A stretch of DNA of 64,000 nucleotides. Origin: Azolla caroliniana (Eukaryota > Plantae > Polypodiophyta). Positions 1-64,000 of this stretch are shown piece by piece. Within the stretch, counting starts at the first letter, position 1. Each line of letters begins with the position of its first letter. Where the stretch lies: NCBI GenBank assembly GCA_043228905.1, contig JBHGNT010000013.1, positions 12,648,001 through 12,712,000 of the forward strand, given 5' to 3'. A model generated the notes under the pieces. That model saw nothing but the letters and a program-made list of their open reading frames with translations. It was not told the DNA's origin and did not search any database. A program made the position numbers and the translations under genes.

Positions 1-154
1 GAGACATATTCGTAAATACGTTTTCTGTGAGTCCATCGTGGATATATTTGTAAATAGCCGAAAAGTCATATTAGTATAAATATGACTTAGGGCAAACTTA
101 GTGATATAGTTGTTGTCATTCTTGTTGGTGTAAGATTAGAGTGCGTAACTGTGT

Positions 155-225
<71 letters not shown>

Positions 226-496
226 GAGATCGTTGCCTCTGTTGTAACTGTTGCGTGTGGCGAAGATTGCAAGCCTGAGGTTGTTGGCTCGGTGCTTTAC
301 TAGTGTACATTGTGATATAGTGATAGTTTGCAGTCTGTGGGCTACCGTGGTTTTTTCCCTAGTTTGGGTTTTCCACGATAACATCCTGTGTACTCTTCTC
401 TTCACTGCGTCGTGCGTTTCTTTACCCGTTTTCTGTGTTTGATCCTAGACTTGGTTGTGGCCGAGCATTGTGCTTAGGGAGCGTGTATTCCTGTCA
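1..496 (+). mobile_element. LTR (partial, cut by window start) abutting the tRNA-Ser array
   Basis: Homologous in reverse complement to the solo LTR at 38450-39140 (shared TAAATAGCC, TATTAGTATAAATATGAC, (AG)n tract, CCGTGGTTTTT, GGTTGTGGCCGAGCATT). Ends ...TTCCTGTCA at 496, where the tRNA-array spacer begins. Confidence 0.8.
161..222 (+). repeat. (AG)n microsatellite inside LTR
   Basis: Pure AG dinucleotide run. Confidence 0.98.
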
Positions 497-711
497 AGAT
501 TTATGTGTTCACTAGCAGGTGATTGCAATTACATTTCATTACGTGAGCTTGTTTTTACGATACCTAGCGAAGCCAATGTGCACAAATGCATCTTAGAAAG
601 TTTAGTTTTCTCTACGTGGTGACCAATCCTTCTTAAGATGGGATATTTATTGTTTAGCACATGTCAAGCTTGATGTAAATTACTAGCAACAATACCTAAG
701 TTCAAAAATAT

Positions 712-792
712 CAACAACTGCAAGATTTCAACATGCAAGGGCGAACCCATTTGATTTAAAGTCAAACACCTGAACCAGTAGGCCAAATTGTC
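712..792 (-). pseudogene. tRNA-Ser-derived pseudogene, anticodon mutated to TTA
   Basis: Anticodon arm TTTGA-CT TTA AA-TCAAA; damaged A box and T loop (GTTGAAAT). Confidence 0.75.
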
Positions 793-926
793 AAACTTAG
801 CTTTGTATTGAGAAAATTCTTCCATGGGACTTAATAAGTCATGCTTCTGTATGTGTGTCGCCTTGCTAAGAAGGAAGATGCATTGGTTCATAACACAAAC
901 TCTTGATGTAATTGAACGTACTCAAG

Positions 927-988
927 ACCTATGAGGGCAAACCCATTTGATTTCTACTCAAACGCCTTAACCACTCGGCCAAATTGTC
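927..988 (-). pseudogene. tRNA-Ser(AGA) pseudogene, 3' truncated
   Basis: D arm, anticodon arm (AGA) and variable arm present; T loop and 3' acceptor strand missing. Confidence 0.75.
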
Positions 989-1198
989 CTATTTTGCTAT
1001 TTATGATAACATATTTTAGTATTGGTAATAAGGCAGAAAATAGGACAATAATCAGTCTTGCTCATTGGGCTGCGAGACGATTTAAGTGTTCATGACTATG
1101 TTATTGCACATACATTCGATTACTCTTGGGATCTTTAATGTTAAAAGGAGAGAAGCTCAATGTTAGTGAAGGGTTTCCACACCTAAGAAAAACAATCT

Positions 1199-1279
1199 CG
1201 ACAACTATAGAATTCAAACCTACGAAGGGGTACCCATTTGATTTCAAGTCAAACGCTTTAACCACTCGGCCAAATTGCC
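1199..1279 (-). pseudogene. tRNA-Ser(TGA), diverged copy
   Basis: Full length, anticodon loop CTTGAAA, T loop GTTTGAAT mutated. Confidence 0.7.
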
Positions 1280-1594
1280 ATATTTCGTTCCGTGCAGTAC
1301 CACTATTAATATCTATTCAAGCTTGATATTAAGAGAAATAGAAACACTAGAAAGACTAGTTATTCTTAAGCGAATACTATGATTTATGTGTTCACGAGTA
1401 GGTTATTGCAATTACATTTCATTACGTGAGCTTGTTTTTCAGATACCTAGTGAAGCCAATGTTCACAAATGCGTCTTAGAAAGTTTAGTTTTCTCTATGT
1501 GGTGACCAATCTTTCCTTAGATGGGATGTTTATTGTTCATCACATGTCAAGCTCGATGTAAGTTACTAGCAACAATACCTTCGTGTAAAAATCT

Positions 1595-1675
1595 CGACAA
1601 ATCCAAGATTCGATCTTGCGAGGGGGAACCCATTTGATTTCGAGTCATATAGCTTAACCACTTGGCCACATTATC
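1595..1675 (-). pseudogene. tRNA-Ser(CGA), diverged copy
   Basis: Anticodon loop CTCGAAA; multiple stem mismatches. Confidence 0.7.
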
Positions 1676-1807
1676 ACACTTAGCTTCCAATTGCGAAAAT
1701 TCTTCCATGGGATTTAATAAGTCATGCTTTACGTGAGTCACCTTGTTAAGACGGAAGATGCATCAGTTCATAACACAAACTCTCGATGTAATTAAAGGAA
1801 AGAAAGT

Positions 1808-1881
1808 CGATAACTACAACACTATGAGGGCGAACCCATTTGATTTCTAGTGAAACGCCTTAACCACTCGACCAAATTGTC
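1808..1881 (-). pseudogene. tRNA-Ser(AGA) pseudogene with T-loop deletion
   Basis: Loop CTAGAAA; B box deleted. Confidence 0.72.
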
Positions 1882-2131
1882 CTATTTAGCTATCCATGAT
1901 AACCTATTTTTGTATTGGTCGCAATTGAATGTTGGAAATATTATATATCTGAGCATAATAATAAGGCCGAAAATAGGACAATAATGAGTCTTGATTCATT
2001 GGGTAGCGATACGATTTAATGGTTCATGAGTATGTTAGTGCACATACATTTGATTACTATCTGGATGTTAAATGTTTAAAGCACTGAAGGTGAATTTTAG
2101 TGAAGGGTTTCCCCACCCAAGAAAAAAATGT

Positions 2132-2212
2132 CGACAATTGCAGGATTCGAACCTACGAGGGCGAACCCATTTGATTTCAAGTCAAACGCCTTAACCACTC
2201 GGCCAAATTGTC
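2132..2212 (-). tRNA. tRNA-Ser: tRNA-Ser(TGA), apparently intact
   Basis: GACAATT/AATTGTC perfect acceptor stem, A box TGGCCGAGTGG, anticodon arm TTTGA-CTTGAAA-TCAAA, long variable arm GGG-TTCG-CCC, B box GGTTCGAATCC, discriminator G, T-run terminator just downstream. Confidence 0.9.
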
Positions 2213-2523
2213 CTATTATGCTATCTATGATAACATATTTTAGTATTGGATGTAATTAAATGTTCGAAATATTATCTATCTTAGCGTGGTAATAAGGTAG
2301 AAAATAGGACAATAATGAGTCTTGATTCATTGGGCCGCGAGATAATTTAAGTGTTCATGAGTATGTTAGTGCACATACATTTGATTAGTATTGGGATCTC
2401 TAATGTTTAAGTGTTGATGAGTATGTTAGTGCACATATATTCGATTACTATTGGGATCTTTAAGGTTTAAAGCACAAAAGCTCAATTTTAGTGAACGGTT
2501 TCCACACCTAAGAAAAAGAATGT

Positions 2524-2604
2524 CAACAACTATAGGATCCTAACCTACAAGGGCAACCCCATTTGATTTCAAGTTAAACGCCTTAACGACTTAGCCAAAT
2601 TGCC
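2524..2604 (-). pseudogene. tRNA-Ser(TGA), degenerate
   Basis: Same body; A and B boxes mutated. Confidence 0.7.
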
Positions 2605-2946
2605 ATATTTCCTTGGCTTCTATGAGATAGTACAACTATTAATATTTTGGGCAATCCGTCAAATGATTTTTTTAGCTAGCGCCATGTTACTGCACAAATA
2701 AACCGTTATATTAGAGAATTGTGAAAATACACAGACGGACCAATATTGACACATTTGACTTAAGCGGTCAAATATTCATGATATCTGTGGCCTCTCTAAG
2801 TTGTGATATGTATCAATTGGTTTTTCACACCAAGCCTCGATGTAAGTGAATGACGGCAACATCAAGGATGACAAAAGAAAATCTACAGATGTATGATTCC
2901 AACCTCCGAGAAGCAAACATTTGATTTGATTTAAGCAAAAGAATGT

Positions 2947-3027
2947 CGACGAGTGTAGGATTGGAACCTACGAGGGTGAACCAATTTGATTTCTAGTGAA
3001 ATGCCTTAACCACTCGGCCAAATTGTC
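2947..3027 (-). pseudogene. tRNA-Ser(AGA), diverged copy
   Basis: Loop CTAGAAA; mismatches in acceptor and anticodon stems. Confidence 0.7.
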
Positions 3028-3277
3028 CTATTTTGCTATTTATGATAACATATTTTAGTATTGGTTGTAATTGAATGTTGGAAATATTATCTATCTAAGC
3101 ATGGTAATAAGGCAAAAAATAGGACAATAATGAGTCTTGATTCATTGGGTAGCGATACGATTTAAGTGTTCATGAGAATGTTAGTGCACATACATTTGAT
3201 TACTATTGGGATCTTTAATGTTTAAAGCACAGAAGCTCGATTTTAGTGAACGGTTTCCACACCTAAGAAAAGAACGT

Positions 3278-3358
3278 CGACAACTGCAGAATTCAAACCT
3301 ACGAGGGTGAACCCATTTGATTTCAAGTCAAACACCTTAACCACTCGGCCAAATTGGC
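3278..3358 (-). pseudogene. tRNA-Ser(TGA), diverged copy
   Basis: Full length; T loop GTTTGAAT. Confidence 0.7.
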
Positions 3359-3714
3359 ATATTTTCTTGGCTTTTATGAGATAGTACAACTATTAATATT
3401 TTGGGCAATCTGTCAAATGAATTTTTTAGGTAGCACCATGTTATTGCACAAATATTCTTAAGAACACCAAAAAGACTAGTTATTCTTAAGCGAATACTAT
3501 GATTTATGTGTTCACGAGTAGGTTATTGCAATTACATTTCATTACGTGAGCTTGTTTTTCAGATACCTAGTGAAGCCAATGTTCACAAATGCGTCTTAGA
3601 AAGTTTAGTTTTCTCTATGTGGTGACCAATCTTTCCTTAGATGGGATGTTTATTGTTCATCACATGTCAAGCTCGATGTAAGTTACTAGCAACAATACCT
3701 TCGTGTAAAAATCT

Positions 3715-3795
3715 CGACAAATCCAAGATTCGATCTTGCGAGGGCGAACCCATTTGATTTCGAGTCATATAGCTTAACCACTTGGCCAAATTATC
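3715..3795 (-). pseudogene. tRNA-Ser(CGA), diverged copy
   Basis: Near-identical to 1595-1675. Confidence 0.7.
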
Positions 3796-3947
3796 ACACT
3801 TAGCTTCAAATTGCGAAAATTCTTCCATGGGACTTAATAAGTCATGCTTGAGTACGTGTGTCGCCTTGTTAAGACGGAAGATGCATCAGTTCATAACACC
3901 AACTCTTGATGTAATTAAAAGTACGTAACCCGTGACCGAAAGAAAGT

Positions 3948-4021
3948 CAACAACTACAACACTACGAGGGCGAACCCATTAGATTTCTAGTCAAAAGCCT
4001 TAACCACTCGGCCAAATTGTC
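3948..4021 (-). pseudogene. tRNA-Ser(AGA) pseudogene with T-loop deletion
   Basis: Same deletion as 1808-1881; its 5' end lies in the LINE target-site duplication. Confidence 0.72.
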
Positions 4022-4028
4022 CTATTTT

Positions 4029-5470
4029 TGTTTTTCCTTGAATGATTTTCTTCAAATAGGATTAAAACATCGAGAAAGTACAAGTGAAAGTTATCTTCCC
4101 ATAGGTTTAGAACCTAATGTATGTACATCTAAAATTGTACATCTAAATTTAGAAGGCCCCTTGAAAGACCATATCCATCTCCAATATGTTTTCAACTGCA
4201 ACATTGAGACACCCCAGTTAGTCCAATGTTTTTGTGCTGCTGGCGTCATTGCATTCATAAACCTTAGTAATGACCTTCCTAGCTTTACTGAATACTGAAA
4301 AAAGGGAACCTTTATGATATGTTCCCCCAAGGAATATGTCCAGAACCAACCGCCCGGATCCCATAGTAGTCTTGCAACAGGTTCTTTTGCATACAACCAC
4401 ATCATATCACACATATGTGCAATAGAAGGATAAGGATCCAACATCCACTTCTTTCCCATTTTTGCAATCACTTTGACTAGTGCATTCCACACTTGTTGAA
4501 AGTAGTTGTAGTCAAAAGCATAAGGCGACATTCTATTGTTATCAAGAACCTCAAAATAAGAGATGCACCCATTAGGTGAGATACCCTTGATAACCAACAA
4601 TGTATCATTTATGAAGCATCCAAACCAGAAATGCTCATGTATTGGTTTGAAAGACGCCGCTAATGAGGAATATGAAGCTGAAATGGCAGTCGTCATTATC
4701 CTGGCTCCATGAACAGTTTGTAGCTGCGCAAGTCGATCTGTTTGTGGCATGTGTTGGAAAGGAATCCAAGTATTTACAAAAGCAGTTGGCCCATTATCCA
4801 GTTTACCCCAGGCAAGGTGAGTTCTGAAACCCAATACTTTTCCTATATTATCCTGAAATAGATAATTTCCAAGAAGAGGCTAATTAAGCAATGCATCCCA
4901 TGTCGAAGGCTTCTCCTTAACTAGAAATGACTTGATCCCATCCCATGCCCTTATGATTCCTAACAAAAGAAGGTTAGAAGCTAAATCCCGCCTTGGCGTT
5001 TGTACGTCATTCAAGAACAACCATTTTAGAGAGGGAGACCAAATTCCCCCCGTCCTAGGACTTAACTTCATTAGTTGCTTTAGAAAATTCCTTTCCAGGC
5101 TCCTGACCCTGGTAACAATCCTCGAATCACAAACTTAACCAAGAGGGCTCTTGACTGCATCAAAGGATCTATCAAACCCAACCCTCCATGGATTTTAGGT
5201 TGAATCAGCACCTTCCAAGAAACTTTGGCTATTGTTCGAGATCCATTTTTTCCTCCCCAGAGGAAATTACCAATCAAGCTTTGTACTTTCATTATTGCTG
5301 ACCTTGAAAATAACCAAATAGAAGCTATAAACCACATGGAGGCCAAAAGTACTGAATTTGCTACTAGAACCCGACCTACAAAGGACAATTGTTGGACATC
5401 CCAATATAGAAGTTTATGCTTTATTGATAATAGCAACGGGGATAACATAACTTCTGATTTCAAATCTATA
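4029..5470 (-). mobile_element. 5'-truncated L1/Tx1-type LINE (ORF2 C-terminal part)
   Basis: LSFVGRVLVANSVL...NFLWGG...KVSW...PKIHGGLGL motif (5080-5463) and start of zf-RVT (WRWIWSFKGPSK). A-rich tail at 4025-4035. Direct repeat CCAAATTGTCCTATTTT at 4012-4028 and 5471-5487. Confidence 0.9.
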
Positions 5471-5731
5471 CCAAATTGTCCTATTTTGCTATCTATGATA
5501 ACATATTTTAGTATTGGTTGTAATTGAATGTTGGAAATATTATATATCTAAGCATGGTACTAAGGCAAAAAATAGGACAATAATGAGTCTTGATTCATTG
5601 GGTCGCGATACGATTTAAGTGTTCATGAGTATGTTAGTGCACATACATTTGATTACTATTGGGATCTTTAATGTTTAAAGCACTGAAGCTCAATGTTAGT
5701 GAAGGGTTTCCACACCTAAGAAAAAGAATGT

Positions 5732-5812
5732 CGACAACTGCAAGATTCGAACCTGCAAGGGCGAACCCATTTGATTTCAAGTCAAACACCTTAACCACTC
5801 GGCCAAATTGGC
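5732..5812 (-). tRNA. tRNA-Ser: tRNA-Ser(TGA), near-intact
   Basis: Intact A box, anticodon arm and GGTTCGAATC; one acceptor-stem mismatch. Confidence 0.7.
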
Positions 5813-6116
5813 ATATTATGCGATAACATATTTTAGTATTGGTTGGAATTAACTGTTGGAAATATTATCTATCTTAGCATGGTAATAAGGTAGAAAATAG
5901 GACAATAATGAGTCTTGATTCATTGGGTAACGATACGATTTAAGTGTTCATGAGTATGTTGGTGCACATACATTTGATTACTATTGGGATCTTTAATGTT
6001 TAAGTGTTCATGAGTATGTTAGTGCACATACATTTGATTACTATCGGAAACTTTAATGTTTAAAGCATAAAAGCTCCATGTTAGTGAAGGGTTTCCACAC
6101 CTAAAAAAAAGAATGT

Positions 6117-6197
6117 CAACAACTAGAGGATTCGAACCTAGAAGGGCGAACCCATTTGATTTCAAGTCAAATGCCTTAATCACTCGGCCAAATTGCC
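6117..6197 (-). pseudogene. tRNA-Ser(TGA), diverged copy
   Basis: B box intact; T-stem and D-loop changes. Confidence 0.68.
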
Positions 6198-6469
6198 ATA
6201 TTTCCTTGGCTTCTATGAGATAGTACAACTATTTATATTTTGGGCAATCCGTCAAATGATTTTTTTAGCTAGCGCCATGTTACTACACAAATATTCGGTT
6301 ATATTAGAGAATTTTCAAAATACAAAGATGGGCCAATATTGACACATTTGACTTAAGTGATCAAATATTCATGATATATGTGGCCTCTCTAAGTTGTGAT
6401 ATGTATTGATTTTTCACACAAATCCTCGATGTAAGTGAATGACGGCAACACAAAGATTCCAATAGAAAA

Positions 6470-6550
6470 TTTACAAATGTACGATTCCAACCTCCGAGAA
6501 GCAAACATTTGATTTGGAGTGAACCGCCATAACCACTCGGGAAAATTGTT
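6470..6550 (-). pseudogene. Highly degenerate tRNA-Ser-derived copy (loop reads CCA)
   Basis: Recognisable body. Same slot type recurs at about 2881-2930 and 8803-8870. Confidence 0.55.
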
Positions 6551-6889
6551 TCTAGTTTTTATGAATCGATTTGAGTATTGTCCACACTAAAAGGTTGGCG
6601 ATATTATGTATCTAAGCTTGATTTTATGCGAAATAAAACCACTAGAAAGAGTTGTTATTCTTAAGCTAATACTACTATTTATGTGTTCACTAGTAGGTTA
6701 TTGCAATTACATTTCATTACGTGAGCTTGTTTTTACGATACCTAGAGAAGCCAATGTGCACAAATGTGTCTTAGAAAGTTTAGTTTAATCTATGTGGTAA
6801 CCAATCCTTCCTAAGATGGGATATTTATTCTTTAACACATGTCCCGCTCAATGTAAGTTACTAGCAATAATACCTCAGTGCTGAAATCT

Positions 6890-6970
6890 CGACAATTTCA
6901 AGATTTGAACTTGCAAGGACGAACCCATTTGATTTCGAGTCAAACACCTTAACCACTAGGCCAAATTGTC
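6890..6970 (-). tRNA. tRNA-Ser: tRNA-Ser(CGA), best-preserved CGA copy
   Basis: Perfect acceptor stem, TTTGA-CTCGAAA-TCAAA, T arm GCAAG-TTCAAAT-CTTGA. Confidence 0.62.
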
Positions 6971-7161
6971 ACACTTTGCTTTGTGTTGCGAAATTTTTTC
7001 CATGGGACTTAATAAGTCATGCTTATGTACGTGTGTCGGCTTGCTAAGACGAAAGATGCATTGGTTCATAACAGAAACTCTCGATGCATTGGCTTTTATG
7101 AGATAATAAAACTATGAAATATTTGGGCAACCCGTCAAATGATTTTTTTAGCTAGCGCTAT

Positions 7162-8605
7162 TGTGGTGTGCATATGTTCCTTTGTGCCACCCTTTTAGCT
7201 CACCCTTTTTAGGATGCACGTACTCAAGTTGACCCACCCTTTAAGCACACCCTTTTTAGGATGCGTGTGCCTAAAATGACCCACCCTTTTAGCACACCCT
7301 TTTTAGCCAAGCCAACCCAAATGGGTTCCGTTGTATCAACTATAAATTGATTAAGAAGTAAGATGCTAAGTAGATTGGTTTTGATCTCTGATGTGCATTT
7401 CACATAATGGTGGAGCTGACGGGTACCAACCCCCACATCCAAGCATCCACCTCTTTCGCTTCGTAGGTAGCATTGCCCTCGCCCTCGCCACCGACACTCT
7501 TGTTAGTGTCTTGTAGTAGTATCTCTTCCATTAGCACCGCCTTAGTTCACTAGTTAGGCCTCCCGATATCCATCGCTTCCTCCATCCAAGTCTTTTTTTG
7601 CGATCGCCATCTATACCTCTCTAGCACGCAAGCCCACTACACGTTCACCTTAGACACTCTCACTTTGTCACACCACTTTTATGTCTTGCCCCACCAACTC
7701 TTCCCCCTCACCTGAGGTTGCCCACTAACTTCTTGTCCCATGAGTTTCTCCGATCCCCGTACTACATGATAGCCCTCTTGTCCGCCACCTCAACCAAGTC
7801 CAAGTGGCCCTCAGTCCACATGAGTGATTTATCTTCGTCGCCATATGATCTTTCCTCGATCCCCCTCCGACACAATAGCCTTCCTGTCCCCCACCTCAGC
7901 AAAGTCTAGGTGTCCCTCAGTCTATAGGAGTGATTGATCTCTATTTGCCGATTGGTAGCTCGTTTTCCGTCACTAGCCCCATTCAACTATCAAGGCCAAT
8001 AGTTCCACTAGGATGTCCTCAACGTCGTTGCAACTCAACTACATCTCCGTAGATGTTTACATCCCCACACCATCTTTACCGAACGCCTCAACAAGACCCT
8101 CAAACACGAGATGGCTGCATAAATCAACCCTTTTCGAGCACTCTATGGGCGTAAACCTCACCTCGCACTAGAATCATCCATGGATTTCCATTTGAAACCT
8201 GCCATCAGATGCTCCCCCTCCTTCGACAAGCCATTGTTCTTGTTCTTGTTCATGTACCTATCATGTTCTTGTGCATGCCCCTCAGTCTCTTGTTTCTCGC
8301 AGGGGGGAAATGTGGTGTGCATGTGTTCCTTTGTGCCACCCTTTTAGCTCACCCTTTTTAGGATGCATGTACCCAAGTTGACCCACCCTTTTAGCACACC
8401 CTTTTTAGGATGTGTGTGCCCAAAATGATCCACCCTTTTAGCACACCCTTTTTAGGATGCGTGTGCCCAAAATGACCCACCCTTTTAGCATGCCCTTTTT
8501 AGCCAAGCCAACCCAACCCAAATGGGTTCCGTTGTATCAACTATAAATTGATTAAGAAGTAAGAAGCTAAGTAGACTGGTTTTGATCTCTTATGTGCATT
8601 TCACA
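7162..8605 (+). mobile_element. Non-autonomous LTR retrotransposon (TRIM-like)
   Basis: TG...CA direct repeats 7162-7404 and 8311-8605, PBS TGGTGGAGCTGACGGG (tRNA-Ala-like) at about 7408, PPT AGGGGGGAAA 8301-8310, 4-bp TSD CTAT, no recognisable coding interior. Confidence 0.9.
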
Positions 8606-8891
8606 CTATGTAATTGCACAAATATTCGGTCATATTAGAGAATTTTCAAAATACAGAGATGAGCCAATATTGACACATCTGACTTAAGCAGTCAAATATT
8701 CATGATATATGTCCCCTATCTAAGTTGTGATGTGTATTGGTTTGTCACACAAAGCGTCGATGTAAGTGAACAATGGCAACATCAAAGATTCTAAACGAAA
8801 ATCTACAAATGTAGGATTCCAAACTCCGAGAAGCAAACATTTGATTTGGAGTCAACCACCATAACCACTCAACAGCTAACCGAAAGAAAGC

Positions 8892-8972
8892 CAACAATTG
8901 CAGGATTCGAACCTACAAGGGCGAACCCATTTGATTTCTAGTCAAATGCCTTAACCACTCAGCCAAATTGTC
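8892..8972 (-). tRNA. tRNA-Ser: tRNA-Ser(AGA), near-intact
   Basis: GACAATT/AATTGTT acceptor stem, TTTGA-CTAGAAA-TCAAA, GGTTCGAATCC. Confidence 0.75.
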
Positions 8973-9287
8973 GTATTTTACTTTCTATGATAACATATTT
9001 TAATATTAGTTGTAATTAAATGTGGAAATATTATCTAAGTATGCTAATAAGGGAGAAAATAGGACAATTAGAAGTTTTTATTCTAGTGTTCACAAGTATG
9101 TTAGTGTACATACATTTGCTTACTATTGCCCCTTTCTCCATTCCCTCGGGAACCTAATATTGACATATGGGACATTAAAAGTCATGTTTCCTCTATGTGA
9201 GTCTGGTTCCTAAGATGGGATTTTTATTGTTTGAAGCAAAAAAGCTCAATGTGAGTGGCAGTTTCAACGCCTAAGCGAAAAGAATGG

Positions 9288-9362
9288 GTACAACTGCAGG
9301 ATTTCAACCTGCGAGGGCAAACCCATTTGATTTAAAGTCAAATACCGTAACCTCAAATTGCC
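9288..9362 (-). pseudogene. tRNA-Ser-derived pseudogene, loop reads TTA, D arm partly deleted
   Basis: TTTGA-CTTTAAA-TCAAA; last copy of the array. Confidence 0.65.
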
Positions 9363-9729
9363 ATAATTAATTGGCATCCCATGTATGCTTGATATTAAGC
9401 AAAACAAAAACACAAGAAAGTAGTTATTCTTATAAATACTAGGTCATTCGAAACCAGTAATATGTTGCAATTTAAGAAGTGTCCGTCCAAAAAGGCACAA
9501 AGTAGCTCATTTCACAAAAAGGACCATCGCATGCGTAAAGGGTTTTGGAAATTGAATCAAAATATATTGATTTATACCATGTCCAAAACTTTAGGGCTTT
9601 CAAAAAATGCCTCTAATAATCGACAGGTGAAATTTACAAGAGAATGTACAAAAATTACAAAATGACTAACATGTATAGTTATACAAATGTGTGAATCACC
9701 ATATTTATTTAACATACAATATCTACATA

Positions 9730-9984
9730 TCATATATGGGATCCATCACTTTTCAGAGATACGCTTTCCCCTTCAGACCCACCCGATGAGCTTTGTGAGG
9801 TCTCATCCTCATCGTCACTAGCAACCAATGCATTATCTTCATCCAATTGCAATCCAATGTCACCGTGATTATGAGACAGACTCATTGTTTGTCTCTGTGT
9901 TGCGTCAACAAACACATCTGGGATCTTCTCTTTTATTATTTGGATTGTAGTCTGTCTTAGATGGCCTGTTTTGGTCAAGGAGAA
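9730..9984 (-). pseudogene. C-terminal fragment of a probable transposon protein with acidic tail
   Basis: FSLTKTGHLRQTTIQIIKEK resembles AFTLTKVGCLRTTMIEIIKK at about 55165-55225 (+). Cut by the LTR at 9985. Confidence 0.5.
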
Positions 9985-10475
9985 TGTCACGGACACACCA
10001 ACCTTAGACTACGACAGAGCACAAATGACACCCGATAAGGTTACGAACGTGGAAGTCAACGTGATAAGGCTAGAAACTCGGGAAGTTGGGAGTGATGAGA
10101 TGAGGAACTTAAGACGCTAAGAAGAATAAAAAAGCATAAAGATAGAGATGTAAATAAAGGAGAGAAGATGGGGCTAAACAAGAATACTACATTGATGTGT
10201 CACTTACTGGTGTTGAATCCCTTGAAAGGGAGATCAAGAAGGTTCCAAGTATTTATACTGTAAGTTTAAGTACATGGATTAGAATATTTTGAAGAATATT
10301 CTAGAATCTTCTAGAACTTTGGAACTTTCTAGAACTTTGTAGATGTCTAGAGAGTATACCTAGATCATGTACATCTTATACAATGCTCATATGAAAATGG
10401 TTGACCATGATGTATTGTTCATGATATAAGTTCAATCCTCACCAACTATATATTTTATGTCATTGTATTGTGACA
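9985..10475 (-). mobile_element. 3' LTR of a truncated LTR retrotransposon
   Basis: TGTCAC...GTGACA termini; PPT GGGAGGATAA adjacent on the minus strand (10476-10485). Internal part 10251-10366 is repeated at 10929-11045. Confidence 0.75.
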
Positions 10476-10526
10476 TTATCCTCCCGTTTATGGCCGCCTT
10501 TTCGAAAGTGTAGTGTAGGGGTGAGC

Positions 10527-10927
10527 GGAGACTGGAACACCAATGGACGTGAGTGACCATGTGTGGTCCTCACCAGAGACTAGAACACCAACGGGCGTGA
10601 GTGACCATGTGCGGTCCTCACTGGAGACACGAACACCAACGGATGTGAGCAACCATGTACGGTCCTCACTTGGAACTAGGACACCAACGGGCGCGAGTGA
10701 CCATGTGAGCTCCTCACAAGAGACATAAACACCAATGGACATGAGTGACCATGTGCGGTCCTCACCGAGCAGTGGAACACCAATGAGCATGAGAGACCAC
10801 GTAGAGTCCTCATCGGGAACGCGAACACCAATGGGCGTGAGAGACCATGTACGATCTTCACCGGGAACTAGAACACCAACAGGCGTGAGTGACCATGTGC
10901 GGTTCTCACCGGGCATTGGAACACCAA
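10527..10927. repeat. 48-bp tandem repeat, about 8.3 copies
   Basis: GAACACCAA-like motif recurs at 10535, 10583, 10631 ... 10919. Confidence 0.95.
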
Positions 10928-11559
10928 CTATTTATACTGTAAGTTGAAGTACATGCATTAGAATATTTTGAAGAGCATTCTACAACCTTCTAGAACTTTG
11001 GATCTTTCTAGAACTTTGTAGATGTCTAGAGAGTATACCTAGATCCCCGGGGATTCCACTCTATATAAGACGGTTGTATCACGTGCGTTCATGAAATCAT
11101 TTATAAACCCCTTATACGTATGGTTTTTACTATTTTAGTGACCCTTTTGTAGAAAAAAGATTAATAAAAATACCGCTTATTAGCAATATGTTTTTTGATA
11201 ACCACCCATTTTAAATACCCTTGAATATAAAATATACATGCACACATTATTATACCAATGGCACAAAATGAGAGAGAACACTCTTGTATTCAATAGAAAT
11301 GAAAAGGTAAATGGCAATTACTAACTAATGACCTAGTCCTTCCCCATTGGGAACACCCCTTGAGAATCACAACTACTTCTTTAAATAGAATTTTATTGGG
11401 AGCTCAAATGTTTGTGAGATGAAACGTTTGTGCTTCCAAGATTTATTTTAATATTCTACTCTTTTATTTTATGTAATTGTAACGGTTGTAACACTCTCTC
11501 GCTAGTGGAGAGAGTTTCAACCTCGAAACTATTGCATAAAGGTTCCTAAGTCTGGGGCT

Positions 11560-13789
11560 TTGGTTGTTGTAGAGGCTCAAGTAGCCATTCAAACCTTGCT
11601 TGTAGCAACGCTTCTTCAGTTACCCACGATGCTTCGGATAAGGGTTTCCCTCGCCACTTGATGAAGTAGCATCTTCTCCCTTTACGAACTTGGGCATGAG
11701 GCCCCGAGGTAATGACCAACTAGCCGAATTGACAACTTACAAGTACTAAATCCCTTGGATAAAACTCCACATGTTCCCGTTTCTTATTGACACGATTGAT
11801 CATCTGTGAATTTATTTTTATGAGATGCTCTTGTGTTGCTTGTATCCGGTCCTTCCATTCCTCCAAAAAATGAGATACATCTAATTCCTCCACTTGTGTC
11901 TTCTTATTTGTATGCAATAAAGCAATCGGTGTGAGGACTTCTTTACCTGTGCCGAGCTCAAATGGAGAGAATCCCATTGCTGAATGGATTGCAACATTGT
12001 AACAAAATTCGAGCATGTCAACATGTTTCACCTAGTCCGACTGATCCGCTTTGACATAACATCGAATGTAGTCTTCAATGCCTTGATTGAGTCTCTCGGT
12101 TTGCCCGTCTGTTTGCGGGTGTGCAAATGATGACATACGGAGTTGTGTGCCTAGAATCCAAAACAATTCTTGCCAAAATCCACCAGTGAAACTTGGATCC
12201 CTATCTAATACTATGATTTCTGGTAGCCCGTGATACTTAAAAACATGTTTAAAAAACAAGTGTGCTACATGTTGCGTTGTTAGAGGTGGCTTTGCTGGCA
12301 CAAAGTGGGCTTGTTTAGAAAAGAAATCCACAATGACCATAAGGATGCAAAACCCCTTGGATGAGGGTAGATCAATTATAAAATCCATGTTTATTACATC
12401 CCATGGACGGGATGGTACCGGCATCTGTTGTAGTAGCCCGAGCGCTTTTCCTCACCTAGCTTTCACGGCTTGACATACCCGTCATGATCGTTTATAGTCG
12501 ATGATCTCATGTTCCATTCTTGGCCACACGAAGAACTTTTTAACAGATTTTAATGTGCGCTTTTGTCCTCAATGCCTGGCCATGTGGCAATTGTGCGATT
12601 CGCTTAGAATCTTGCCTTTAGTGGTATATTATTAGGGATTACTATTTTATCAGCACTCCACAATAACCCGTCCTACAAATTGTACATTCCATGAGTTATG
12701 CTCCCATTCATGACTTTGGTTATTAATTCGCGCATCTTTGCATCCTCTTTTTGTGCTTGTCGTACTTCGTCTATCCATCCTTGAGCCGAGATGACAGAAA
12801 TATGGAGGATGCGTGGCAATCGACTTAGTGCATCAGGTAATGTGTGCAACTTACCTTTTTTATGTACAATCTCCAAATCAAATTCTACTAACATATCTTG
12901 CCATCTTATTGTTTTGCTGAAAGTCGTGGTTGTGTCAAAAAATATTGCAAGGAGATGTTGTCGGTCACTACCCGTGTAAAATTTATCTTGTATGTAGTGC
13001 CACCACTTCTGAAGTGCATAAACTATTGCCAACATTTCCTTCTCATGTGTGGGCCACCGACTTTCTATCGCTGAAAACTTTTTTGACTCATAGGCAATCA
13101 GATGATCATCCTGCATAAGGACAACCCCATAAGCAAAATCAGAAGCATTAGTGTGAATTTCAAACGGTTTTGAAAAGTCTGGGAGTTGAAGAACACACTA
13201 CCTTCTTCAATTGCTCGAAGGCATGTTGTTCACGTTCGGACCAACAGAACATTTGTGAGCCTTTGATGAGATTCGTCAGTGGAGTTGCGATTTGACTATA
13301 GTTTTTAATAAACCTTCTCACATACTGGACGAAGCCTATGAATTTCTGCACTTCAACGACTTTGGTAGGTCGTGGCCATTCTTGAACTGCATTTACCTTC
13401 GCCGGATCCATCTTGAGCCCTTCTCTTCCTATTCGGAATCCTAGGAACTCAATCTCCTCCATAGTGAACTCGCACTTCTCGGGTTTTGCGTATAATTGAT
13501 GCTCCCGTAATCATTGCAGCACATTGGTGACATGTTGTTTATGTTCCTCAAAAGTCTTACTGAAAATGAACAAATCATCATTGTAAATTATCACAAATTT
13601 ATCCAAATAATCCCTAAATTTTTTATTTCCAAGCCTACAGAAGGTTCCGGGTGCTCCTGTCAAACCGAAACTCATCACTAGCCATTCAAAAGCGCCATAT
13701 CTCGTCTTGAATGATGTCTTCTCAATATCCTCCGTAGCTATGTGGATTTGATGATACCCTGATCTGAGATCTATGCAAGAGAATAACGG
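11560..13789 (-). pseudogene. pol: pol remnant (RT C-half, RNase H, integrase, chromodomain) of the chromovirus; N-part at 20871-21265
   Basis: ORF fragments 11720-13462 with stops and frameshifts; RT is split by the nested element just after LLDQLQGAR. Confidence 0.88.
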
Positions 13790-16700
13790 TGTCATGAAGA
13801 AAACCGTCCCCAGGCGCAAACCGTGTATAGCGTGTGTGAACCGGCCCTTACACGTGGGGCACGCCCCTTGTTGTATAGTAGATAGGTAGGCACAAAAGTC
13901 GAATCCTAGGTAGCAATATTCTATAGGGAGAATCGAGGAGTATCTCTGTCCGAAAGGACAGAGAATTAATGTGATGTAAACGGGTGAAACGGCCTCCCTC
14001 CTTGAGCTATAAAAGAGAGGGAGACGGGGAGAGAAGGTATTGCGCGCTAGAGGGGACGAAGTGCTGTCGGACTGGGACCGAGCTCTTCTTCTCTGTCGTT
14101 CTCCATAGCTTTTTTTTGCGCAGGTTCTCAGGAGGCTGATTCTGCTCCGTGGAACGCCCGTGTGCTTCCGACAGAATATCCATCTTGCTCCCCTGTGTGC
14201 GTGGGTGATCAGGCGTCGACATCCATCTCGTCGACCTAATCGGCTGTAACCGTTCGAGTCGTCCGCATACATACAAATACATACGTATTTTTATATACAT
14301 ACGCTAGTGTTCTCAACTCGTGTCTCCTGTGTTGATTGGGCCGCGTCCCCGTGCGCTTCTTTGTCTATACATGTGTGTGAGCATCTCTCTCTTTCTCCCT
14401 CTTTTCTCACCTATTCCTCGGTCCAAGACCCCAGTGGTTCTGCCTTGTTCTCCACGCACGCGCGTAGCAAATCGACATCTTTTGGTGAACCCGACGTGAA
14501 CAGGCGGCAGAGGAGTAGAAGATGAGGGGGTCAGACTTCGCAGAAGCCATGGCTTCGGCTGTGGACCGTATAGTGAGTGCACGTGAAGGAACCGGCGCCC
14601 TTGATAGGGCTATCGAGGCGGTTGTCGGTACGATCAGCCGGTTTAGTGGGAAGGATGCCACGAGCTACTTGGCGTCCTACCGGGCTGAGATGGTAATAAG
14701 GGACATTCTGGAAGAGAGGCGCCTAGCCGGATTCCCTCGAGTGGCGATGCCGGGTATCCATACGGAGGTGCTCGAGGTACGGGCCGAGAGCCGGACCTGG
14801 GAGGAGTTCGAAGGTCGGCTCCTCGAAAAATACGGGCTTGAAAATGTGCTTCGACTTTCGAAGCGGGACTTCATGGAGTGGGTGGAGACCCCCGACAAAG
14901 GAAAGAACGCGTCGGTGCTCCTCCGGGAGTTTGAGGAACGCTTCGCACGCCTCTCGGTGCTTGACCGGACCATTCTGGACACAAGTCGTGTCCTATTGTT
15001 TGTTAAGTCAGTTGACGAGCGGGATCAGGAGCAAGTAGGCCTCCTATTGGAGACTGATGACGGGCTGACGACCGACTGGGCCGTGGTGAAGAGGGTCTGT
15101 GGCCGTTTCGACAAACGGCGGGAATGGGTTGACAAAGGATCGACAGGGGCGGGCTCTGTCGCAGCAAGGAAGCTCGAGCCAACACCACCAACGCGAAGGG
15201 AAGAGACCCGAGATTGGCTCGAGACCGGATCGGTTTCAACCGGCATGGTCAAGGGCTCGCCCGGGGAAGCAGCTTTGGAGGAACTGACGCGGATGGTAAA
15301 GGATCTCCAGATCGCCTAGGCATGGAGGGACGGTGGCGAACAGGCCCGTGACCGATGACCTCTGGCTGGAAACAGGTGCATGTGGTGTGACACGGTTGGC
15401 CACATCTGGAAGGACTGCGGGGACTTCGTCGAGGCGATGAGAAGCAACGTGGTGTACTTGTGGAACGGTCGGGTGCACGCCAGCGAGACCCGAAGGCCCC
15501 TGGACCTGAACGTCGGGCGAGGAGGTATGAAAAGGCTGACGGAGGAGGCGGCGGCTCGTCACGCGGAGACCGTCCACTACTCGGCGTCAGCTGGTATTCG
15601 GGTCGGAGGTGACGAGGCCCCGAAGACGAACAAAGCCGGGTTCTGGCCGACGATGCTAGAAGGCCTCGCCGACGCACGACTAAGGAAAGAAGAGGCGGAC
15701 CGCATGGAAAAACGGGTCCGGGAGGTAATCGTGTGGAGTGACCCGGTGGAAGAAAAGACGGGCTTCGTCGAAGCCGCTTGTCAAAACTACGAGGCTTTGG
15801 TGGAGGACAAGCGGGTAGGAAAAACCGGAGGGGCCGGGCCCTCGCAACGATATGAAACTCGATTCGGGCAAAGGGGGAATGAGGCCGCTGTAACCGGCGC
15901 CCAGGATAATCCCAAGAAGGGCGGGTACCGGTTGGGCACAGAAATCGAAAGATCCACGAACCTGCGAAAGGTCCTGGAAGAACGAATCCTCGACAGCAAG
16001 GTGGAACTGTCGCTGAGGGAAGTGCTCGGGATCGCCAAGAAGGAGTTCCACGACTCCATTGTAGACTTGGTGAAGAGGAAGAGGCTGTCGACGGAGACAG
16101 AACCGGAGAAGCCGGTGGAGGTGCGGACGACGCACATAGAGGACATGGCGCTGGAAGACGAGTTGGCGGAGAGCCACTATTCGAGGCCGCACTAGGCCAG
16201 AGCGACCACGGAGACCCCTGTGAAGATCGGAGATGTTCATGAACCGGTGGTGGCGTTGGTGGACCATAGTTCAGAAATCAATTTGATGTCCATGGACTTC
16301 TACAAGACAGGGAAATGGCCGATCAACACCAAGCACGGGTGGAAAATACGGGCAACGACACGTGCCACCAAAGAACTGCATGGAGCCTGCCCGAATGTAC
16401 GAGTAAAGATTGGCGATGTCGAGATTGACTAGCACTTCTTCGTGCAGTAGACGTCCTCACATCCGGTTATACTAGGAGAACCGTACATCACGACAGCACG
16501 GATGGAGACCAAGGTGCTGGACAACGGCTCGGCCTATGCAAGGGTCAAGAGCCAGGATGGGCGTCACTCGATCCAGTTCCTGACGGTGAGACCGAACCAT
16601 GAGCGGAACTGCGAGACCCTCGAGGCCGAAAGCTGAGAGAATTTATAGAGAGGGCTATCAAGGCGTGGGGCCGCGATAGTCCGGACACTCCGGGAAAACC

Positions 16701-19700
16701 CCACAAGTGTACGATAGCCAAGAAGACCTGTACTATAAGTAGGAAATTTTGGTTCTCCGACAACGGAGGGTGTACGATAGTCGAAGTCGTTGGCTGGAAG
16801 AAGAAAAGGGCAGAGGAGCGACTTCGAGCATGTGTTTTCCTCGGCCCTGGAGAGGAAATCAACGGAGCCGTCGAGGCGGTCTCTTTCGACGATACCTTGG
16901 GGGAGCTGCGAGAGGTAGTCGGAGGAGTCCTTAAAGAGGACCGGACGATTCCGGTATGTTCGGAAAGGATGTACGAAGTCATCGCGGACTTCAGTAGAGG
17001 GCTCGAGTCGGATCGGACGGCCCGGGTGGACACGAGGTACAAGACTATGGACCGGAAGGTGAGGCCAGTTGCGACTCCCTTGCCGAAGGGCAGCGAGTTG
17101 CGAATAAAGGGGGTTGCGTCGGACCCGAGTTTACGAAATCCGGCCCGCATAGGACACACGTTCACCGACATAACGTTACGTGAGCTCAAAATCGCTGGGG
17201 GCGGCTTCCTACTGCTGGCGGAAGAGGACCGGTTTCGGGGAATGCTCGGAAGGCACGGGAAGGCTTTCGCATTCTCACCGGAGGAGATCGGGTGCATAGA
17301 CCCAACAGTCGTAGAACCGATGGTGATATTCACGATTCCAGTACCCAGAGCTCACATCCCGAAGCTGATGGAGGTGTTAAAGTAGAAGGTCGAGATAGGC
17401 ATCCTCGAACCATCGAGTGCCCCATACACGAATCGGTGGTTTACCGTGCCGAAGAAGGACGGCACGCTGCGCTTTATTCAAGACCTGCAACCGGTCAACA
17501 AGGTGACCATTCGAAATGCAGGAATCGGACCGACAATAGACAAGTTCGCGGAGGCCTTCGCCGGAAGGTCGATTTACTTGGTCGGTGATCTCTACTCGGG
17601 GTACGATCAGTTCCAGCTAGCCATAGAGAGCAGAGACATCACGACAATGCGAACTCCTCTCGGCCTAGTACGGATGTGTACCCTACCACAAGGAGGGACG
17701 AACTCGGTGGCTCACATGGTGAACGCAATGAACAAGGTGCTGAGGGATTGTATCCCGGACATCACCATGCCATTTTTGGACGACATCCCGATCAAGGGAT
17801 GCCCGGTGGAGGAAAAGGACGAGACGATCGGACCGGACGGGTGCCGGAAATTCGTGGCGACGCACATCGATGACTGAGAGAAGGTGCTGCAGAGGTTAGA
17901 GGGCGCGAGGCTCACCTTCTCCGGGGGAAAATCGGCCTTCGGGCAATCAGAGATCATGGTCGTCGGACACCTATGCGGGTCGTACGGTCGGAAACACGGA
18001 GGTTCGGAGGTTCTTGGGATGAAGCCATCTCCGCGATGAAGCACGACTGTAGCTCGGTCACGGAGGTTCAGAGGTTCTTGGGAGCATGCGCGTTCTACCA
18101 CATATGGATCCTGCATTACGCCCATGTCGCGGAGCCGTTATACGGGTTGCTAAAAAAAAGGCGAAAATTTGAGTGGAGAGACGAGCATACGGAGTCTGTC
18201 CGAAAGATAAAGGAAGCATTTGCCGCAGCTCCGGCGCTCCGAAAGGCTGTCTACGGAAAAAACACTCCAATTTACGTAACGGTAGACACGAGTCCGACCG
18301 GGATCGGATGGGTCGTTAACCAAGAGGACGAGGAGAGCATGCGTTTCCCGATCCAGTTCAGCGCGAAGGTCCTTAGCGAGCGACAACGAGGATATGCCCA
18401 GGTTAAACGCGAGCTCTGGGTATCGTTTCGGCAGTAAAGGCCGATAAAGACTACCTGATCGGGACAAAGGTAATGATCGAGATGGACTGCCTGCCAATTC
18501 TTGGCATGGTTTCCGGATGCGCGACGCCGGACCTAGCAATGCTCAGGTGGATAGCGTACATCAAGTCCCTGAATCCGGAAATACGACACATTTCCGGGAA
18601 AGACAATGCCATGGCCGACATGCTTTCAAGGGCGAGGTTTGAAAACGCGGGCGGCATGGTTTCGGAGGACGAGGAAGTCGGCGTGGACTTCTTCGAGGCG
18701 GCTTACGTAACAACCGGCAGGGAATGCACTCCAACGCTTAACGATTTCGACGAGAGCAAGTACAACGGGGAGTGGCTACAGATCGGCGGGTTCCTGAAAA
18801 CAATGACACCGGACGCGGCATGGACAAAGGATGAGACCAACCGGATTCGGAAGAAAGCGTACCGATTCTTTCTCCGGGACGGGTACATATGGAAGCATCC
18901 GAAGAAGAGGAACGACATCCCGCTCCGAGTGGTGGCGAAAAAGGAGGAACAGGAGGATTTGTTGGCGGCGTACCACGATAGTCCTTGGGCGGGATACCGT
19001 GGAACGTGGGCCACGTTCGAAAAGCTAAAGGGGAAGTACTAATGGCCGGGACTATACCGGGACGTGCATCGGTTCGTGACGACTTGCGAAAGCTGTCAGG
19101 CGCACTCCATGATCCAACACCGGGACGAGCTTCACCCGACCTACCCTCCGACCGTCCACTTCAAGTGGATGGTGGATTTGGTGACGATGCCAATGGGGGT
19201 AGGACAGATGCGGTATCTGGTGCTGGCTCGGGAGGATCTAACGAACCAGGTTAAAGGCCGAGCCCTGCAGAACAAGACGACTGCAGCCGTGTGCCGGTTT
19301 TTGATTGAGGACGTGGTATGTCAATACGGGTGCGTAGGGAAGATCGTGGCCGACCGTGGTGAGTTGGACACAGAAGAGGCCGAAGAGTTGTTCGATCGGC
19401 TAGGAGCCAAAATTTCGCTCACCACAGCGTACAATCCGGAGGCGAACGGGAAGGTAGAGAGCGGACACGGGCCGGTTGTCAAAGCGCTAGTACGGGCGTG
19501 CGGAGGCCAAGTCCGGAACTGGCCACGGCTGCTGCCTTATGCCTTGTGGGCGGACCGGACTACGCACAGTTTGGTAACCGGGTTCATGCCGGCAGAGCTT
19601 ATGTTCGGACAGAAGCCGATCATGCCAACAAAGCGAACGATCTCCTCGTGGGCCACGGTGGACTGGAGGGATGAGATGAGCAAGGAGGAACTGTTGGCGG

Positions 19701-20870
19701 CGCGGATTCGACAGCTCGAGCGGAGGCCGGAGGACGTAGAGCGAGCCGCGGAGAAACTTCGGGTAGCGAGGATAAGGAACAAAGCCCAGTTCGACCGAAC
19801 ACACCGGCTCCGGCCAAGGAAGACCGAGGAAGGCGACTGGGTGCTCTACGACAGCAACCTCGACAACTAGCACAGGGCCACACGGAAGTTTGCGAGGAGG
19901 TGGTTCGGGCCTTACGTAGTAACAGGCGCCAACGACAATGGAACGTACCATCTCGCAGAGCTCGACGGTACGAGAATGGCGATACCGGTAGCGGGGAAGA
20001 GGATCAAAGCGTTCAAGAAACGACACGACAGTGAGCCGGAGCTAGGGGGCATGGACAGCAACGACGAGCAGCCCGAGGCGGAGGACGAACCGGTAAACGA
20101 GGAATAAAAGCAAGGACCGGTTTTCTCCAGTAGGAACCCAATTTTGGTGCATACCGGTGGATGCGCGGTTAGGTGGGGGCGGATGTCGTGAAGAAAACTG
20201 TCCCCAGGCGCAAACCGTGTATAGCGTGTGTGAACCGGCCCTTACACGTGGGCACGCCCCTTGTTGTATAGTAGATAGGTAGGCACAAAAGTCGAATCCT
20301 AGGTAGCAATATTCTATAGGGAGAATCGAGGAGTATCTCTGTCCGAAAGGACAGAGAATTAATGTGATGTAAACGGGTGAAACGGCCTCCCTCCTTGAGC
20401 TATAAAAGAGAGGGAGACGGGGAGAGAAGGTATCGCGCGCTAGAGGGGACGAAGTGTTGTCGGACTGGGACCGAGCTCTTCTTCTCTGTCGTTCTCCATA
20501 GCTTTCTTTTGCGCAGGTTCTCAGGAGGTTGATTCTGCTCCGTGGAACGCCCGTGTGCTTCCGGCAGAATCTCCATCTTGCTCCCCTGTGTGCGTGGGTG
20601 ATCAGGCGTCGGCATCCATCTCGCCGACCTGATCGGCTGTAACCGTTCGAGTCGTCCGCATACATACAAATACATACATATTTTTATATACATACGCTAG
20701 TGTTCTCAACTCGTGTCTCCTATGTTGATTGGGCCGCGTCCCCGTGCGCTTCTTTGTCTATACGTGTGTGTGAGCGTCTCTCTCTTTCTCCCTCTTTTCT
20801 CACTTATTCCTCGGTCCAAGACCCCAGTGGTCCCGCCTTGTTCTCCACGCACGCGCGTAGTAACTCGACA
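13790..20870 (+). mobile_element. Nested full-length Ty3/gypsy LTR retrotransposon with tRNA-Trp PBS
   Basis: LTRs 13790-14477 and 20184-20870 (TG...CA), PBS TGGTGAACCCGACGTGAA 14483-14500 complementary to the plant tRNA-Trp 3' end, PPT AGGTGGGGGCGGA, TSD ACGG/ACGA. Confidence 0.95.
14522..20107 (+). pseudogene. gag-pol: gag-pol (zinc knuckle, protease, RT, RNase H, integrase) with several stops and frameshifts
   Basis: CMWCDTVGHIWKDC knuckle, LVDHSSEINL protease, DLYSGYDQF and FLDD RT, VDTS RNase H, AYNPEANGKVE integrase, WFGPY motif. Confidence 0.92.
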
Positions 20871-22379
20871 ACGAGCTCCTTGTAGTTGATCCAGGAGGTC
20901 GAAAATCAAAGGTAATGGGTATTTATTTTTTATGATGATTTTGTTGAGAGACCTGTAATCCATGCACATACACAGTGCCCATCTTTCGTTGCCACCAAAA
21001 TGACGGGCACACCGTAAGGTGATTGGTTTGGTCTGATGAATCCCCATGCTTCTAACTTTGGTAATTGTTGTTTTAACTCTGCTAATTGAGCAAAATTCAT
21101 TTGGTAAGGAGCTTTTACAGGTGGTATGCTTCCTGGAATGGTTGGGATTTTATGATCAATTGACCTTTGTGGTGGAAGAGTTTTGGGTAGCTCCGTTGTT
21201 AATACATCCTTGTATTGCTTTAATATTTCCTTCATATTCTTTGCCCTTAGTTCTTCCTTCCTCATTGTTGTTGATGCTTGCAGGGCCGTGCAAAGAAAGA
21301 GTTAACCACCCTTCTTTAAGACTTGATTTGCTACTTTTGTTGTGCAAAGTTTTGTGGTCACGGTTGTTGTTTTTGCCTTTGCATTTCTCCTATGCATATT
21401 TACAATGATGCTTGCCTTCCCATCTTCTTCCCACCATTGGTTAGATAAAAGAGATAGAGAGAAAAAATTAGTCTACTATCTTTGTGGTTACCTTGACTCC
21501 TCCCGTGGTGTCGTGTGCCACTTCTTCAATCTCTTCTTGGTGGAATGGCTCGCCAATCCTAACCTGGCTCTGATACCAAGTATTATACTAATGGCACAAA
21601 ATGAGAGAGAACACTCTTGTATTCAATAGAAATGAAAAGGTAAATGGTAATTACTAATTAATGACCTAGTCCTTCCCCATTGGGAACACCCCTTGAGAAT
21701 CACAACTACTTTAAATAGAATTTTATTGGGAGCTCAAACGTTCGTGAGATGAAACGTTTGTGCTTCCAAGATTTATTTTAATATTCTACTCTTTTATTTT
21801 ATGTAATTGTAATAGTTGTAACACACATAGTTTCCAATCCTAGAAGGGATCAATTACCGCCTTTACAATTGATGACACGCAAAATTATGAATGAACATTA
21901 AACATCATATGCAATTCCTAGAAATGCTTCAAGTGCCACATAGATTGAAAACACAATGTGTAAAGTACAAAGTAATGCACACACAATTACGAAACATTAC
22001 CCAAAAACACTAGAGGTATAACATATATAAGCCACATAAGGTTTTTTTTTAGTTTATAGAGACATGAAGAATATAGAGTGATAAAAAACAATGTGATTTA
22101 CAATAAAACAATCTTGAACTTGACATATATATCTCAAAGAGCACACATGGAACAATCCAAAATGCATATCAATAATGAAATTACTAACAAATTAACATTA
22201 TGTTTGGTTTCATGGATAGACTCATATGAAGCCATAACATTGTTTTTTCTCAAACACATTGATCAAACAAATGGCAACTTATTTTATATTTCTATTTGAA
22301 ATGTAAGTCATCATGTATTCATATATTCTTACCCAAATCAAAATGAAATAAAATAAATCATTTTGTTATGGCAATGTCT

Positions 22380-23450
22380 ACTTAAAAAACTTATTGCAAT
22401 AAAGGTTACCCTCATAAAGACCAACTAGATAGAAAGAAAACCTAAGAAGTTTCCTTTCTCTCAAATCTCTTTGTATTGCTTAATGATGGTCCATCTAAAT
22501 TTTTAGAAACAAAATTGTGTAATCTTGATCCACCCCACATTTTAATCATGAAACAAAATTGCCTTAGATGTTTCTTTAAATCGTTGTCCATGTGGCTTTC
22601 GAGTAAGGTTTTGTGCAACATCTGTCAAGAAATCCCATAATGCATTCTTTCCACCAAATTTTCCAGCTCAATGAGCCTCAATAATGTTATAACAAAATCT
22701 TCGAACATCATTCCATTCCACACTCTCAAGGGATGCTTCCTTGAGAGTCATTACCTTTACCGAAAGCATTGCAACTTTGCCAGCTAGCCACCATATTTGT
22801 CTATGAGTGCGATGGATGGTTTGATTAGAACTTGACATAATCATTACATTTCAGAATTTCATTACATTTTTCAAATGTAAGATTATGAAACGGTTCTTCA
22901 ATCTTTGATACTCTTTTACAATCAAAATGGTGAAAGCATCCATCAATAACACACTCTTGCGTCTCATACATCACAACAACTTTGGTGTAAGTCTTAGAGA
23001 ACCATAAGGTTCCATGATTTTGATCTATGAGAAATGATTTTACATGTATTTCTTCATCATTTATCACTATGTTGTTATGCCAATATCCCCAACACAATAG
23101 TTACAAACCAAAATAATGTAGAGTAGAGAACTCACATTCTGGACTAGATGAAGGTCGCAAGGTTGAAACAAGAAATTTGCTCAAGGTTTGTTGATTTGAA
23201 AGTAAAGCTTCTTGTTTTCATGGATGACCTAGAAATCCACTCATTATTGGTGTACGAGCATGTCAAACCATCTCCATTGCCTTTAGATGGGTCTTGGATT
23301 GTATGTGTTGAGACAAAATTGTTGACAAATCACTCCGTCGAGGGCATAATGGTAACCAAGATCCATCAATCTTGTATTTCACCTTCACCATTGCCTTATC
23401 TTTATATCCATGAAGTGTTGCCTCTATTAAATCAAATTCTACATCTATAA
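22380..23450 (-). pseudogene. Decayed DNA-transposase-like coding remnant (possibly P/THAP9-like N-terminal region)
   Basis: Manual translation RKPHGQRFKETSKAIL/FMIKMWGGSRLHNFVSKNLDGPSLS resembles the GxRY...LPSxST pre-catalytic segment of P-like transposases. Contains stops and frameshifts. Confidence 0.4.
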
Positions 23451-24040
23451 AAATACAGTTTTCACATATATTAGCATATTATTCATAACTACAATCATAG
23501 ATTGACACATGCGTCATATTCGTCATATTCTCCATGCGCCATATTCTTAATATTCGAGAATACCAAATGGCCCCAAGAATATTATAAAACCATTCGTTTT
23601 ACAAAATAAATATGCAAAATATTTATTTATTCATTTTTATATTTAAATAAATTTAATTCACTAAAATAAGAACAATCATTCATTAATGGGTGAAAGCATG
23701 CGAGTGGAAACAATTAGCTATGTCCTTGACATAGCTAATTAGCTATGCAAAAAGCTACCATTGATAAATAGTCATTTTAGTAAAAAGCCATCATTAATAA
23801 ATTAAGTATGCAAAAAACTACCATTGAAAATACTAGAGTGTTTTAATTACATATGTAAATGAGTGCCATAAATGTGCAACATAAATTGATGTGTGCACCA
23901 TAAATGTGTACCATAAATTATATATCGAATTCCTAGGTCCATTATGCATGATCCTTTGCCACATCACGTAGGCCATCTCTAGTTGAGTACTGTGGGTTAG
24001 TTGCTACCACTGTTGCTAAACCCTATCGAGTCCACCTGCC

Positions 24041-24810
24041 GCCACTCTACACTGAGGGGCCGCTACTGTGCGTTCCAAGCATCATCAAAGAGCTGCTCAA
24101 TCTGACGGGGTTCTCTTCTCTGTGACACTCTACACTCAGGGGCCACTACTGTGCATTCCAAGCATCATCAAAGAGCTGTTCAATCTGAGGGGGTTCTCTT
24201 CTCTGTGCCACTCTACACTCAGGGGCCATTACTGTGCGTTCCAAGCATCATCAAAGAGCTGTTCAATCTGAGGGGGTTCTCTTCTCTGTGCCACTCTACA
24301 CTCAGGGGCCATTACTGTGCGTTCCAAGCATCATCAAAGAGCTGTTCAATCTGAGGGGGTTCTCTTCTCTGTGCCACTCTACACTCAGGGGCCGCTGCTG
24401 TGCGTTCGAAGCATCATCAAAGAGCTGTTCAATCTGACGGGGTTCTCTTCTCTTTGCCACTCTACACTCAGGGGTTGCTACTGTGCGTTCCAAGCATAAT
24501 CAAAGAGCTATTCAATCTGACGGGGTTCTCTTCTCTTTTCCACTCTCACTCAGGGGCCGCTACTGTGCGTTTCAAGCATCATTGGTAACTGTTCAATCTG
24601 ACGGGGTTCTCTTCTCTATGCCACTCTATTCTCAAGTGCCTTCTATGTGCGTTTCAAGCATCATCGGTAACTGTTCAATCTGACGGGGTTCTCTCCTCCA
24701 TTGCCATCATTCTATACTCAATTGCCACTACTGTCCAGTCCCGGATTGCTTCCACATTTCGATTTGACGGAGTTCACTCATCCAACGGCAACATTCTACA
24801 CTCAGTTGTT
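24041..24810. repeat. 83-bp tandem repeat, about 9 copies, upstream of the transposase
   Basis: Unit CCACTCTACACTCAGGGGCC...TCTCTTCTCTGTG with period 83; degenerates rightward. Confidence 0.96.
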
Positions 24811-25029
24811 GCCATTGGTCGGTCTTGGATCGCCTCCTCAACTGTTGGATCCAACAGAGTGAAATCCTCTACTGTTCGGTCTTGGATTGCAATAACTTTT
24901 CTGTCTATTGATTATCTTGTGTATTGTTGTGTCTAATCTTGTGTATTGTGTGGAATATTTTTGTGTATTGTTGTTGCCCATAGCCATCTTTAATACTTGT
25001 TTTTTTTTCTGGAAATTTAGGGTTTTAAC

Positions 25030-28000
25030 ATGTCTAGCCAAATGGAAGGGGAAGAAGGGTGTTTAGAATTACCCCTCAATGATCATAAGGATAGGGATGA
25101 TGTTATCAGGACACAACAAGCCATACGAAACTATTGGGCAGAAAAAAAAAGGAAACATCGTCAATTGTTGAAGGATACGAAAGCCACACTCAGTAAAGGT
25201 AAGGATAGTTTAGCTGAGAATGTAAGTAATGCGACTACCATCATAGAGAGAAAGGTTGTAGACTATTTCAATGTTCAAACCAAGCACATCAGCAATGAAG
25301 AAAAGAAGGTAGTACTTTATGGAATATGTAATGATCCATCGATAAAGGACTTAGTTGATTGTGATGGTCTTAATGCAAACATATCATCTATTTTAGTAAA
25401 TAATCTTCGTAATAGTTTCGTATCCATGAGCAGGTCAGAAGATGATCTTGTCTTAAAAAGGTCTAGTCTAATGATGTTACTTAATAGTGATGTTGACGAT
25501 ATAAACATCAGTGAGCTATCTAAGGTAATTGGTGTTAGTAGAAAAACAGTGTACAATACAATGAACCGTATAATTTCCTCGGGTGAAGGAACTAGTCTAC
25601 TAAAGCTAACTACAAGATGTAAGCCAATGACACCCATAACATTTGAAATCAAGGATGTAATCACAATGTTTTGGACTAATGAGAGTAGGGTTTCACCCAA
25701 TAAAAAGGATTTATGCAGGAAACGTGTTGGAAGAAATCAATACGAGGAGCATCCCATTCATCTTCTTGATGTACCTCAGGTATTTACATTTATCTCAACA
25801 TTTGTTTTGACTCTACTCGGAAAGTTAATTAGCTCAGTTAGCAGAAAAGCTAATTAGCTTATCAGTTACATTTACCTCAGTTAGCTACTAGGATCGCTAC
25901 TACATAGGTAACTAGCTACTCTCAATAGTTACTACCATGATAGCTAATTAGCTATTCTCAATAGCTAATTTAGGTACTACCAGATAATTAGCTGTACTGC
26001 TAGCTAGTTAGCTATCATGGTAGCTAGTTAGCTATTTCGTTATTACCAGCTAATTAGCTACTAGGAAAGCTAATTAGCTACCATGATAGCTAATTAGCTA
26101 CTATGATAGCTACTACATAGGTAACTGGCTACTCTCAATAGCTACTACCACGATAGCTAATTAGTTAGGATAGCTAATTAGCCACCATTATAGCTAATTA
26201 GCTACTAGACCAGCTAATTAGCTACCATGATAGCTAATTAGTTACTAGGACAGCTAATTAGCCACCGTGATAGCTAATTAGCTACCATGATAGCTAATTA
26301 GCTACTATACCAGCTAATTAGCTACCATGATAGCTAATTAGTTACTAGGAAAGCTAATCAGCCACCATTATAGCTAATTAGCTACTAGACCAGCTAATTA
26401 GCTACCACGATAGCTAATTAGCTACTAGACCAGCTAATTAGCTACCATGATAGCTAATTAGTTACTAGGAAAGCTAATTAGACACCATGATAGCTAATTA
26501 GCTACTAGACAAGCTAATTAGCTACCATGATAGCTAATTAGTTACTAGGAAAGCTAATTAGCCACCATGATAGCTAATTAGCTACTAGAGCAGCTAATTA
26601 GCTACCATGATAGCTAATTAGCTACTAGGACAACTAATTAGCTACTAGGACAGCTAATTAGCTACCATGATAGCTAATTAGCTACTAGGACAGCTAATTA
26701 GCTACCATGATAGCTAATTAGCTACTAGAATAGCTAATTAGCTACTAGAATAGCTAATTAGCTACTAGAATAGCTAATTAGCTACTAGAATAGCTAATTA
26801 GCTACTAGAATAGCTAATTAGCTACCATGATAGCTAATTAGCTACTACGACAGCTAATTAGCTACCATGATAGCTAATTAGCTACTAGGACAACCAATTA
26901 GCTACTAGGACAGCTAATTAGCTACCATGATAGCTAATTAGCTACTACGACAGCTAATTAGCTACCATGATAGCTAATTAGCTACTAGAATAGCTAATTA
27001 GCTACCATGATAGCTAATTAGCTACTACGACAGCTAATTAACTACCATGATAGCTAATTAGCTACTAGGACAACTAATTAGCTACTAGGACAGCTAATTA
27101 GCTACCATGATAACTAATTAGCTACTAGAATAGCTAACTAGCTACTAGAATAGCTAACTAGCTACTAGAATAGCTAATTAGCTACTAGGATAGCTAGCTA
27201 GTTACGAGAATAACTAATTCCCCTTTATTACGCAGGTCGATTTATTTATTAGGTTCAAACGAATGCATCCAACTATCAAAGTTCAACTACGAACATTCGA
27301 GTCTCTTAAGCCACACTTTGTGAGACGCTTAAAGGATCGATACACATGTTGTTGCATTTACCATGTACAGATGGGTTTTCTGAAGGACTCTGTTAATCTA
27401 CTACGTCACCATAGCGCATCCCTAACTAATACAGTTTGCACATGTGGGTGCCCAATCTGTCGATCAAGCCCGCAAGAGGAGTGTAAATCATCTGAGCACG
27501 TTATCTCTTCCATGAGTTATTTATTAGATTCAATATTGTGTCCGAGAGAATCTGACGCTATCTTCCATATTCATAAATGTGTCATGGGTTTATGTCAAGA
27601 TTGTGGCCCTACTAGATTTAGGTGGTGTCCAAATGAATTGAGTAGTGAAATATTGATCTTTGTGAAGTTATTTGAGTCAGTGAACACCAATTTCGAAGGA
27701 AAGGTGTGTAAAAGAAAGGATCTAGTTCGGAAGATGCTTAAACCAAGGGATTTGGTGTCTCTGTTTGTAGTATCTCTAGGAAAGTTCATTAAACACAACT
27801 TCATTTATTCATAGCAGGCCCATCAGTTTAAGACTTGCATATCTGATTTCCCAAATGATGTAGTAGTCTCAGTAGTAGATTTCACAGAGAATTATACTTT
27901 CAAGCAGCAGAATGAAATTCAATCTATGCATTGGTGTTCAGTTCAGGTAACCATTTTTGTGCACACAACATATTTTCGAGTTTCAGGTGATGTTAAAAAA

Positions 28001-29077
28001 GTAATTCATTTCTTTATTTCCGATGATAAGAAGCATGATACCTTGTTCGTCCAACACTGTTTTAAGTTACATTGGCAGTGGTTATTAGCTCAACGTTTGG
28101 AGCTTACTCAACATTGGGTCTGGTCTGACGGAGCTGCGTCACAATTCAAGGCTCGACGTCCATTTTATTTTGTGGGGAGGTATCCTGCTATAACAGGTTT
28201 GGAGATGAGATGGAATTTTTTTGGGTCTGGCCATGGTAAAGGTGAACATGATGGTGCAGGGGCTGTTATAAAGCGGGCACTTACCCATGAACAACTAAAG
28301 ACAGATGGTGTGCACATGAATTGTGCATCACATGTAGTTGAATTTTTAAGAACAAATATGTCGATGAGTGCCACAGGTGTTTATTCCTCGCAAGTTCGAG
28401 ATATCAAACGTGAATTTTGGGAAGTGAAGATAGATGAAATAAATAGGGAGAAGACCTGGGAGTGCCAAGGAATTCCCGAATTGCGATCTCTGCATGCTGT
28501 TCGCGGTTATTCCAGGTTGGATGGTCATTGTATTGCGGTTAGAGAATTGACTTGTTTTTGCTTCCATTGTGTGCAGGGAAATTGGAGATATTGTCTAAAC
28601 AAAGCATACATTCAGAATTGGGAGTATCACACTCTGAATGATAAGGAAGCAGTTGATGGAGAAACAGGGCAGAATGCTGACTTCACATATGAGGGACTTG
28701 GAGATACTTTGAGTGATGTCCTGAACGTTGGGGATAACTTCGCTGTAAATGCTGAAGAAGGCAATTCAGAGGGTGCTGATTTCTATATATTAAAGTGCAC
28801 GGTTAGTAAACAGTGTGCAAGGCAGAATATTGTAGATGCATGGGGAAATTTTGTATCTGCCGGGACATTCTACATCGAAGGCATTTTTTATGCAAAACTA
28901 GATGACTACGAATATGTGTACAGGCTGTTAGAAGACAAACCAGCGGCGTATATGTACTCTCATTTGGTCAGATGCATCAACGTCCCAATGTCAGAATACA
29001 ATAGCTGCTCCGGTTTATACACTGTTGGTGCTAATGTGTATGAATGTATTTACAATAGTATGCCATGGAATTTGTAG
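25030..29077 (+). CDS. Sola2-like DDD transposase, 2 exons (25030-25779, 27236-29077), about 863 codons, one premature TAG at 27812
   Basis: Phase-0 GT-AG intron joins ...DVPQ/VDLF... in frame. Cys-rich region (CCCIYH, CxCxxC) and motifs VVDFTENY..QNEIQSMHW, SDDKKHD, WSDGAASQFK, FFGSGHGKGEHDGAG. Confidence 0.85.
25850..27215. repeat. Satellite of palindrome TAGCTAATTAGCTA (about 20-bp period) in the transposase intron
   Basis: 14-bp perfect palindrome plus 6-nt spacers (CCATGA, CTAGGA, CTAGAA) repeated dozens of times. Confidence 0.97.
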
Positions 29078-29446
29078 CTACAAGTAGCACTTACCATGTT
29101 CTCTTGTAAAACAAACATGTATTTCGCGAAAACAGATCAATAAATTCGTTTGGAATCAATTTCTTGTATACAGTCTGCTTTCTGTGCTTCTTTCTCAATA
29201 AAATCATGTCTTTTTTGTTAAGTTTTAAGTTATAAGTTATAGCAAAATAGTCATCAGTAGCTAATTAGCTGTACAAATGCAGCTAATTAGCTGTACAAAT
29301 GCAGCTAATTAGCTGTCAATAGCTAAATAGTCATCAATAGAATGAAATCAACAATCTGCAACATATTCCTCAAATTACACAGTAGATAAGTACAGTGGGA
29401 ACAAGTAATTAAATTCTTCATTGAATAATGTCATCTCTTTACATAT

Positions 29447-32400
29447 TTATAAATTACCATTGGAAATGTCTACAAATCTCCTATAAACAACTAAGCTCTT
29501 GCTAGTCAGTGGAACGAGTCTACATATATTATCCGCATATTGAGCTCGGTATGGAGTCCACAACCATGCACCTAGTTAGCAGCTCACTGTTTGCACCAGG
29601 TACTGTTCAGGCATTTCCTCGGGTAGAATGAGACAGCATCTCCGAATATTGAAGTAGTGTCGGAAATGTTCTGTATCCAAAATCAATGTATTGTCAGCAT
29701 TATATTCAGGCCAAGTAGCCCAAAAATCAAAAAGCCTCTTGAATCTTGCAGCTTCCATCTGCTCACAATTTTCTCGTGCCCATTGACCTTTAAAACGACT
29801 TTGCCATTTTGGGAAGAATCTTGCCAAACACTTCCACACATCTGATTTTGGTTTTTCACTCCAAATAAACAAATCGAAGTACTCCACAGCCCACTCTAGA
29901 AACTGATTTGCGTCCCTCCTTGGCTGCATATATCTCACACTCATCAAGACTTTATCAAGCTCCAAGATCAAGGCTCTTCGCTCGACTTCTAGTGGTTTAG
30001 GTTTCCATTCCTGAAACTGAGCCGCTGTTACACCATTTTCTGGTAGGATACGATCAATCTCAATCAGCTCAGGTTCGGCTGACACAACTGGTGTCCTTTT
30101 CCTCTTTAAACCCCTAGTCGACTGTGTTGGGCCTAGCTTCACATTCTGGTGCTCTTGTTTTGTCGACTTAGTTATCAATCCTTGGATTACCTCAGTGCAT
30201 GTAGCTACTGTTCTGCTCGATATCAGTCCACTGGTATCACATGTTGCATCTACCTGCAACACCAAGTCATCCGTGCTACATGCTGCATCTACCTGCAACA
30301 CCAAGTCATCCGTGCTACATGCTGTATCTACCTGCAACACCAAGTCATCCGTGCTACATGCTGCATCTACCTGCAACACCAAGTCATCCGTGCTACATGC
30401 TGTATCTACCTGCAACACCAAGTCATCCGTGCTACATGCTTGATCAACTTGTGTGACCAGATCACTTGTGTCAGTTGCTACATCTACTTTCAAGATGGGG
30501 CCCTTTAAACATGCCGCAACATCAACAGTATCCACACTGCCATTGGCCTTACGAGCAATAGAATCAAACCCTTTAGACTCTGCAACATCAGAAAACACCA
30601 ACATATTCACACTCACAAAGTAACTACTAGTCTCACAAAACAATATCCTGAACATCAAAGAGTTTTAGTCATAGAACAACACTCTTCAAATTATCTTGGA
30701 AAAACATCATAGAGTTCCATTACATAATGTGGATCAAGCAACAACCAATCTGAGGTTTTACTTGTCCAACAGGATAGTAAAACTTCATAAAACCCTAGCA
30801 AAATCCCTAAGCTAACAATCATATCCAACTAAACAGTATTTCGCTCCACTACGTCTGGGCCCCTTGACCGAGTAACTGGTCTTGTTCCCGATCGTGGCCC
30901 CTTCTTCAGCCTTTTTCTGGTTGGTTCCCCATTTAGCCTTGCTTCTAGGACCCAATGCGCAAGTGTGTCCTCCTCCGACAACCTTCCCATCGCCTCAGTA
31001 GCTAATTGCACATCAGCCGTTTCTTGAACTAGCTTTTCAAGTACAGAGGGATCTGTTTGGACATTTTCAGTAGTTGGGCTCGGTGGGGTGGAATCAAGGT
31101 CTTGAGACTCGAAGAAATGTTGCATCAAGTGTTCATAAACACTGTTGTTGTGAACCTCAGTTTTACATGTTGTTTCCACTATTTCATGGCATTTCACATC
31201 GTTGCCTAATTCAGTACACTGTTCCAAAAGAATAGGGTGCAGCTGATCTGAAGGAGATGTGATAGCAGGACTCTTACTTTCAGCCACATTGGCAGTAGTA
31301 TCCTCATCTGTTGCAGCATCATCAGCACCAGACACATCATGTGCCGTCCTTAATCCACAAGATTCTACAATAACATGACAGTTATTTAGGATAGCTAATT
31401 AGCTACTTTACTAAACTATGGTAGAAGCTAGGATAGCTAATTAGCTAGTACGATAGCTAATTAGCTAGTATGATAGCTAATTAGGTACTTTACTCAACTA
31501 TGGTAGTAGTTAGGATAGCTAATTAGGTACTTTACTCAACTATGGTAGTAGTTAGGATAGCTTATTAGCTACTAGGACAGCTAATTAGCTGCCAGTAGCT
31601 AATTAGCTACTAGGATAGCTAATTAGCTGCCAGTAGCTAATTAGCTACTAGGATAGCTTATTAGCTACTTTACACAACTATGGCAGTAGCTACTAGGATA
31701 GCTAATTCGCTAGGATAGCTAATTCGCTAGTAGGATAGCTAATTAGTTGCCAGCAGCTAATTAGCTAGTAGGATAGCTAATTAGCTAGTAGGATAGCTAA
31801 TTAGCTAGTAGGATAGCTAATTAGCTACTAGGATAGCTAATTAGTTGCCAGTAGCTAATTAGCTAGTAGGATAGCTAATTAGGTACTTTACTCAACTATG
31901 GTAGTAGCTAATTAGCTAGTAGGATAGCTAATTAGGTACTTTACTCAACTATGGTAGTAGCTAATTAGCTAGTAGGATAGCTAATTAGGTACTTTACTCA
32001 ACTATGGTAGTAGCTAATTAGCTAGTAGGATAGCTAATTAGCTACTAGGATAGCTAATTAGCTGCTAGTAGCTAATTAGCTACTAGGATAGCTTATTAGC
32101 TACTTTACACAACTATGGCAGTAACTAATTAGTTACTAGGATAGCTAATTAGTTGCCAGTGGCTAATTAGCTAGTAGGATACCTAATTAGCTTTTTTACA
32201 CAACTATAGTACTAGCTAATTAGCTAGTACCATAGCTAATTACCTACTAGGATAGCTAATTAGCTAGTAGGATAGCTTATTAGCTACTTTACACAACTAT
32301 AGTAGTAGCTAGGATAGCTAATTAGCTACTATGGTAGCTAATTAGCTACTTTACTCAACTATGGTAGTAGCTAGGATAGCTAATTAGCTACTTTACTAAC

Positions 32401-35099
32401 TATGGTAGTAGCTAGGATAGCTAATTAGCTACTTTACTAACTATGGTGGTAGCTAGGATAGCTAATTAGCTACAATGAAAGCTAATTAGCTACTTTCTCA
32501 ACTATGTAGTAGCTAGGATAGCTTATTAGCTACTAGGACAGCTAATTAGCTGCCAGTATCTAATTAGCTACTAGGATAGCTAATTAGCTGCCAGTAGCTA
32601 ATTAGCTACTAGGATAGCTTATTAGCTACTTTACACAACTATGTCAGTAGCTAATTAGCTACTATGATAGCTAATTAGCTAGTAGGATAGCTAATTAGCT
32701 TTTTTACACAACTATGGTACTAGCTAATTAGCTAGTACCATAGCTAACTAGCTACTAGGATAGCTTATTAGCTACTTTACACAACTATGTCAGTAGCTAA
32801 TTAGCTACTATGATAGCTAATTAGCTAGTAGGATAGCTAATTAGCTAGTAGGATAGCTAATTAGTTGCCAGTAGCTAATTAGCTAGTAGGATAGCTAATT
32901 AGCTTTTTTACACAACTATGGTACTAGCTAATTAGCTAGTACCATAGCTAACTAGCTACTAGGATAGCTTATTAGCTACTTTACACAACTATGGCAGTAG
33001 CTAATTAGTTACTAGGATAGCTAATTAGTTGCCAGTGGCTAATTAGCTAGTAGGATAGCTATTTAGCTTTTTTACACAACTATGGTACTAGGATAGCTAA
33101 TTAGCTAGTAGCTCATTAGCTGCCAGTAGCTAATTAGCTAGTAGGATAGCTAATTAGAAAAGACTAAGCTTATTAGCTACAGTATGGTATACCTGTTTGT
33201 TTTCTCCACTCATTTGGTAGAGTTGTACTGCAATCTCCCAAACAGAATGCAGCAATTCGACAGGCATGTTGAAAACAAAGCAGATGGTATGTGTGGTTGC
33301 ATGGTTGTAGGTGAACCAACAAAGACGCAGTTTTGTCCTCCACACCTAACCCGCAAGCGATGCAACGTGCTTGAACTGTCAATAAATCATTTTCTGGTTC
33401 TACTTCATTTGGTAAGGGAGCAAGAATGTTCAGGTCCAAATCCTGTCTGGTCCTTACCATTCCCTCCACAAAATGTAGCTTCTTCTTAAGGCAGCTAACT
33501 ACCTGTTCTTGATGAATGTATTGTTCCTTCAACGCAACAGAGAAATTTACCGATTAATTATTCTTGTTGTTGAAAGATACACCAACTTTGCTCAGGAATC
33601 GTTAACTTACTTGAAGCTTATCCAAATTGTAATCTGCAACAGTATTTACACCTAGAAGGTCCAGGTTCATTGAAAGAACCTGGATCTCTATTTGCAGTTC
33701 TATTTTACGCTGGGGATCCAGTGGCCCCTCTAATTCAAGCTCCTGTTGCGCAACCTATTCCAGATAATGCTTGATTAGCACATTTTACCCGTTATTTATA
33801 ACACAATCACATACCAGCAAAACAATAGTTACCTGAATCTTATTTCTAATTGTTGTAACAACAGAAGTAACTTTGCTCTCCATTGCAGAAGCCATTGTGG
33901 CTTTCTCTAAATCAGTCTTAAAAAATGCCAATGTCTCACAGGCTTCATGGACATTTTTTAGCATATAGCTAACCAATGTCTCACCTGTATCATCGACATT
34001 GGCTTTCCTTGGGTGTCGGTGTGGTGTATGCCCCTGGTCTTGCTGGGAGTCGGCAGTTGCATCAACAGCTGCCATGCTCCAAAATCTATCTATTTTTTGT
34101 GCCAAGGTCCCCATCTTTCGGCATCTTTTTACCGATGCCTCACCATAGACTGCCCAAGCTACCCTATACATTTCAGGGTCTCTAGATTCCTTCGCTGTTT
34201 TGCAGTACTCATATGCAAATGCTCTAGCAAATGAAACTGACAACTCATTGTTGACTGGGATCTCCTGATGAACTTTCTGGTGCAGTCTCATGCAGTCATC
34301 GTACAAGTCGGCTCGTACATGCTTCAGCTTGACCTTGCCTTTGACTCTAGGCACTGTATATACTGTCATCCAGTCTATATCACTGATCAATTTATCACTT
34401 AGGACAGCAGGGTCAACACCCTCGAGTGACAGACCATAGGTGTTGTGGAAGTCCTCCTTTGTCTCACAAAATTTTGCGAAGTTTAGCACTCTCGTATACG
34501 GAGGAACGAGCCATCTGAAATATCATTTCAGAAATCAGAAATAGTGCAAAATCAGAATATGTGAGAATCAAAAACCCCAATCAACAACAACAAAAATGGT
34601 GCAAAATCTTTAACTTAGCAAATCAGAAACCCTAATCATAATTTGTATTCAGAAATTTGAAATCAGAAACCCTAATCAAAATCTGTAATCAGAAGTTTGA
34701 AATCAGAAACCCTAATCAAAATCTGTAATCAGAAGTTTGTAACCAGAAACCTTATTCAGAAATTCTAATCAGAAATTTATAATCAAAATCCCTAATCAGA
34801 AATTTCAATCAGAAACCCTAATAAAAAATTTCAATCACAAACCCTAATCAGAAATCCTAAGCAGAAATTTATAAACAAAAACCCTATTCAGAAATTCTAA
34901 TTTGTAATCAAAATTTGTAACCAGAAACCCTATTCAGAAATTCTAATCAGAAATTTATAATCAAAAACCCTAATCAGAAATTTCAATCACAAACCCTAAT
35001 CAGAAATTTCAATCACAAACCGTAATCACTAAAGACAGGATTAAACACAAAAAAAGTAATATAAACACACCTGTTGCTACTCCCCGATTTGCGAGACAT
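29447..35099 (-). CDS. Multi-exon transposon cargo gene: N-terminal unknown domain, helical/coiled segment, RING-like finger, 13-aa repeats, degenerate FCP1/NIF (HAD) phosphatase-like domain
   Basis: Phase-compatible GT-AG exons 35099-35071, 34514-33833, 33742-33611, about 33526-33193, 31364-31278, 30579-29447 (TAA at 29576 looks premature). CIAC..PCNHTYHLLC..C..C; LILELDKVL..FL..FDLFIWS..W.RENC..FKRL..W..YNADNTLILD. Confidence 0.68.
30237..30441 (-). repeat. 39-bp coding tandem repeat (TDDLVLQVD[T/A]ACS) x5
   Basis: Near-perfect in-frame repeat in ORF 29576-30658. Confidence 0.95.
31390..33180. repeat. Second TAGCTAATTAGCTA satellite, in the cargo-gene intron
   Basis: Same palindrome with spacers GTAGGA, CTAGGA and CTTTACTCAACTATGGTAG. 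Confidence 0.97.
34621..35030. repeat. Telo-box-containing (AAACCCTAAT) tandem repeats in the first intron of the cargo gene
   Basis: More than 10 copies of CAGAAACCCTAATC-like units with about 26-31 bp period. Confidence 0.9.
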
Positions 35100-38000
35100 C
35101 CTTGTATGGGACTCCAAGGACTTCGCCCTATTCGATTTTGGGGAAATATGAATCGGCACCAAAGTTCAGACAGTAGTCAAAAATAAAAAACAAATGTTTG
35201 GGGTTTCTGTAACTGAAACATACCTGGACGATGATCGAGCGGGTTCTGTGTTGTAGCTCTCAATCTGCAATGTCGATTTTTTGCTATTGCGGGAGCTACG
35301 TCTGCGTTCGTGCTCTGAGTACTCCATCTGCGTTCAAAATCAGACTTAGGCTAAACAGGAAATTGATGACATTGAAGTCGACCTTAGATGATGGTGATAT
35401 TCCCCAAGTTCCACTACGTCTGAAACAGAAGTTCAAATATTTGAGTTTTTTCATAAATTAGTTTTTCAAATATTTGATTTTCCCACAAGAAAGACTAGCT
35501 AAACAAATAGCTAATTAGCTATGGCCATTTTAGTAGCTAATTAGCTATAATAGTGTTTCCACTCGCATGCTTTTACCCTGTCATGATTATAAAAATATGA
35601 TTAGTATTGTCATGTATCGAGACCGAACCATGTCGGTTCGGTCCCAAGTCGAACCAAGACACATCAAGAAAGCACTAGAGTTAGTTAGAGGTTGAATCAA
35701 GAATGTAACTAAAGGAACATAAATGTATAAATAGAGCGAATGATGAATGGAAACGAGAGGAGAATTTGATTCTAAGTTGTGTACATCACATTGGTGGAGA
35801 AGATGGGCAATTCATAAAAAGTTGCCGTTGTTGCAGAACAGAGATCTGGAACAAGTCGCTTCCATAGCAAAACAGTGAGCCCAAATCACGCAATTGTGCA
35901 ACAAATTTGCGCACAGAGATGCAAAAATCAGACTTCGATAGCAACATGAGTATGTAGCCGGAGTTTGTGGAACAACATTCATCAAGCGCTGCAAATGACC
36001 AAATGTTTCAAGCCATAACTACCATGATGATGCAGGTAAATCATACAAATCAAACACTAATGAATTGGTTAACCAATCAGTCACAGTTAACAGCCAAACC
36101 TGAGAAACAAAAAGGTTCAAGAATGTGTCCGCAATCTTTCTCTGGACTTCCAACGGAGGACATTCTGGCCTGGTTGGATCATTTCGAGAATGTAGTAGGA
36201 TATCATGAGTGAGATGATAGGCAGAAAGCACTCGAGCTTCGCACGGTTGTAGAGCATGTGGCTGCAACCTGTTCATCCAGTAGCCTGAAGAGATAAAACG
36301 CGATTGGCCATACCTACACGAGCAATTAGTGCAGACATTCACCAACAATGACGTCACTCAAACAACACTGCAATAGTTGGACACTCTACACCAACAGCCA
36401 CCTGAACCAGTGGCACAATTTCCGGTCAAGTTAAAGCAATTATTGTTAAGGGTAGATCCACATATGAAAGAGACTATGAAACTCTATTTCTTACTACCTC
36501 AATTATGCCATGATATATCCAGGCGAGTGAAAGATCAAGGACCAACAACATTTCAAATGGTGGTACAGATTGCGTAACGCATAGAGTCTCCAGGCTACAT
36601 CGAATTGCAACGTGCACCTATACAATCACAACAAATTAGCCAAAAAATTCCAATGGAACCCACAGTAACTCCAATGGAGATTGATGTGCAAAATGCTCAG
36701 TTTAATACAAAAAAGAACTTATCAGATTGTGACAGCCAAGGAAGACCATGATGTTTCTATTGCAAATCGTATGGGCACATAAAGAAACATTGTAGAAAAT
36801 TTGCAGCATCAAAGCATCATTAGAATGCACAGATACATCTAGCAGATTCAACTTCACTCGCCGAAGTACCGGGAAACGGCAACACTACATGTTGACGAAA
36901 GAGCAACTATCGCACTTTCAGGCCGCTACCTCTTCCAGTCGCATTGTTTGTTCCACGATGGCACGCATTCATAACCAACCTATGAAACATTATTAGATTC
37001 AGGAAGTACAATTTCATCAATTAGTTTAGATTTAGTAAATTCATTGCACTTACCCACATCTAGTGCACCCCTTATTAATATCGTTTTTGGAGATAAACAA
37101 AAACTGTATCAGTCATCAACTCATGCACACTGCACATTCGTACTAGCACAACACACATTCGTACATTCATTGTATGTACTGCCAAAACAACTTTTTTCTT
37201 TAACATGAGGATGTGATTGGTTTGTGAAGCATGGCGCTCAGCTGCATTATGAGGTTCGTCCTACCTCATAATAAACCATTCACCACGATCCCCTTACTTA
37301 GCGCACCACATGTTAGTACACAGGTCATCCATACACAGATCCATGTCAAACCATTAAAGTCATGTCTAGCAGATCTACGACACTTACTCAAGTCGTTTCC
37401 ATCAATTTTCTGTAAGACTAAAAAAATAGCATAAGTAAATCTACCAGTTCAACATACCATTCTGACAACCGATGCTCCTCTAGTTCGGATGGCAACGTGG
37501 CGGTGATCCCCTCTCGACCACCAAAAGATCGCCACAGTAGTCCAAGATATGCTGGAAAAATATATTATTGAGCCATCAACTAGTCAATGGGTATCAAAAC
37601 CCCATTTAGTTTGCAAAAGAAGATGGATCATTCCGGTTTTGCATCGATTTCAGGCAGTTAAATAAGTTGACGAACCATGACAGGTACCCACTTCCTAGGA
37701 TTGACGACTTGCTAGACCAGTTAGGACATTCCAAATATTTCACATCCTTGGACCTGGCTTCTGGCGACTGGCAGATTCCGCTATGCAAAGAAGACAAGCA
37801 TAAAACAACATTTCGGACACAACACGGACTGTATCAGTTTAAGCACATGCCATTTGGACTATCAAATGTTGGCAGCACATTTCAGAGGATGGCAAACAAT
37901 ATTTTCCAAGACTTGATTTTTCAAGGTGTTGTTTTGGTCTATCTAGATGACATATTGATTCACACAGATAGCTGGCCAAAACACATTAAGATATTACGTG

Positions 38001-38449
38001 AAGTCCTCCTCCGCATTCAAAAATACAACCTGCTTTTGCAATTCAGAAAATGCAAGTGGGGTGCAACAACAATACGATTTTTAGGGTTCATGATATCAGA
38101 ACAAGGAATACAACTAGATTCAGCGAAGACACGAACTGTCACGGAATATCTGAAGCCATCGAACATCAAGTCCCTACAGAGTTTTCTAGGATTAGTGAAT
38201 TTTTCACTAAGGTTTGTTCCCCGTCTAGCAACAATTACAACTCCTTTATGGAACTTATTAAAGAAGGATCAACCATACCAGTGGACTGAGGAGTGCAAGA
38301 AAAGTTTTTAGACAATCAAACAATTAATTACCTCAGTAGCAACATTAGCATTCCCTGATTTCAACAAGATTTTGCGTCTACAAACAGATGCTTCCAATTT
38401 TGGAATTGGGGTAGTCCTTTTGCAACAACATGACAATGATAGTTGGCAC

Positions 38450-38734
38450 TGAGGAGAATATGCGGAATAATGCTCGGCCACAACCGAGTCTTCAATCACT
38501 TCATTGAGAATTACAATCACAGAAATGGGAATGTAGAGATAGATGCACGTATACATCAAACACTCAAAGAGAGTACACAATATGTTTACATGGAAAAACC
38601 CTGATAGGGGAAAAACCACGGGAGCCCACAGACTCCAAACAATCACTATGTAAAGATTACAGTAATAGGTCATAGAGGCAATGACCTTGTGCTCTCAATC
38701 TTCGCCAATAGGTGGTTACAACAGAGACTGTTCA

Positions 38735-38822
<88 letters not shown>

Positions 38823-39140
38823 TACGCTCTATACAACAATTACACCAATAAATCTATACAATATTAATGACAACACAATGATACCCCCTTACATCCACAT
38901 TGTTTTCCCTAGGTCATATTTATACTAATATGAATTTCGGGCTATTTACAAATATAGCCACAATGGGCTAACAGAAACATATTTACATATATGTCCCTTC
39001 ATCCGGTGAGAGGTTCTCACCTAGGTTGCGTCATCCGGTTCTTACCGGGTGTTCCTTGCCGGGTACTCATCATCCGGTTCTCACCGGGTCTTCCGTTGTT
39101 GGGTACTCATATCCCATCCGGAGGGACCGAAATCCTAACA
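38450..39140 (-). mobile_element. Solo LTR inserted in RNase H, with (CT)n tract
   Basis: TG...CA ends, TSD GGCAC/AGCAC; removal restores NDSWH|PIAYISRAL. Related to the LTR at 1-496. Confidence 0.9.
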
Positions 39141-40519
39141 AGCACCCGATTGCCTACATCAGCCGCGCACTAACAAAATCAGAGCAAAATTATTCAACAA
39201 CTGAAAAGGATTTTTTGGCCGTAGTATGGTCGTTTCAGAAATTCCATCCATACCTACACGGCACAACGGTGCAGGTGGAGAAAAATCATCAGCCATTGAT
39301 ATCCCTAATTCAGAAGACACAACCACCACGAAGACTACTTCGTTGGGCTCTGGCTTTGCAAGAATACAAATTCACGATGATCTATAGACATGGCCAATCT
39401 AATGTCGTGGCAGATGCCCTCTCACGGATGGAATATCAAGCTGCTCAAGTAAGTGTGACTGATCTTCCTCTACATCAACATCAAATAAAATAGATGCAAC
39501 AACAAGACCCCACAATAAAAAAAATTATCTTACAAATTCAGGCAAGTCATGATGCACAATTAAACCGAAATTTTATCATGATTGACAATGTTCTATATTA
39601 TGTATGCTAGGGATGTCCACCACAATTGTATGTCCCTGAAGCATTGCGAGTGACATACCTTGACTTCTATCACAACCACCAACTATCTGGTCATTTCGGT
39701 TTCCATAAACTTCTCCATCGAATACGCTCCATGTACTATTGGCCGAAGTTGTGACAATCCATATCGGCGTTCCTCCAAGCATGTCCCACGTGTCAGGCTG
39801 TGAAGAATCCACAATCCACTGGCGGATCACTGACACCGATCACTGTGAAAGAACCATTTGAGATGGTTGGTTGGGACCTCATGGGGCCATTTCTAGTTTC
39901 ACTCTAGGGTAACCGATACATATTAGTGATCACAGAATACCTAACTTGTTGGTGTGAGGTCGTTGCTCTACCTGATTCAACGGCAAGTGTTGTCCATAGG
40001 ACAAAAATATAAAATACAAAATATGTAAACTCGCCGGTAGGTAGAAAAGTAGGTGAGGAAATAGGTAGAACTAAAATAGTCGAGTTTTTGAGCCCTCACA
40101 ATCAGCCGACAACTCGGCTCTGTCTAAAGAAGAAAACTATATAAACCGAGATTTGCATACCCCGAGAAGGAGAGATACCTAGATTAGTTAGCAGGATTAA
40201 TATCGTAGCACGGAGCTCTGCACAAAATTATTTCCGGCCGAGAGTCGTGTACTGTATTCACTGTGAGCTTTCTCATTTAATATAAATCTCGTTGTTACTG
40301 TTTCTTCATCTGTGTATTCTTCCCGTACTCATAAACCGAGCTACGTCTATGTCTACCGGGTTGTAGCTAGTGTACGCTCCCTGTTCCCCTAACATCTTCT
40401 CGGTGTAGAAGAAGCCTCCATGTAACACGTTTGCCTGTGGGCTCATCGAAGGTGTTTTCTCCAGAAACGGTTAACACAATTTGGCACGCCCATTTACAAC
40501 TGTAAGGTCATAGCGAACT

Positions 40520-43500
40520 ATGTCGGAGGCAAACCTAAGCCGCCATTACGGCGCCCAATCGCATCACGCGGTCTCGGCCACCCGCCCGACGCCCTGAGCC
40601 AGTCAAAGGAACTTCCGACTCAGCGGCCCACCGGTTGCAATCCTTGCCACCCGATACCCAATCGCGAGTTGATTCCGAACCGATCTCCCCGCCAAGCACT
40701 CCAGAGGTCACCCGACCTGACCCTAACCCATTTCCGGCTTTACCTAAAGACCCGATCTCAATATCGTGCCTTACCCTTACCCACGATATACAGATGGCCC
40801 TGACGCGGAATCGCACACCCGTGCTTTCGTGTCCACATGGCAGGCCAACAACTCGACGTAGTTGCTTGATGGTATTCCCGCCTCGACGTGGGGAGGTCAC
40901 AACGTTCCAAGACGTCCGAACAAAGTTTCTAGAATTATTTCCGGCAATTCTTTTCCATGAGCTAAGAACCTCACGAGACGGTTGCCTAGTTCATGATCCG
41001 ATTTCAGGATCTCTATCGACAACTGGCCGACGATGTCTCTGCACATCACATTCCGAATACCTTCCTTTCCAGCCTACGGAAGCCTCTACAGATGACCCTC
41101 GCACTTACCAACTTCTCTAACCAGACAATCGAGCAAGTCATCGCACACGTCCTCACCATCGATCGAACAGAGCATAGCACAGCTTTCTCCATGGGCTCTT
41201 TGCAAAGCACCCTTCCTCAGGAGGACAATCGTTTCCAACAAGCCCTCCAATGCACAGCCTGATCGAGCTGGGGCCATCTGGCTCTTGAGTGCCCTCACCG
41301 GCCACATTGTTCAGTCCCGATCTCACACGATCGAACAATGTGAATACAACATGCTCAACCACACAACGACGGCTCCGGTTCGCTAGATCGAGCCTCAAAA
41401 TACATACTCACGGCAGGACGAACGTCAAGTCTACCGACATCGGGATAACGAGCAACCACGATGCCCAGACCATCAGCGCCGCGACGACGACTACCGCTGC
41501 AACGACGATTACCGCCGCAACGACGACCACGACTGCCACGACAACCGCAAGAGATCGGACGACCGCCGTGACCAATATAGAGCAAACGACGAGTATGACC
41601 GGTACGATCAACGGTATTCACGAAACAATAGAAGAAACTCTTATAGAGGTTCGCGAAACAATCGATGGCATAACGACAATCGTCGTCGGGACCCTCCTCC
41701 AAATGTACCACACAACTCTCTTCCCCATAACGTGCCACGAGCCAACACACCTACACAAGCGGCCGGGAACCACTCACACCTTCTCCCACACACTGAGCAC
41801 GGTGACACCAGCAACTCGGCATCAGTTACCTGCTTTAAGTGTAACCAACCCGGCCACTACGCTACCCAATGCCCAACCAGGGACCACGGCAAGGCCCCGA
41901 CCGTGAATATTATTATGGTCGACGTTCAACACATCACTACACGCAGCAAAACTTAGGCCATCAAATGGCAAGTACAAGATGACATCCGACAAACATCCAA
42001 GGAATGAATTGACACCGCCAACAAAAGCAACGTGGAGCGGATGCACACAGAGATGCAGGATGTGACCATCGGAGCACCACAGTCCACAGGACCATCCACC
42101 GCGGCAGAAGATGACCATCTGTGGGACGCCCTTACCAGTTCCAGGATCTCGCTGCCATTGCATAAGTTTTTACCGCTTATGCCACGCTTTTGGGATACCT
42201 TGGCTACGCTCACGATTAACGACAAATCAGTCGTACCCGCTGTTAACCTGACAGAGCTAGGGACGGGCCCACCCATCATGGATTCCCAGAATTCAGCCAT
42301 GAAAATCATGATTAAGGGACGCGAACTTCATGGATGCATAATCAACGGTGGCTCCGGCGTGAACGTCATCAGCGAGGCCACATGGCACACACTTGATTTG
42401 AACCAATGGGAACCTTGCCCCTTTTGTCTTCGGATGACCGATCAGCGATCGGTTCGCCCCATAGGGTTAATCCGCCACCTTGACTTCACGTTAGGAGGCC
42501 ACATGTTCACTATCTCGACACTCGTATTATGCCTCAAAGCTTCGGGCGCCTACCCAACGCTGCTTGGATGACCCTGGCTGCGCACAACAAATATTAAGCA
42601 ACATTGGCAGCGAAATATGATCTCTTTCCGCCTGGGGAAGACCAAGGTATGGATAATAACAGAAGAACACCTAACCACACCCCACAACACCACATTCTTA
42701 TACACGGAAGGGGTACACATGCTCGATGGGTTAGCTGACGACGAGGTGAATGACTTCCTGGAAGATCATCCCACTATCATACCCCTCTTCGAAATAGATG
42801 CCATCTCGGCCTTTGGCACACCCCCAAACGAGGATGTCACGAAAGATTCACTTCCCCAGGACGAGCCAGATTCAACAACTAGTACGGAATTATGACATGC
42901 TCGGAACGCGTTTGAATGCGAACTCGCCATCTCCCAGCGAGTCAAAGCATCAACGCTCAAGTCACTCAACCTCGGCTCCGACGAGAACCCGCGTACACTA
43001 CAAATCACTAACAACTTACCATCCGACGAACGGTTAGCCCTCATACGCCTACTCACGGATTATCAGGATGTATTCGCATGGTCTTACACTTATATGAAGG
43101 GATTGGATCCCCAATATTACCTGACACTCGGCCGGTCCAACAACGACGATACCGTATGAACCCCAACTACGCGGCTAAGGTCAAAGAGGAGATCGACAAG
43201 CTCCTCCGATTAGGTTTTATATGCCCAATAAAAAGAGCCACATGGTTAAGCCCAATAGTCGTCGTCCCCAAGAAAAACGGGAAAATCCGTGTTTGCATTG
43301 ATTACCGCAAAATCAATGCCGCGACAGTCACGGATGGGTTTCCTCTTCCGTTCACGGATAGTGTCCTCAACACGGTGGCTGGTCATGAATGCTATAGTTT
43401 TCTCCATGGGTTCAATGGCTATAACCAAATCAGAATGCACCCGGACGATCAGGAGAAAACGACGTTTGTCACGGAATGGGGTGTCTTCGTGGACGAGGTA

Positions 43501-45770
43501 ATGATGTTCGGATTAAAAATGGCACTGGCCACATTTCAACGCATCATCACCGAGATTTTCAACGAATATATCCTGACATTCATGCAAGTTTTCGCCGATG
43601 ACTTTGCCGTGTATGGCCAGTGGCTGGAGCATATGACCCAGTTACGCCTCTATCTCGATCGATGTCGACAAGCTCGGTTGAGCTTAAATCCAGCAAAATG
43701 CGCGTTCTTGGTGACAAGCGGCAACCTGCTCGGGCACATAGTCAATCAGGAAGGTATCGCCATGGACCCGGATAAAGTGCAAGCCATTCTGAATGCTCCC
43801 GCGCCCTCTACCGCGAAGGCCCTCAGCCGATTCCTGGGCCAAATCAGATGGCATAGCCGGATGTTACGACACCTGGCCGATTTCGCGACTCCATTGCACG
43901 CGACTGTGCATAGACTCCCATTTCAGTGGTCTTCGATAGAAGACGGGCCTTACCAATCCTTGAAGGTAATGCTCTCCCATGCCCCCGTTGTTCAACCACC
44001 AGTCTGGTCAGAACCTTTTCACGTCTTCGTAGACGCATCAGATATAGCATCGGCAGCACACTCATGCAGCGCACACCACCAAATTGGTATCGACGACTCT
44101 CGGCCGTGTAGAAGAACTACTCAACAACTGAACGTGAGGCCCTCAGTATGGTTTACAACATCAACAAATTTGGGCATTACCTCTTGGGCTGGAAATTCAC
44201 ATTCCACGTAGATCACTCGACTCTCCTATACTTGGTTAATAAGCAGGCCCTCACAGGTCACTTGGCCCGATGGATGCTCCTGCTGCAAATTCAGCACCAA
44301 CCTGGAGTCCAACACGTCCTAGCTAACTACCCGAGCCGCCTTGAGTGAGGAGAACCAGCCGAGTCCATGTACGATGATCTACCCAACACCACCCTTTTTA
44401 GTCTCGCAATGGTGCCAGACACACATGAAGATAAATGGATCACGAAAAGGACCCATTTCCTCAGCACCGGCCTTCCTCCCGACCACATGACCCTCTAAGC
44501 TCGGAAACGACTAGTTATCAAGAGCCGCAACTTTTGTCTCGTCTCCGACACCCTCTACCAGAAAGGCTCGGACGGCATCTGGCACCGTGCAATCCGTCAA
44601 TTTGAGAAACACGCAATCCTCCAAGAGGCACATCACGGAATCGCGGGGGGACATTACGCTGGAGAGGCACGTCAAGAAAAATATGGCAGAGTGGCCCTAC
44701 AACGAAAAAAGATGCTCATGAATTCTATCGACATTGCAATTTGTGTCAATGCATGGGACAACTGACCAAGCAAGCCCGGATGCCGCACCAATCCATTCTC
44801 CCGTTAGAACCATTTCAAAAGTGGGGGTTAGATTTTGTGGGACCTTTCAAACCAGTCGTGGCTCGCACCGGTAACAAATATATAATCATGGCCATGGAAT
44901 ATTGCACAAAATGGGTCAAGGCTAAGGCACTATGGGATAACACGGCTGCATCCACGGCAAAGTTCATTTACGAACATCTATGGTGTTGATATGGATGCCC
45001 AATTGAGCTCATTAGTGACCAAGGTGGGCCTTTTATAAACCACATAATTCAGGAGCTCACTACACACTAAGCGATCATACATAAGAAAAGTACACCATAC
45101 TATCCTCAGGCAAACGGATTGGCGGAATCTACTAATAAAATTTTGCAAACAATATTGAAAAAGATCGTCAATGAGAACCACACCGATTCAGATGAGAAGC
45201 TCCAGAGTGCATTATGGGCGTATTGCACCACATTTAAAACTAGCATTCAATCTACACCCTTTCGGATGGCCTTTGGTTTGGAAGCAATCATGCCGATCTA
45301 GTTTCGAGTTTCGAGTCTCCGAGTTCAGGTTAAGGAGAGGCTACCCGAGGCCCAATCAGAGCAATATCGACTCAAACAACTCCTCGAACTCGGCGAACAC
45401 CGAGTGGCCAGTATGGCTCAACTGGAACAATGCCAACGACAACGCAAAGCCTTCGTCGATCGTCACCGGAAAGGTACGGTGAAAGCACTTACCATCGGCA
45501 AACTGGTACTAGTCTTCCAAACACGACTCGGTGCCATGCCGGGGAAATTACGATTCCGATGGATAGGCCCCTTCTGGATAGTTGACGAGTTTAACGGCAC
45601 ATTCCAACTCGGCACACTTGTTGGAGACATCGTTGAAAGCTGGGTAAATGGATTCCAACTTTGACCGTACCAAGGAAATACCCCAGATAATCCCTTCGCC
45701 GAGTCCCACGGCACGGACCAGTTCACAGACGACGCCATGAAGGAGCCCACGCGCCCCCATCGGTAAAATA
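40520..45770 (+). pseudogene. gag-pol: gag-pol of the nested element (2 zinc knuckles, protease, RT, RNase H, integrase), disrupted
   Basis: CFKCNQPGHYATQC, IINGGSGVN, WLSPIVVVPKKNGKIRVCIDYR, GYNQI, FADDF, VDASD, WGLDFVGP, YYPQANG, RWIGPF. Confidence 0.9.
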
Positions 45771-46279
45771 ATGACCTACCCACCAAAATAATATATTAGG
45801 AATAGTGTTAGCATTTAAATTAGCCTTACCTAAACTACCTAACAAATCACCCCAAATCACGATATTTTCTTAGGCGCACAAACTAGTCACCTTCACATTA
45901 AAATAGAATATTTAAAGGAACATGCACACCTCACAAGGCATAGGACTCCTGTGATGTGTGGCCATAATACCTTATTATGGCAGCAACAACCAAGAATCTA
46001 AAGGATCTTCTCCCTACACAAAATCCTAGGCGGTCACATAAAAGAAGCTACCCCGCATACAACGCGCCCACTCACACAGAAGCTTTCTTGCCTTCACAAC
46101 CTTCAAGCTCCCAAGCTCTCTCTCGTTCTCATCGCTCCCGCAAACAGGCCTTCTCTTGCCCTCCTAGCCCTTGCCCAAAACAACGGTTTCCTCCCCAACA
46201 ATCTTCTTCCATCTCTCTATCTCACCCTCGTCTCAACGCTCCCCCCCACTCTCCCTGTCAGCAAACCTTCGAGTCCACC

Positions 46280-49200
46280 ATGCCTCTCTCAGCATCGCAG
46301 GAAACCCATTCTTGGCTACAACAACGAGGATTAGGTGGCTACTTACGAGTCAGTGCACCCTGACACCCAAGAAATAGCACGCAGAATCCACCTTGACACA
46401 ATAACCAACAACATGATTCACGCTACTCTGGACCTTACGCGAGGCGGAGAACATGAAGTCGAGATTCTTCCTCACACGACCCTCAAGGAATACTTTGGGA
46501 TGTATTCGATGTCGGGAAAAGCTTACCGCACTTACGTAGGACCAAACAAGTCTTTTGGGGAGATCACCCGAATTTTGATGGAATACGCCTTTGTGCATTC
46601 AAATCCCACGAGTATGCCACAGAATAAGGCTGCCATCATCATTAGAGAGTACGAAGGCGACAAAGTAGATTGGGGAATCATCATCGGCGAAGGAGTTCGT
46701 GCAGCACTAGAGTCTTTTCAATCCGGTAAGCGATTGCTACTTGTGATGAATCATTACCTCACAGTCCTCTACCCACCTCCTTCATTTTCCCCTTGTCGCA
46801 TCCTTACCTCTCCACCACCACCACGGAAACAATGGGAGAAGATTCTGGCATTAACCCAGGAAGAATGGGAAGACCACTCGGCCGTTCGGAATCCTACTCC
46901 CACTTCGGCACCACCCCCATCAAAAACACAGAAACAACAAGCAATATCAGTGACCTGTGTCGAATGGGATGAGGCCGAGGAGCCCGTCACTGAGGATGTC
47001 ACCATACGACAGAAAACACCAAGGACATCGATGCCCTCTCCACAACCGAGCCCGCAACCCCCCAACCAGCAGCCCTCAAGCATACGGCAACAAAAGAGGA
47101 AACAAGTTGAGGAGCCAACACCATCGGCCCCAGACTCACAGGACTAGCCGAAAACGAAACAACGCATCAATCGCGAGTCAACCACAAAAACCGAGGGGAC
47201 GGAGCGTCAGAAATCAAAGGAGGCCAGCCCGACCTTCATGGCCATGGTACCGGTAGAGTCGTCGCTCCAAGTAGGTAGGATCGAGCATGGACAAACCACG
47301 CAGATATCAGAGGAGGATGTCATCGGTTACAAAGACCTCCCCGCGGAGGCATATGAGTTCAGTGCACTACTTCGACTGGGCACAACATATGAGTTTATGG
47401 ATTTCCTCGCGCGTGCCCAAGTAGCTGCTACCGCTCGTATGGTCGAGGAGTACGCGGAAACAAAGATGATCCAACACGCACTAATGGGAAAACTCGAACC
47501 TCAAGAGGATCGAGCCTTATAGAAGATAGGTTGGAAGAAGCAAGCATAGAATGCATCTCTCCTCATGGAGCTACCAGATCTGAACACGGCCTTAGTCGAG
47601 GCATATCGAAATCTACACCACACAACTCGGGCAGCCAAGGACATGGCCTGACATATCAAAATGACACAGGAGCAAGCCAAACGGGCCACCGAGCTATGGC
47701 AAGCCGCCGAGCAGAAACTGGTGTCATTGGAGCAACAACATCGAGAACAGTCGACCGTAAGCCTCCATGCCCCGAGTAACGATGTCTCACCAGCACCTCT
47801 TCCGAACCTGAGCCTGAGTGATACTGTTACCGAAGCACACAACAACGACACAACTCACCCCAGGGTAGCCACGGTCGACGCAAGCACAATGACGAATTCG
47901 GTACAGACAAGCGAGACATCGTCACTGGCAGATAAAAGCCTGCACCCCCAAACCAGCCACGCCTCCACGCAAACGGTGCTGCCAACTGTCGTCAACACCA
48001 ACGAAACATCTCTAACGGAAAACAGCTGACCAGGCACGCTTCCACGCAAACGCCACGACCGCCTGTCATCGTGGAAATATCTACACAAACGGACAGGGAA
48101 CCCCATCCCCGGAACTAGCAAGTTGCAACCCAGACAAGGCCTCCCGTCCATGACTACCAAGACGAGCTCATGGCCCAGATCGCTCAGGCCGAGTTAGCAG
48201 AACAAAACCACAACAACACTATTGGCCAACTACGGGAACAAGTCGCGGGCCGCGAAGCTGACCTCAAGCGACTACTTGCTGAAAGCTCGGTCGCACTCAA
48301 AGCACAAGAAAGAGAGGTGATGAACCTTCAAGTCGCTATCACCGAGGCCAAAGAACGATTCATCAAAGAAGCAGAGAGGAATAGCCAACGGGAATGCGAG
48401 CTATTCGCAGACAACCCGGAATTACGCCGTCAACAAAGGGAATTACAAGAATTGGCCAACGAACACATGCAAAAGTGGAGGATCTCTGAAGAGCAAAGGG
48501 AGCAAATTTCTGATGCTTATCACCAGTTGCAAACAGAGGACGTCGCCACTAGGGAACGACAATGGGACGCTTGGAGAAAGGAAGTGGATGAAATTGTAGC
48601 TCAGCTCACCAAATGTTACGAGCAGACAATCACGCTCGTAACCGCAAAAGCAAAGGATAACCAAGCTACTCTGGAGCTCCTCATCCGCAAATGCCAAGAA
48701 GACGCCAAGGCCGCAAGGGAGGAAGTGGAAATTCACCGAGCTAGCATCGGCATGAATGGTACTAAAATAAAGATCCTGATCAACAAATATCTCCAACAAC
48801 TCACCAAGAAGATCGAGGAAACGCTCAACTGTGTATGGCAGGAATGGTCAACCCAAACTGTTGAACTACACATATTACGCACGGACGCCGAGAACCGAAG
48901 GAAGGAGGGCCGAGGGTTCTACAAGATGGATGACACCAGCATCCAGACCCTCCATGAAGTCTTTACTGAGGAATATCATACCTTAGAAGAATCCCACACC
49001 CCGACAATCGAGCAACTTCTAGAGGAATTCAACGACGATCAAATGATGTTCCATTTAGAAGCCGAAGCTTACGAGGAGGAACGCCTAGCTACCATGACTA
49101 ACAGAGCTCCCATGACCGATGACCATGAACTAGAGCCGCCAACAACAACCACCACGGAGGCCAGACAAGAGGGACCCGCCCCTACAAACACCCACATCAC

Positions 49201-49381
49201 AACCGAGCAACAAACTACGACCACAACCCTGCCTAAATTGGAACCAACAGAGGGTGGTCTACGTGACGTCATAGTCATCCCGGACTCGGCAGCAAAACCC
49301 CCATCACCAACCCACCTTCCCAGCAGCCTGACCAACCCCACGCCCTGGAGGATATCCTCAGCAGATTGTATAAAAGGGTAA
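46280..49381 (+). pseudogene. Extra sense ORF downstream of pol: plant-transposon-protein-like domain, TQT cluster, long coiled coil
   Basis: Fragments 46335-47147 (EGDKVDWGIII), 47238-48029 and 48170-49381 (E/Q/K-rich heptads) joined across frameshifts and stops. Confidence 0.7.
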
Positions 49382-50137
49382 TTTTGTAATTTTTTTTTGG
49401 CAAAATCCATTGTTATCCCTCCACTTTGTGAATCGTGGGTCTGACGTACAAAGTCCTGTGCCACAAGCGTGCCAGGTGTTGTCCATAGGCCAGAAATATA
49501 AAATACAAAATATGTAAACTCTCGGGTAGGTAGAAAAGTAGGTGAGGAGATAGGTAGAACTAAAATAGTCGAGTTTTTTAGCCCTCACAATCAGCCAACG
49601 GCTCGGCCATGTCTAAAGAAGAAAACTATATAAACCGAGATCTGCATACCTCGAGAAGGAGAGATAACTAGATTAGTTAGCAGGATTAATATCGTAGCAC
49701 GGAGCTCTACACAAAACTATTTCCAGCTGAGAGCCGTGTACTGTATTCAATGTGAGCTTTCTCATTTAATATAAATCTCGTTGTTACTGTTTCTTCATCT
49801 ATGTATTCTTCCCGTACTCGTAAACCGAGCTACATCTATGTCTACCGGGTTGTAGCTAGTGTACGCTCCCCGTTCCCCTAACGTCTTCTCAGTGTAGAAG
49901 AAGCCTCCAAGTAACACGACCCCTTGATACCGATATCCTGTGGGCTCATTGAAGGTGTTTTCTGCAGAAACGGTTAACAACAAGTATAGTAGCAAGGGCG
50001 CTCCTGCAACGCATCATTTTTCCCCATAGGTGTCCACAACAACTCCTTTCAGATCAGGGATCTCAATTTCAAAGTGAAGTTCTCAAAGTACTTGCACAAA
50101 GTTTGGGGATCAAGCAATTATTTACCTCACCATACTA

Positions 50138-50771
50138 TCCCCAAACTAACGGGGTCACAGAAAAGATGAACAAAACTATAAAACATGTGATAACAACTTA
50201 TGTTGATCCACTGCACCAGTCATGGGATCAGGTACTTCCTTTTGCAGTACATGCTTACAACACTTCGGTTCAAGAATCAACTAGAGTGAGTCCATTCTGA
50301 GCATTGTATGGCAAGGATCCACAACTTCCACCAGACCCACAAGTCATCAAGATACGCACCAATCACACGGATGCAACCTTTATTTTAATTAATTAGTTTT
50401 TTTTTTAAAACGAATATTTTTTTATTTATTATAAAAATATGATTAGTGTGAAGTCCCCAAACTAACGGGGTCACAGAAAAGGTGAACAAAACTATAAAAC
50501 ATGTGATAACAACTTATGTTGATCCACTGCACCAGTCATGGGATTATGTACTTCCATTTGCAGTACATGCTTACAACACTTCGGTTCAAGAATCAACTAG
50601 AGTGAGTCCATTCCGAGCATTGTATGGCAAGGATCCACAACTTCCACCAGACCCACAAGTCATCAAGATACACACCAATCACACGGATGCAACCTTTATT
50701 TTAATTAATTAGTTTTTTTTTAAAACGAATATTTTTTTATTTATTATAAAAATATGATTAGTGTGAAGTCC
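50138..50771. repeat. 316-bp direct tandem duplication across the integrase/AT-rich junction
   Basis: 50138-50453 is near-identical to 50454-50769. Confidence 0.92.
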
Positions 50772-51179
50772 AATTTTTAATGTCAAGATAAAAATATCCA
50801 TAAATTTTGAGACAATAAAAACTGAGGAATTAATGACCCTTTATTTTATTTTATTTATTTATTAAAAATAAAACGAATACTTTTACATTTATTATAAAAT
50901 TTTATTAGTGTCAAGTCCTTTTAATGACCCTTTTTATTGTTAAGTCCCTTTTTTATTATCCTAGGAAACTAAGGAGGGAATTCTTGTACTTTTTTCTTTT
51001 TTTTGGGTTAAACGAATACTTGACCATGCATTTGTATGTTAAACCTTAATATTGTAGTCATTTGTTTGAATTCAAATGGGAAACCCCACGAATGTGAATA
51101 TGTCAATCTATGACTACAATATTAAGGTTTAAAGTACAAACATGCTTACCACTTGTAGTGTCATTAAAAGTCTTGAGAA

Positions 51180-51976
51180 CTTCCAGCGAAAACGAATAGG
51201 CCTCGTCATCTATTTTAGATAAGTTTATTGATTCATCTTGTTAGCTTAACCACCTTCGAGCATAATATCGTTTTTCATGACTTTGGCTCTTAATATGACT
51301 TCTAAAAAATATATTAAGACACACATTTGCCACTTTTGCTTCCGTAGAACCAGCACCATAGCGTTCTCCACACTCATTGCACCATAATCTTATGATTGTT
51401 TTTCCACAAAAGTCCTCAACCTTCAACCCAAATTTATAATCTCGAGGAATTGTAGCATTACTTAATTTTACACGTATCCTATGACATTCTATCATCCATT
51501 TACCGAAAACATCTCTAGGAAGCTTATCCTTGATTATTTTAATTGGAGATATATCTTTAAAATTGTCCTCGACTTGACTCAACAATGACCCTCAAAATTA
51601 GTGCATGATTCTTTTGAAGAGACTTTTTGTTTATCAATACTAGACTTGATATATACTTTATTTTCTTTTAAACGCCATTTCTCTTCTTCTTTTTTTTAAT
51701 TTTCTTTTTCCTGGAAAATATCCTTTCATTAGTTATAAACAGTTATTACAAGGATGTTGACGTACCGTCAAACTACCATTTCTCTTCTTGTTTCCCATTC
51801 AAAATATTATTTTTTGTGTACACAAAGGAAAATGATTCATAAAATATATCGTCCTCAATTATTTCCACTCGGATCTTTGCATATGTAAGAGTTCCTCTCA
51901 CACTTACAATGCCCAAAGGTTTATCTTCATCATCCCTCTCATGTTCAAACACTTCAATAATAGACTCTTCATCCAT
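51180..51976 (-). pseudogene. Decayed N-terminal coding region of a probable transposon protein with a C2H2-like zinc finger
   Basis: ORFs 51773-51976 and 51241-51585 (CNEC...HIKSQSH). Confidence 0.45.
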
Positions 51977-52034
51977 TATCTACATATAGAATGACCCACC
52001 TATCACATTTCATATAACCATACATCATATATAT

Positions 52035-52259
52035 GTGTGCATTGTGAATGTGGTATTCAAGTGTGATTTCTTTGTATGTATGTTCCATACATCATATATG
52101 TTTGTATGTGGTATGCATGTGTGTTGTCTGTTATGTTTGTGTATCTATGTTCCATACATCATATATGTTTGTATGTGGTATGCATGTGTGTGTGTGTGTG
52201 TGTGTGTGTATGTTCCATACATCGTATATGTTTGTATGTGGTACACATGTGTGTGTATG
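52035..52259. repeat. Three 62-68-bp TG-rich repeats with (TG)n
   Basis: TATGTTCCATACATC.TATATGTTTGTATGTGGTA occurs three times. Confidence 0.88.
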
Positions 52260-52747
52260 TGTCATGATATGGCAAGACTCGAACCCATGACTTTATGTTA
52301 CATGGGTCAAGCTCTTGACCATTAGACTATATGTTGCAATACCAAGAATATTATTTTCATTTAAGTTTTACTATAGAAAATTGATCTATATTCCAGATTT
52401 CTTTGGAACATTCTAGAAACTTCAGGAGTACTCATGATAACACTATAAAAGGAGGCACAAGGCATTATTGCGAACCAAATCAGTTCAACGCCAATCTTAA
52501 GCCTCCTAACTACTATTGTATATTCTCTTAACATGATATATATCTTTTGTTATCATCATTCTCTCTCTCTCACTCACTCACTCTTTCCTTTTCTCGAGAG
52601 TTCTACACCTCCCTTAGTACTAATCCTCATCTTTTAGTACTAATTCCTTCTCTGTCTTAGTACTATTCCTGAAAGTACTTCTCTGTCTTAGTACTGCTCC
52701 TGATAGTTTGAACCGATTTTCGTCTCCTTCCTTCTCTTCCTTTATCT
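52260..52747 (+). mobile_element. LTR-like fragment with an antisense tRNA-like A/B-box segment
   Basis: Starts TGTCATG, TATA box CTATAAAAGGAGG at about 52443. Minus strand 52271-52330 reads TAGTCTAATGG...GGGTTCGAGTC. Confidence 0.5.
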
Positions 52748-54835
52748 TGTTGAGAGACAAGCTCAAGATTCAGTGTGTAATTGGGTGCGTAAACTGTTAC
52801 GCAAACCAGTGCGCAACGAGAAGCCGTAGCGGTGCGTAAACTGCGAGGCCATTGGAAAGATATTCCGCGTAGGAATATATTTTGGGAGTTAGTGTAGAGC
52901 TCAGTTATGAGCATTGAAATACGTGTCAGTACTTCTGTCAGTCCGTATGGACTTGTATAAAAGTGCTCACTAAGCACATTCTATGTACAGACTGAGTATT
53001 ATTTTTTGAATACAGTTGTGTGTTTTCTCCCTCTCTTCGTCTCTCCCGCGTACTGTGTGTGTCCAAGCCTTTCCATTAAACTTATGTTTTCCTACATTCT
53101 GCTTTCTGTTGCTTCCGCACGTTGTTCTTTTCACATGGTATCAAAGCGCGAGGGTTGAGAACCTCTGCAACCGACCTTAGCTCGAGAAAGAAAACCTAAC
53201 CTTCGTAAAGAACAAGAAAAACAAAATGGATAGATGCATGGCTAGCTCGCTTCCCACAGAGAAGCTCTACAGAAACAACTACGCGTCTTGGTCCTACAAG
53301 ATGCACCAGTACCTGCTCAGGCATGGATACTGGAGCTATGTCGACGGAGCAAATGACACAGCACCCGATTCGACACACAAAGACTTCCCGGCTTGGGAAT
53401 AGTCCGCGAGTAGAGTTCTCTACTGCTTCGCGTCCTGTGTGGGCGAACAGCTTCTAAGCTATATTCGGGATGCGAAAACGCCGAAGGATGCTTGGGGAAA
53501 TCTGAAAAAGATTTTCGTCGCAAGCACCACAACTAGAAAGCTCCAACTCCGATAGGAGTTGAGCAACTTGCGACAACGCGATTTGTCGGTGGCTGATTAC
53601 ACCTCGAAGATCAAAGATATATGCGACTCTTTAGCCTCCATCGATGTGAATGTTGAGAAAGGCGAAATGGTGCAGATCTATCTCGGGCGACTAGCGTCGA
53701 AGTTCGGAGCGTTCCGAACTGCTATACGCACACGGGAGAATGCGCCATTGTTTTTCGACCTATAGTCGATGTTCCTTATAGAGGAGAACCACGCGGGTGA
53801 GTCAATGAGTACATACACCGATAGCAAGATGTTGTACACAGAGGGAGAGAGGCCCCATGTTCATGGCGGACAAGGCGAGTCGGTGCGCAATGGAAGCGGC
53901 CGACAGGATGAAGGAAGAAGGCACCGAAGTGATGCCGACAGCAATTCCGAACCCTCCGGAAACACGGGGAGTCGAGGCGACGAGAACCAACAAGGGAAAT
54001 CCATTGCGGAATGTTGGTACTATGGCAAGAAAGGCCACAAGGAGAGTGAGTGCTAGAAGAAGTGCGCCGATTTGGAGAAAACCGGATCTGGATCCGGACA
54101 AACCGACAAAGGAAATCGGCAACGATTGCACTACGCCGAAGGATCCGAAAAAGTCTGAAAGGGGGTAGCCTTCGTGACAAGACACGAAGCGAACTCGATG
54201 AACAAGAACACCCCGAAATCGGACGAGGTGTGATACATGGACTCCGGCGCGTCAAACCACATGACAAGCCATAAGTATTGGTTCTCATACCTTGAGAAAC
54301 CGATGCAACCGAGAGTAGTCGCAACAGGAGACGACACTCCGCATCCAATCGAGAATGTCAGTGAAGTTCCCCTGAGCCATGTCGGGCAAAAAGGGAAACT
54401 CATGATTGTGTTGCACGTCCCAACAATCACGAAGAATCTAGTGTCGATTGGGCAGATCGCCGACTAGGGGATGCAAGTCCAGTTCACGCATCTCGGGTGC
54501 TTCATCGAGGAGGAAGGCCAAGTTATTGTGCAAGGGCGCAGAGACGGGAGGATGTTTATCCTTGACACCAATGACGTTGGAACCGCAATGTTCGCAAAAG
54601 GACAAAAATTCACGTCGGAAATCGACTTGTGGCACAAGCGGATAGGCCACGTCAACTATCAAAGGCTTCAGGACTTGCAATCGAAACAAGTTGTATTCGG
54701 ATTGCCCAAATTCAGTGGCCGGAAGGCCCAAATTTGTGAAGCCTACCAGCTAGGGAAGCAACACCAACTTCCTTTCCCCAACAAGCGTAACCGGAGCCGG
54801 AACAAGCTCGACTTCATACATTTGGATGTATTGGT
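52748..54835 (+). mobile_element. Truncated Ty1/copia retrotransposon (5' LTR, gag, protease, integrase N-terminus)
   Basis: LTR ends TTCACA at 53135, PBS TGGTATCAAAGC. NYASWSYKMHQYL gag, MDSGASNHMT protease, LWHKRIGHVN, IHLDV then truncation. LTR start uncertain. Confidence 0.88.
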
Positions 54836-54839
54836 AATT

Positions 54840-55420
54840 GAACCTTGCAAATGCCATTCACGTGGTGTATAAAATATTCTCATGGTTCATAATCACCACG
54901 TCAAGCACTTAATGTTGATCTTCATAGTTTGGTTCATCTACAACAGAGAAACATTTATGTGGAACTAAGGATGATAACATGAGCATAACTCAGGTGACAA
55001 TGAAACTTGCAAGAACTCAAGGTGGGGATATTAATAGCTACACATGTAGATGGCCATCACCTAGGGCACCAATTCTGCACTAGTAAAGTTTTGGACGTGG
55101 TGATGGATTAAACTTCTGTAATACATCTATCATTGACATTAGTGAGGTGGATATCATTGTGTATGCCTTTACACTGACAAAAGTTGGATGTTTAAGGACG
55201 ACGATGATAGAAATAATAAAAAAGATATTACCAAGACTAGAAGATATCTCAAATTGAAGGCAAACAAGATTTAGTACACACAATTTGGAGACACCATTTG
55301 GTGAAGACAATGATTTGATTGGTACATTTGAAAATGAGGAGGAAGAGTCACAATTGTATATTAGCTATAGTAGTGATTCTCATGAAAGGAATGATGATAG
55401 TAATGCAAATAACTCTTAAA
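54840..55420 (+). pseudogene. C-terminal fragment of the same protein family as 9730-9984
   Basis: YAFTLTKVGCLRTTMIEIIKK followed by an acidic tail. Confidence 0.45.
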
Positions 55421-55770
55421 TGTATTTTTTGTGTAACGATATGTAAGAAATTTAGACAATATTTTATCAAATGAAATAAAAAAGTTGATTGTTTTGAAAT
55501 CTTTCGCTTATGATTTCGTTAGGATCTAAAATACTACTAAATGTAATTTCTCCATAAAAATACACAAAGTTACTTTTCGTACTTGGCCAAAATTTGGCAT
55601 TTTTCAATTTTACCAAATGGTGAAAATTTTAGCTTTTTCATCAAGTTTTTGAGAACATGTGATACTGGTATCAAGGTGTTTTGTGAAACGGCAAAAAAAG
55701 CCCCAAAATCAAATGTAATATTCCTTATCCTTCCATTTGTGCACGATCCTTCCACTTGTGAACACGAACG

Positions 55771-57500
55771 TGCTTTTACTCTATTCAACGGCCACCCATC
55801 GATCTGGAGACAGGAAGATGGGCTCTAGAAATTAGAGAGTCACATTCAGTGCATGTGCAGAACTTAAAAAGCAAAATGAAGATTAATCCACATGCGATTG
55901 TAGTGCCATTCTTAGTAATGGTCGAGCCAGATCAATGCCCTATTGTTGATGACTTCAAGTACAGTTCGGCAGATGACCACACATATTATGTGATTGGAGG
56001 ATCCCACTCTACTAAAGCCCAACATTAAGTGGTCAAGGAGTATCCTCTTACCCCTTTCTTCAAGTATGCAGAATTTAAAGTGTATGCATGCCTTACACAT
56101 GAAGAAGCCAAGTTGTTAGCTTGGGAACATAACAACAACAATGACTATAGACAAAAGATGTCATGTATCGAGCGCATCAGGTTCTTCCATCACGACTACC
56201 TTGATGTGTTGCAAAAATTTGGTCCTCCGCTGCAAACTTGATTGCGACGACAATGTCTGATTCAAGTGGGGATAGCAGTTGACAAAAGCACTAGAAAATA
56301 TGACTCATGGTTTCAACTTGCCTTTAGAACAGGGGAGGTGTGGGACCGCCAAGATCGCATTTTTAGTATGTGGGAGCGTCAAGGAATAAAGGGTCAAAAA
56401 TCAAAGAAAGCTAAGCTCGCCCCACAGGTGGAGATGAAATCTAAGTCACGTAAAAGTGACTTAGGAATTGAAGAGTTAGCCGAAAATATGAAGCTACTTC
56501 CTTGGCGGTCACTGCAAGGAATTAAGGATGAAAGATTATTAATATCTGTATTATCAAGAGTGGCCGCCAAGGAGTTTAGCCTTGACAAAATGGTCACAGA
56601 GGTTCAAAAGTGAGTCATATATGTGCATGTATCATTTTGATTTGATTGCTTTGTTGATTTGTTCTTTTTTCTAATTTCAGTTTCTTTTATTTTTTAGCCG
56701 TAAGGTGTATATGATGATTCAAAAGCTGATGATGAAAAAATTGTCCCTACCTATGTGGGAAGAAGTGGAGCAATCTTGCCCAAAAACATCATCTTACAAG
56801 GCTCTTGAAGAATTCTTTATCGTGTTTAGAGAATGGGTATTGTATGTTCTACAAAAATTAATTGATTTTTGGATAATGGGTTTCTTCTTACAAATTTTAT
56901 AATTACAGAAACCACCTCATTCAAAGAAGAATAATGACAGCAATGAAGGCATACCTAGTGCCTTCATCACCCATTTGGAACAAGCTAAATACAAGAAACG
57001 TATGACAAAAGTAAAGGAGCTTGAGATGCCTGACAACTTAGATACCGTCAAAAGCTTTTTGCACAAGAGTGATCCTTTCCAACAATTGTATTATAGTGTA
57101 TATAATGGTGATGTGGGTAATATGCTTGACATATTACCCAAGAGACATTATACATTGCTCATCGCGGATATACCGTATGACTTCCGAATATCAGGCTCGA
57201 CATACGACGATGTGCCATACAAATATCCGCAAATAGAGAAGATGGTTAAGGACTTCACGGAGCTAACCCTACCACCATTATGGCATATTGTTATATTTCA
57301 CAGTATGGGTCGGGCGTTATCAATCACGACTGCATTGAAGTCGAGATGCCATGCCACCGAACATATGCATTGGTAAGCTTTATGTTACTATATATTTAAT
57401 GTATGGATTCTATGTTGCTTACAACATATTTATTAACTTGTTTCGATTCCATTATACAATAGGGTTAAAACTAACATAACTCATAAGGATACTATTAAAT
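55771..57500 (+). pseudogene. ParB/Srx-like domain fused to a beta-class DNA N6-adenine/N4-cytosine methyltransferase (intron-containing, truncated)
   Basis: IRESHSVHVQNLKSKM..PFLVMV..YYVIGGSHS..KVYACLTHEEAKLLAWEHN (55831-56133), then after two GT-AG introns VYNGDVGNMLDILP..LLIADIPY (DIPY 57167-57178). Two in-frame stops; motif I (FxGxG) not reached. Confidence 0.7.
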
Positions 57501-57669
57501 CTCAGAACCCGTGTCACATGCAAAGTTTCCCTTCTCAATCATAATGTGCAATCTCAAATTTTTGAACGTCGAGAATCACAACATAACTTCTACATGAAAT
57601 TATGATATTTGAGAATGATAATGAAACATCTTTGTCTATCTTTGTTGTTATTCAAAAGCATTAATCTTT

Positions 57670-59150
57670 CTCTCTTTTTTTGGTGAAAACAAACAATTAT
57701 ATTAATAAAAGTGTGTGAAAAACACTACTTACAATGGGTGTCAAAATGGAGTTTGGTCACCCACTAACTACACTCCATGGGTAGTGGAACATGTGGAATT
57801 GCCAATAGGCAAGATGAACACTCCACTGAGGAAAGAATTTCCAGTTCCTCCAATAAAGAAAATTGTCACATTAGTACTCCATTCAACTTTCATAGATATG
57901 CTTTCACTCCATGTCTACCATCGAATACAAAAGCATTGCGCATGTTCCAATTATGACGCAATCCCCCATATCTTAGAAAATGGAAAAACGATCTCCATCT
58001 CTGATCTTGGGTCAACTTGTGTACATTCTGCAAACACCAACTATTTAGACGTCAAATAACAGCGTGATAAAACTTGCCAAATTTGTGAAATATAACTCCA
58101 AATCTGACAAGCAATTGGATATTGTATAAACCGATGCGTACTATCTTCTATTTGAACAATGCAAAAGAAGCAATTACCCGTTGCTAGTACACAACGCATT
58201 AGAGCTAATCCTCCAATCAAAACTCTCCAAATGAAGACCTTTGCTACAAGTGGCAATTTAGAATGCCAACTACATTTTAAGATCTGCCACCATCCATGAT
58301 AAGATTTGCATGTTTTCCATTCTTCTTTAGCCTTAGATGATAGTCCAAGAGACTCAACAGAGCAATGGTACAAAAGATTATTAGTTACTTGTAACAACGA
58401 TGTTTGACCCCGTAAACACCAATCAATCTATGGTTGTGTTCTTGCTTGTAGAGGTAAAAGACCTTGCATCAATGCAATATTTTGTAGTTGTTGCCAGATA
58501 GACTCATCATTAGGAGGGATGCGTAATAATTGTCGCGCTTCAACAAACTCTAAAATTGGCTAAGAGGGCATACTTGACAAACAGATATTGTGAGGGCAAA
58601 ATCTAATGTAACTCACCCATTAAGCATTACTCGAAACACCGCATCTTGTCCTAATAAAAACACGAGGCTAGACATACGAGGTCCAAAGCCCATTGTATGC
58701 ATTAACCCAAAAACAAAGAACTAATTAACCTAATCATAAGCTTTCTTTCTCCAAATCTATTTGTACCATAATCAATTCTTGAGTGTTTCATGCATAATCC
58801 ATGGTCATTTAAACATTCAACATATTATGCAATATATTCCTGCCTGCAATAAAACCATATTGGGCGAGATCCATCAACTTTGGCAAATACTTTTTTAATC
58901 TATTTGCCAAGACCTTTGTGAATATCTTATGTCTTTTCATACCAAGTGTGTTCATATGCTCCCATCCTGGCCTCTACAACTTGTATCCCATAACACACAA
59001 AATCTTCAATTATTTGTAGCATTTGCTTGTGGAGATTACCGTACTTTACCCATTTGACTCATTAACTCTAGTAAAAATGGCCACAAAAATGCATGCTAAC
59101 AATCCACTCTTACCCAAACAAGGCATTCTTATTTCAATGAATCTCTCTTT
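57670..59150 (-). mobile_element. Degenerate L1-type LINE remnant
   Basis: zf-RVT (KVFIWR..CFFC..EDSTH) 58041-58397; RT piece KIFTKVLANRLKK..QYGFIAGR at about 58830-58930; T-run at about 57675. Confidence 0.8.
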
Positions 59151-59732
59151 CATTGTGATTCAATGGCACTAATTTCCCCATTTTTTCATGATCCCAAGCC
59201 ATCAAATGCATATGAAATTGGTGCTCACATGATTTGATTTCAAGTTGTGTTAGATTGGTCTTTGAAAACTACTTATATACGAGGTAGGGTGTACAGTTGT
59301 GGTATAAATCTTGTCGAGGTTTAATTGGCATGATTGAATTTAGTTGGTGCTCACATGAGATTATTTTGAGTTGTGTTAGATTATAGAATATGAAAACTAC
59401 TTGTATACGAGGTAGGTTGTGCATGATATCATTGGAATGTTACTAAAACCATATGTGGTTGTGGTGGTATAAATCTTGTCGAGGTTTAATTGGCCTCACT
59501 AAATTTATCTAACAAATGCATGTTGAGCCATCAACTCCACATAAATATAATTGACATTAGGATATCATCAAAATAGAATATCCTAATCCTTAAATATGAT
59601 TTCATAAAAATTGTGACACATTCACTTACGAATGTCAAGGTCTAGTAGTTTTTTCAATTATATGACCCTCCCTATTTCCTTCAAAATGCATGTGCCTTAT
59701 TACAATTAGCAATATCCGCCATCATAAATTAT

Positions 59733-60070
59733 TGTAAATGTAGACGTGCGGAAGCATTACACAGCACCGGCTCAGCCGGATAGCAATAAAGAATAAGATG
59801 AAGGTTTAATAGAGTAGCTTAACACTCAAAGAATACGCGTGAGAGAGAGAGAGAGCAGAACATAAGCTCAATTCAAAAAACTCTAAAACTTTGTACATAC
59901 AACGTGCTAAATAGCACTATTTATACAAGTCCATAAAGGACTGACAGAAGTACTGACAGGTACTTCAATATTCCTACGTGCAACTGACACTAACTACGAG
60001 ACAATGATTACCTAGTAGTCTAGGCTACTACTAGGCTTCCGGTTACCGTTGTCGTGTGATTCTTCACACA
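59733..60070 (-). mobile_element. Solo LTR related to the copia LTR at 52.8-53.1 kb
   Basis: Reverse complement shares TGTCAGTACTTCTGTCAGTCC..GGACTTGTATAAA and GCTTCCGCACG. Confidence 0.75.
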
Positions 60071-60073
60071 CTA

Positions 60074-62909
60074 TGTAAAAAACTAATAAAATAATTATTT
60101 TAGATTAGATTAGTGGCTTGGTATAAAAAGATAGACATCTTTAAGAGTTTCAAAATACATTTTACTACATATAAAATGGACAACTACATATCAAGTTATG
60201 TGGATATGAAGTTTGAGAAGATAGGAAACTTTAGGATCCAACTATATAAGCATATTGAAAACCATTAGTTTTTATCTATGTGTTAAGAGCACAAAAGAAA
60301 TGGTTGAAAGAGATGAAAATGAGAGATAAAATTTTTAAAGAAAGGAGCCAACAACCATATGAGTGGTCCAATATGAATATGAGAGATTATTCTTGAAAGA
60401 AAGGAGCCAACAACCATGTAAGGAGTGGTCTGATATCAATATGAGAGAGATTTCTTACCCCAAGGAATGGGAGAGAGAAGAAGGAAAAGAAAAAAAAAAA
60501 CTAGAGGGAAAAAATGGGACATATATTGAGCTCTTTGTTGATCCTCCTTTCCCAATGTTACTTTGCATGTCCACTTTTAGTTGCATGGCCTCTATTTTTA
60601 GTTGCATAGCCTCTACTTTTAGTTGCCTGCTTCCATTTTTAGTTGCATGGCCTTGGCTTTTAGTTGCATGCGACCATCCGTATAATTCGGCCAAATGACC
60701 CAATCATCCATAAAGTTTAGCCCGTGCGCAATCTATACGTGCGTCGCAACCAAACCATAGACGCGTCCAAGGGCAAAAGTCCCAACCGCGGAGTGTACGC
60801 ATCCACGCACGCACGCGTCCCGACCGCGTCGTGTACGCATCCACGCACACGCTCGTTCGTCCGAAACGTCCACGCAGTCGTGCACACGTACGCCGGAAAC
60901 TTGCACACACGCGTACGTCCTAAAACATGCACACGCGCATACGTCCGAAAACATCCACGCGGCCGTGCACACACACATACGCCCAAAGCGTTTGAGCCAC
61001 ACAGTTTGGCCCAAGTCACCTTGAACATTTTGTGCTCCACACATTGATAAAAGGAATATGTATGGTTTCCCTTATATATCCTGGGTTCCAATGTTGTCCT
61101 ATCTATGTGGGATATCTCACAGTTTTGTCTTTTCTTTTTTTTCTTCAAACTTCACACTCACGTAACTTGATACTTGTTTATCTGTTTCATGCGTAGTAAA
61201 ATACATTACGAAGCTCTTGAAGACATCTATCTTTCCATATGAATACATTAAGCTAATCTAAAATAATTGTTTTACTAGTTTTCATATCGTGTGTGAAAAC
61301 CACACGACATTCATCCCCACCAAACCTACACATCCACCGGTATGTGCCAATTGTGGTGAGGTTCCTCTTTTGATTATTCTACTTCATCGATGTTTCTTCT
61401 TTAAACCCGAACTGTCATTTCCATCCGATCCACCATATTCTTCGCTCACTCTTTGCATTTCCGTGGCTGGTTGCCATGGCTCCCTTTTCTCCTGTAGAAC
61501 ATAATGCTTCATGCCTTATGCATGTGCCACCTTCATCTCGACCATCTCCTTGGTCATCTAACTTTCTTTTATCATCGTTTCTTGTTCCATGCATGCCTTT
61601 CAAAGGCCTTATCGAAATACTATTGTTGAGTACTCTTAGTGATTCATTCTTCAACTGCATGCACATCTCGAGTTCCTTAAGTGAACACATTTCATGCTCC
61701 TCGCTTTTTCTACTTTCGTGGTATACTTTGGAGTTGACCATGACTTCCTTGTTGCACACACTAGCTTCAACCCTTGCTTCCTCTCCGCCACCGTTCTTCT
61801 CTTGGGTCTTACATCGGTTAATGCCCAAGTCTCTGAAACGAGTGTGGAGGGATTTATACGATTTTGTAGTTTGCCTTTGCCTTTGTTGTGCTACCCTTAG
61901 CCACTTCCGCCTTATGGTTGTTCGCATTGGCTTTGATCTTTGCTTCTTCACCACCACCTTCCGTCTCTTGGGTCTTACAGCGGTTAATGCCCAAGTCTCA
62001 AGAACTTTTGTGGGGAAAGTCCCTTCATCATCGTCGTCTACCCTCTTCATGTTATCGTCTCCCTCTTCTTCGCATGTGTTAGCTTCGGCCTTCACTTCCT
62101 CGCCGCCACCTTCCGTCTCTTGGGTCTCACGTTTGCTTTCCGACGCATCTGCCCAAGTCTCTGGAACAAGTGTGGAAAAAGTCTTGACACGGCCATCCGC
62201 CATTGATTCGTCCATAGCCACCTCTGACTCGATGTCATTTTTCGTGGCTATCTCCTCAATCATGTCGGCCTCACACTTTTTATCTCCCTTGATCATGCAA
62301 GCTTTGCTCATGCTTGCACCTTCATCACATGATGTTTCAGACACGATGCATGTTTCGAAACATTTGTCCTCGCTTGAAGTGGCATTCACCACCCTTGATT
62401 CATTGGTTTCATTCCTCATCATTGTTTCTTTGCAAGACGAGAAGGCGTCTTGTTCCACTCCTTCTCCCGTGGTGTTGTCGTACCGAACTTGGGCCTTCGT
62501 ATTGGTCGTATCAATACTCCACCTTTGTTGGGAGGTCTCTTCTTCCTTGATAACCATTTTAATCAGTTTTGGTTCCATTATAAGATTCTCTTTGGCTTCG
62601 ACTTGCACCTTTAAATTCTCATATACCTGATTTATGAAGGCCTCTATGTTGAGTACTATCGAACCTTCCCTCTTCAAGCTTTCTCCTTTAGATGGTAGTT
62701 TGAAGTTGCTTCCTGTCCTCCTTTCACCATTCCTCATGGGTTGTGTTGTTTTTTATGAGAATCTTGTCTTCCTCTTATCGTGTAGTTGACATATTGTTTC
62801 CACTTTCGTCCAATCCTCTGTGAGGCCATTTGCACCATCATCATCCTCAAGTCGGATTCCAATGGCCTTCCTTTCCTTCTGATCGATTAACTTCAATGAA
62901 AGGATATAT
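60074..62909 (-). mobile_element. Non-autonomous gypsy derivative: gag-like ORF directly followed by PPT and LTR
   Basis: 62760-62905 reads IGIRLEDDDGANGLTEDWTKVETIC, homologous to VGLLLETDDGLTTDWAVVKRVC in gag 14522-15319. ORF 61415-62737 follows. PPT GGGGATGAA then TGTCGTG at 61309. Far LTR end uncertain. Confidence 0.6.
61415..62737 (-). CDS. 440-aa charged, low-complexity gag-extension ORF with internal duplication
   Basis: Long open frame, E/K-rich; TQE..GGGEE...EA..C occurs twice. Confidence 0.55.
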   Translation of the reverse strand: MRNGERRTGSNFKLPSKGESLKREGSIVLNIEAFINQVYENLKVQVEAKENLIMEPKLIKMVIKEEETSQQRWSIDTTNTKAQVRYDNTTGEGVEQDAFSSCKETMMRNETNESRVVNATSSEDKCFETCIVSETSCDEGASMSKACMIKGDKKCEADMIEEIATKNDIESEVAMDESMADGRVKTFSTLVPETWADASESKRETQETEGGGEEVKAEANTCEEEGDDNMKRVDDDDEGTFPTKVLETWALTAVRPKRRKVVVKKQRSKPMRTTIRRKWLRVAQQRQRQTTKSYKSLHTRFRDLGINRCKTQEKNGGGEEARVEASVCNKEVMVNSKVYHESRKSEEHEMCSLKELEMCMQLKNESLRVLNNSISIRPLKGMHGTRNDDKRKLDDQGDGRDEGGTCIRHEALCSTGEKGAMATSHGNAKSERRIWWIGWK

Positions 62910-64000
62910 CGTTTCTACATCATCCCCAAAATCCACAAGCCCATTGTTGTAGGACGCCCTATTTGCGCCTACAACAATTATGTTTTCGAAAGAGCCTCTA
63001 AAGGGCTACACCATCTACTACATCCTGTCTTATTGTCTAAAAAACAACACCTCAAAGACTCCTTAATACTTGTTAAGGACCTAGCACACCACACCTTCCC
63101 CAAAACTTGCACGTTGTTTTCTTTTGACATAGTGTGACTATATCCCAGTATACCTACCACGGAAGGTCTATTGGTTTTTAAAAAATCTATTTCACATCAT
63201 TTCCCACCACACAAAACCAAAATCATTATGAGTGTTGCCGAACTTATACTTAGAAACAGTTTTCTCTCCTTTAATAATGCTTTTTGGTTACAAATTAAAG
63301 GCACCGCAATGGGTAGTAATTTTGCCGTTGTTTACGCTTGCTTGCTTCTTTCGCAGCTAGAGAACGACAACCTAACTTTCCAAACACCACAACTACTCTA
63401 CTACAAACGCTACATCGATGATGCTATAGGAGTTTGGGAAGGTTCCCCCGATACACTTCACACCTTCTTACACCAATACGGCGTGCCTCTACAACAACAC
63501 ATCCGTATTGAATCAACAACCTCCCCTAAAGAGATCACCATCCTGGAAGTCGTCTTCTTGAAAGGCCCATACTTTAAAGAATTCGGCATCCTCGACACCG
63601 CATGCCACCAAAAACCTTTCAATGCCTACATGTACCTCCCATGGAAATCCTCGCACCCCATAGCACACAAAAAGGGCTTCATCATGGGAGAACTAAAACG
63701 GTATGCTATCCGGGAGAGCTCGGAAAATGGCTACATGGAACTACGCAAAAATTTCTACGACCGCCTAAGAGCTAGGGGCTACCCGTCGAAGTTCCTACTC
63801 AAGTGTTTTTCGACCGTCCCCTACTCCATACGAAACCAACTACTCTCTAACCAACCCAACAAGAAAAAACCTCCACCCATTGTTTTTAAGTTTCGTTACT
63901 CCCCATGTATCAAAAAACTCCAAATCGGAGCGCTCGTGAGAAACAAACTTAAACCCCTTCTAGGACAACCACAATACAGTTCCCTTACACCCCCTCTCAC
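62910..64000 (+). mobile_element. Penelope-like element reverse transcriptase (5' truncated, runs off window)
   Basis: FYIIPKIHK..GRPI, SFDIV*LYPSI, QIKGTAMGS, RYIDD, YLPWKSSHP..KKG, LRARGYP. At least one stop and one frameshift. Confidence 0.9.

Follow-up and report, generated by a model that had tools for sequence, protein, structure and literature searches.

Within the window analyzed here, a stretch of 64,000 nucleotides from Azolla caroliniana, one copy of a Sola2-type DNA transposon was found, and it is a dead member of a young, high-copy family, termed family A. The observations are best explained by a cut-and-paste element of the Sola2 type which carries a fixed second gene together with family-specific motif arrays. 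A first-pass annotation of the same sequence had proposed an independent anti-silencing system in which a protein encoded by the element is recruited to its own motif arrays, and this reading is partly supported by the present results. The positions of all features are listed in Table 1.

Ends, Copies and Class of the Element

The 25-bp terminal inverted repeats (TIRs) previously annotated as enclosing the element were recovered, with 24 of 25 bases matching between them. They start with GGG, giving GGGT termini; Sola2 ends read 5'-GRG. The target-site duplication is absent from the window copy, which is flanked by TAAT on the left and TGTC on the right, and a 4-bp duplication borders all 22 other family A copies examined (10/10 and 12/12). 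Family A comprises hundreds of copies, a first look having yielded 684 transposase candidates and 683 second-gene candidates, and its mobility is shown by the TIRs, the 4-bp duplications and this copy number. Both genes are intact in five of ten full-length copies. An assembly artefact is ruled out by the many copies with differing flanks and duplications. All 31 TIR pairs on the first four contigs span at least 3.6 kb, which suggests that internal sequence is required in cis.

Table 1. Features of the Sola2-type element in the window, in order of position.
Feature	Position	Strand	Remarks
Sola2-type DNA transposon, family A copy	23688..35578	.	11,891 bp
Left TIR, 25 bp	23688..23712	+	Identical start in 10/10 other copies
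Left subterminal motif	23713..23745	.	Half-site directly at the TIR, plus a complete 14-bp palindrome (23732-23745)
83-bp tandem array, 8 copies	24041..24698	+	Upstream of transposase; without palindrome
Transposase exon 1	25030..25779	+	HTH-like stretch, residues 147-185, about 25468-25584
Transposase intron	25780..27235	.	Predicted; carries 20-bp-unit palindrome array
20-bp-unit palindrome array, transposase intron	26048-27219		57 cores within 2 mismatches, 25 exact
Transposase exon 2	27236..29078	+	Cys/His region, RNase H-fold core
Transposase C-terminal domain, predicted BAH-like	28688..29044	+	
Intergenic 22-bp repeat	29259..29316	.	12-bp palindrome core, three times
Second gene exon 7	29447..30577	-	39-bp coding repeat (30239-30440) and NIF/FCP1-like domain (about 29974-29450)
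Second gene exon 6	30853..31364	-	Acidic linker; donor site uncertain
Second gene intron 5	31365..33192	.	Palindrome array
20/38/53-bp array, second gene intron 5	about 31386-33157		Spacers 4, 6, 19 bp; 74 cores within 2 mismatches, 32 exact
Second gene exon 5	33193..33526	-	Predicted coiled-coil end and RING-H2-like finger (about 33376-33194)
Second gene exon 4	33611..33754	-	Predicted coiled coil
Second gene exon 3	33833..34514	-	N-domain of ~135 residues (about 34489-34076), then coiled-coil start
13/40-bp array, second gene intron 2	34620..35028	.	AAACCCTA, nine times; without palindrome
Second gene exon 2	35071..35127	-	
Second gene exon 1	35224..35327	-	From predicted ATG
Right subterminal motif	35508..35547	.	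Two full 14-bp palindromes
Right TIR, 25 bp	35554..35578	-	

The Transposase

The earlier description of the element as Sola2-like is supported by the motif series of the transposase, an RNase H-like fold and the 4-bp duplication in other copies. The motifs DF(A/T)ENYTF, SDGAASQFK and WNFFGSGHGKGEHDGAGAVIKR constitute the DDD series of Sola2, with D465, D548 and D589 as the predicted catalytic residues. The series was checked by eye against the published alignment, in which it reads DF.ENY..., SDG..QYK and W.FFATSHGK..CDG.GG..KR (PMC3627910 Additional file 10, in the part available). The predicted model (pLDDT 81.7) displays an RNase H-like catalytic fold, and its core was superimposed on integrase and transposase cores at Z 8.2-9.3 with an rmsd of about 3 Å over 134-175 residues; in Foldseek the best E value for the core was 1e-3. 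A search of P0001 against Pfam, in which a Mutator-like transposase was looked for, returned no family at E ≤ 10. A FastTree tree built from search hits alone served as a guide. It should be noted that similar plant elements are labelled Sola1, Sola2 or both in PMC12973397 Table S2.

The two exons give 863 codons with a single TAG at codon 443 (27812-27814), which is a sense codon in other copies. The HTH-like stretch was matched by Pfam HTH_11 at E 5.6e-5, under the curated cut-off. The BAH-like tail was aligned with nine BAH-bearing chains over 79-97 residues, at a middling Z of 6.0-6.6 and an rmsd of 2.5-4.2 Å.

Structure and Domains of the Second Gene

The second gene lies on the minus strand, tail to tail with the transposase gene. 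Its seven-exon model comprises 987 codons with a single stop at codon 945 (29576-29578), also a sense codon in other copies, and the two convergent genes annotated earlier, each with one premature stop, are thereby confirmed. Clean splicing, claimed in the same annotation, was borne out for introns 1-3, each of which is removed at its predicted position in a transcript-like contig of run X1, from a relative, so that exons 1-4 are contiguous in it. No contig spanned the transposase intron or introns 4-6; these are predictions, and the donor of intron 6 is weak.

The model of the N-domain is mostly helical, with a pLDDT of 94.9. No match at E ≤ 0.001 was obtained in Foldseek and the best Z was 2.6, a blank that does not prove a new fold. 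Comparison with Pfam gave no named family, that with solved sequences coiled-coil noise alone, and that with the ESM Atlas no usable match. Neither DUF1985 nor DUF287 was detected in any of 40 aligned members at E ≤ 0.1 or of five further N-domain proteins at E ≤ 10. The domain may resemble PMD/DUF1985 in an LGL..G stretch near its start and a W near its end; genome searches for PMD and DUF1985 gave no matches, and the positive controls were likewise silent. The charge of the N-domain is mildly positive (median +2 over 37 sequences). Complex prediction for parts of the transposase with the N-domain scored 0.00, in runs that did not use alignments and with an uncertain partner fold, a score that speaks neither for nor against contact.

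The RING-H2-like finger gave Pfam E values of 0.098-0.27, below the cut-off. Eight candidate zinc ligands are present there in a C3H2C3-like pattern, the last pair 3 apart, and the pattern is kept in fern- and moss-type relatives; activity is predicted. The NIF domain was matched by Pfam PF03031 at E 3.6e-6 (27.2 bits against a cut-off of 21.8) and reached 55.3 bits in the relative L025. Phosphatases of the FCP1/SCP type carry the catalytic motif DxDx(T/V). At this position E-L-D-K-V is read in the window copy and D-L-N-G-V/L in the relatives P0179, L025 and L028, and the phosphatase-like domain, found in family A and two fern-type relatives, is predicted to be inactive. No ParB-like or amino-methyltransferase domain was found by Pfam in the four long coding stretches of the gene.

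The Palindrome and the Repeat Arrays

The four noncoding arrays described in the first-pass annotation were all located. Exact matches to the 14-mer number 60 in the window, all of them within the element, and 0 in each of 100 shuffles. The palindrome had been assigned to both subterminal regions, both large introns and the region between the genes; it is present in the former four, and between the genes only its 12-bp core was found. The arrays of the transposase intron and of intron 5 of the second gene are built from the palindrome, and the other two are devoid of it; in one of these, AAACCCTA is what we take to be a telobox-like sequence. Most copies of the motif lie in introns, with more than 130 internal sites versus one or two per element end. 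Over 229 units, conservation at each position of the 14-bp core ranges from 84 to 99%, and the spacers vary by array and subfamily (4, 5, 6, 8, 12 and 19 bp). Lone subterminal and intergenic copies retain an unchanged core beside unrelated spacers. Array length differs among near-identical copies, from 46 to 99 copies of the 12-mer. In an older subfamily both intronic arrays share one higher-order unit, implying that sequence has been exchanged between them.

Relatives and Family-Specific Motifs

Family B, in the same genome, has the layout of family A, with the second gene in the same position and a 4-bp duplication in six of six complete copies. The 12-mer of family A, counted 87 times there, is absent from B, and AGTACT is found 53 times in B and six times in A; the family B motif core GTAC lies within its TIR. 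In families A and B, the two in which subterminal copies were checkable, the motif is found next to each TIR. Four further motifs were obtained from L022, L023, L025 and L026/L027, with those of L022 and L023 being non-palindromic in the same multi-site pattern. It is clear that fern-type families carry differing motifs of their own. Likely moss-type loci with the second gene contain repeats but no clear motif common to separate arrays, in a test that returned a shared 8-mer for one of four control stretches.

Twenty-four metagenome loci that extend 3 kb or more beyond the transposase on its downstream side were taken. In 13 of these an N-domain and/or RING match (E<0.01) was found, in all cases downstream on the opposite strand, and eight of the 13 (six non-redundant) lay outside the training sets. 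Of the remaining long loci, ten lack any trace of the second gene and in one the trace is weak. Element ends were not found by TIR search in the long loci; two shorter loci carry a convergent NIF domain. The second gene occupies the same position in distant, likely moss elements. The first-pass annotation had considered that related elements might lack the accessory gene or the arrays; the relatives carry the gene, and the fern-type clade has arrays of its own. Among the matches listed, queries P0008, P0018, L023 DNA and P0158 retrieved from the genome family A or its older subfamily alone, with no stand-alone host copy of the second gene among these matches, and longer relatives of the family B N-domain were found in none of 91 candidates.

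Selection and Mutation Pattern

Estimates of dN/dS between subfamily consensuses indicate that the second gene is under purifying selection. The N-domain gave 0.16 (p 2e-8), the RING 0.30 and the NIF domain 0.19, compared with 0.16 for the transposase core and 0.18 for its BAH-like tail, and the linkers are relaxed (0.51-1.28). Across nine between-family pairs, identity is 13-31% in the N-domain and 56-67% in the catalytic core. Recent neutral capture of a host fragment, raised earlier as a possible origin of the gene, is ruled out by the dN/dS values together with the recurrence of this arrangement in distant elements. The second gene is an old, fixed component of the lineage, and the former label "cargo" understates this.

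Private transitions in young copies amount to 0.008-0.010 per CG/CHG site versus 0.0004 at A/T, a bias as expected from host methylation. Where the two subfamily consensuses differ, CG/CHG sites are still overrepresented 3.6-fold relative to CHH, implying that the active lineages escaped methylation incompletely; in dead copies the enrichment is about 6.5-7-fold. As a methylation footprint, these consensus differences are not clean.

Comparison with Known Systems

Published systems are compared here from the available parts of the cited sources. The earlier view of Sola elements as mainly transposase-only elements from animals and protists is too narrow (PMC3627910, PMC12477816, PMC12973397 Table S2): Sola2 with Fanzor cargo (Fanzor1) is described in amoebozoans (PMC3627910), a ParB-methyltransferase gene is carried by a Sola1 (PMC12477816), and the elements catalogued in PMC12973397 Table S2 include Sola of 10-11 kb from mosses and ferns. 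The catalogued moss elements, 9.9-11.2 kb long, have TIRs beginning with GGGTG, and in one of them the first 11 bases equal the left TIR of the window element (PMC12973397 Table S2). The window element resembles Sola2 in the order of its DDD motifs, its short TIRs and the 4-bp duplication (PMC3627910), and differs from the Sola2 described in these parts of PMC3627910 and PMC12973397 by the convergent second gene, the arrays and the BAH-like tail. No description of the second gene or arrays was found in the literature covered; Repbase, the 2009 Sola paper and Table S6 and the sequence cells of PMC12973397 lie outside this coverage and may hold one.

As in VANDAL elements, a separate accessory gene is present whose protein outpaces the transposase in divergence (PMC5735166, PMC10398659), and a short motif, different among related families, is tandemly amplified in intronic, intergenic and terminal DNA, clearly in fern-type families but not in likely moss-type loci. 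However, VANDAL belongs to the Mutator-like superfamily and has degenerate TIRs, whereas the window element has Sola2 motifs, a 4-bp duplication and near-perfect TIRs. VANC contains DUF1985 and DUF287, neither of which was detected in the second protein down to the reach of the HMMs, and its binding and demethylation are demonstrated (PMC5735166, PMC10398659), while for the second protein both are inferred. The likeness to TnpA of En/Spm lies in an element-encoded second protein and clustered, family-specific motifs with copies beside the termini; TnpA, however, is transposase-derived with tandem helix-turn-helix motifs, acts at termini and is apparently confined to flowering plants (10.64898/2026.08.24.746577). 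The N-domain of the second protein, by comparison, matched no solved fold, and the motif copies are mostly internal. The GGGT termini and 4-bp duplication of the window element also differ from En/Spm, which has CACTA termini and a 3-bp duplication. Sola1-1_Ec32 of Ectocarpus is likewise a giant Sola with an opposite-strand accessory gene, the protein of which has been suggested to bind the element encoding it and to modify that element epigenetically (PMC12477816). It is, however, a Sola1, its ParB-like and DNA amino-methyltransferase protein is unrelated to the second protein, and the term "palindrom" is absent from the available text on it (PMC12477816).

Proposed Mechanism and Alternatives

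It is tentatively proposed, as a reading that is quite possible, that the second protein binds the motif of its own family through the N-domain and keeps the element transcribed against host silencing. The N-domain would be the motif reader, the coiled coil would dimerize it on the palindrome, and the dense intronic arrays would confer specificity for the own family. The RING-like finger would act as a ubiquitin ligase, and the phosphatase-like domain is predicted to be inactive; both may be effectors on chromatin or RNA polymerase II. In favor of this proposal are the selection on the second gene, its age and linkage (13/24 loci and the shared layout of family B), the constraint on the 14-bp core while spacers turn over, the differing motif of each family, the CG/CHG-biased private transitions and the joining of exons 1-4 in the contig of run X1. 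The N-domain diverges fast relative to the core, as VANC does relative to VANA, and the motif is mainly intronic, where VANC also binds, rather than solely at the ends (PMC5735166). Against it, the N-domain has no named DNA-binding family or fold match and only a mildly positive charge, and its fast divergence could also mean weaker constraint over long times. The absence of a clear common motif in likely moss-type loci, the ten of 24 long loci without a trace of the gene and the methylation signature remaining in active lineages weigh in the same direction.

The transposase is a serious rival as the binder of the motif. On this fairly unlikely alternative, the copies adjacent to the TIRs are its subterminal sites, the intronic arrays recruit it in cis or self-activate the element, and the second protein is otherwise employed. 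The half-site touching the left TIR in family A, the core inside the TIR of family B and the HTH-like and BAH-like domains fit such binding, and for AtMu1c the transposase by itself is sufficient to bind, hypomethylate and activate the elements of its family (10.64898/2026.08.24.746577). However, the reported binding of TnpA and of the AtMu1 transposase is located at the ends, for transposases at the TIRs (10.64898/2026.08.24.746577); the numerous internal sites would probably compete with the ends, and a selected, linked second gene is left unexplained. Because gene and motif are co-inherited with the transposase, their co-variation does not tell which protein reads the motif. It is considered unlikely that the second protein binds the motif for the sake of transposition rather than expression, joining the ends or loading the transposase like MURB of MuDR or the second proteins of Harbinger elements. 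In families A and B the motif stands beside either TIR; this, the tail-to-tail, co-inherited genes and the lack of short TIR pairs on the first four contigs agree with such a role, as does the contact shown between MURA and MURB (PMC12973397). Yet the available part of PMC3627910 mentions no such partner for the Sola2 transposases of animals and amoebozoans, end synapsis should need no large intronic arrays, and the RING-like and phosphatase-like domains would suggest regulation.

Distinctly unlikely is a situation in which no element protein binds the arrays, these having arisen by slippage or gene conversion of an A/T-rich palindrome or as host-factor sites, and the second gene helps independently of the motif. 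Palindromes can seed sequence exchange. The variable length of arrays in near-identical copies, the exchange in the older subfamily, the two of four arrays without the palindrome and the likely moss-type loci without a common motif are compatible with this. It is opposed by the constant core of the isolated copies amid unrelated spacers, by the non-palindromic motifs of L022 and L023 in the same multi-site pattern, and by the finding that each family in one genome has its own motif, contrary to what would be expected from a single host factor.

Implications

Sequence-specific self-activation of transposons has been shown for only a few flowering-plant elements, namely VANDAL, Spm and AtMu1. 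In a rather doubtful extension of the proposal on the second protein, the land-plant Sola2 would be a third, independently evolved system, common to ferns and mosses. A domain of no known fold would read an intron-amplified family motif and deliver a RING ligase, accompanied in some ferns by a dead CTD-phosphatase-like domain shielding RNA polymerase II from repressive dephosphorylation; the transposase would read chromatin via its BAH-like tail, and several such pairs would coexist per genome without cross-talk.

If self-activation by the second protein is true, the strategy arose independently in another superfamily, where it relies on a domain without a known fold match and extends to ferns and probably mosses. 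Two young families with differing motifs and intact genes in one genome make a clean swap possible. The system would bear on the abundance of Sola elements in some fern genomes and would supply protein-motif pairs for targeted activation of plant genes. Even if anti-silencing fails, the conserved second gene alters the definition and annotation of plant Sola2, and fern genomes contain many "hypothetical proteins" that are fragments of it.

Architecture and Genomic Context of the Element

The element, a real feature of the window, agrees with the first-pass annotation in that two convergent genes, each with one premature stop, lie between 25-bp terminal inverted repeats (TIRs). The transposase gene occupies the plus strand (two exons, 863 codons, a single TAG at codon 443), while the second gene, on the minus strand, is modelled as seven exons and 987 codons with a single stop at codon 945. 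Clean splicing had also been claimed. This was confirmed for introns 1–3 of the second gene, exons 1–4 being joined in a contig of sequencing run X1 (another organism, approximately 95% alike, RNA status guessed), the later introns being predicted. No target-site duplication was found in the flanks of this copy (23684–23687 and 35579 onward), and a later rearrangement is likely. Within the right flank (35579–35860), a repeat with LTR-like ends begins approximately 26 bases past the element. No host gene is evident around the element in the window among frames of at least 200 codons, and remnants of retrotransposons, recognised by eye from gag, reverse transcriptase, and integrase-like frames, occupy 14000–21000, 36000–50000, and 61000–64000.

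Features of the element and of its relative in family B
Feature	Position	Description
Sola2-type element	23688-35578	bounded by 25-bp inverted repeats, 24 matching positions
Transposase BAH-like C-terminal domain	28688-29044	last 120 residues; under selection
Palindrome, left end		1 exact copy
Palindrome, right end		2 exact copies
Palindrome, transposase intron		25 exact copies
Palindrome, intron 5 of second gene		32 exact copies
13/40-bp array, intron 2 of second gene	34620-35028	nine AAACCCTA copies
Family B element	G000:C1:12488560-12501677 (L101-L102)	13.1 kb, Sola2-type, 27-bp TIR, AGTACT-based arrays

Searches of the 523-Mb eukaryotic assembly demonstrate that family A, to which the element belongs, is young and abundant. 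The best 40 of 684 first-look candidates for transposase exon 2 are 99–100% identical; the second gene, searched with its N-terminal exon, gave 683 first-look candidates and the TIR 552 exact matches. Perfect 4-bp duplications accompany 10/10 full-length and 12/12 shorter copies examined, and both reading frames are open in five of the ten full-length copies. The first 100 listed TIR matches contain 31 inward-facing pairs less than 30 kb apart (spans 3.6–24.6 kb), none of them a miniature derivative. A 255-bp unit of the transposase 3′ end and intergenic motif cluster, single here (29037–29301), is repeated at least once more in most young copies. All six derivatives shorter than 9 kb (L121–L126) retain both ends and the N-domain exon, having lost the catalytic exon in part or whole, or transposase exon 1; six are too few to distinguish this from internal-deletion bias. 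At L003–L004 and L128 (G000:C8:21284000–21305000), a young copy sits between pieces of the older subfamily; in the intron array of that subfamily the core is identical and the spacers differ. Two old copies are rearranged (L143:9614–9964 and L156:8241–9891): one has a doubled right end, and in the other the second gene continues into an inverted left end.

Transposase and Known Sola Elements

By the features tested, the element is of Sola2 type and not VANDAL or Spm; it may work like these. The transposase motifs agree by eye with the Sola2 alignment in Additional file 10 of PMC3627910, and the predicted model contains an RNase H-fold core. The absence of Pfam matches to Sola cores, noted in PMC5751038, was observed here as well. 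An HTH-like stretch in exon 1 falls under the Pfam cut-off. Named relatives come from moss, liverwort, conifers, and ferns, those of animals being more distant. The C-terminal 120 residues align to nine BAH-bearing chains (Z 6.0–6.6, a middling score from a consistent set), and such a tail might recognise histone marks and direct where the element inserts or how active it is.

Sola elements are already known from mosses and ferns (PMC10741241, PMC6786969). Table S2 of PMC12973397 gives four recently active clusters of 9.9–11.2 kb with 4-bp duplications, three of them with GGGTG TIRs. Accessory genes do occur in the superfamily: PMC3627910 describes a Sola2 that carries Fanzor cargo, and PMC12477816 proposes that the ParB-methyltransferase gene of a Sola1 modifies the element in which it resides. 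Neither the second gene nor the arrays were found described in the literature searched, outside which lay the 2009 defining Sola paper and Repbase.

The Second Gene and the Age of the Arrangement

The second protein begins with an N-domain of 135 residues, continues through a predicted coiled coil to a RING-H2-like finger, and ends, after an acidic linker with a 39-bp repeat in its coding sequence, in an NIF/FCP1-like domain that lacks the catalytic motif. The N-domain is confidently modelled (pLDDT 94.9), has 140 relatives at E ≤ 0.001, and matches none of the Pfam families and solved folds. Adiantum accounts for the named relatives, six of the ten looked up, which makes a fern the likely host, and its protein P0179 has 37% identity and an identical domain order. 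Five database proteins (P0149, P0154, P0225, P0245, P0257) in which the N-domain is fused to gag, fasciclin, or other pieces are likely gene-prediction chimeras from repeat-rich DNA.

Consensuses of the young subfamily (11–16 copies per segment) and the older one (7–22 copies) gave dN/dS of 0.16 (N-domain), 0.15 (exon 4), 0.30 (RING), and 0.19 (NIF domain), as compared with 0.16 in the transposase core; linkers reached 0.51–1.28, and a value of 0.64 in one stretch of the coiled coil was not significant. These low values imply that the second gene was maintained by selection during transposition, rather than evolving neutrally as the first-pass annotation had considered.

That relatives might lack the second gene had likewise been considered. 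A metagenome scan returned 80 loci, 24 of which have 3 kb or more of sequence past the transposase. In 13 of the 24, eight of them (six non-redundant) outside the profile-building set, the N-domain and/or RING was matched at E < 0.01, always on the opposite strand downstream of the transposase; of the rest, among which many are decayed copies, one gave a weak match and ten none. Distant loci, with transposase identity of 30–47%, are likely of moss type, given that a Ceratodon protein clusters with unnamed database proteins in this range of identity, the loci themselves being outside the tree. Their N-domains match the fern ones in profile comparison (E 2e-5 and 8e-5 over 99–115 columns), and two shorter fern-type loci carry a convergent NIF domain. 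No second-gene match was found in the 3.8–5 kb that follow three transposases of greater divergence (L064, L076, L078); upstream in L078 lies a near-palindromic repeat of 16 bp. Family B, a second young family of the same genome, also carries the second gene and shares the layout of family A, with 4-bp duplications at 6/6 complete copies. In its second gene the N-domain, coiled coil, and RING are present, and inspection of the 3′ part by eye revealed no NIF-like stretch. Judged from these comparisons, the convergent two-gene arrangement is old.

Palindrome and Repeat Arrays

All four noncoding arrays described at first pass are present. All 60 exact copies of the 14-bp palindrome in the window lie inside the element, and 100 shuffles produced none. 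Its reported presence at both ends and in both large introns was confirmed, whereas the intergenic region holds the 12-bp core only, three times. It was not found in the 83-bp or 13/40-bp arrays. The AAACCCTA of the latter is presumably telobox-like, and the array is a possible host factor site; in the equivalent intron 2, the diverged locus L034 has a 28-bp repeat with AACCCTAAT.

In an alignment of 229 units, drawn from six arrays of two subfamilies and anchored on the central 8 positions, the core is 84–99% conserved per position and its flanks only about 40–75%, while spacers vary in length and sequence from array to array. On this pattern the motif behaves like a putative binding site. 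The family A 12-mer is missing from family B, where an AGTACT-based motif appears at both ends and in introns. L022, L023, L025, and L026/L027 each have another motif, with repeats both inside the transposase intron and farther downstream. Counting against a binding site, no clear motif was shared across arrays in the likely moss-type loci, and one of four control stretches passed the test.

Possible Function of the Second Gene

In young copies, CG and CHG sites carry private transitions approximately 20-fold more often than A/T positions do, as expected of methylated copies. Differences between subfamily consensuses are still biased 3.6-fold towards CG/CHG (dead copies approximately 6.5–7-fold), and so provide no clean footprint of silencing escape.

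The reading tentatively favoured is that the second protein reads the motif and activates its own family. The sites are mostly internal, the motifs family-specific, and the N-domain fast-diverging (13–31% identity between families, compared with 56–67% for the catalytic core) yet selected, which repeats the pattern described for VANC in PMC5735166. The N-domain would bind motif DNA, the coiled coil would form a dimer, and the RING or dead phosphatase would act on chromatin or polymerase. Binding of the motif by the transposase is somewhat unlikely, and a role of the second protein as a helper in transposition is unlikely; as both genes and the motif are co-inherited, sequence comparison does not separate these two from an activator. 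It is less likely again that no element protein binds the arrays. It should be noted that the two intronic arrays exchange sequence, so the core could be homogenised without selection.

Functional precedents are VANC and, from 10.64898/2026.08.24.746577, TnpA and AtMu1 transposase. There is good support for the two-gene anatomy and its age, for selection, and for motifs specific to each family, and an anti-silencing function of the second gene and motif system is a good hypothesis.

Follow-up and report, generated by a model that had tools for sequence, protein, structure and literature searches.

The window, a stretch of 64,000 nucleotides of Azolla caroliniana DNA, holds at 55775-57485 on the plus strand a dead internal fragment of a six-exon transposon passenger gene. 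We give a probability of roughly 0.6 to the reading as a whole, namely that this is the dead passenger of a Sola1-like element, and that the predicted ParB-methyltransferase docks on its own palindromes and methylates nearby DNA, most likely at adenine. The design is already published for a brown alga, as the available text of PMC12477816 describes it, and the streptophyte element is a new case of it.

The gene fragment in the window

Three GT-AG introns with consistent phases join the fragment into a single spliced frame that contains two stops and lacks motif I. All its parts lie on the plus strand. The first piece (55775/9-56609) is the 3' part of exon 2, the 5' part having been removed, and encodes a ParB-like domain followed by a helical, HTH-like region. 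In the alignment with paralogues, GSHS (55999-56010) occupies the position where ParB proteins have their arginine patch, and two premature stops, TAA at 56026-56028 and TGA at 56239-56241, interrupt the frame. An 88-bp intron (GTGAGT..TTTTAG, 56610-56697), whose position is shared with the paralogues, precedes an exon for a helical linker (56698-56836). After a second intron of 72 bp (GTATTG..TTACAG, 56837-56908) comes the exon that we call exon 3 (56909-57372), which encodes the N-terminal catalytic half of a beta-class methyltransferase and in which the paralogue alignment places motif IV, DIPY, at 57167-57178. A third intron of 90 bp (GTAAGC..CAATAG, 57373-57462) leads to a stub of 23 bases of the next exon (57463-57485), where homology stops, the motif I exon being absent.

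The ParB and methyltransferase motifs quoted in an earlier note on this DNA are all present, in one frame spliced through GT-AG introns, and the copy is dead as the note had judged, with the TAA at 56026, the TGA at 56239 and the cut before motif I. Its extent of 55771-57500 does contain the gene fragment, but homology runs only from about 55775-55779 to 57485. We corrected the start because another element, a non-autonomous Sola1-like one of the family that we call B, is inserted into the exon and its end occupies 54832-55774.

Compared with an intact 960-aa paralogue, the fragment is 82% identical over 484 aligned codons and corresponds to residues 264-753. Motif I of this paralogue lies at residue 837, beyond the fragment, and the passenger gene has 260 more N-terminal residues and two more exons that the fragment lacks. 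These missing parts were not found in the 50 kb upstream or the 130 kb downstream of the window (244 kb around the copy). Pfam searches of the window pieces (P0001, P0002 and exon 2, and also exon 3) returned 0 families and a PHROGs search returned no family, so it is on intact relatives that the ParB and methyltransferase assignments are based. A search of the 523-Mb genome with exon 3 gave 1256 candidates, and the best 150 of them, which were scored, match with E<=1e-80, far beyond chance. A search for longer homologues with exon 3 alone gave none among 241 candidates, and the palindrome typical of the family (see below) was not found in the window beyond one match at chance level.

Other remnants surround the fragment. 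At 9431-9989 on the minus strand, a piece of about 560 bp comprises a decayed left terminal inverted repeat (TIR) and a transposase C-terminus of the same transposon subfamily; it lies 46 kb upstream of the gene fragment in matching orientation and may or may not belong to the same copy. The segments at 52771-54834, 57675-59060, 13786-20870 and 41300-49400 we take, from their motifs, to be copia-like, LINE-like and gypsy-like remnants.

The carrier transposon and its intact copies

The passenger gene is carried by a Sola1-like cut-and-paste DNA transposon, head to head with a DDD transposase gene. Genome comparison gives the element a length of 7.6-9 kb and TIRs of 33 bp. When the surroundings of five young copies, 40 kb each, were compared, they had in common a stretch with sharp limits that begins and ends with a 33-bp inverted repeat, and the first 29 bases of the TIR have 256 exact matches in the genome, against 0 for the control. 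We examined 22 loci, mostly chosen for exact ends and hence favouring young copies, and found both ends in 19. An exact 4-bp target duplication (TSD) flanks 16 of these 19 paired-TIR elements (in one case within a run of G), two have a five-base duplication and the remaining one an imperfect duplication (three of four bases). These elements are 7.5-7.8 kb long, with a mean identity of 97.9%. The transposase is an intronless frame of about 890 residues on the strand opposite to the passenger gene, with a match to DUF7869 (E 6e-44) and the triad DGMDQ..QLDN..GHTHDHID.

The arrangement recurs in other loci. In seven of eight further loci chosen by exon 3, the window's subfamily included, the transposase lies upstream and related TIRs are present. 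In a set of 80 metagenome loci, the transposase stands head to head with the passenger in 12 of the 13 that have at least 2 kb of upstream sequence; in one other locus it lies downstream in the same orientation. Since the metagenome loci come from one assembly series and are related, some being nearly identical to the family of this genome, they do not represent 80 independent cases or lineages; what they contribute is a wider range of subfamilies, with protein identities as low as about 50%. Carriage by a transposon, which the earlier note had judged probable, is thus borne out by TIRs, target duplications and the adjoining transposase. At one site (G000:C14:17409200-17433466), four transposase matches with identical scores recur at a spacing of 7924 bases, either a tandem array of whole elements or an assembly artefact.

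We call the element Sola1-like, on sequence grounds, because the motifs of Sola2 differ and because of its counterpart in Ectocarpus, Sola1-1_Ec32, which according to the available text makes a 4-bp duplication, has termini that read AACCG and finds its best match in a moss Sola1 (PMC12477816). The termini of our element resemble those of Sola1-1_Ec32, and its 4-bp TSD is shared with the TSD lengths listed for Sola1-1_Ec32 and for Sola2. A Physcomitrella Sola1 appears in a review table (PMC9033089). Sola2 identity was rejected: in a comparison by eye with the Sola2 alignment in the PMC3627910 supplement, the transposase lacks the motifs DFAENY..QDEIQSxHW..DG..QYKN..ATSHGK. A Sola2-like transposase does occur elsewhere in the window, in pieces (25021-29077, plus strand), with an HTH exon and DFTENY..QNEIQSMHW..DGAASQFK..GSGHGKG. 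Minus-strand frames at 29576-36357 face it, one with a match to a NIF-like phosphatase (E 3.6e-6) and one weakly RING-like; together they possibly form a larger element with cargo.

Intact paralogues with the motif DxFxGxG, which the earlier note had proposed to look for, do exist. Two 9-kb elements, M and N, are 99.4% alike and have both genes open, with a methyltransferase frame of 960 aa that retains all splice sites, and a transposase frame of 917-923 aa. In the young subfamily E, the methyltransferase frame and its splice sites are intact in 1 of 16 full-length copies and the transposase is open in 4 of 16, while none of the 16 has both genes intact. As to expression, of three sequencing runs whose contigs were compared with the gene, only one, not known to be RNA, covered it, and none showed exons joined across a GT-AG intron, which speaks neither for nor against transcription.

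To compare the majority sequence of E with M, we used our own Nei-Gojobori script. For the methyltransferase domain, pN was 0.051 and pS 0.583 (dN/dS about 0.05), and for the ParB core 0.032 and 0.80 (saturated); for the transposase they were 0.123 and 0.544 (dN/dS about 0.14). The passenger gene is hence under stronger purifying selection than the transposase, and its methyltransferase domain is 92% identical between the subfamilies while silent sites are 58% different. Furthermore, pairwise identities of transposase and passenger correlate across 10 elements (11 metagenome loci minus two with broken frames, plus M; Spearman 0.70, Mantel p 0.0006), and the trees of the two proteins have their main groups in common, though not every branch. 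Selection and co-divergence together argue that the element needs the passenger, which has been passed on together with the transposase.

The E copies also carry traces of the host's response. C-to-T changes amount to 0.038 per CG and 0.040 per CHG site but 0.004 per CHH site, and this roughly tenfold faster decay of CG and CHG argues that the copies are silenced by host 5mC.

Predicted domains of the passenger protein and related systems

The N-terminal part of the passenger protein is predicted to have a ParB/Noc fold. We modelled the product of exon 2 from a closely related copy (P0006), with a mean pLDDT of 65, and all 14 Foldseek matches at E<=0.001 are Noc, ParB or KorB (best E 3.5e-5). 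Structure alignment of P0006 gave a Z of 10.1 to PadC (rmsd 3.0, 100 residues aligned) and of 8.2 to pNOB8 ParB over 211 residues; that of its helical region to the KorB DNA-binding domain, Z 5.2, is within the range of common arrangements. The ParB assignment of the earlier note is thus supported by the Foldseek search that it proposed.

ParB CTPases of the Spo0J/Noc type have an arginine patch with the consensus GxRR. This is absent here, and GSHS stands in its place in 67 of 73 parsed loci, four of the other six being mis-parses, while distant homologues have residues of the GGHS/GNHS type. The GSHS noted earlier at this place is therefore really in the sequence, but it is not decay: we rejected that reading since GSHS is the normal state of intact copies, and loss of the arginine patch is a trait of the family. 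A ParB domain of this kind would likely serve dimerisation and loading and not act as a canonical CTPase.

Two further features of P0006 were seen. Residues 84-198, absent in the window, form a well-predicted N-terminal domain that is weakly PH-like (Z up to 5.8) and evolves faster than the remainder (pN 0.22). Residues 255-567 have language-model features like those of fungal DUF3723 (0.95-0.96 in the atlas, a lead) and lie also near a giant-virus cluster (0.90), 18% of whose members have ParB_N. DUF3723 is a conserved gene of Starships, according to the available text of 10.1101/2021.12.13.472469, and these sequence features suggest that it may be ParB-like; 20 of its members gave no Pfam match, and our literature search found no paper joining DUF3723 and ParB.

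The C-terminal part is predicted to be a beta-class amino-methyltransferase. Its motifs are in permuted order, with DIPY at about residue 675 and DLFSGTG at residue 837 of the intact 960-aa copy. Among 39 long loci, motif IV DIPY is kept in 39 and motif I (DxFxGxG) in 34. The motif I exon of an intact-type copy matches PF01555 with 38.1 bits (cut-off 26.7), and the Ginkgo homologues match it with E 8e-19 and 8e-18. The beta-class methyltransferase with a DPPY-like motif IV proposed in the earlier note is in line with these matches, the family's motif IV lacking the first proline. Neither of the outcomes that the note had named as refuting, the lack of a ParB or methyltransferase match and full-length homologues without motif I, was observed. 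A model of P0038, a distant, intronless, full-length homologue from outside the family with 28% identity to the window's exon 3 over 76 residues, has CcrM as its first fold match (E 1.9e-10), followed by M.BceJIV and M1.HpyAVI. The top fold matches are N6-adenine enzymes, in agreement with the sequence search, whose best matches are N6-adenine enzymes too.

In the available text of PMC8885841, a D in motif IV goes with N6-adenine enzymes and an S with N4-cytosine enzymes. Because the motif here is DIPY and not SPPY/TSPPY, 6mA is a better guess than 4mC. As to the chemistry, we consider 6mA probable, and 4mC or no DNA methylation each unlikely, to the same degree. An alternative that otherwise keeps our preferred reading, in which the enzyme would write 4mC, for example on the C of CGAT, and so block host 5mC there, must be rated unlikely. 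The invariant part of the palindromes described below does hold CG, 4mC is known in Marchantia sperm (10.1101/2021.02.12.428880, available text), a rotifer N4C enzyme is among the fold matches of P0038 (E 4e-7), and enzymes with this domain have changed more than once from 6mA to 4mC or back (PMC8885841, same text). Against these points stand the motif, the N6-adenine enzymes heading both searches, and the decay of CG in the palindromes, which proceeds as in the rest of the element.

Named proteins that have this architecture, whole or in part, occur in Chara braunii, Riccia sorocarpa, Adiantum nelumboides, Ceratopteris richardii and Ginkgo, and a profile search gave 694 representatives at E<=0.001. 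Most annotated homologues are partial and occur in several copies. The family that the earlier note put forward as a putative 4mC/6mA writer of this plant lineage is thus not confined to it. In one homologue the helical region is preceded by a SAM (sterile alpha motif) domain, and a Chara gene model joins two tandem copies (P0117 and P0024). Our search of the openly accessible literature found no land-plant report of a ParB-methyltransferase transposon design, though one may stand in subscription journals, Repbase or preprint supplements.

The closest published system is Sola1-1_Ec32. By its published description (PMC12477816, available text), it is a Sola1 with a 4-bp TSD and AAC-type termini, and encodes, on the strand opposite to the transposase, a protein of about 1100 aa with a ParB-like part and an N4C/N6A methyltransferase, which its authors propose to bind and mark its own element. 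It differs in belonging to a brown alga, in being 21.5 kb long with an imperfect 282-bp TIR and in having 2 intact copies, whereas the Azolla element belongs to a land plant, is 7.6-9 kb long with 33-bp TIRs and has several subfamilies with intact young copies; the available account contains no palindrome, selection or non-autonomous analysis. Self-binding is also proposed for the products of the accessory genes PAG2 and PAG3 in Plavaka elements of the red alga Bostrychia (10.1101/2025.02.11.637652, available text), DNA transposons with a ParB-like protein beside inverted-repeat arrays and a PF01555 methylase. These are EnSpm elements, however, in which two genes share the parts: one joins the ParB-like domain with a 2OG oxygenase, the other joins the methylase with a SET domain.

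Phage fusions of ParB_N and N6_N4_Mtase (ParB-terminase loci; phrog_67; PMC4738411, available text) have the same two domains in the same order, but measure about 400-480 aa and have no introns, no long helical middle and no PH-like N-terminus. Such fusions are the likely source of the gene. The nearest named atlas clusters are phage ParB + N6_N4_Mtase fusions (scores of 0.87-0.88, as leads only); since the phage matches are only 23-29% identical, no donor is identified. Land plants have few N6A methyltransferases, according to the same text (PMC4738411).

Marchantia DN4MT1 and rotifer N4CMT are likewise prokaryotic-type, beta-class (permuted) amino-methyltransferases in eukaryotes. As the texts searched describe them, they are host genes that write 4mC, with TSPPY and SPPY respectively, whereas the passenger is transposon-borne and has DIPY, a difference that excludes identity with either; N4CMT has a chromodomain, and no ParB domain is named there for DN4MT1 or N4CMT. 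Retrotransposons carrying DAM, a prokaryote-like adenine methyltransferase, with 6mA enriched on elements in some protists (10.64898/2026.05.21.726589), differ in being retroelements with an NPP motif, and the available text has 0 mentions of ParB or Sola.

Palindromes and the proposed mechanism

Intron 1 of the passenger gene contains the palindrome CGATGCA-N-TGCATCG, in two copies in the E majority sequence and in more than 15 in M. Exact sites number 769 genome-wide, against 0 for a control. In the 80 metagenome loci, 95 of 170 CGAT-N7-ATCG sites have fully complementary inner arms, against an expectation of about 1 in 64. Subfamilies differ in the inner letters with symmetry kept, which yields the 15-bp consensus CGATRC-NNN-GYATCG.

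The palindromes persist in elements that have lost the genes. Non-autonomous elements are many among 16 further loci, found through unpaired TIR or palindrome matches, and three short elements. One family of 1.8-2.3 kb (3 copies, 98% alike, each with its own duplication) consists of the two ends and a single 600-bp island that carries the sites, in 3 of 3 copies, and lacks the start codon; for that one event, a random 600-bp island would hold the palindromes with a chance of about 0.09. A 4-kb family has both genes reduced to scraps and keeps 3-8 sites in 9 of 9 copies; three of the nine carry insertions, and the six that were aligned are 90-98% alike. Family B, the Sola1-like family whose member cuts the fragment in the window, is 3.1-3.2 kb long when whole, has a 4-bp TSD and 1147 candidate matches in the genome, and carries 2-9 sites in all 4 copies measured (10 fetched). 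It has long internal inverted repeats and palindromes of the CGATACA type; whole copies lie in loci L177, L186 and L187, and at C781 it is likewise found inside an element of the window's family. That three families without both genes keep 2-9 sites points, at the level of sequence, to a cis site used in trans.

In the mechanism that we propose, the fusion protein would form a dimer through its ParB part and read CGATRC-NNN-GYATCG through the HTH-like region, acting in trans on any copy with palindromes. The enzyme would methylate nearby element DNA, 6mA being likelier than 4mC, and the mark or the bound protein may keep the divergent promoter region open or license transposition, in a host genome that puts 5mC on CG and CHG. 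What counts against our reading is that the transposase could be the palindrome reader. A bolder version strikes us as doubtful: streptophyte Sola1 would recognise itself in a ParB/parS-like manner, 6mA at palindromes would license transposition, so that elements without genes, parasitic on the others, would have to retain these sites, and the module would be the DUF3723 of Starships, an accessory of DNA transposons across kingdoms, and in seed-free plants a source of 6mA that has gone unnoticed.

We looked for protection from C-to-T decay near the palindromes and found none, the intron having 14 changes in 376 CG sites (0.037) against 0.038 elsewhere; aged copies thus show no local protection from host 5mC. 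Nor was co-variation seen between the recognition helix and the site, the presumed helix hardly differing between subfamilies.

The missing footprint suits an alternative in which the protein would be a binding or bridging factor of the transposition complex, its fold binding DNA without marking it, or in which the transposase would read the palindromes and the passenger act elsewhere. The gene-less families agree with it as well, since they keep the palindromes and would need a cis site for movement and not for transcription, as does the negative heterologous assay of other transposon-borne enzymes: adenine methyltransferases of retrotransposons did not produce 6mA when tried in E. coli (10.64898/2026.05.21.726589, available text). 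Such a factor would, however, hardly require the catalytic motifs that the family retains (IV in 39/39 and I in 34/39 long loci), with homologues as far as Chara, nor the 92% identity of the methyltransferase domain against 58% silent-site difference, and we hold this alternative to be unlikely. A captured host gene that rides along as neutral, Pack-type cargo, or a host methyltransferase domesticated in the manner of DN4MT1, would fit the canonical introns and the fact that Ceratopteris, Adiantum, Ginkgo, Riccia and Chara have homologues annotated as genes, but is very improbable and for this genome already largely refuted, given selection stronger than on the transposase, co-divergence with it, over a thousand candidate copies, and annotated homologues that are mostly multi-copy and partial, as elements would be.

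Under our preferred reading, and if the enzyme is active, land plants would have a transposon-encoded writer of 6mA (or 4mC), extending from Chara-grade ancestors to Ginkgo. Such a writer might counteract silencing and might account for some of the disputed non-5mC marks in plant DNA, and a site-directed methyltransferase with its own docking sequence is a possible tool. In their available text, the algal reports give the design in a few sentences, with no test; in this genome, what a test requires is at hand: intact elements of small size, a candidate site defined to 15 bp, and families of natural deletions in which the site is kept in cis. A second palindrome, TGATAC-NN-GTATCA, with a two-base spacer and usually single, occurs in loci L114, L123 and L148 and in family B.
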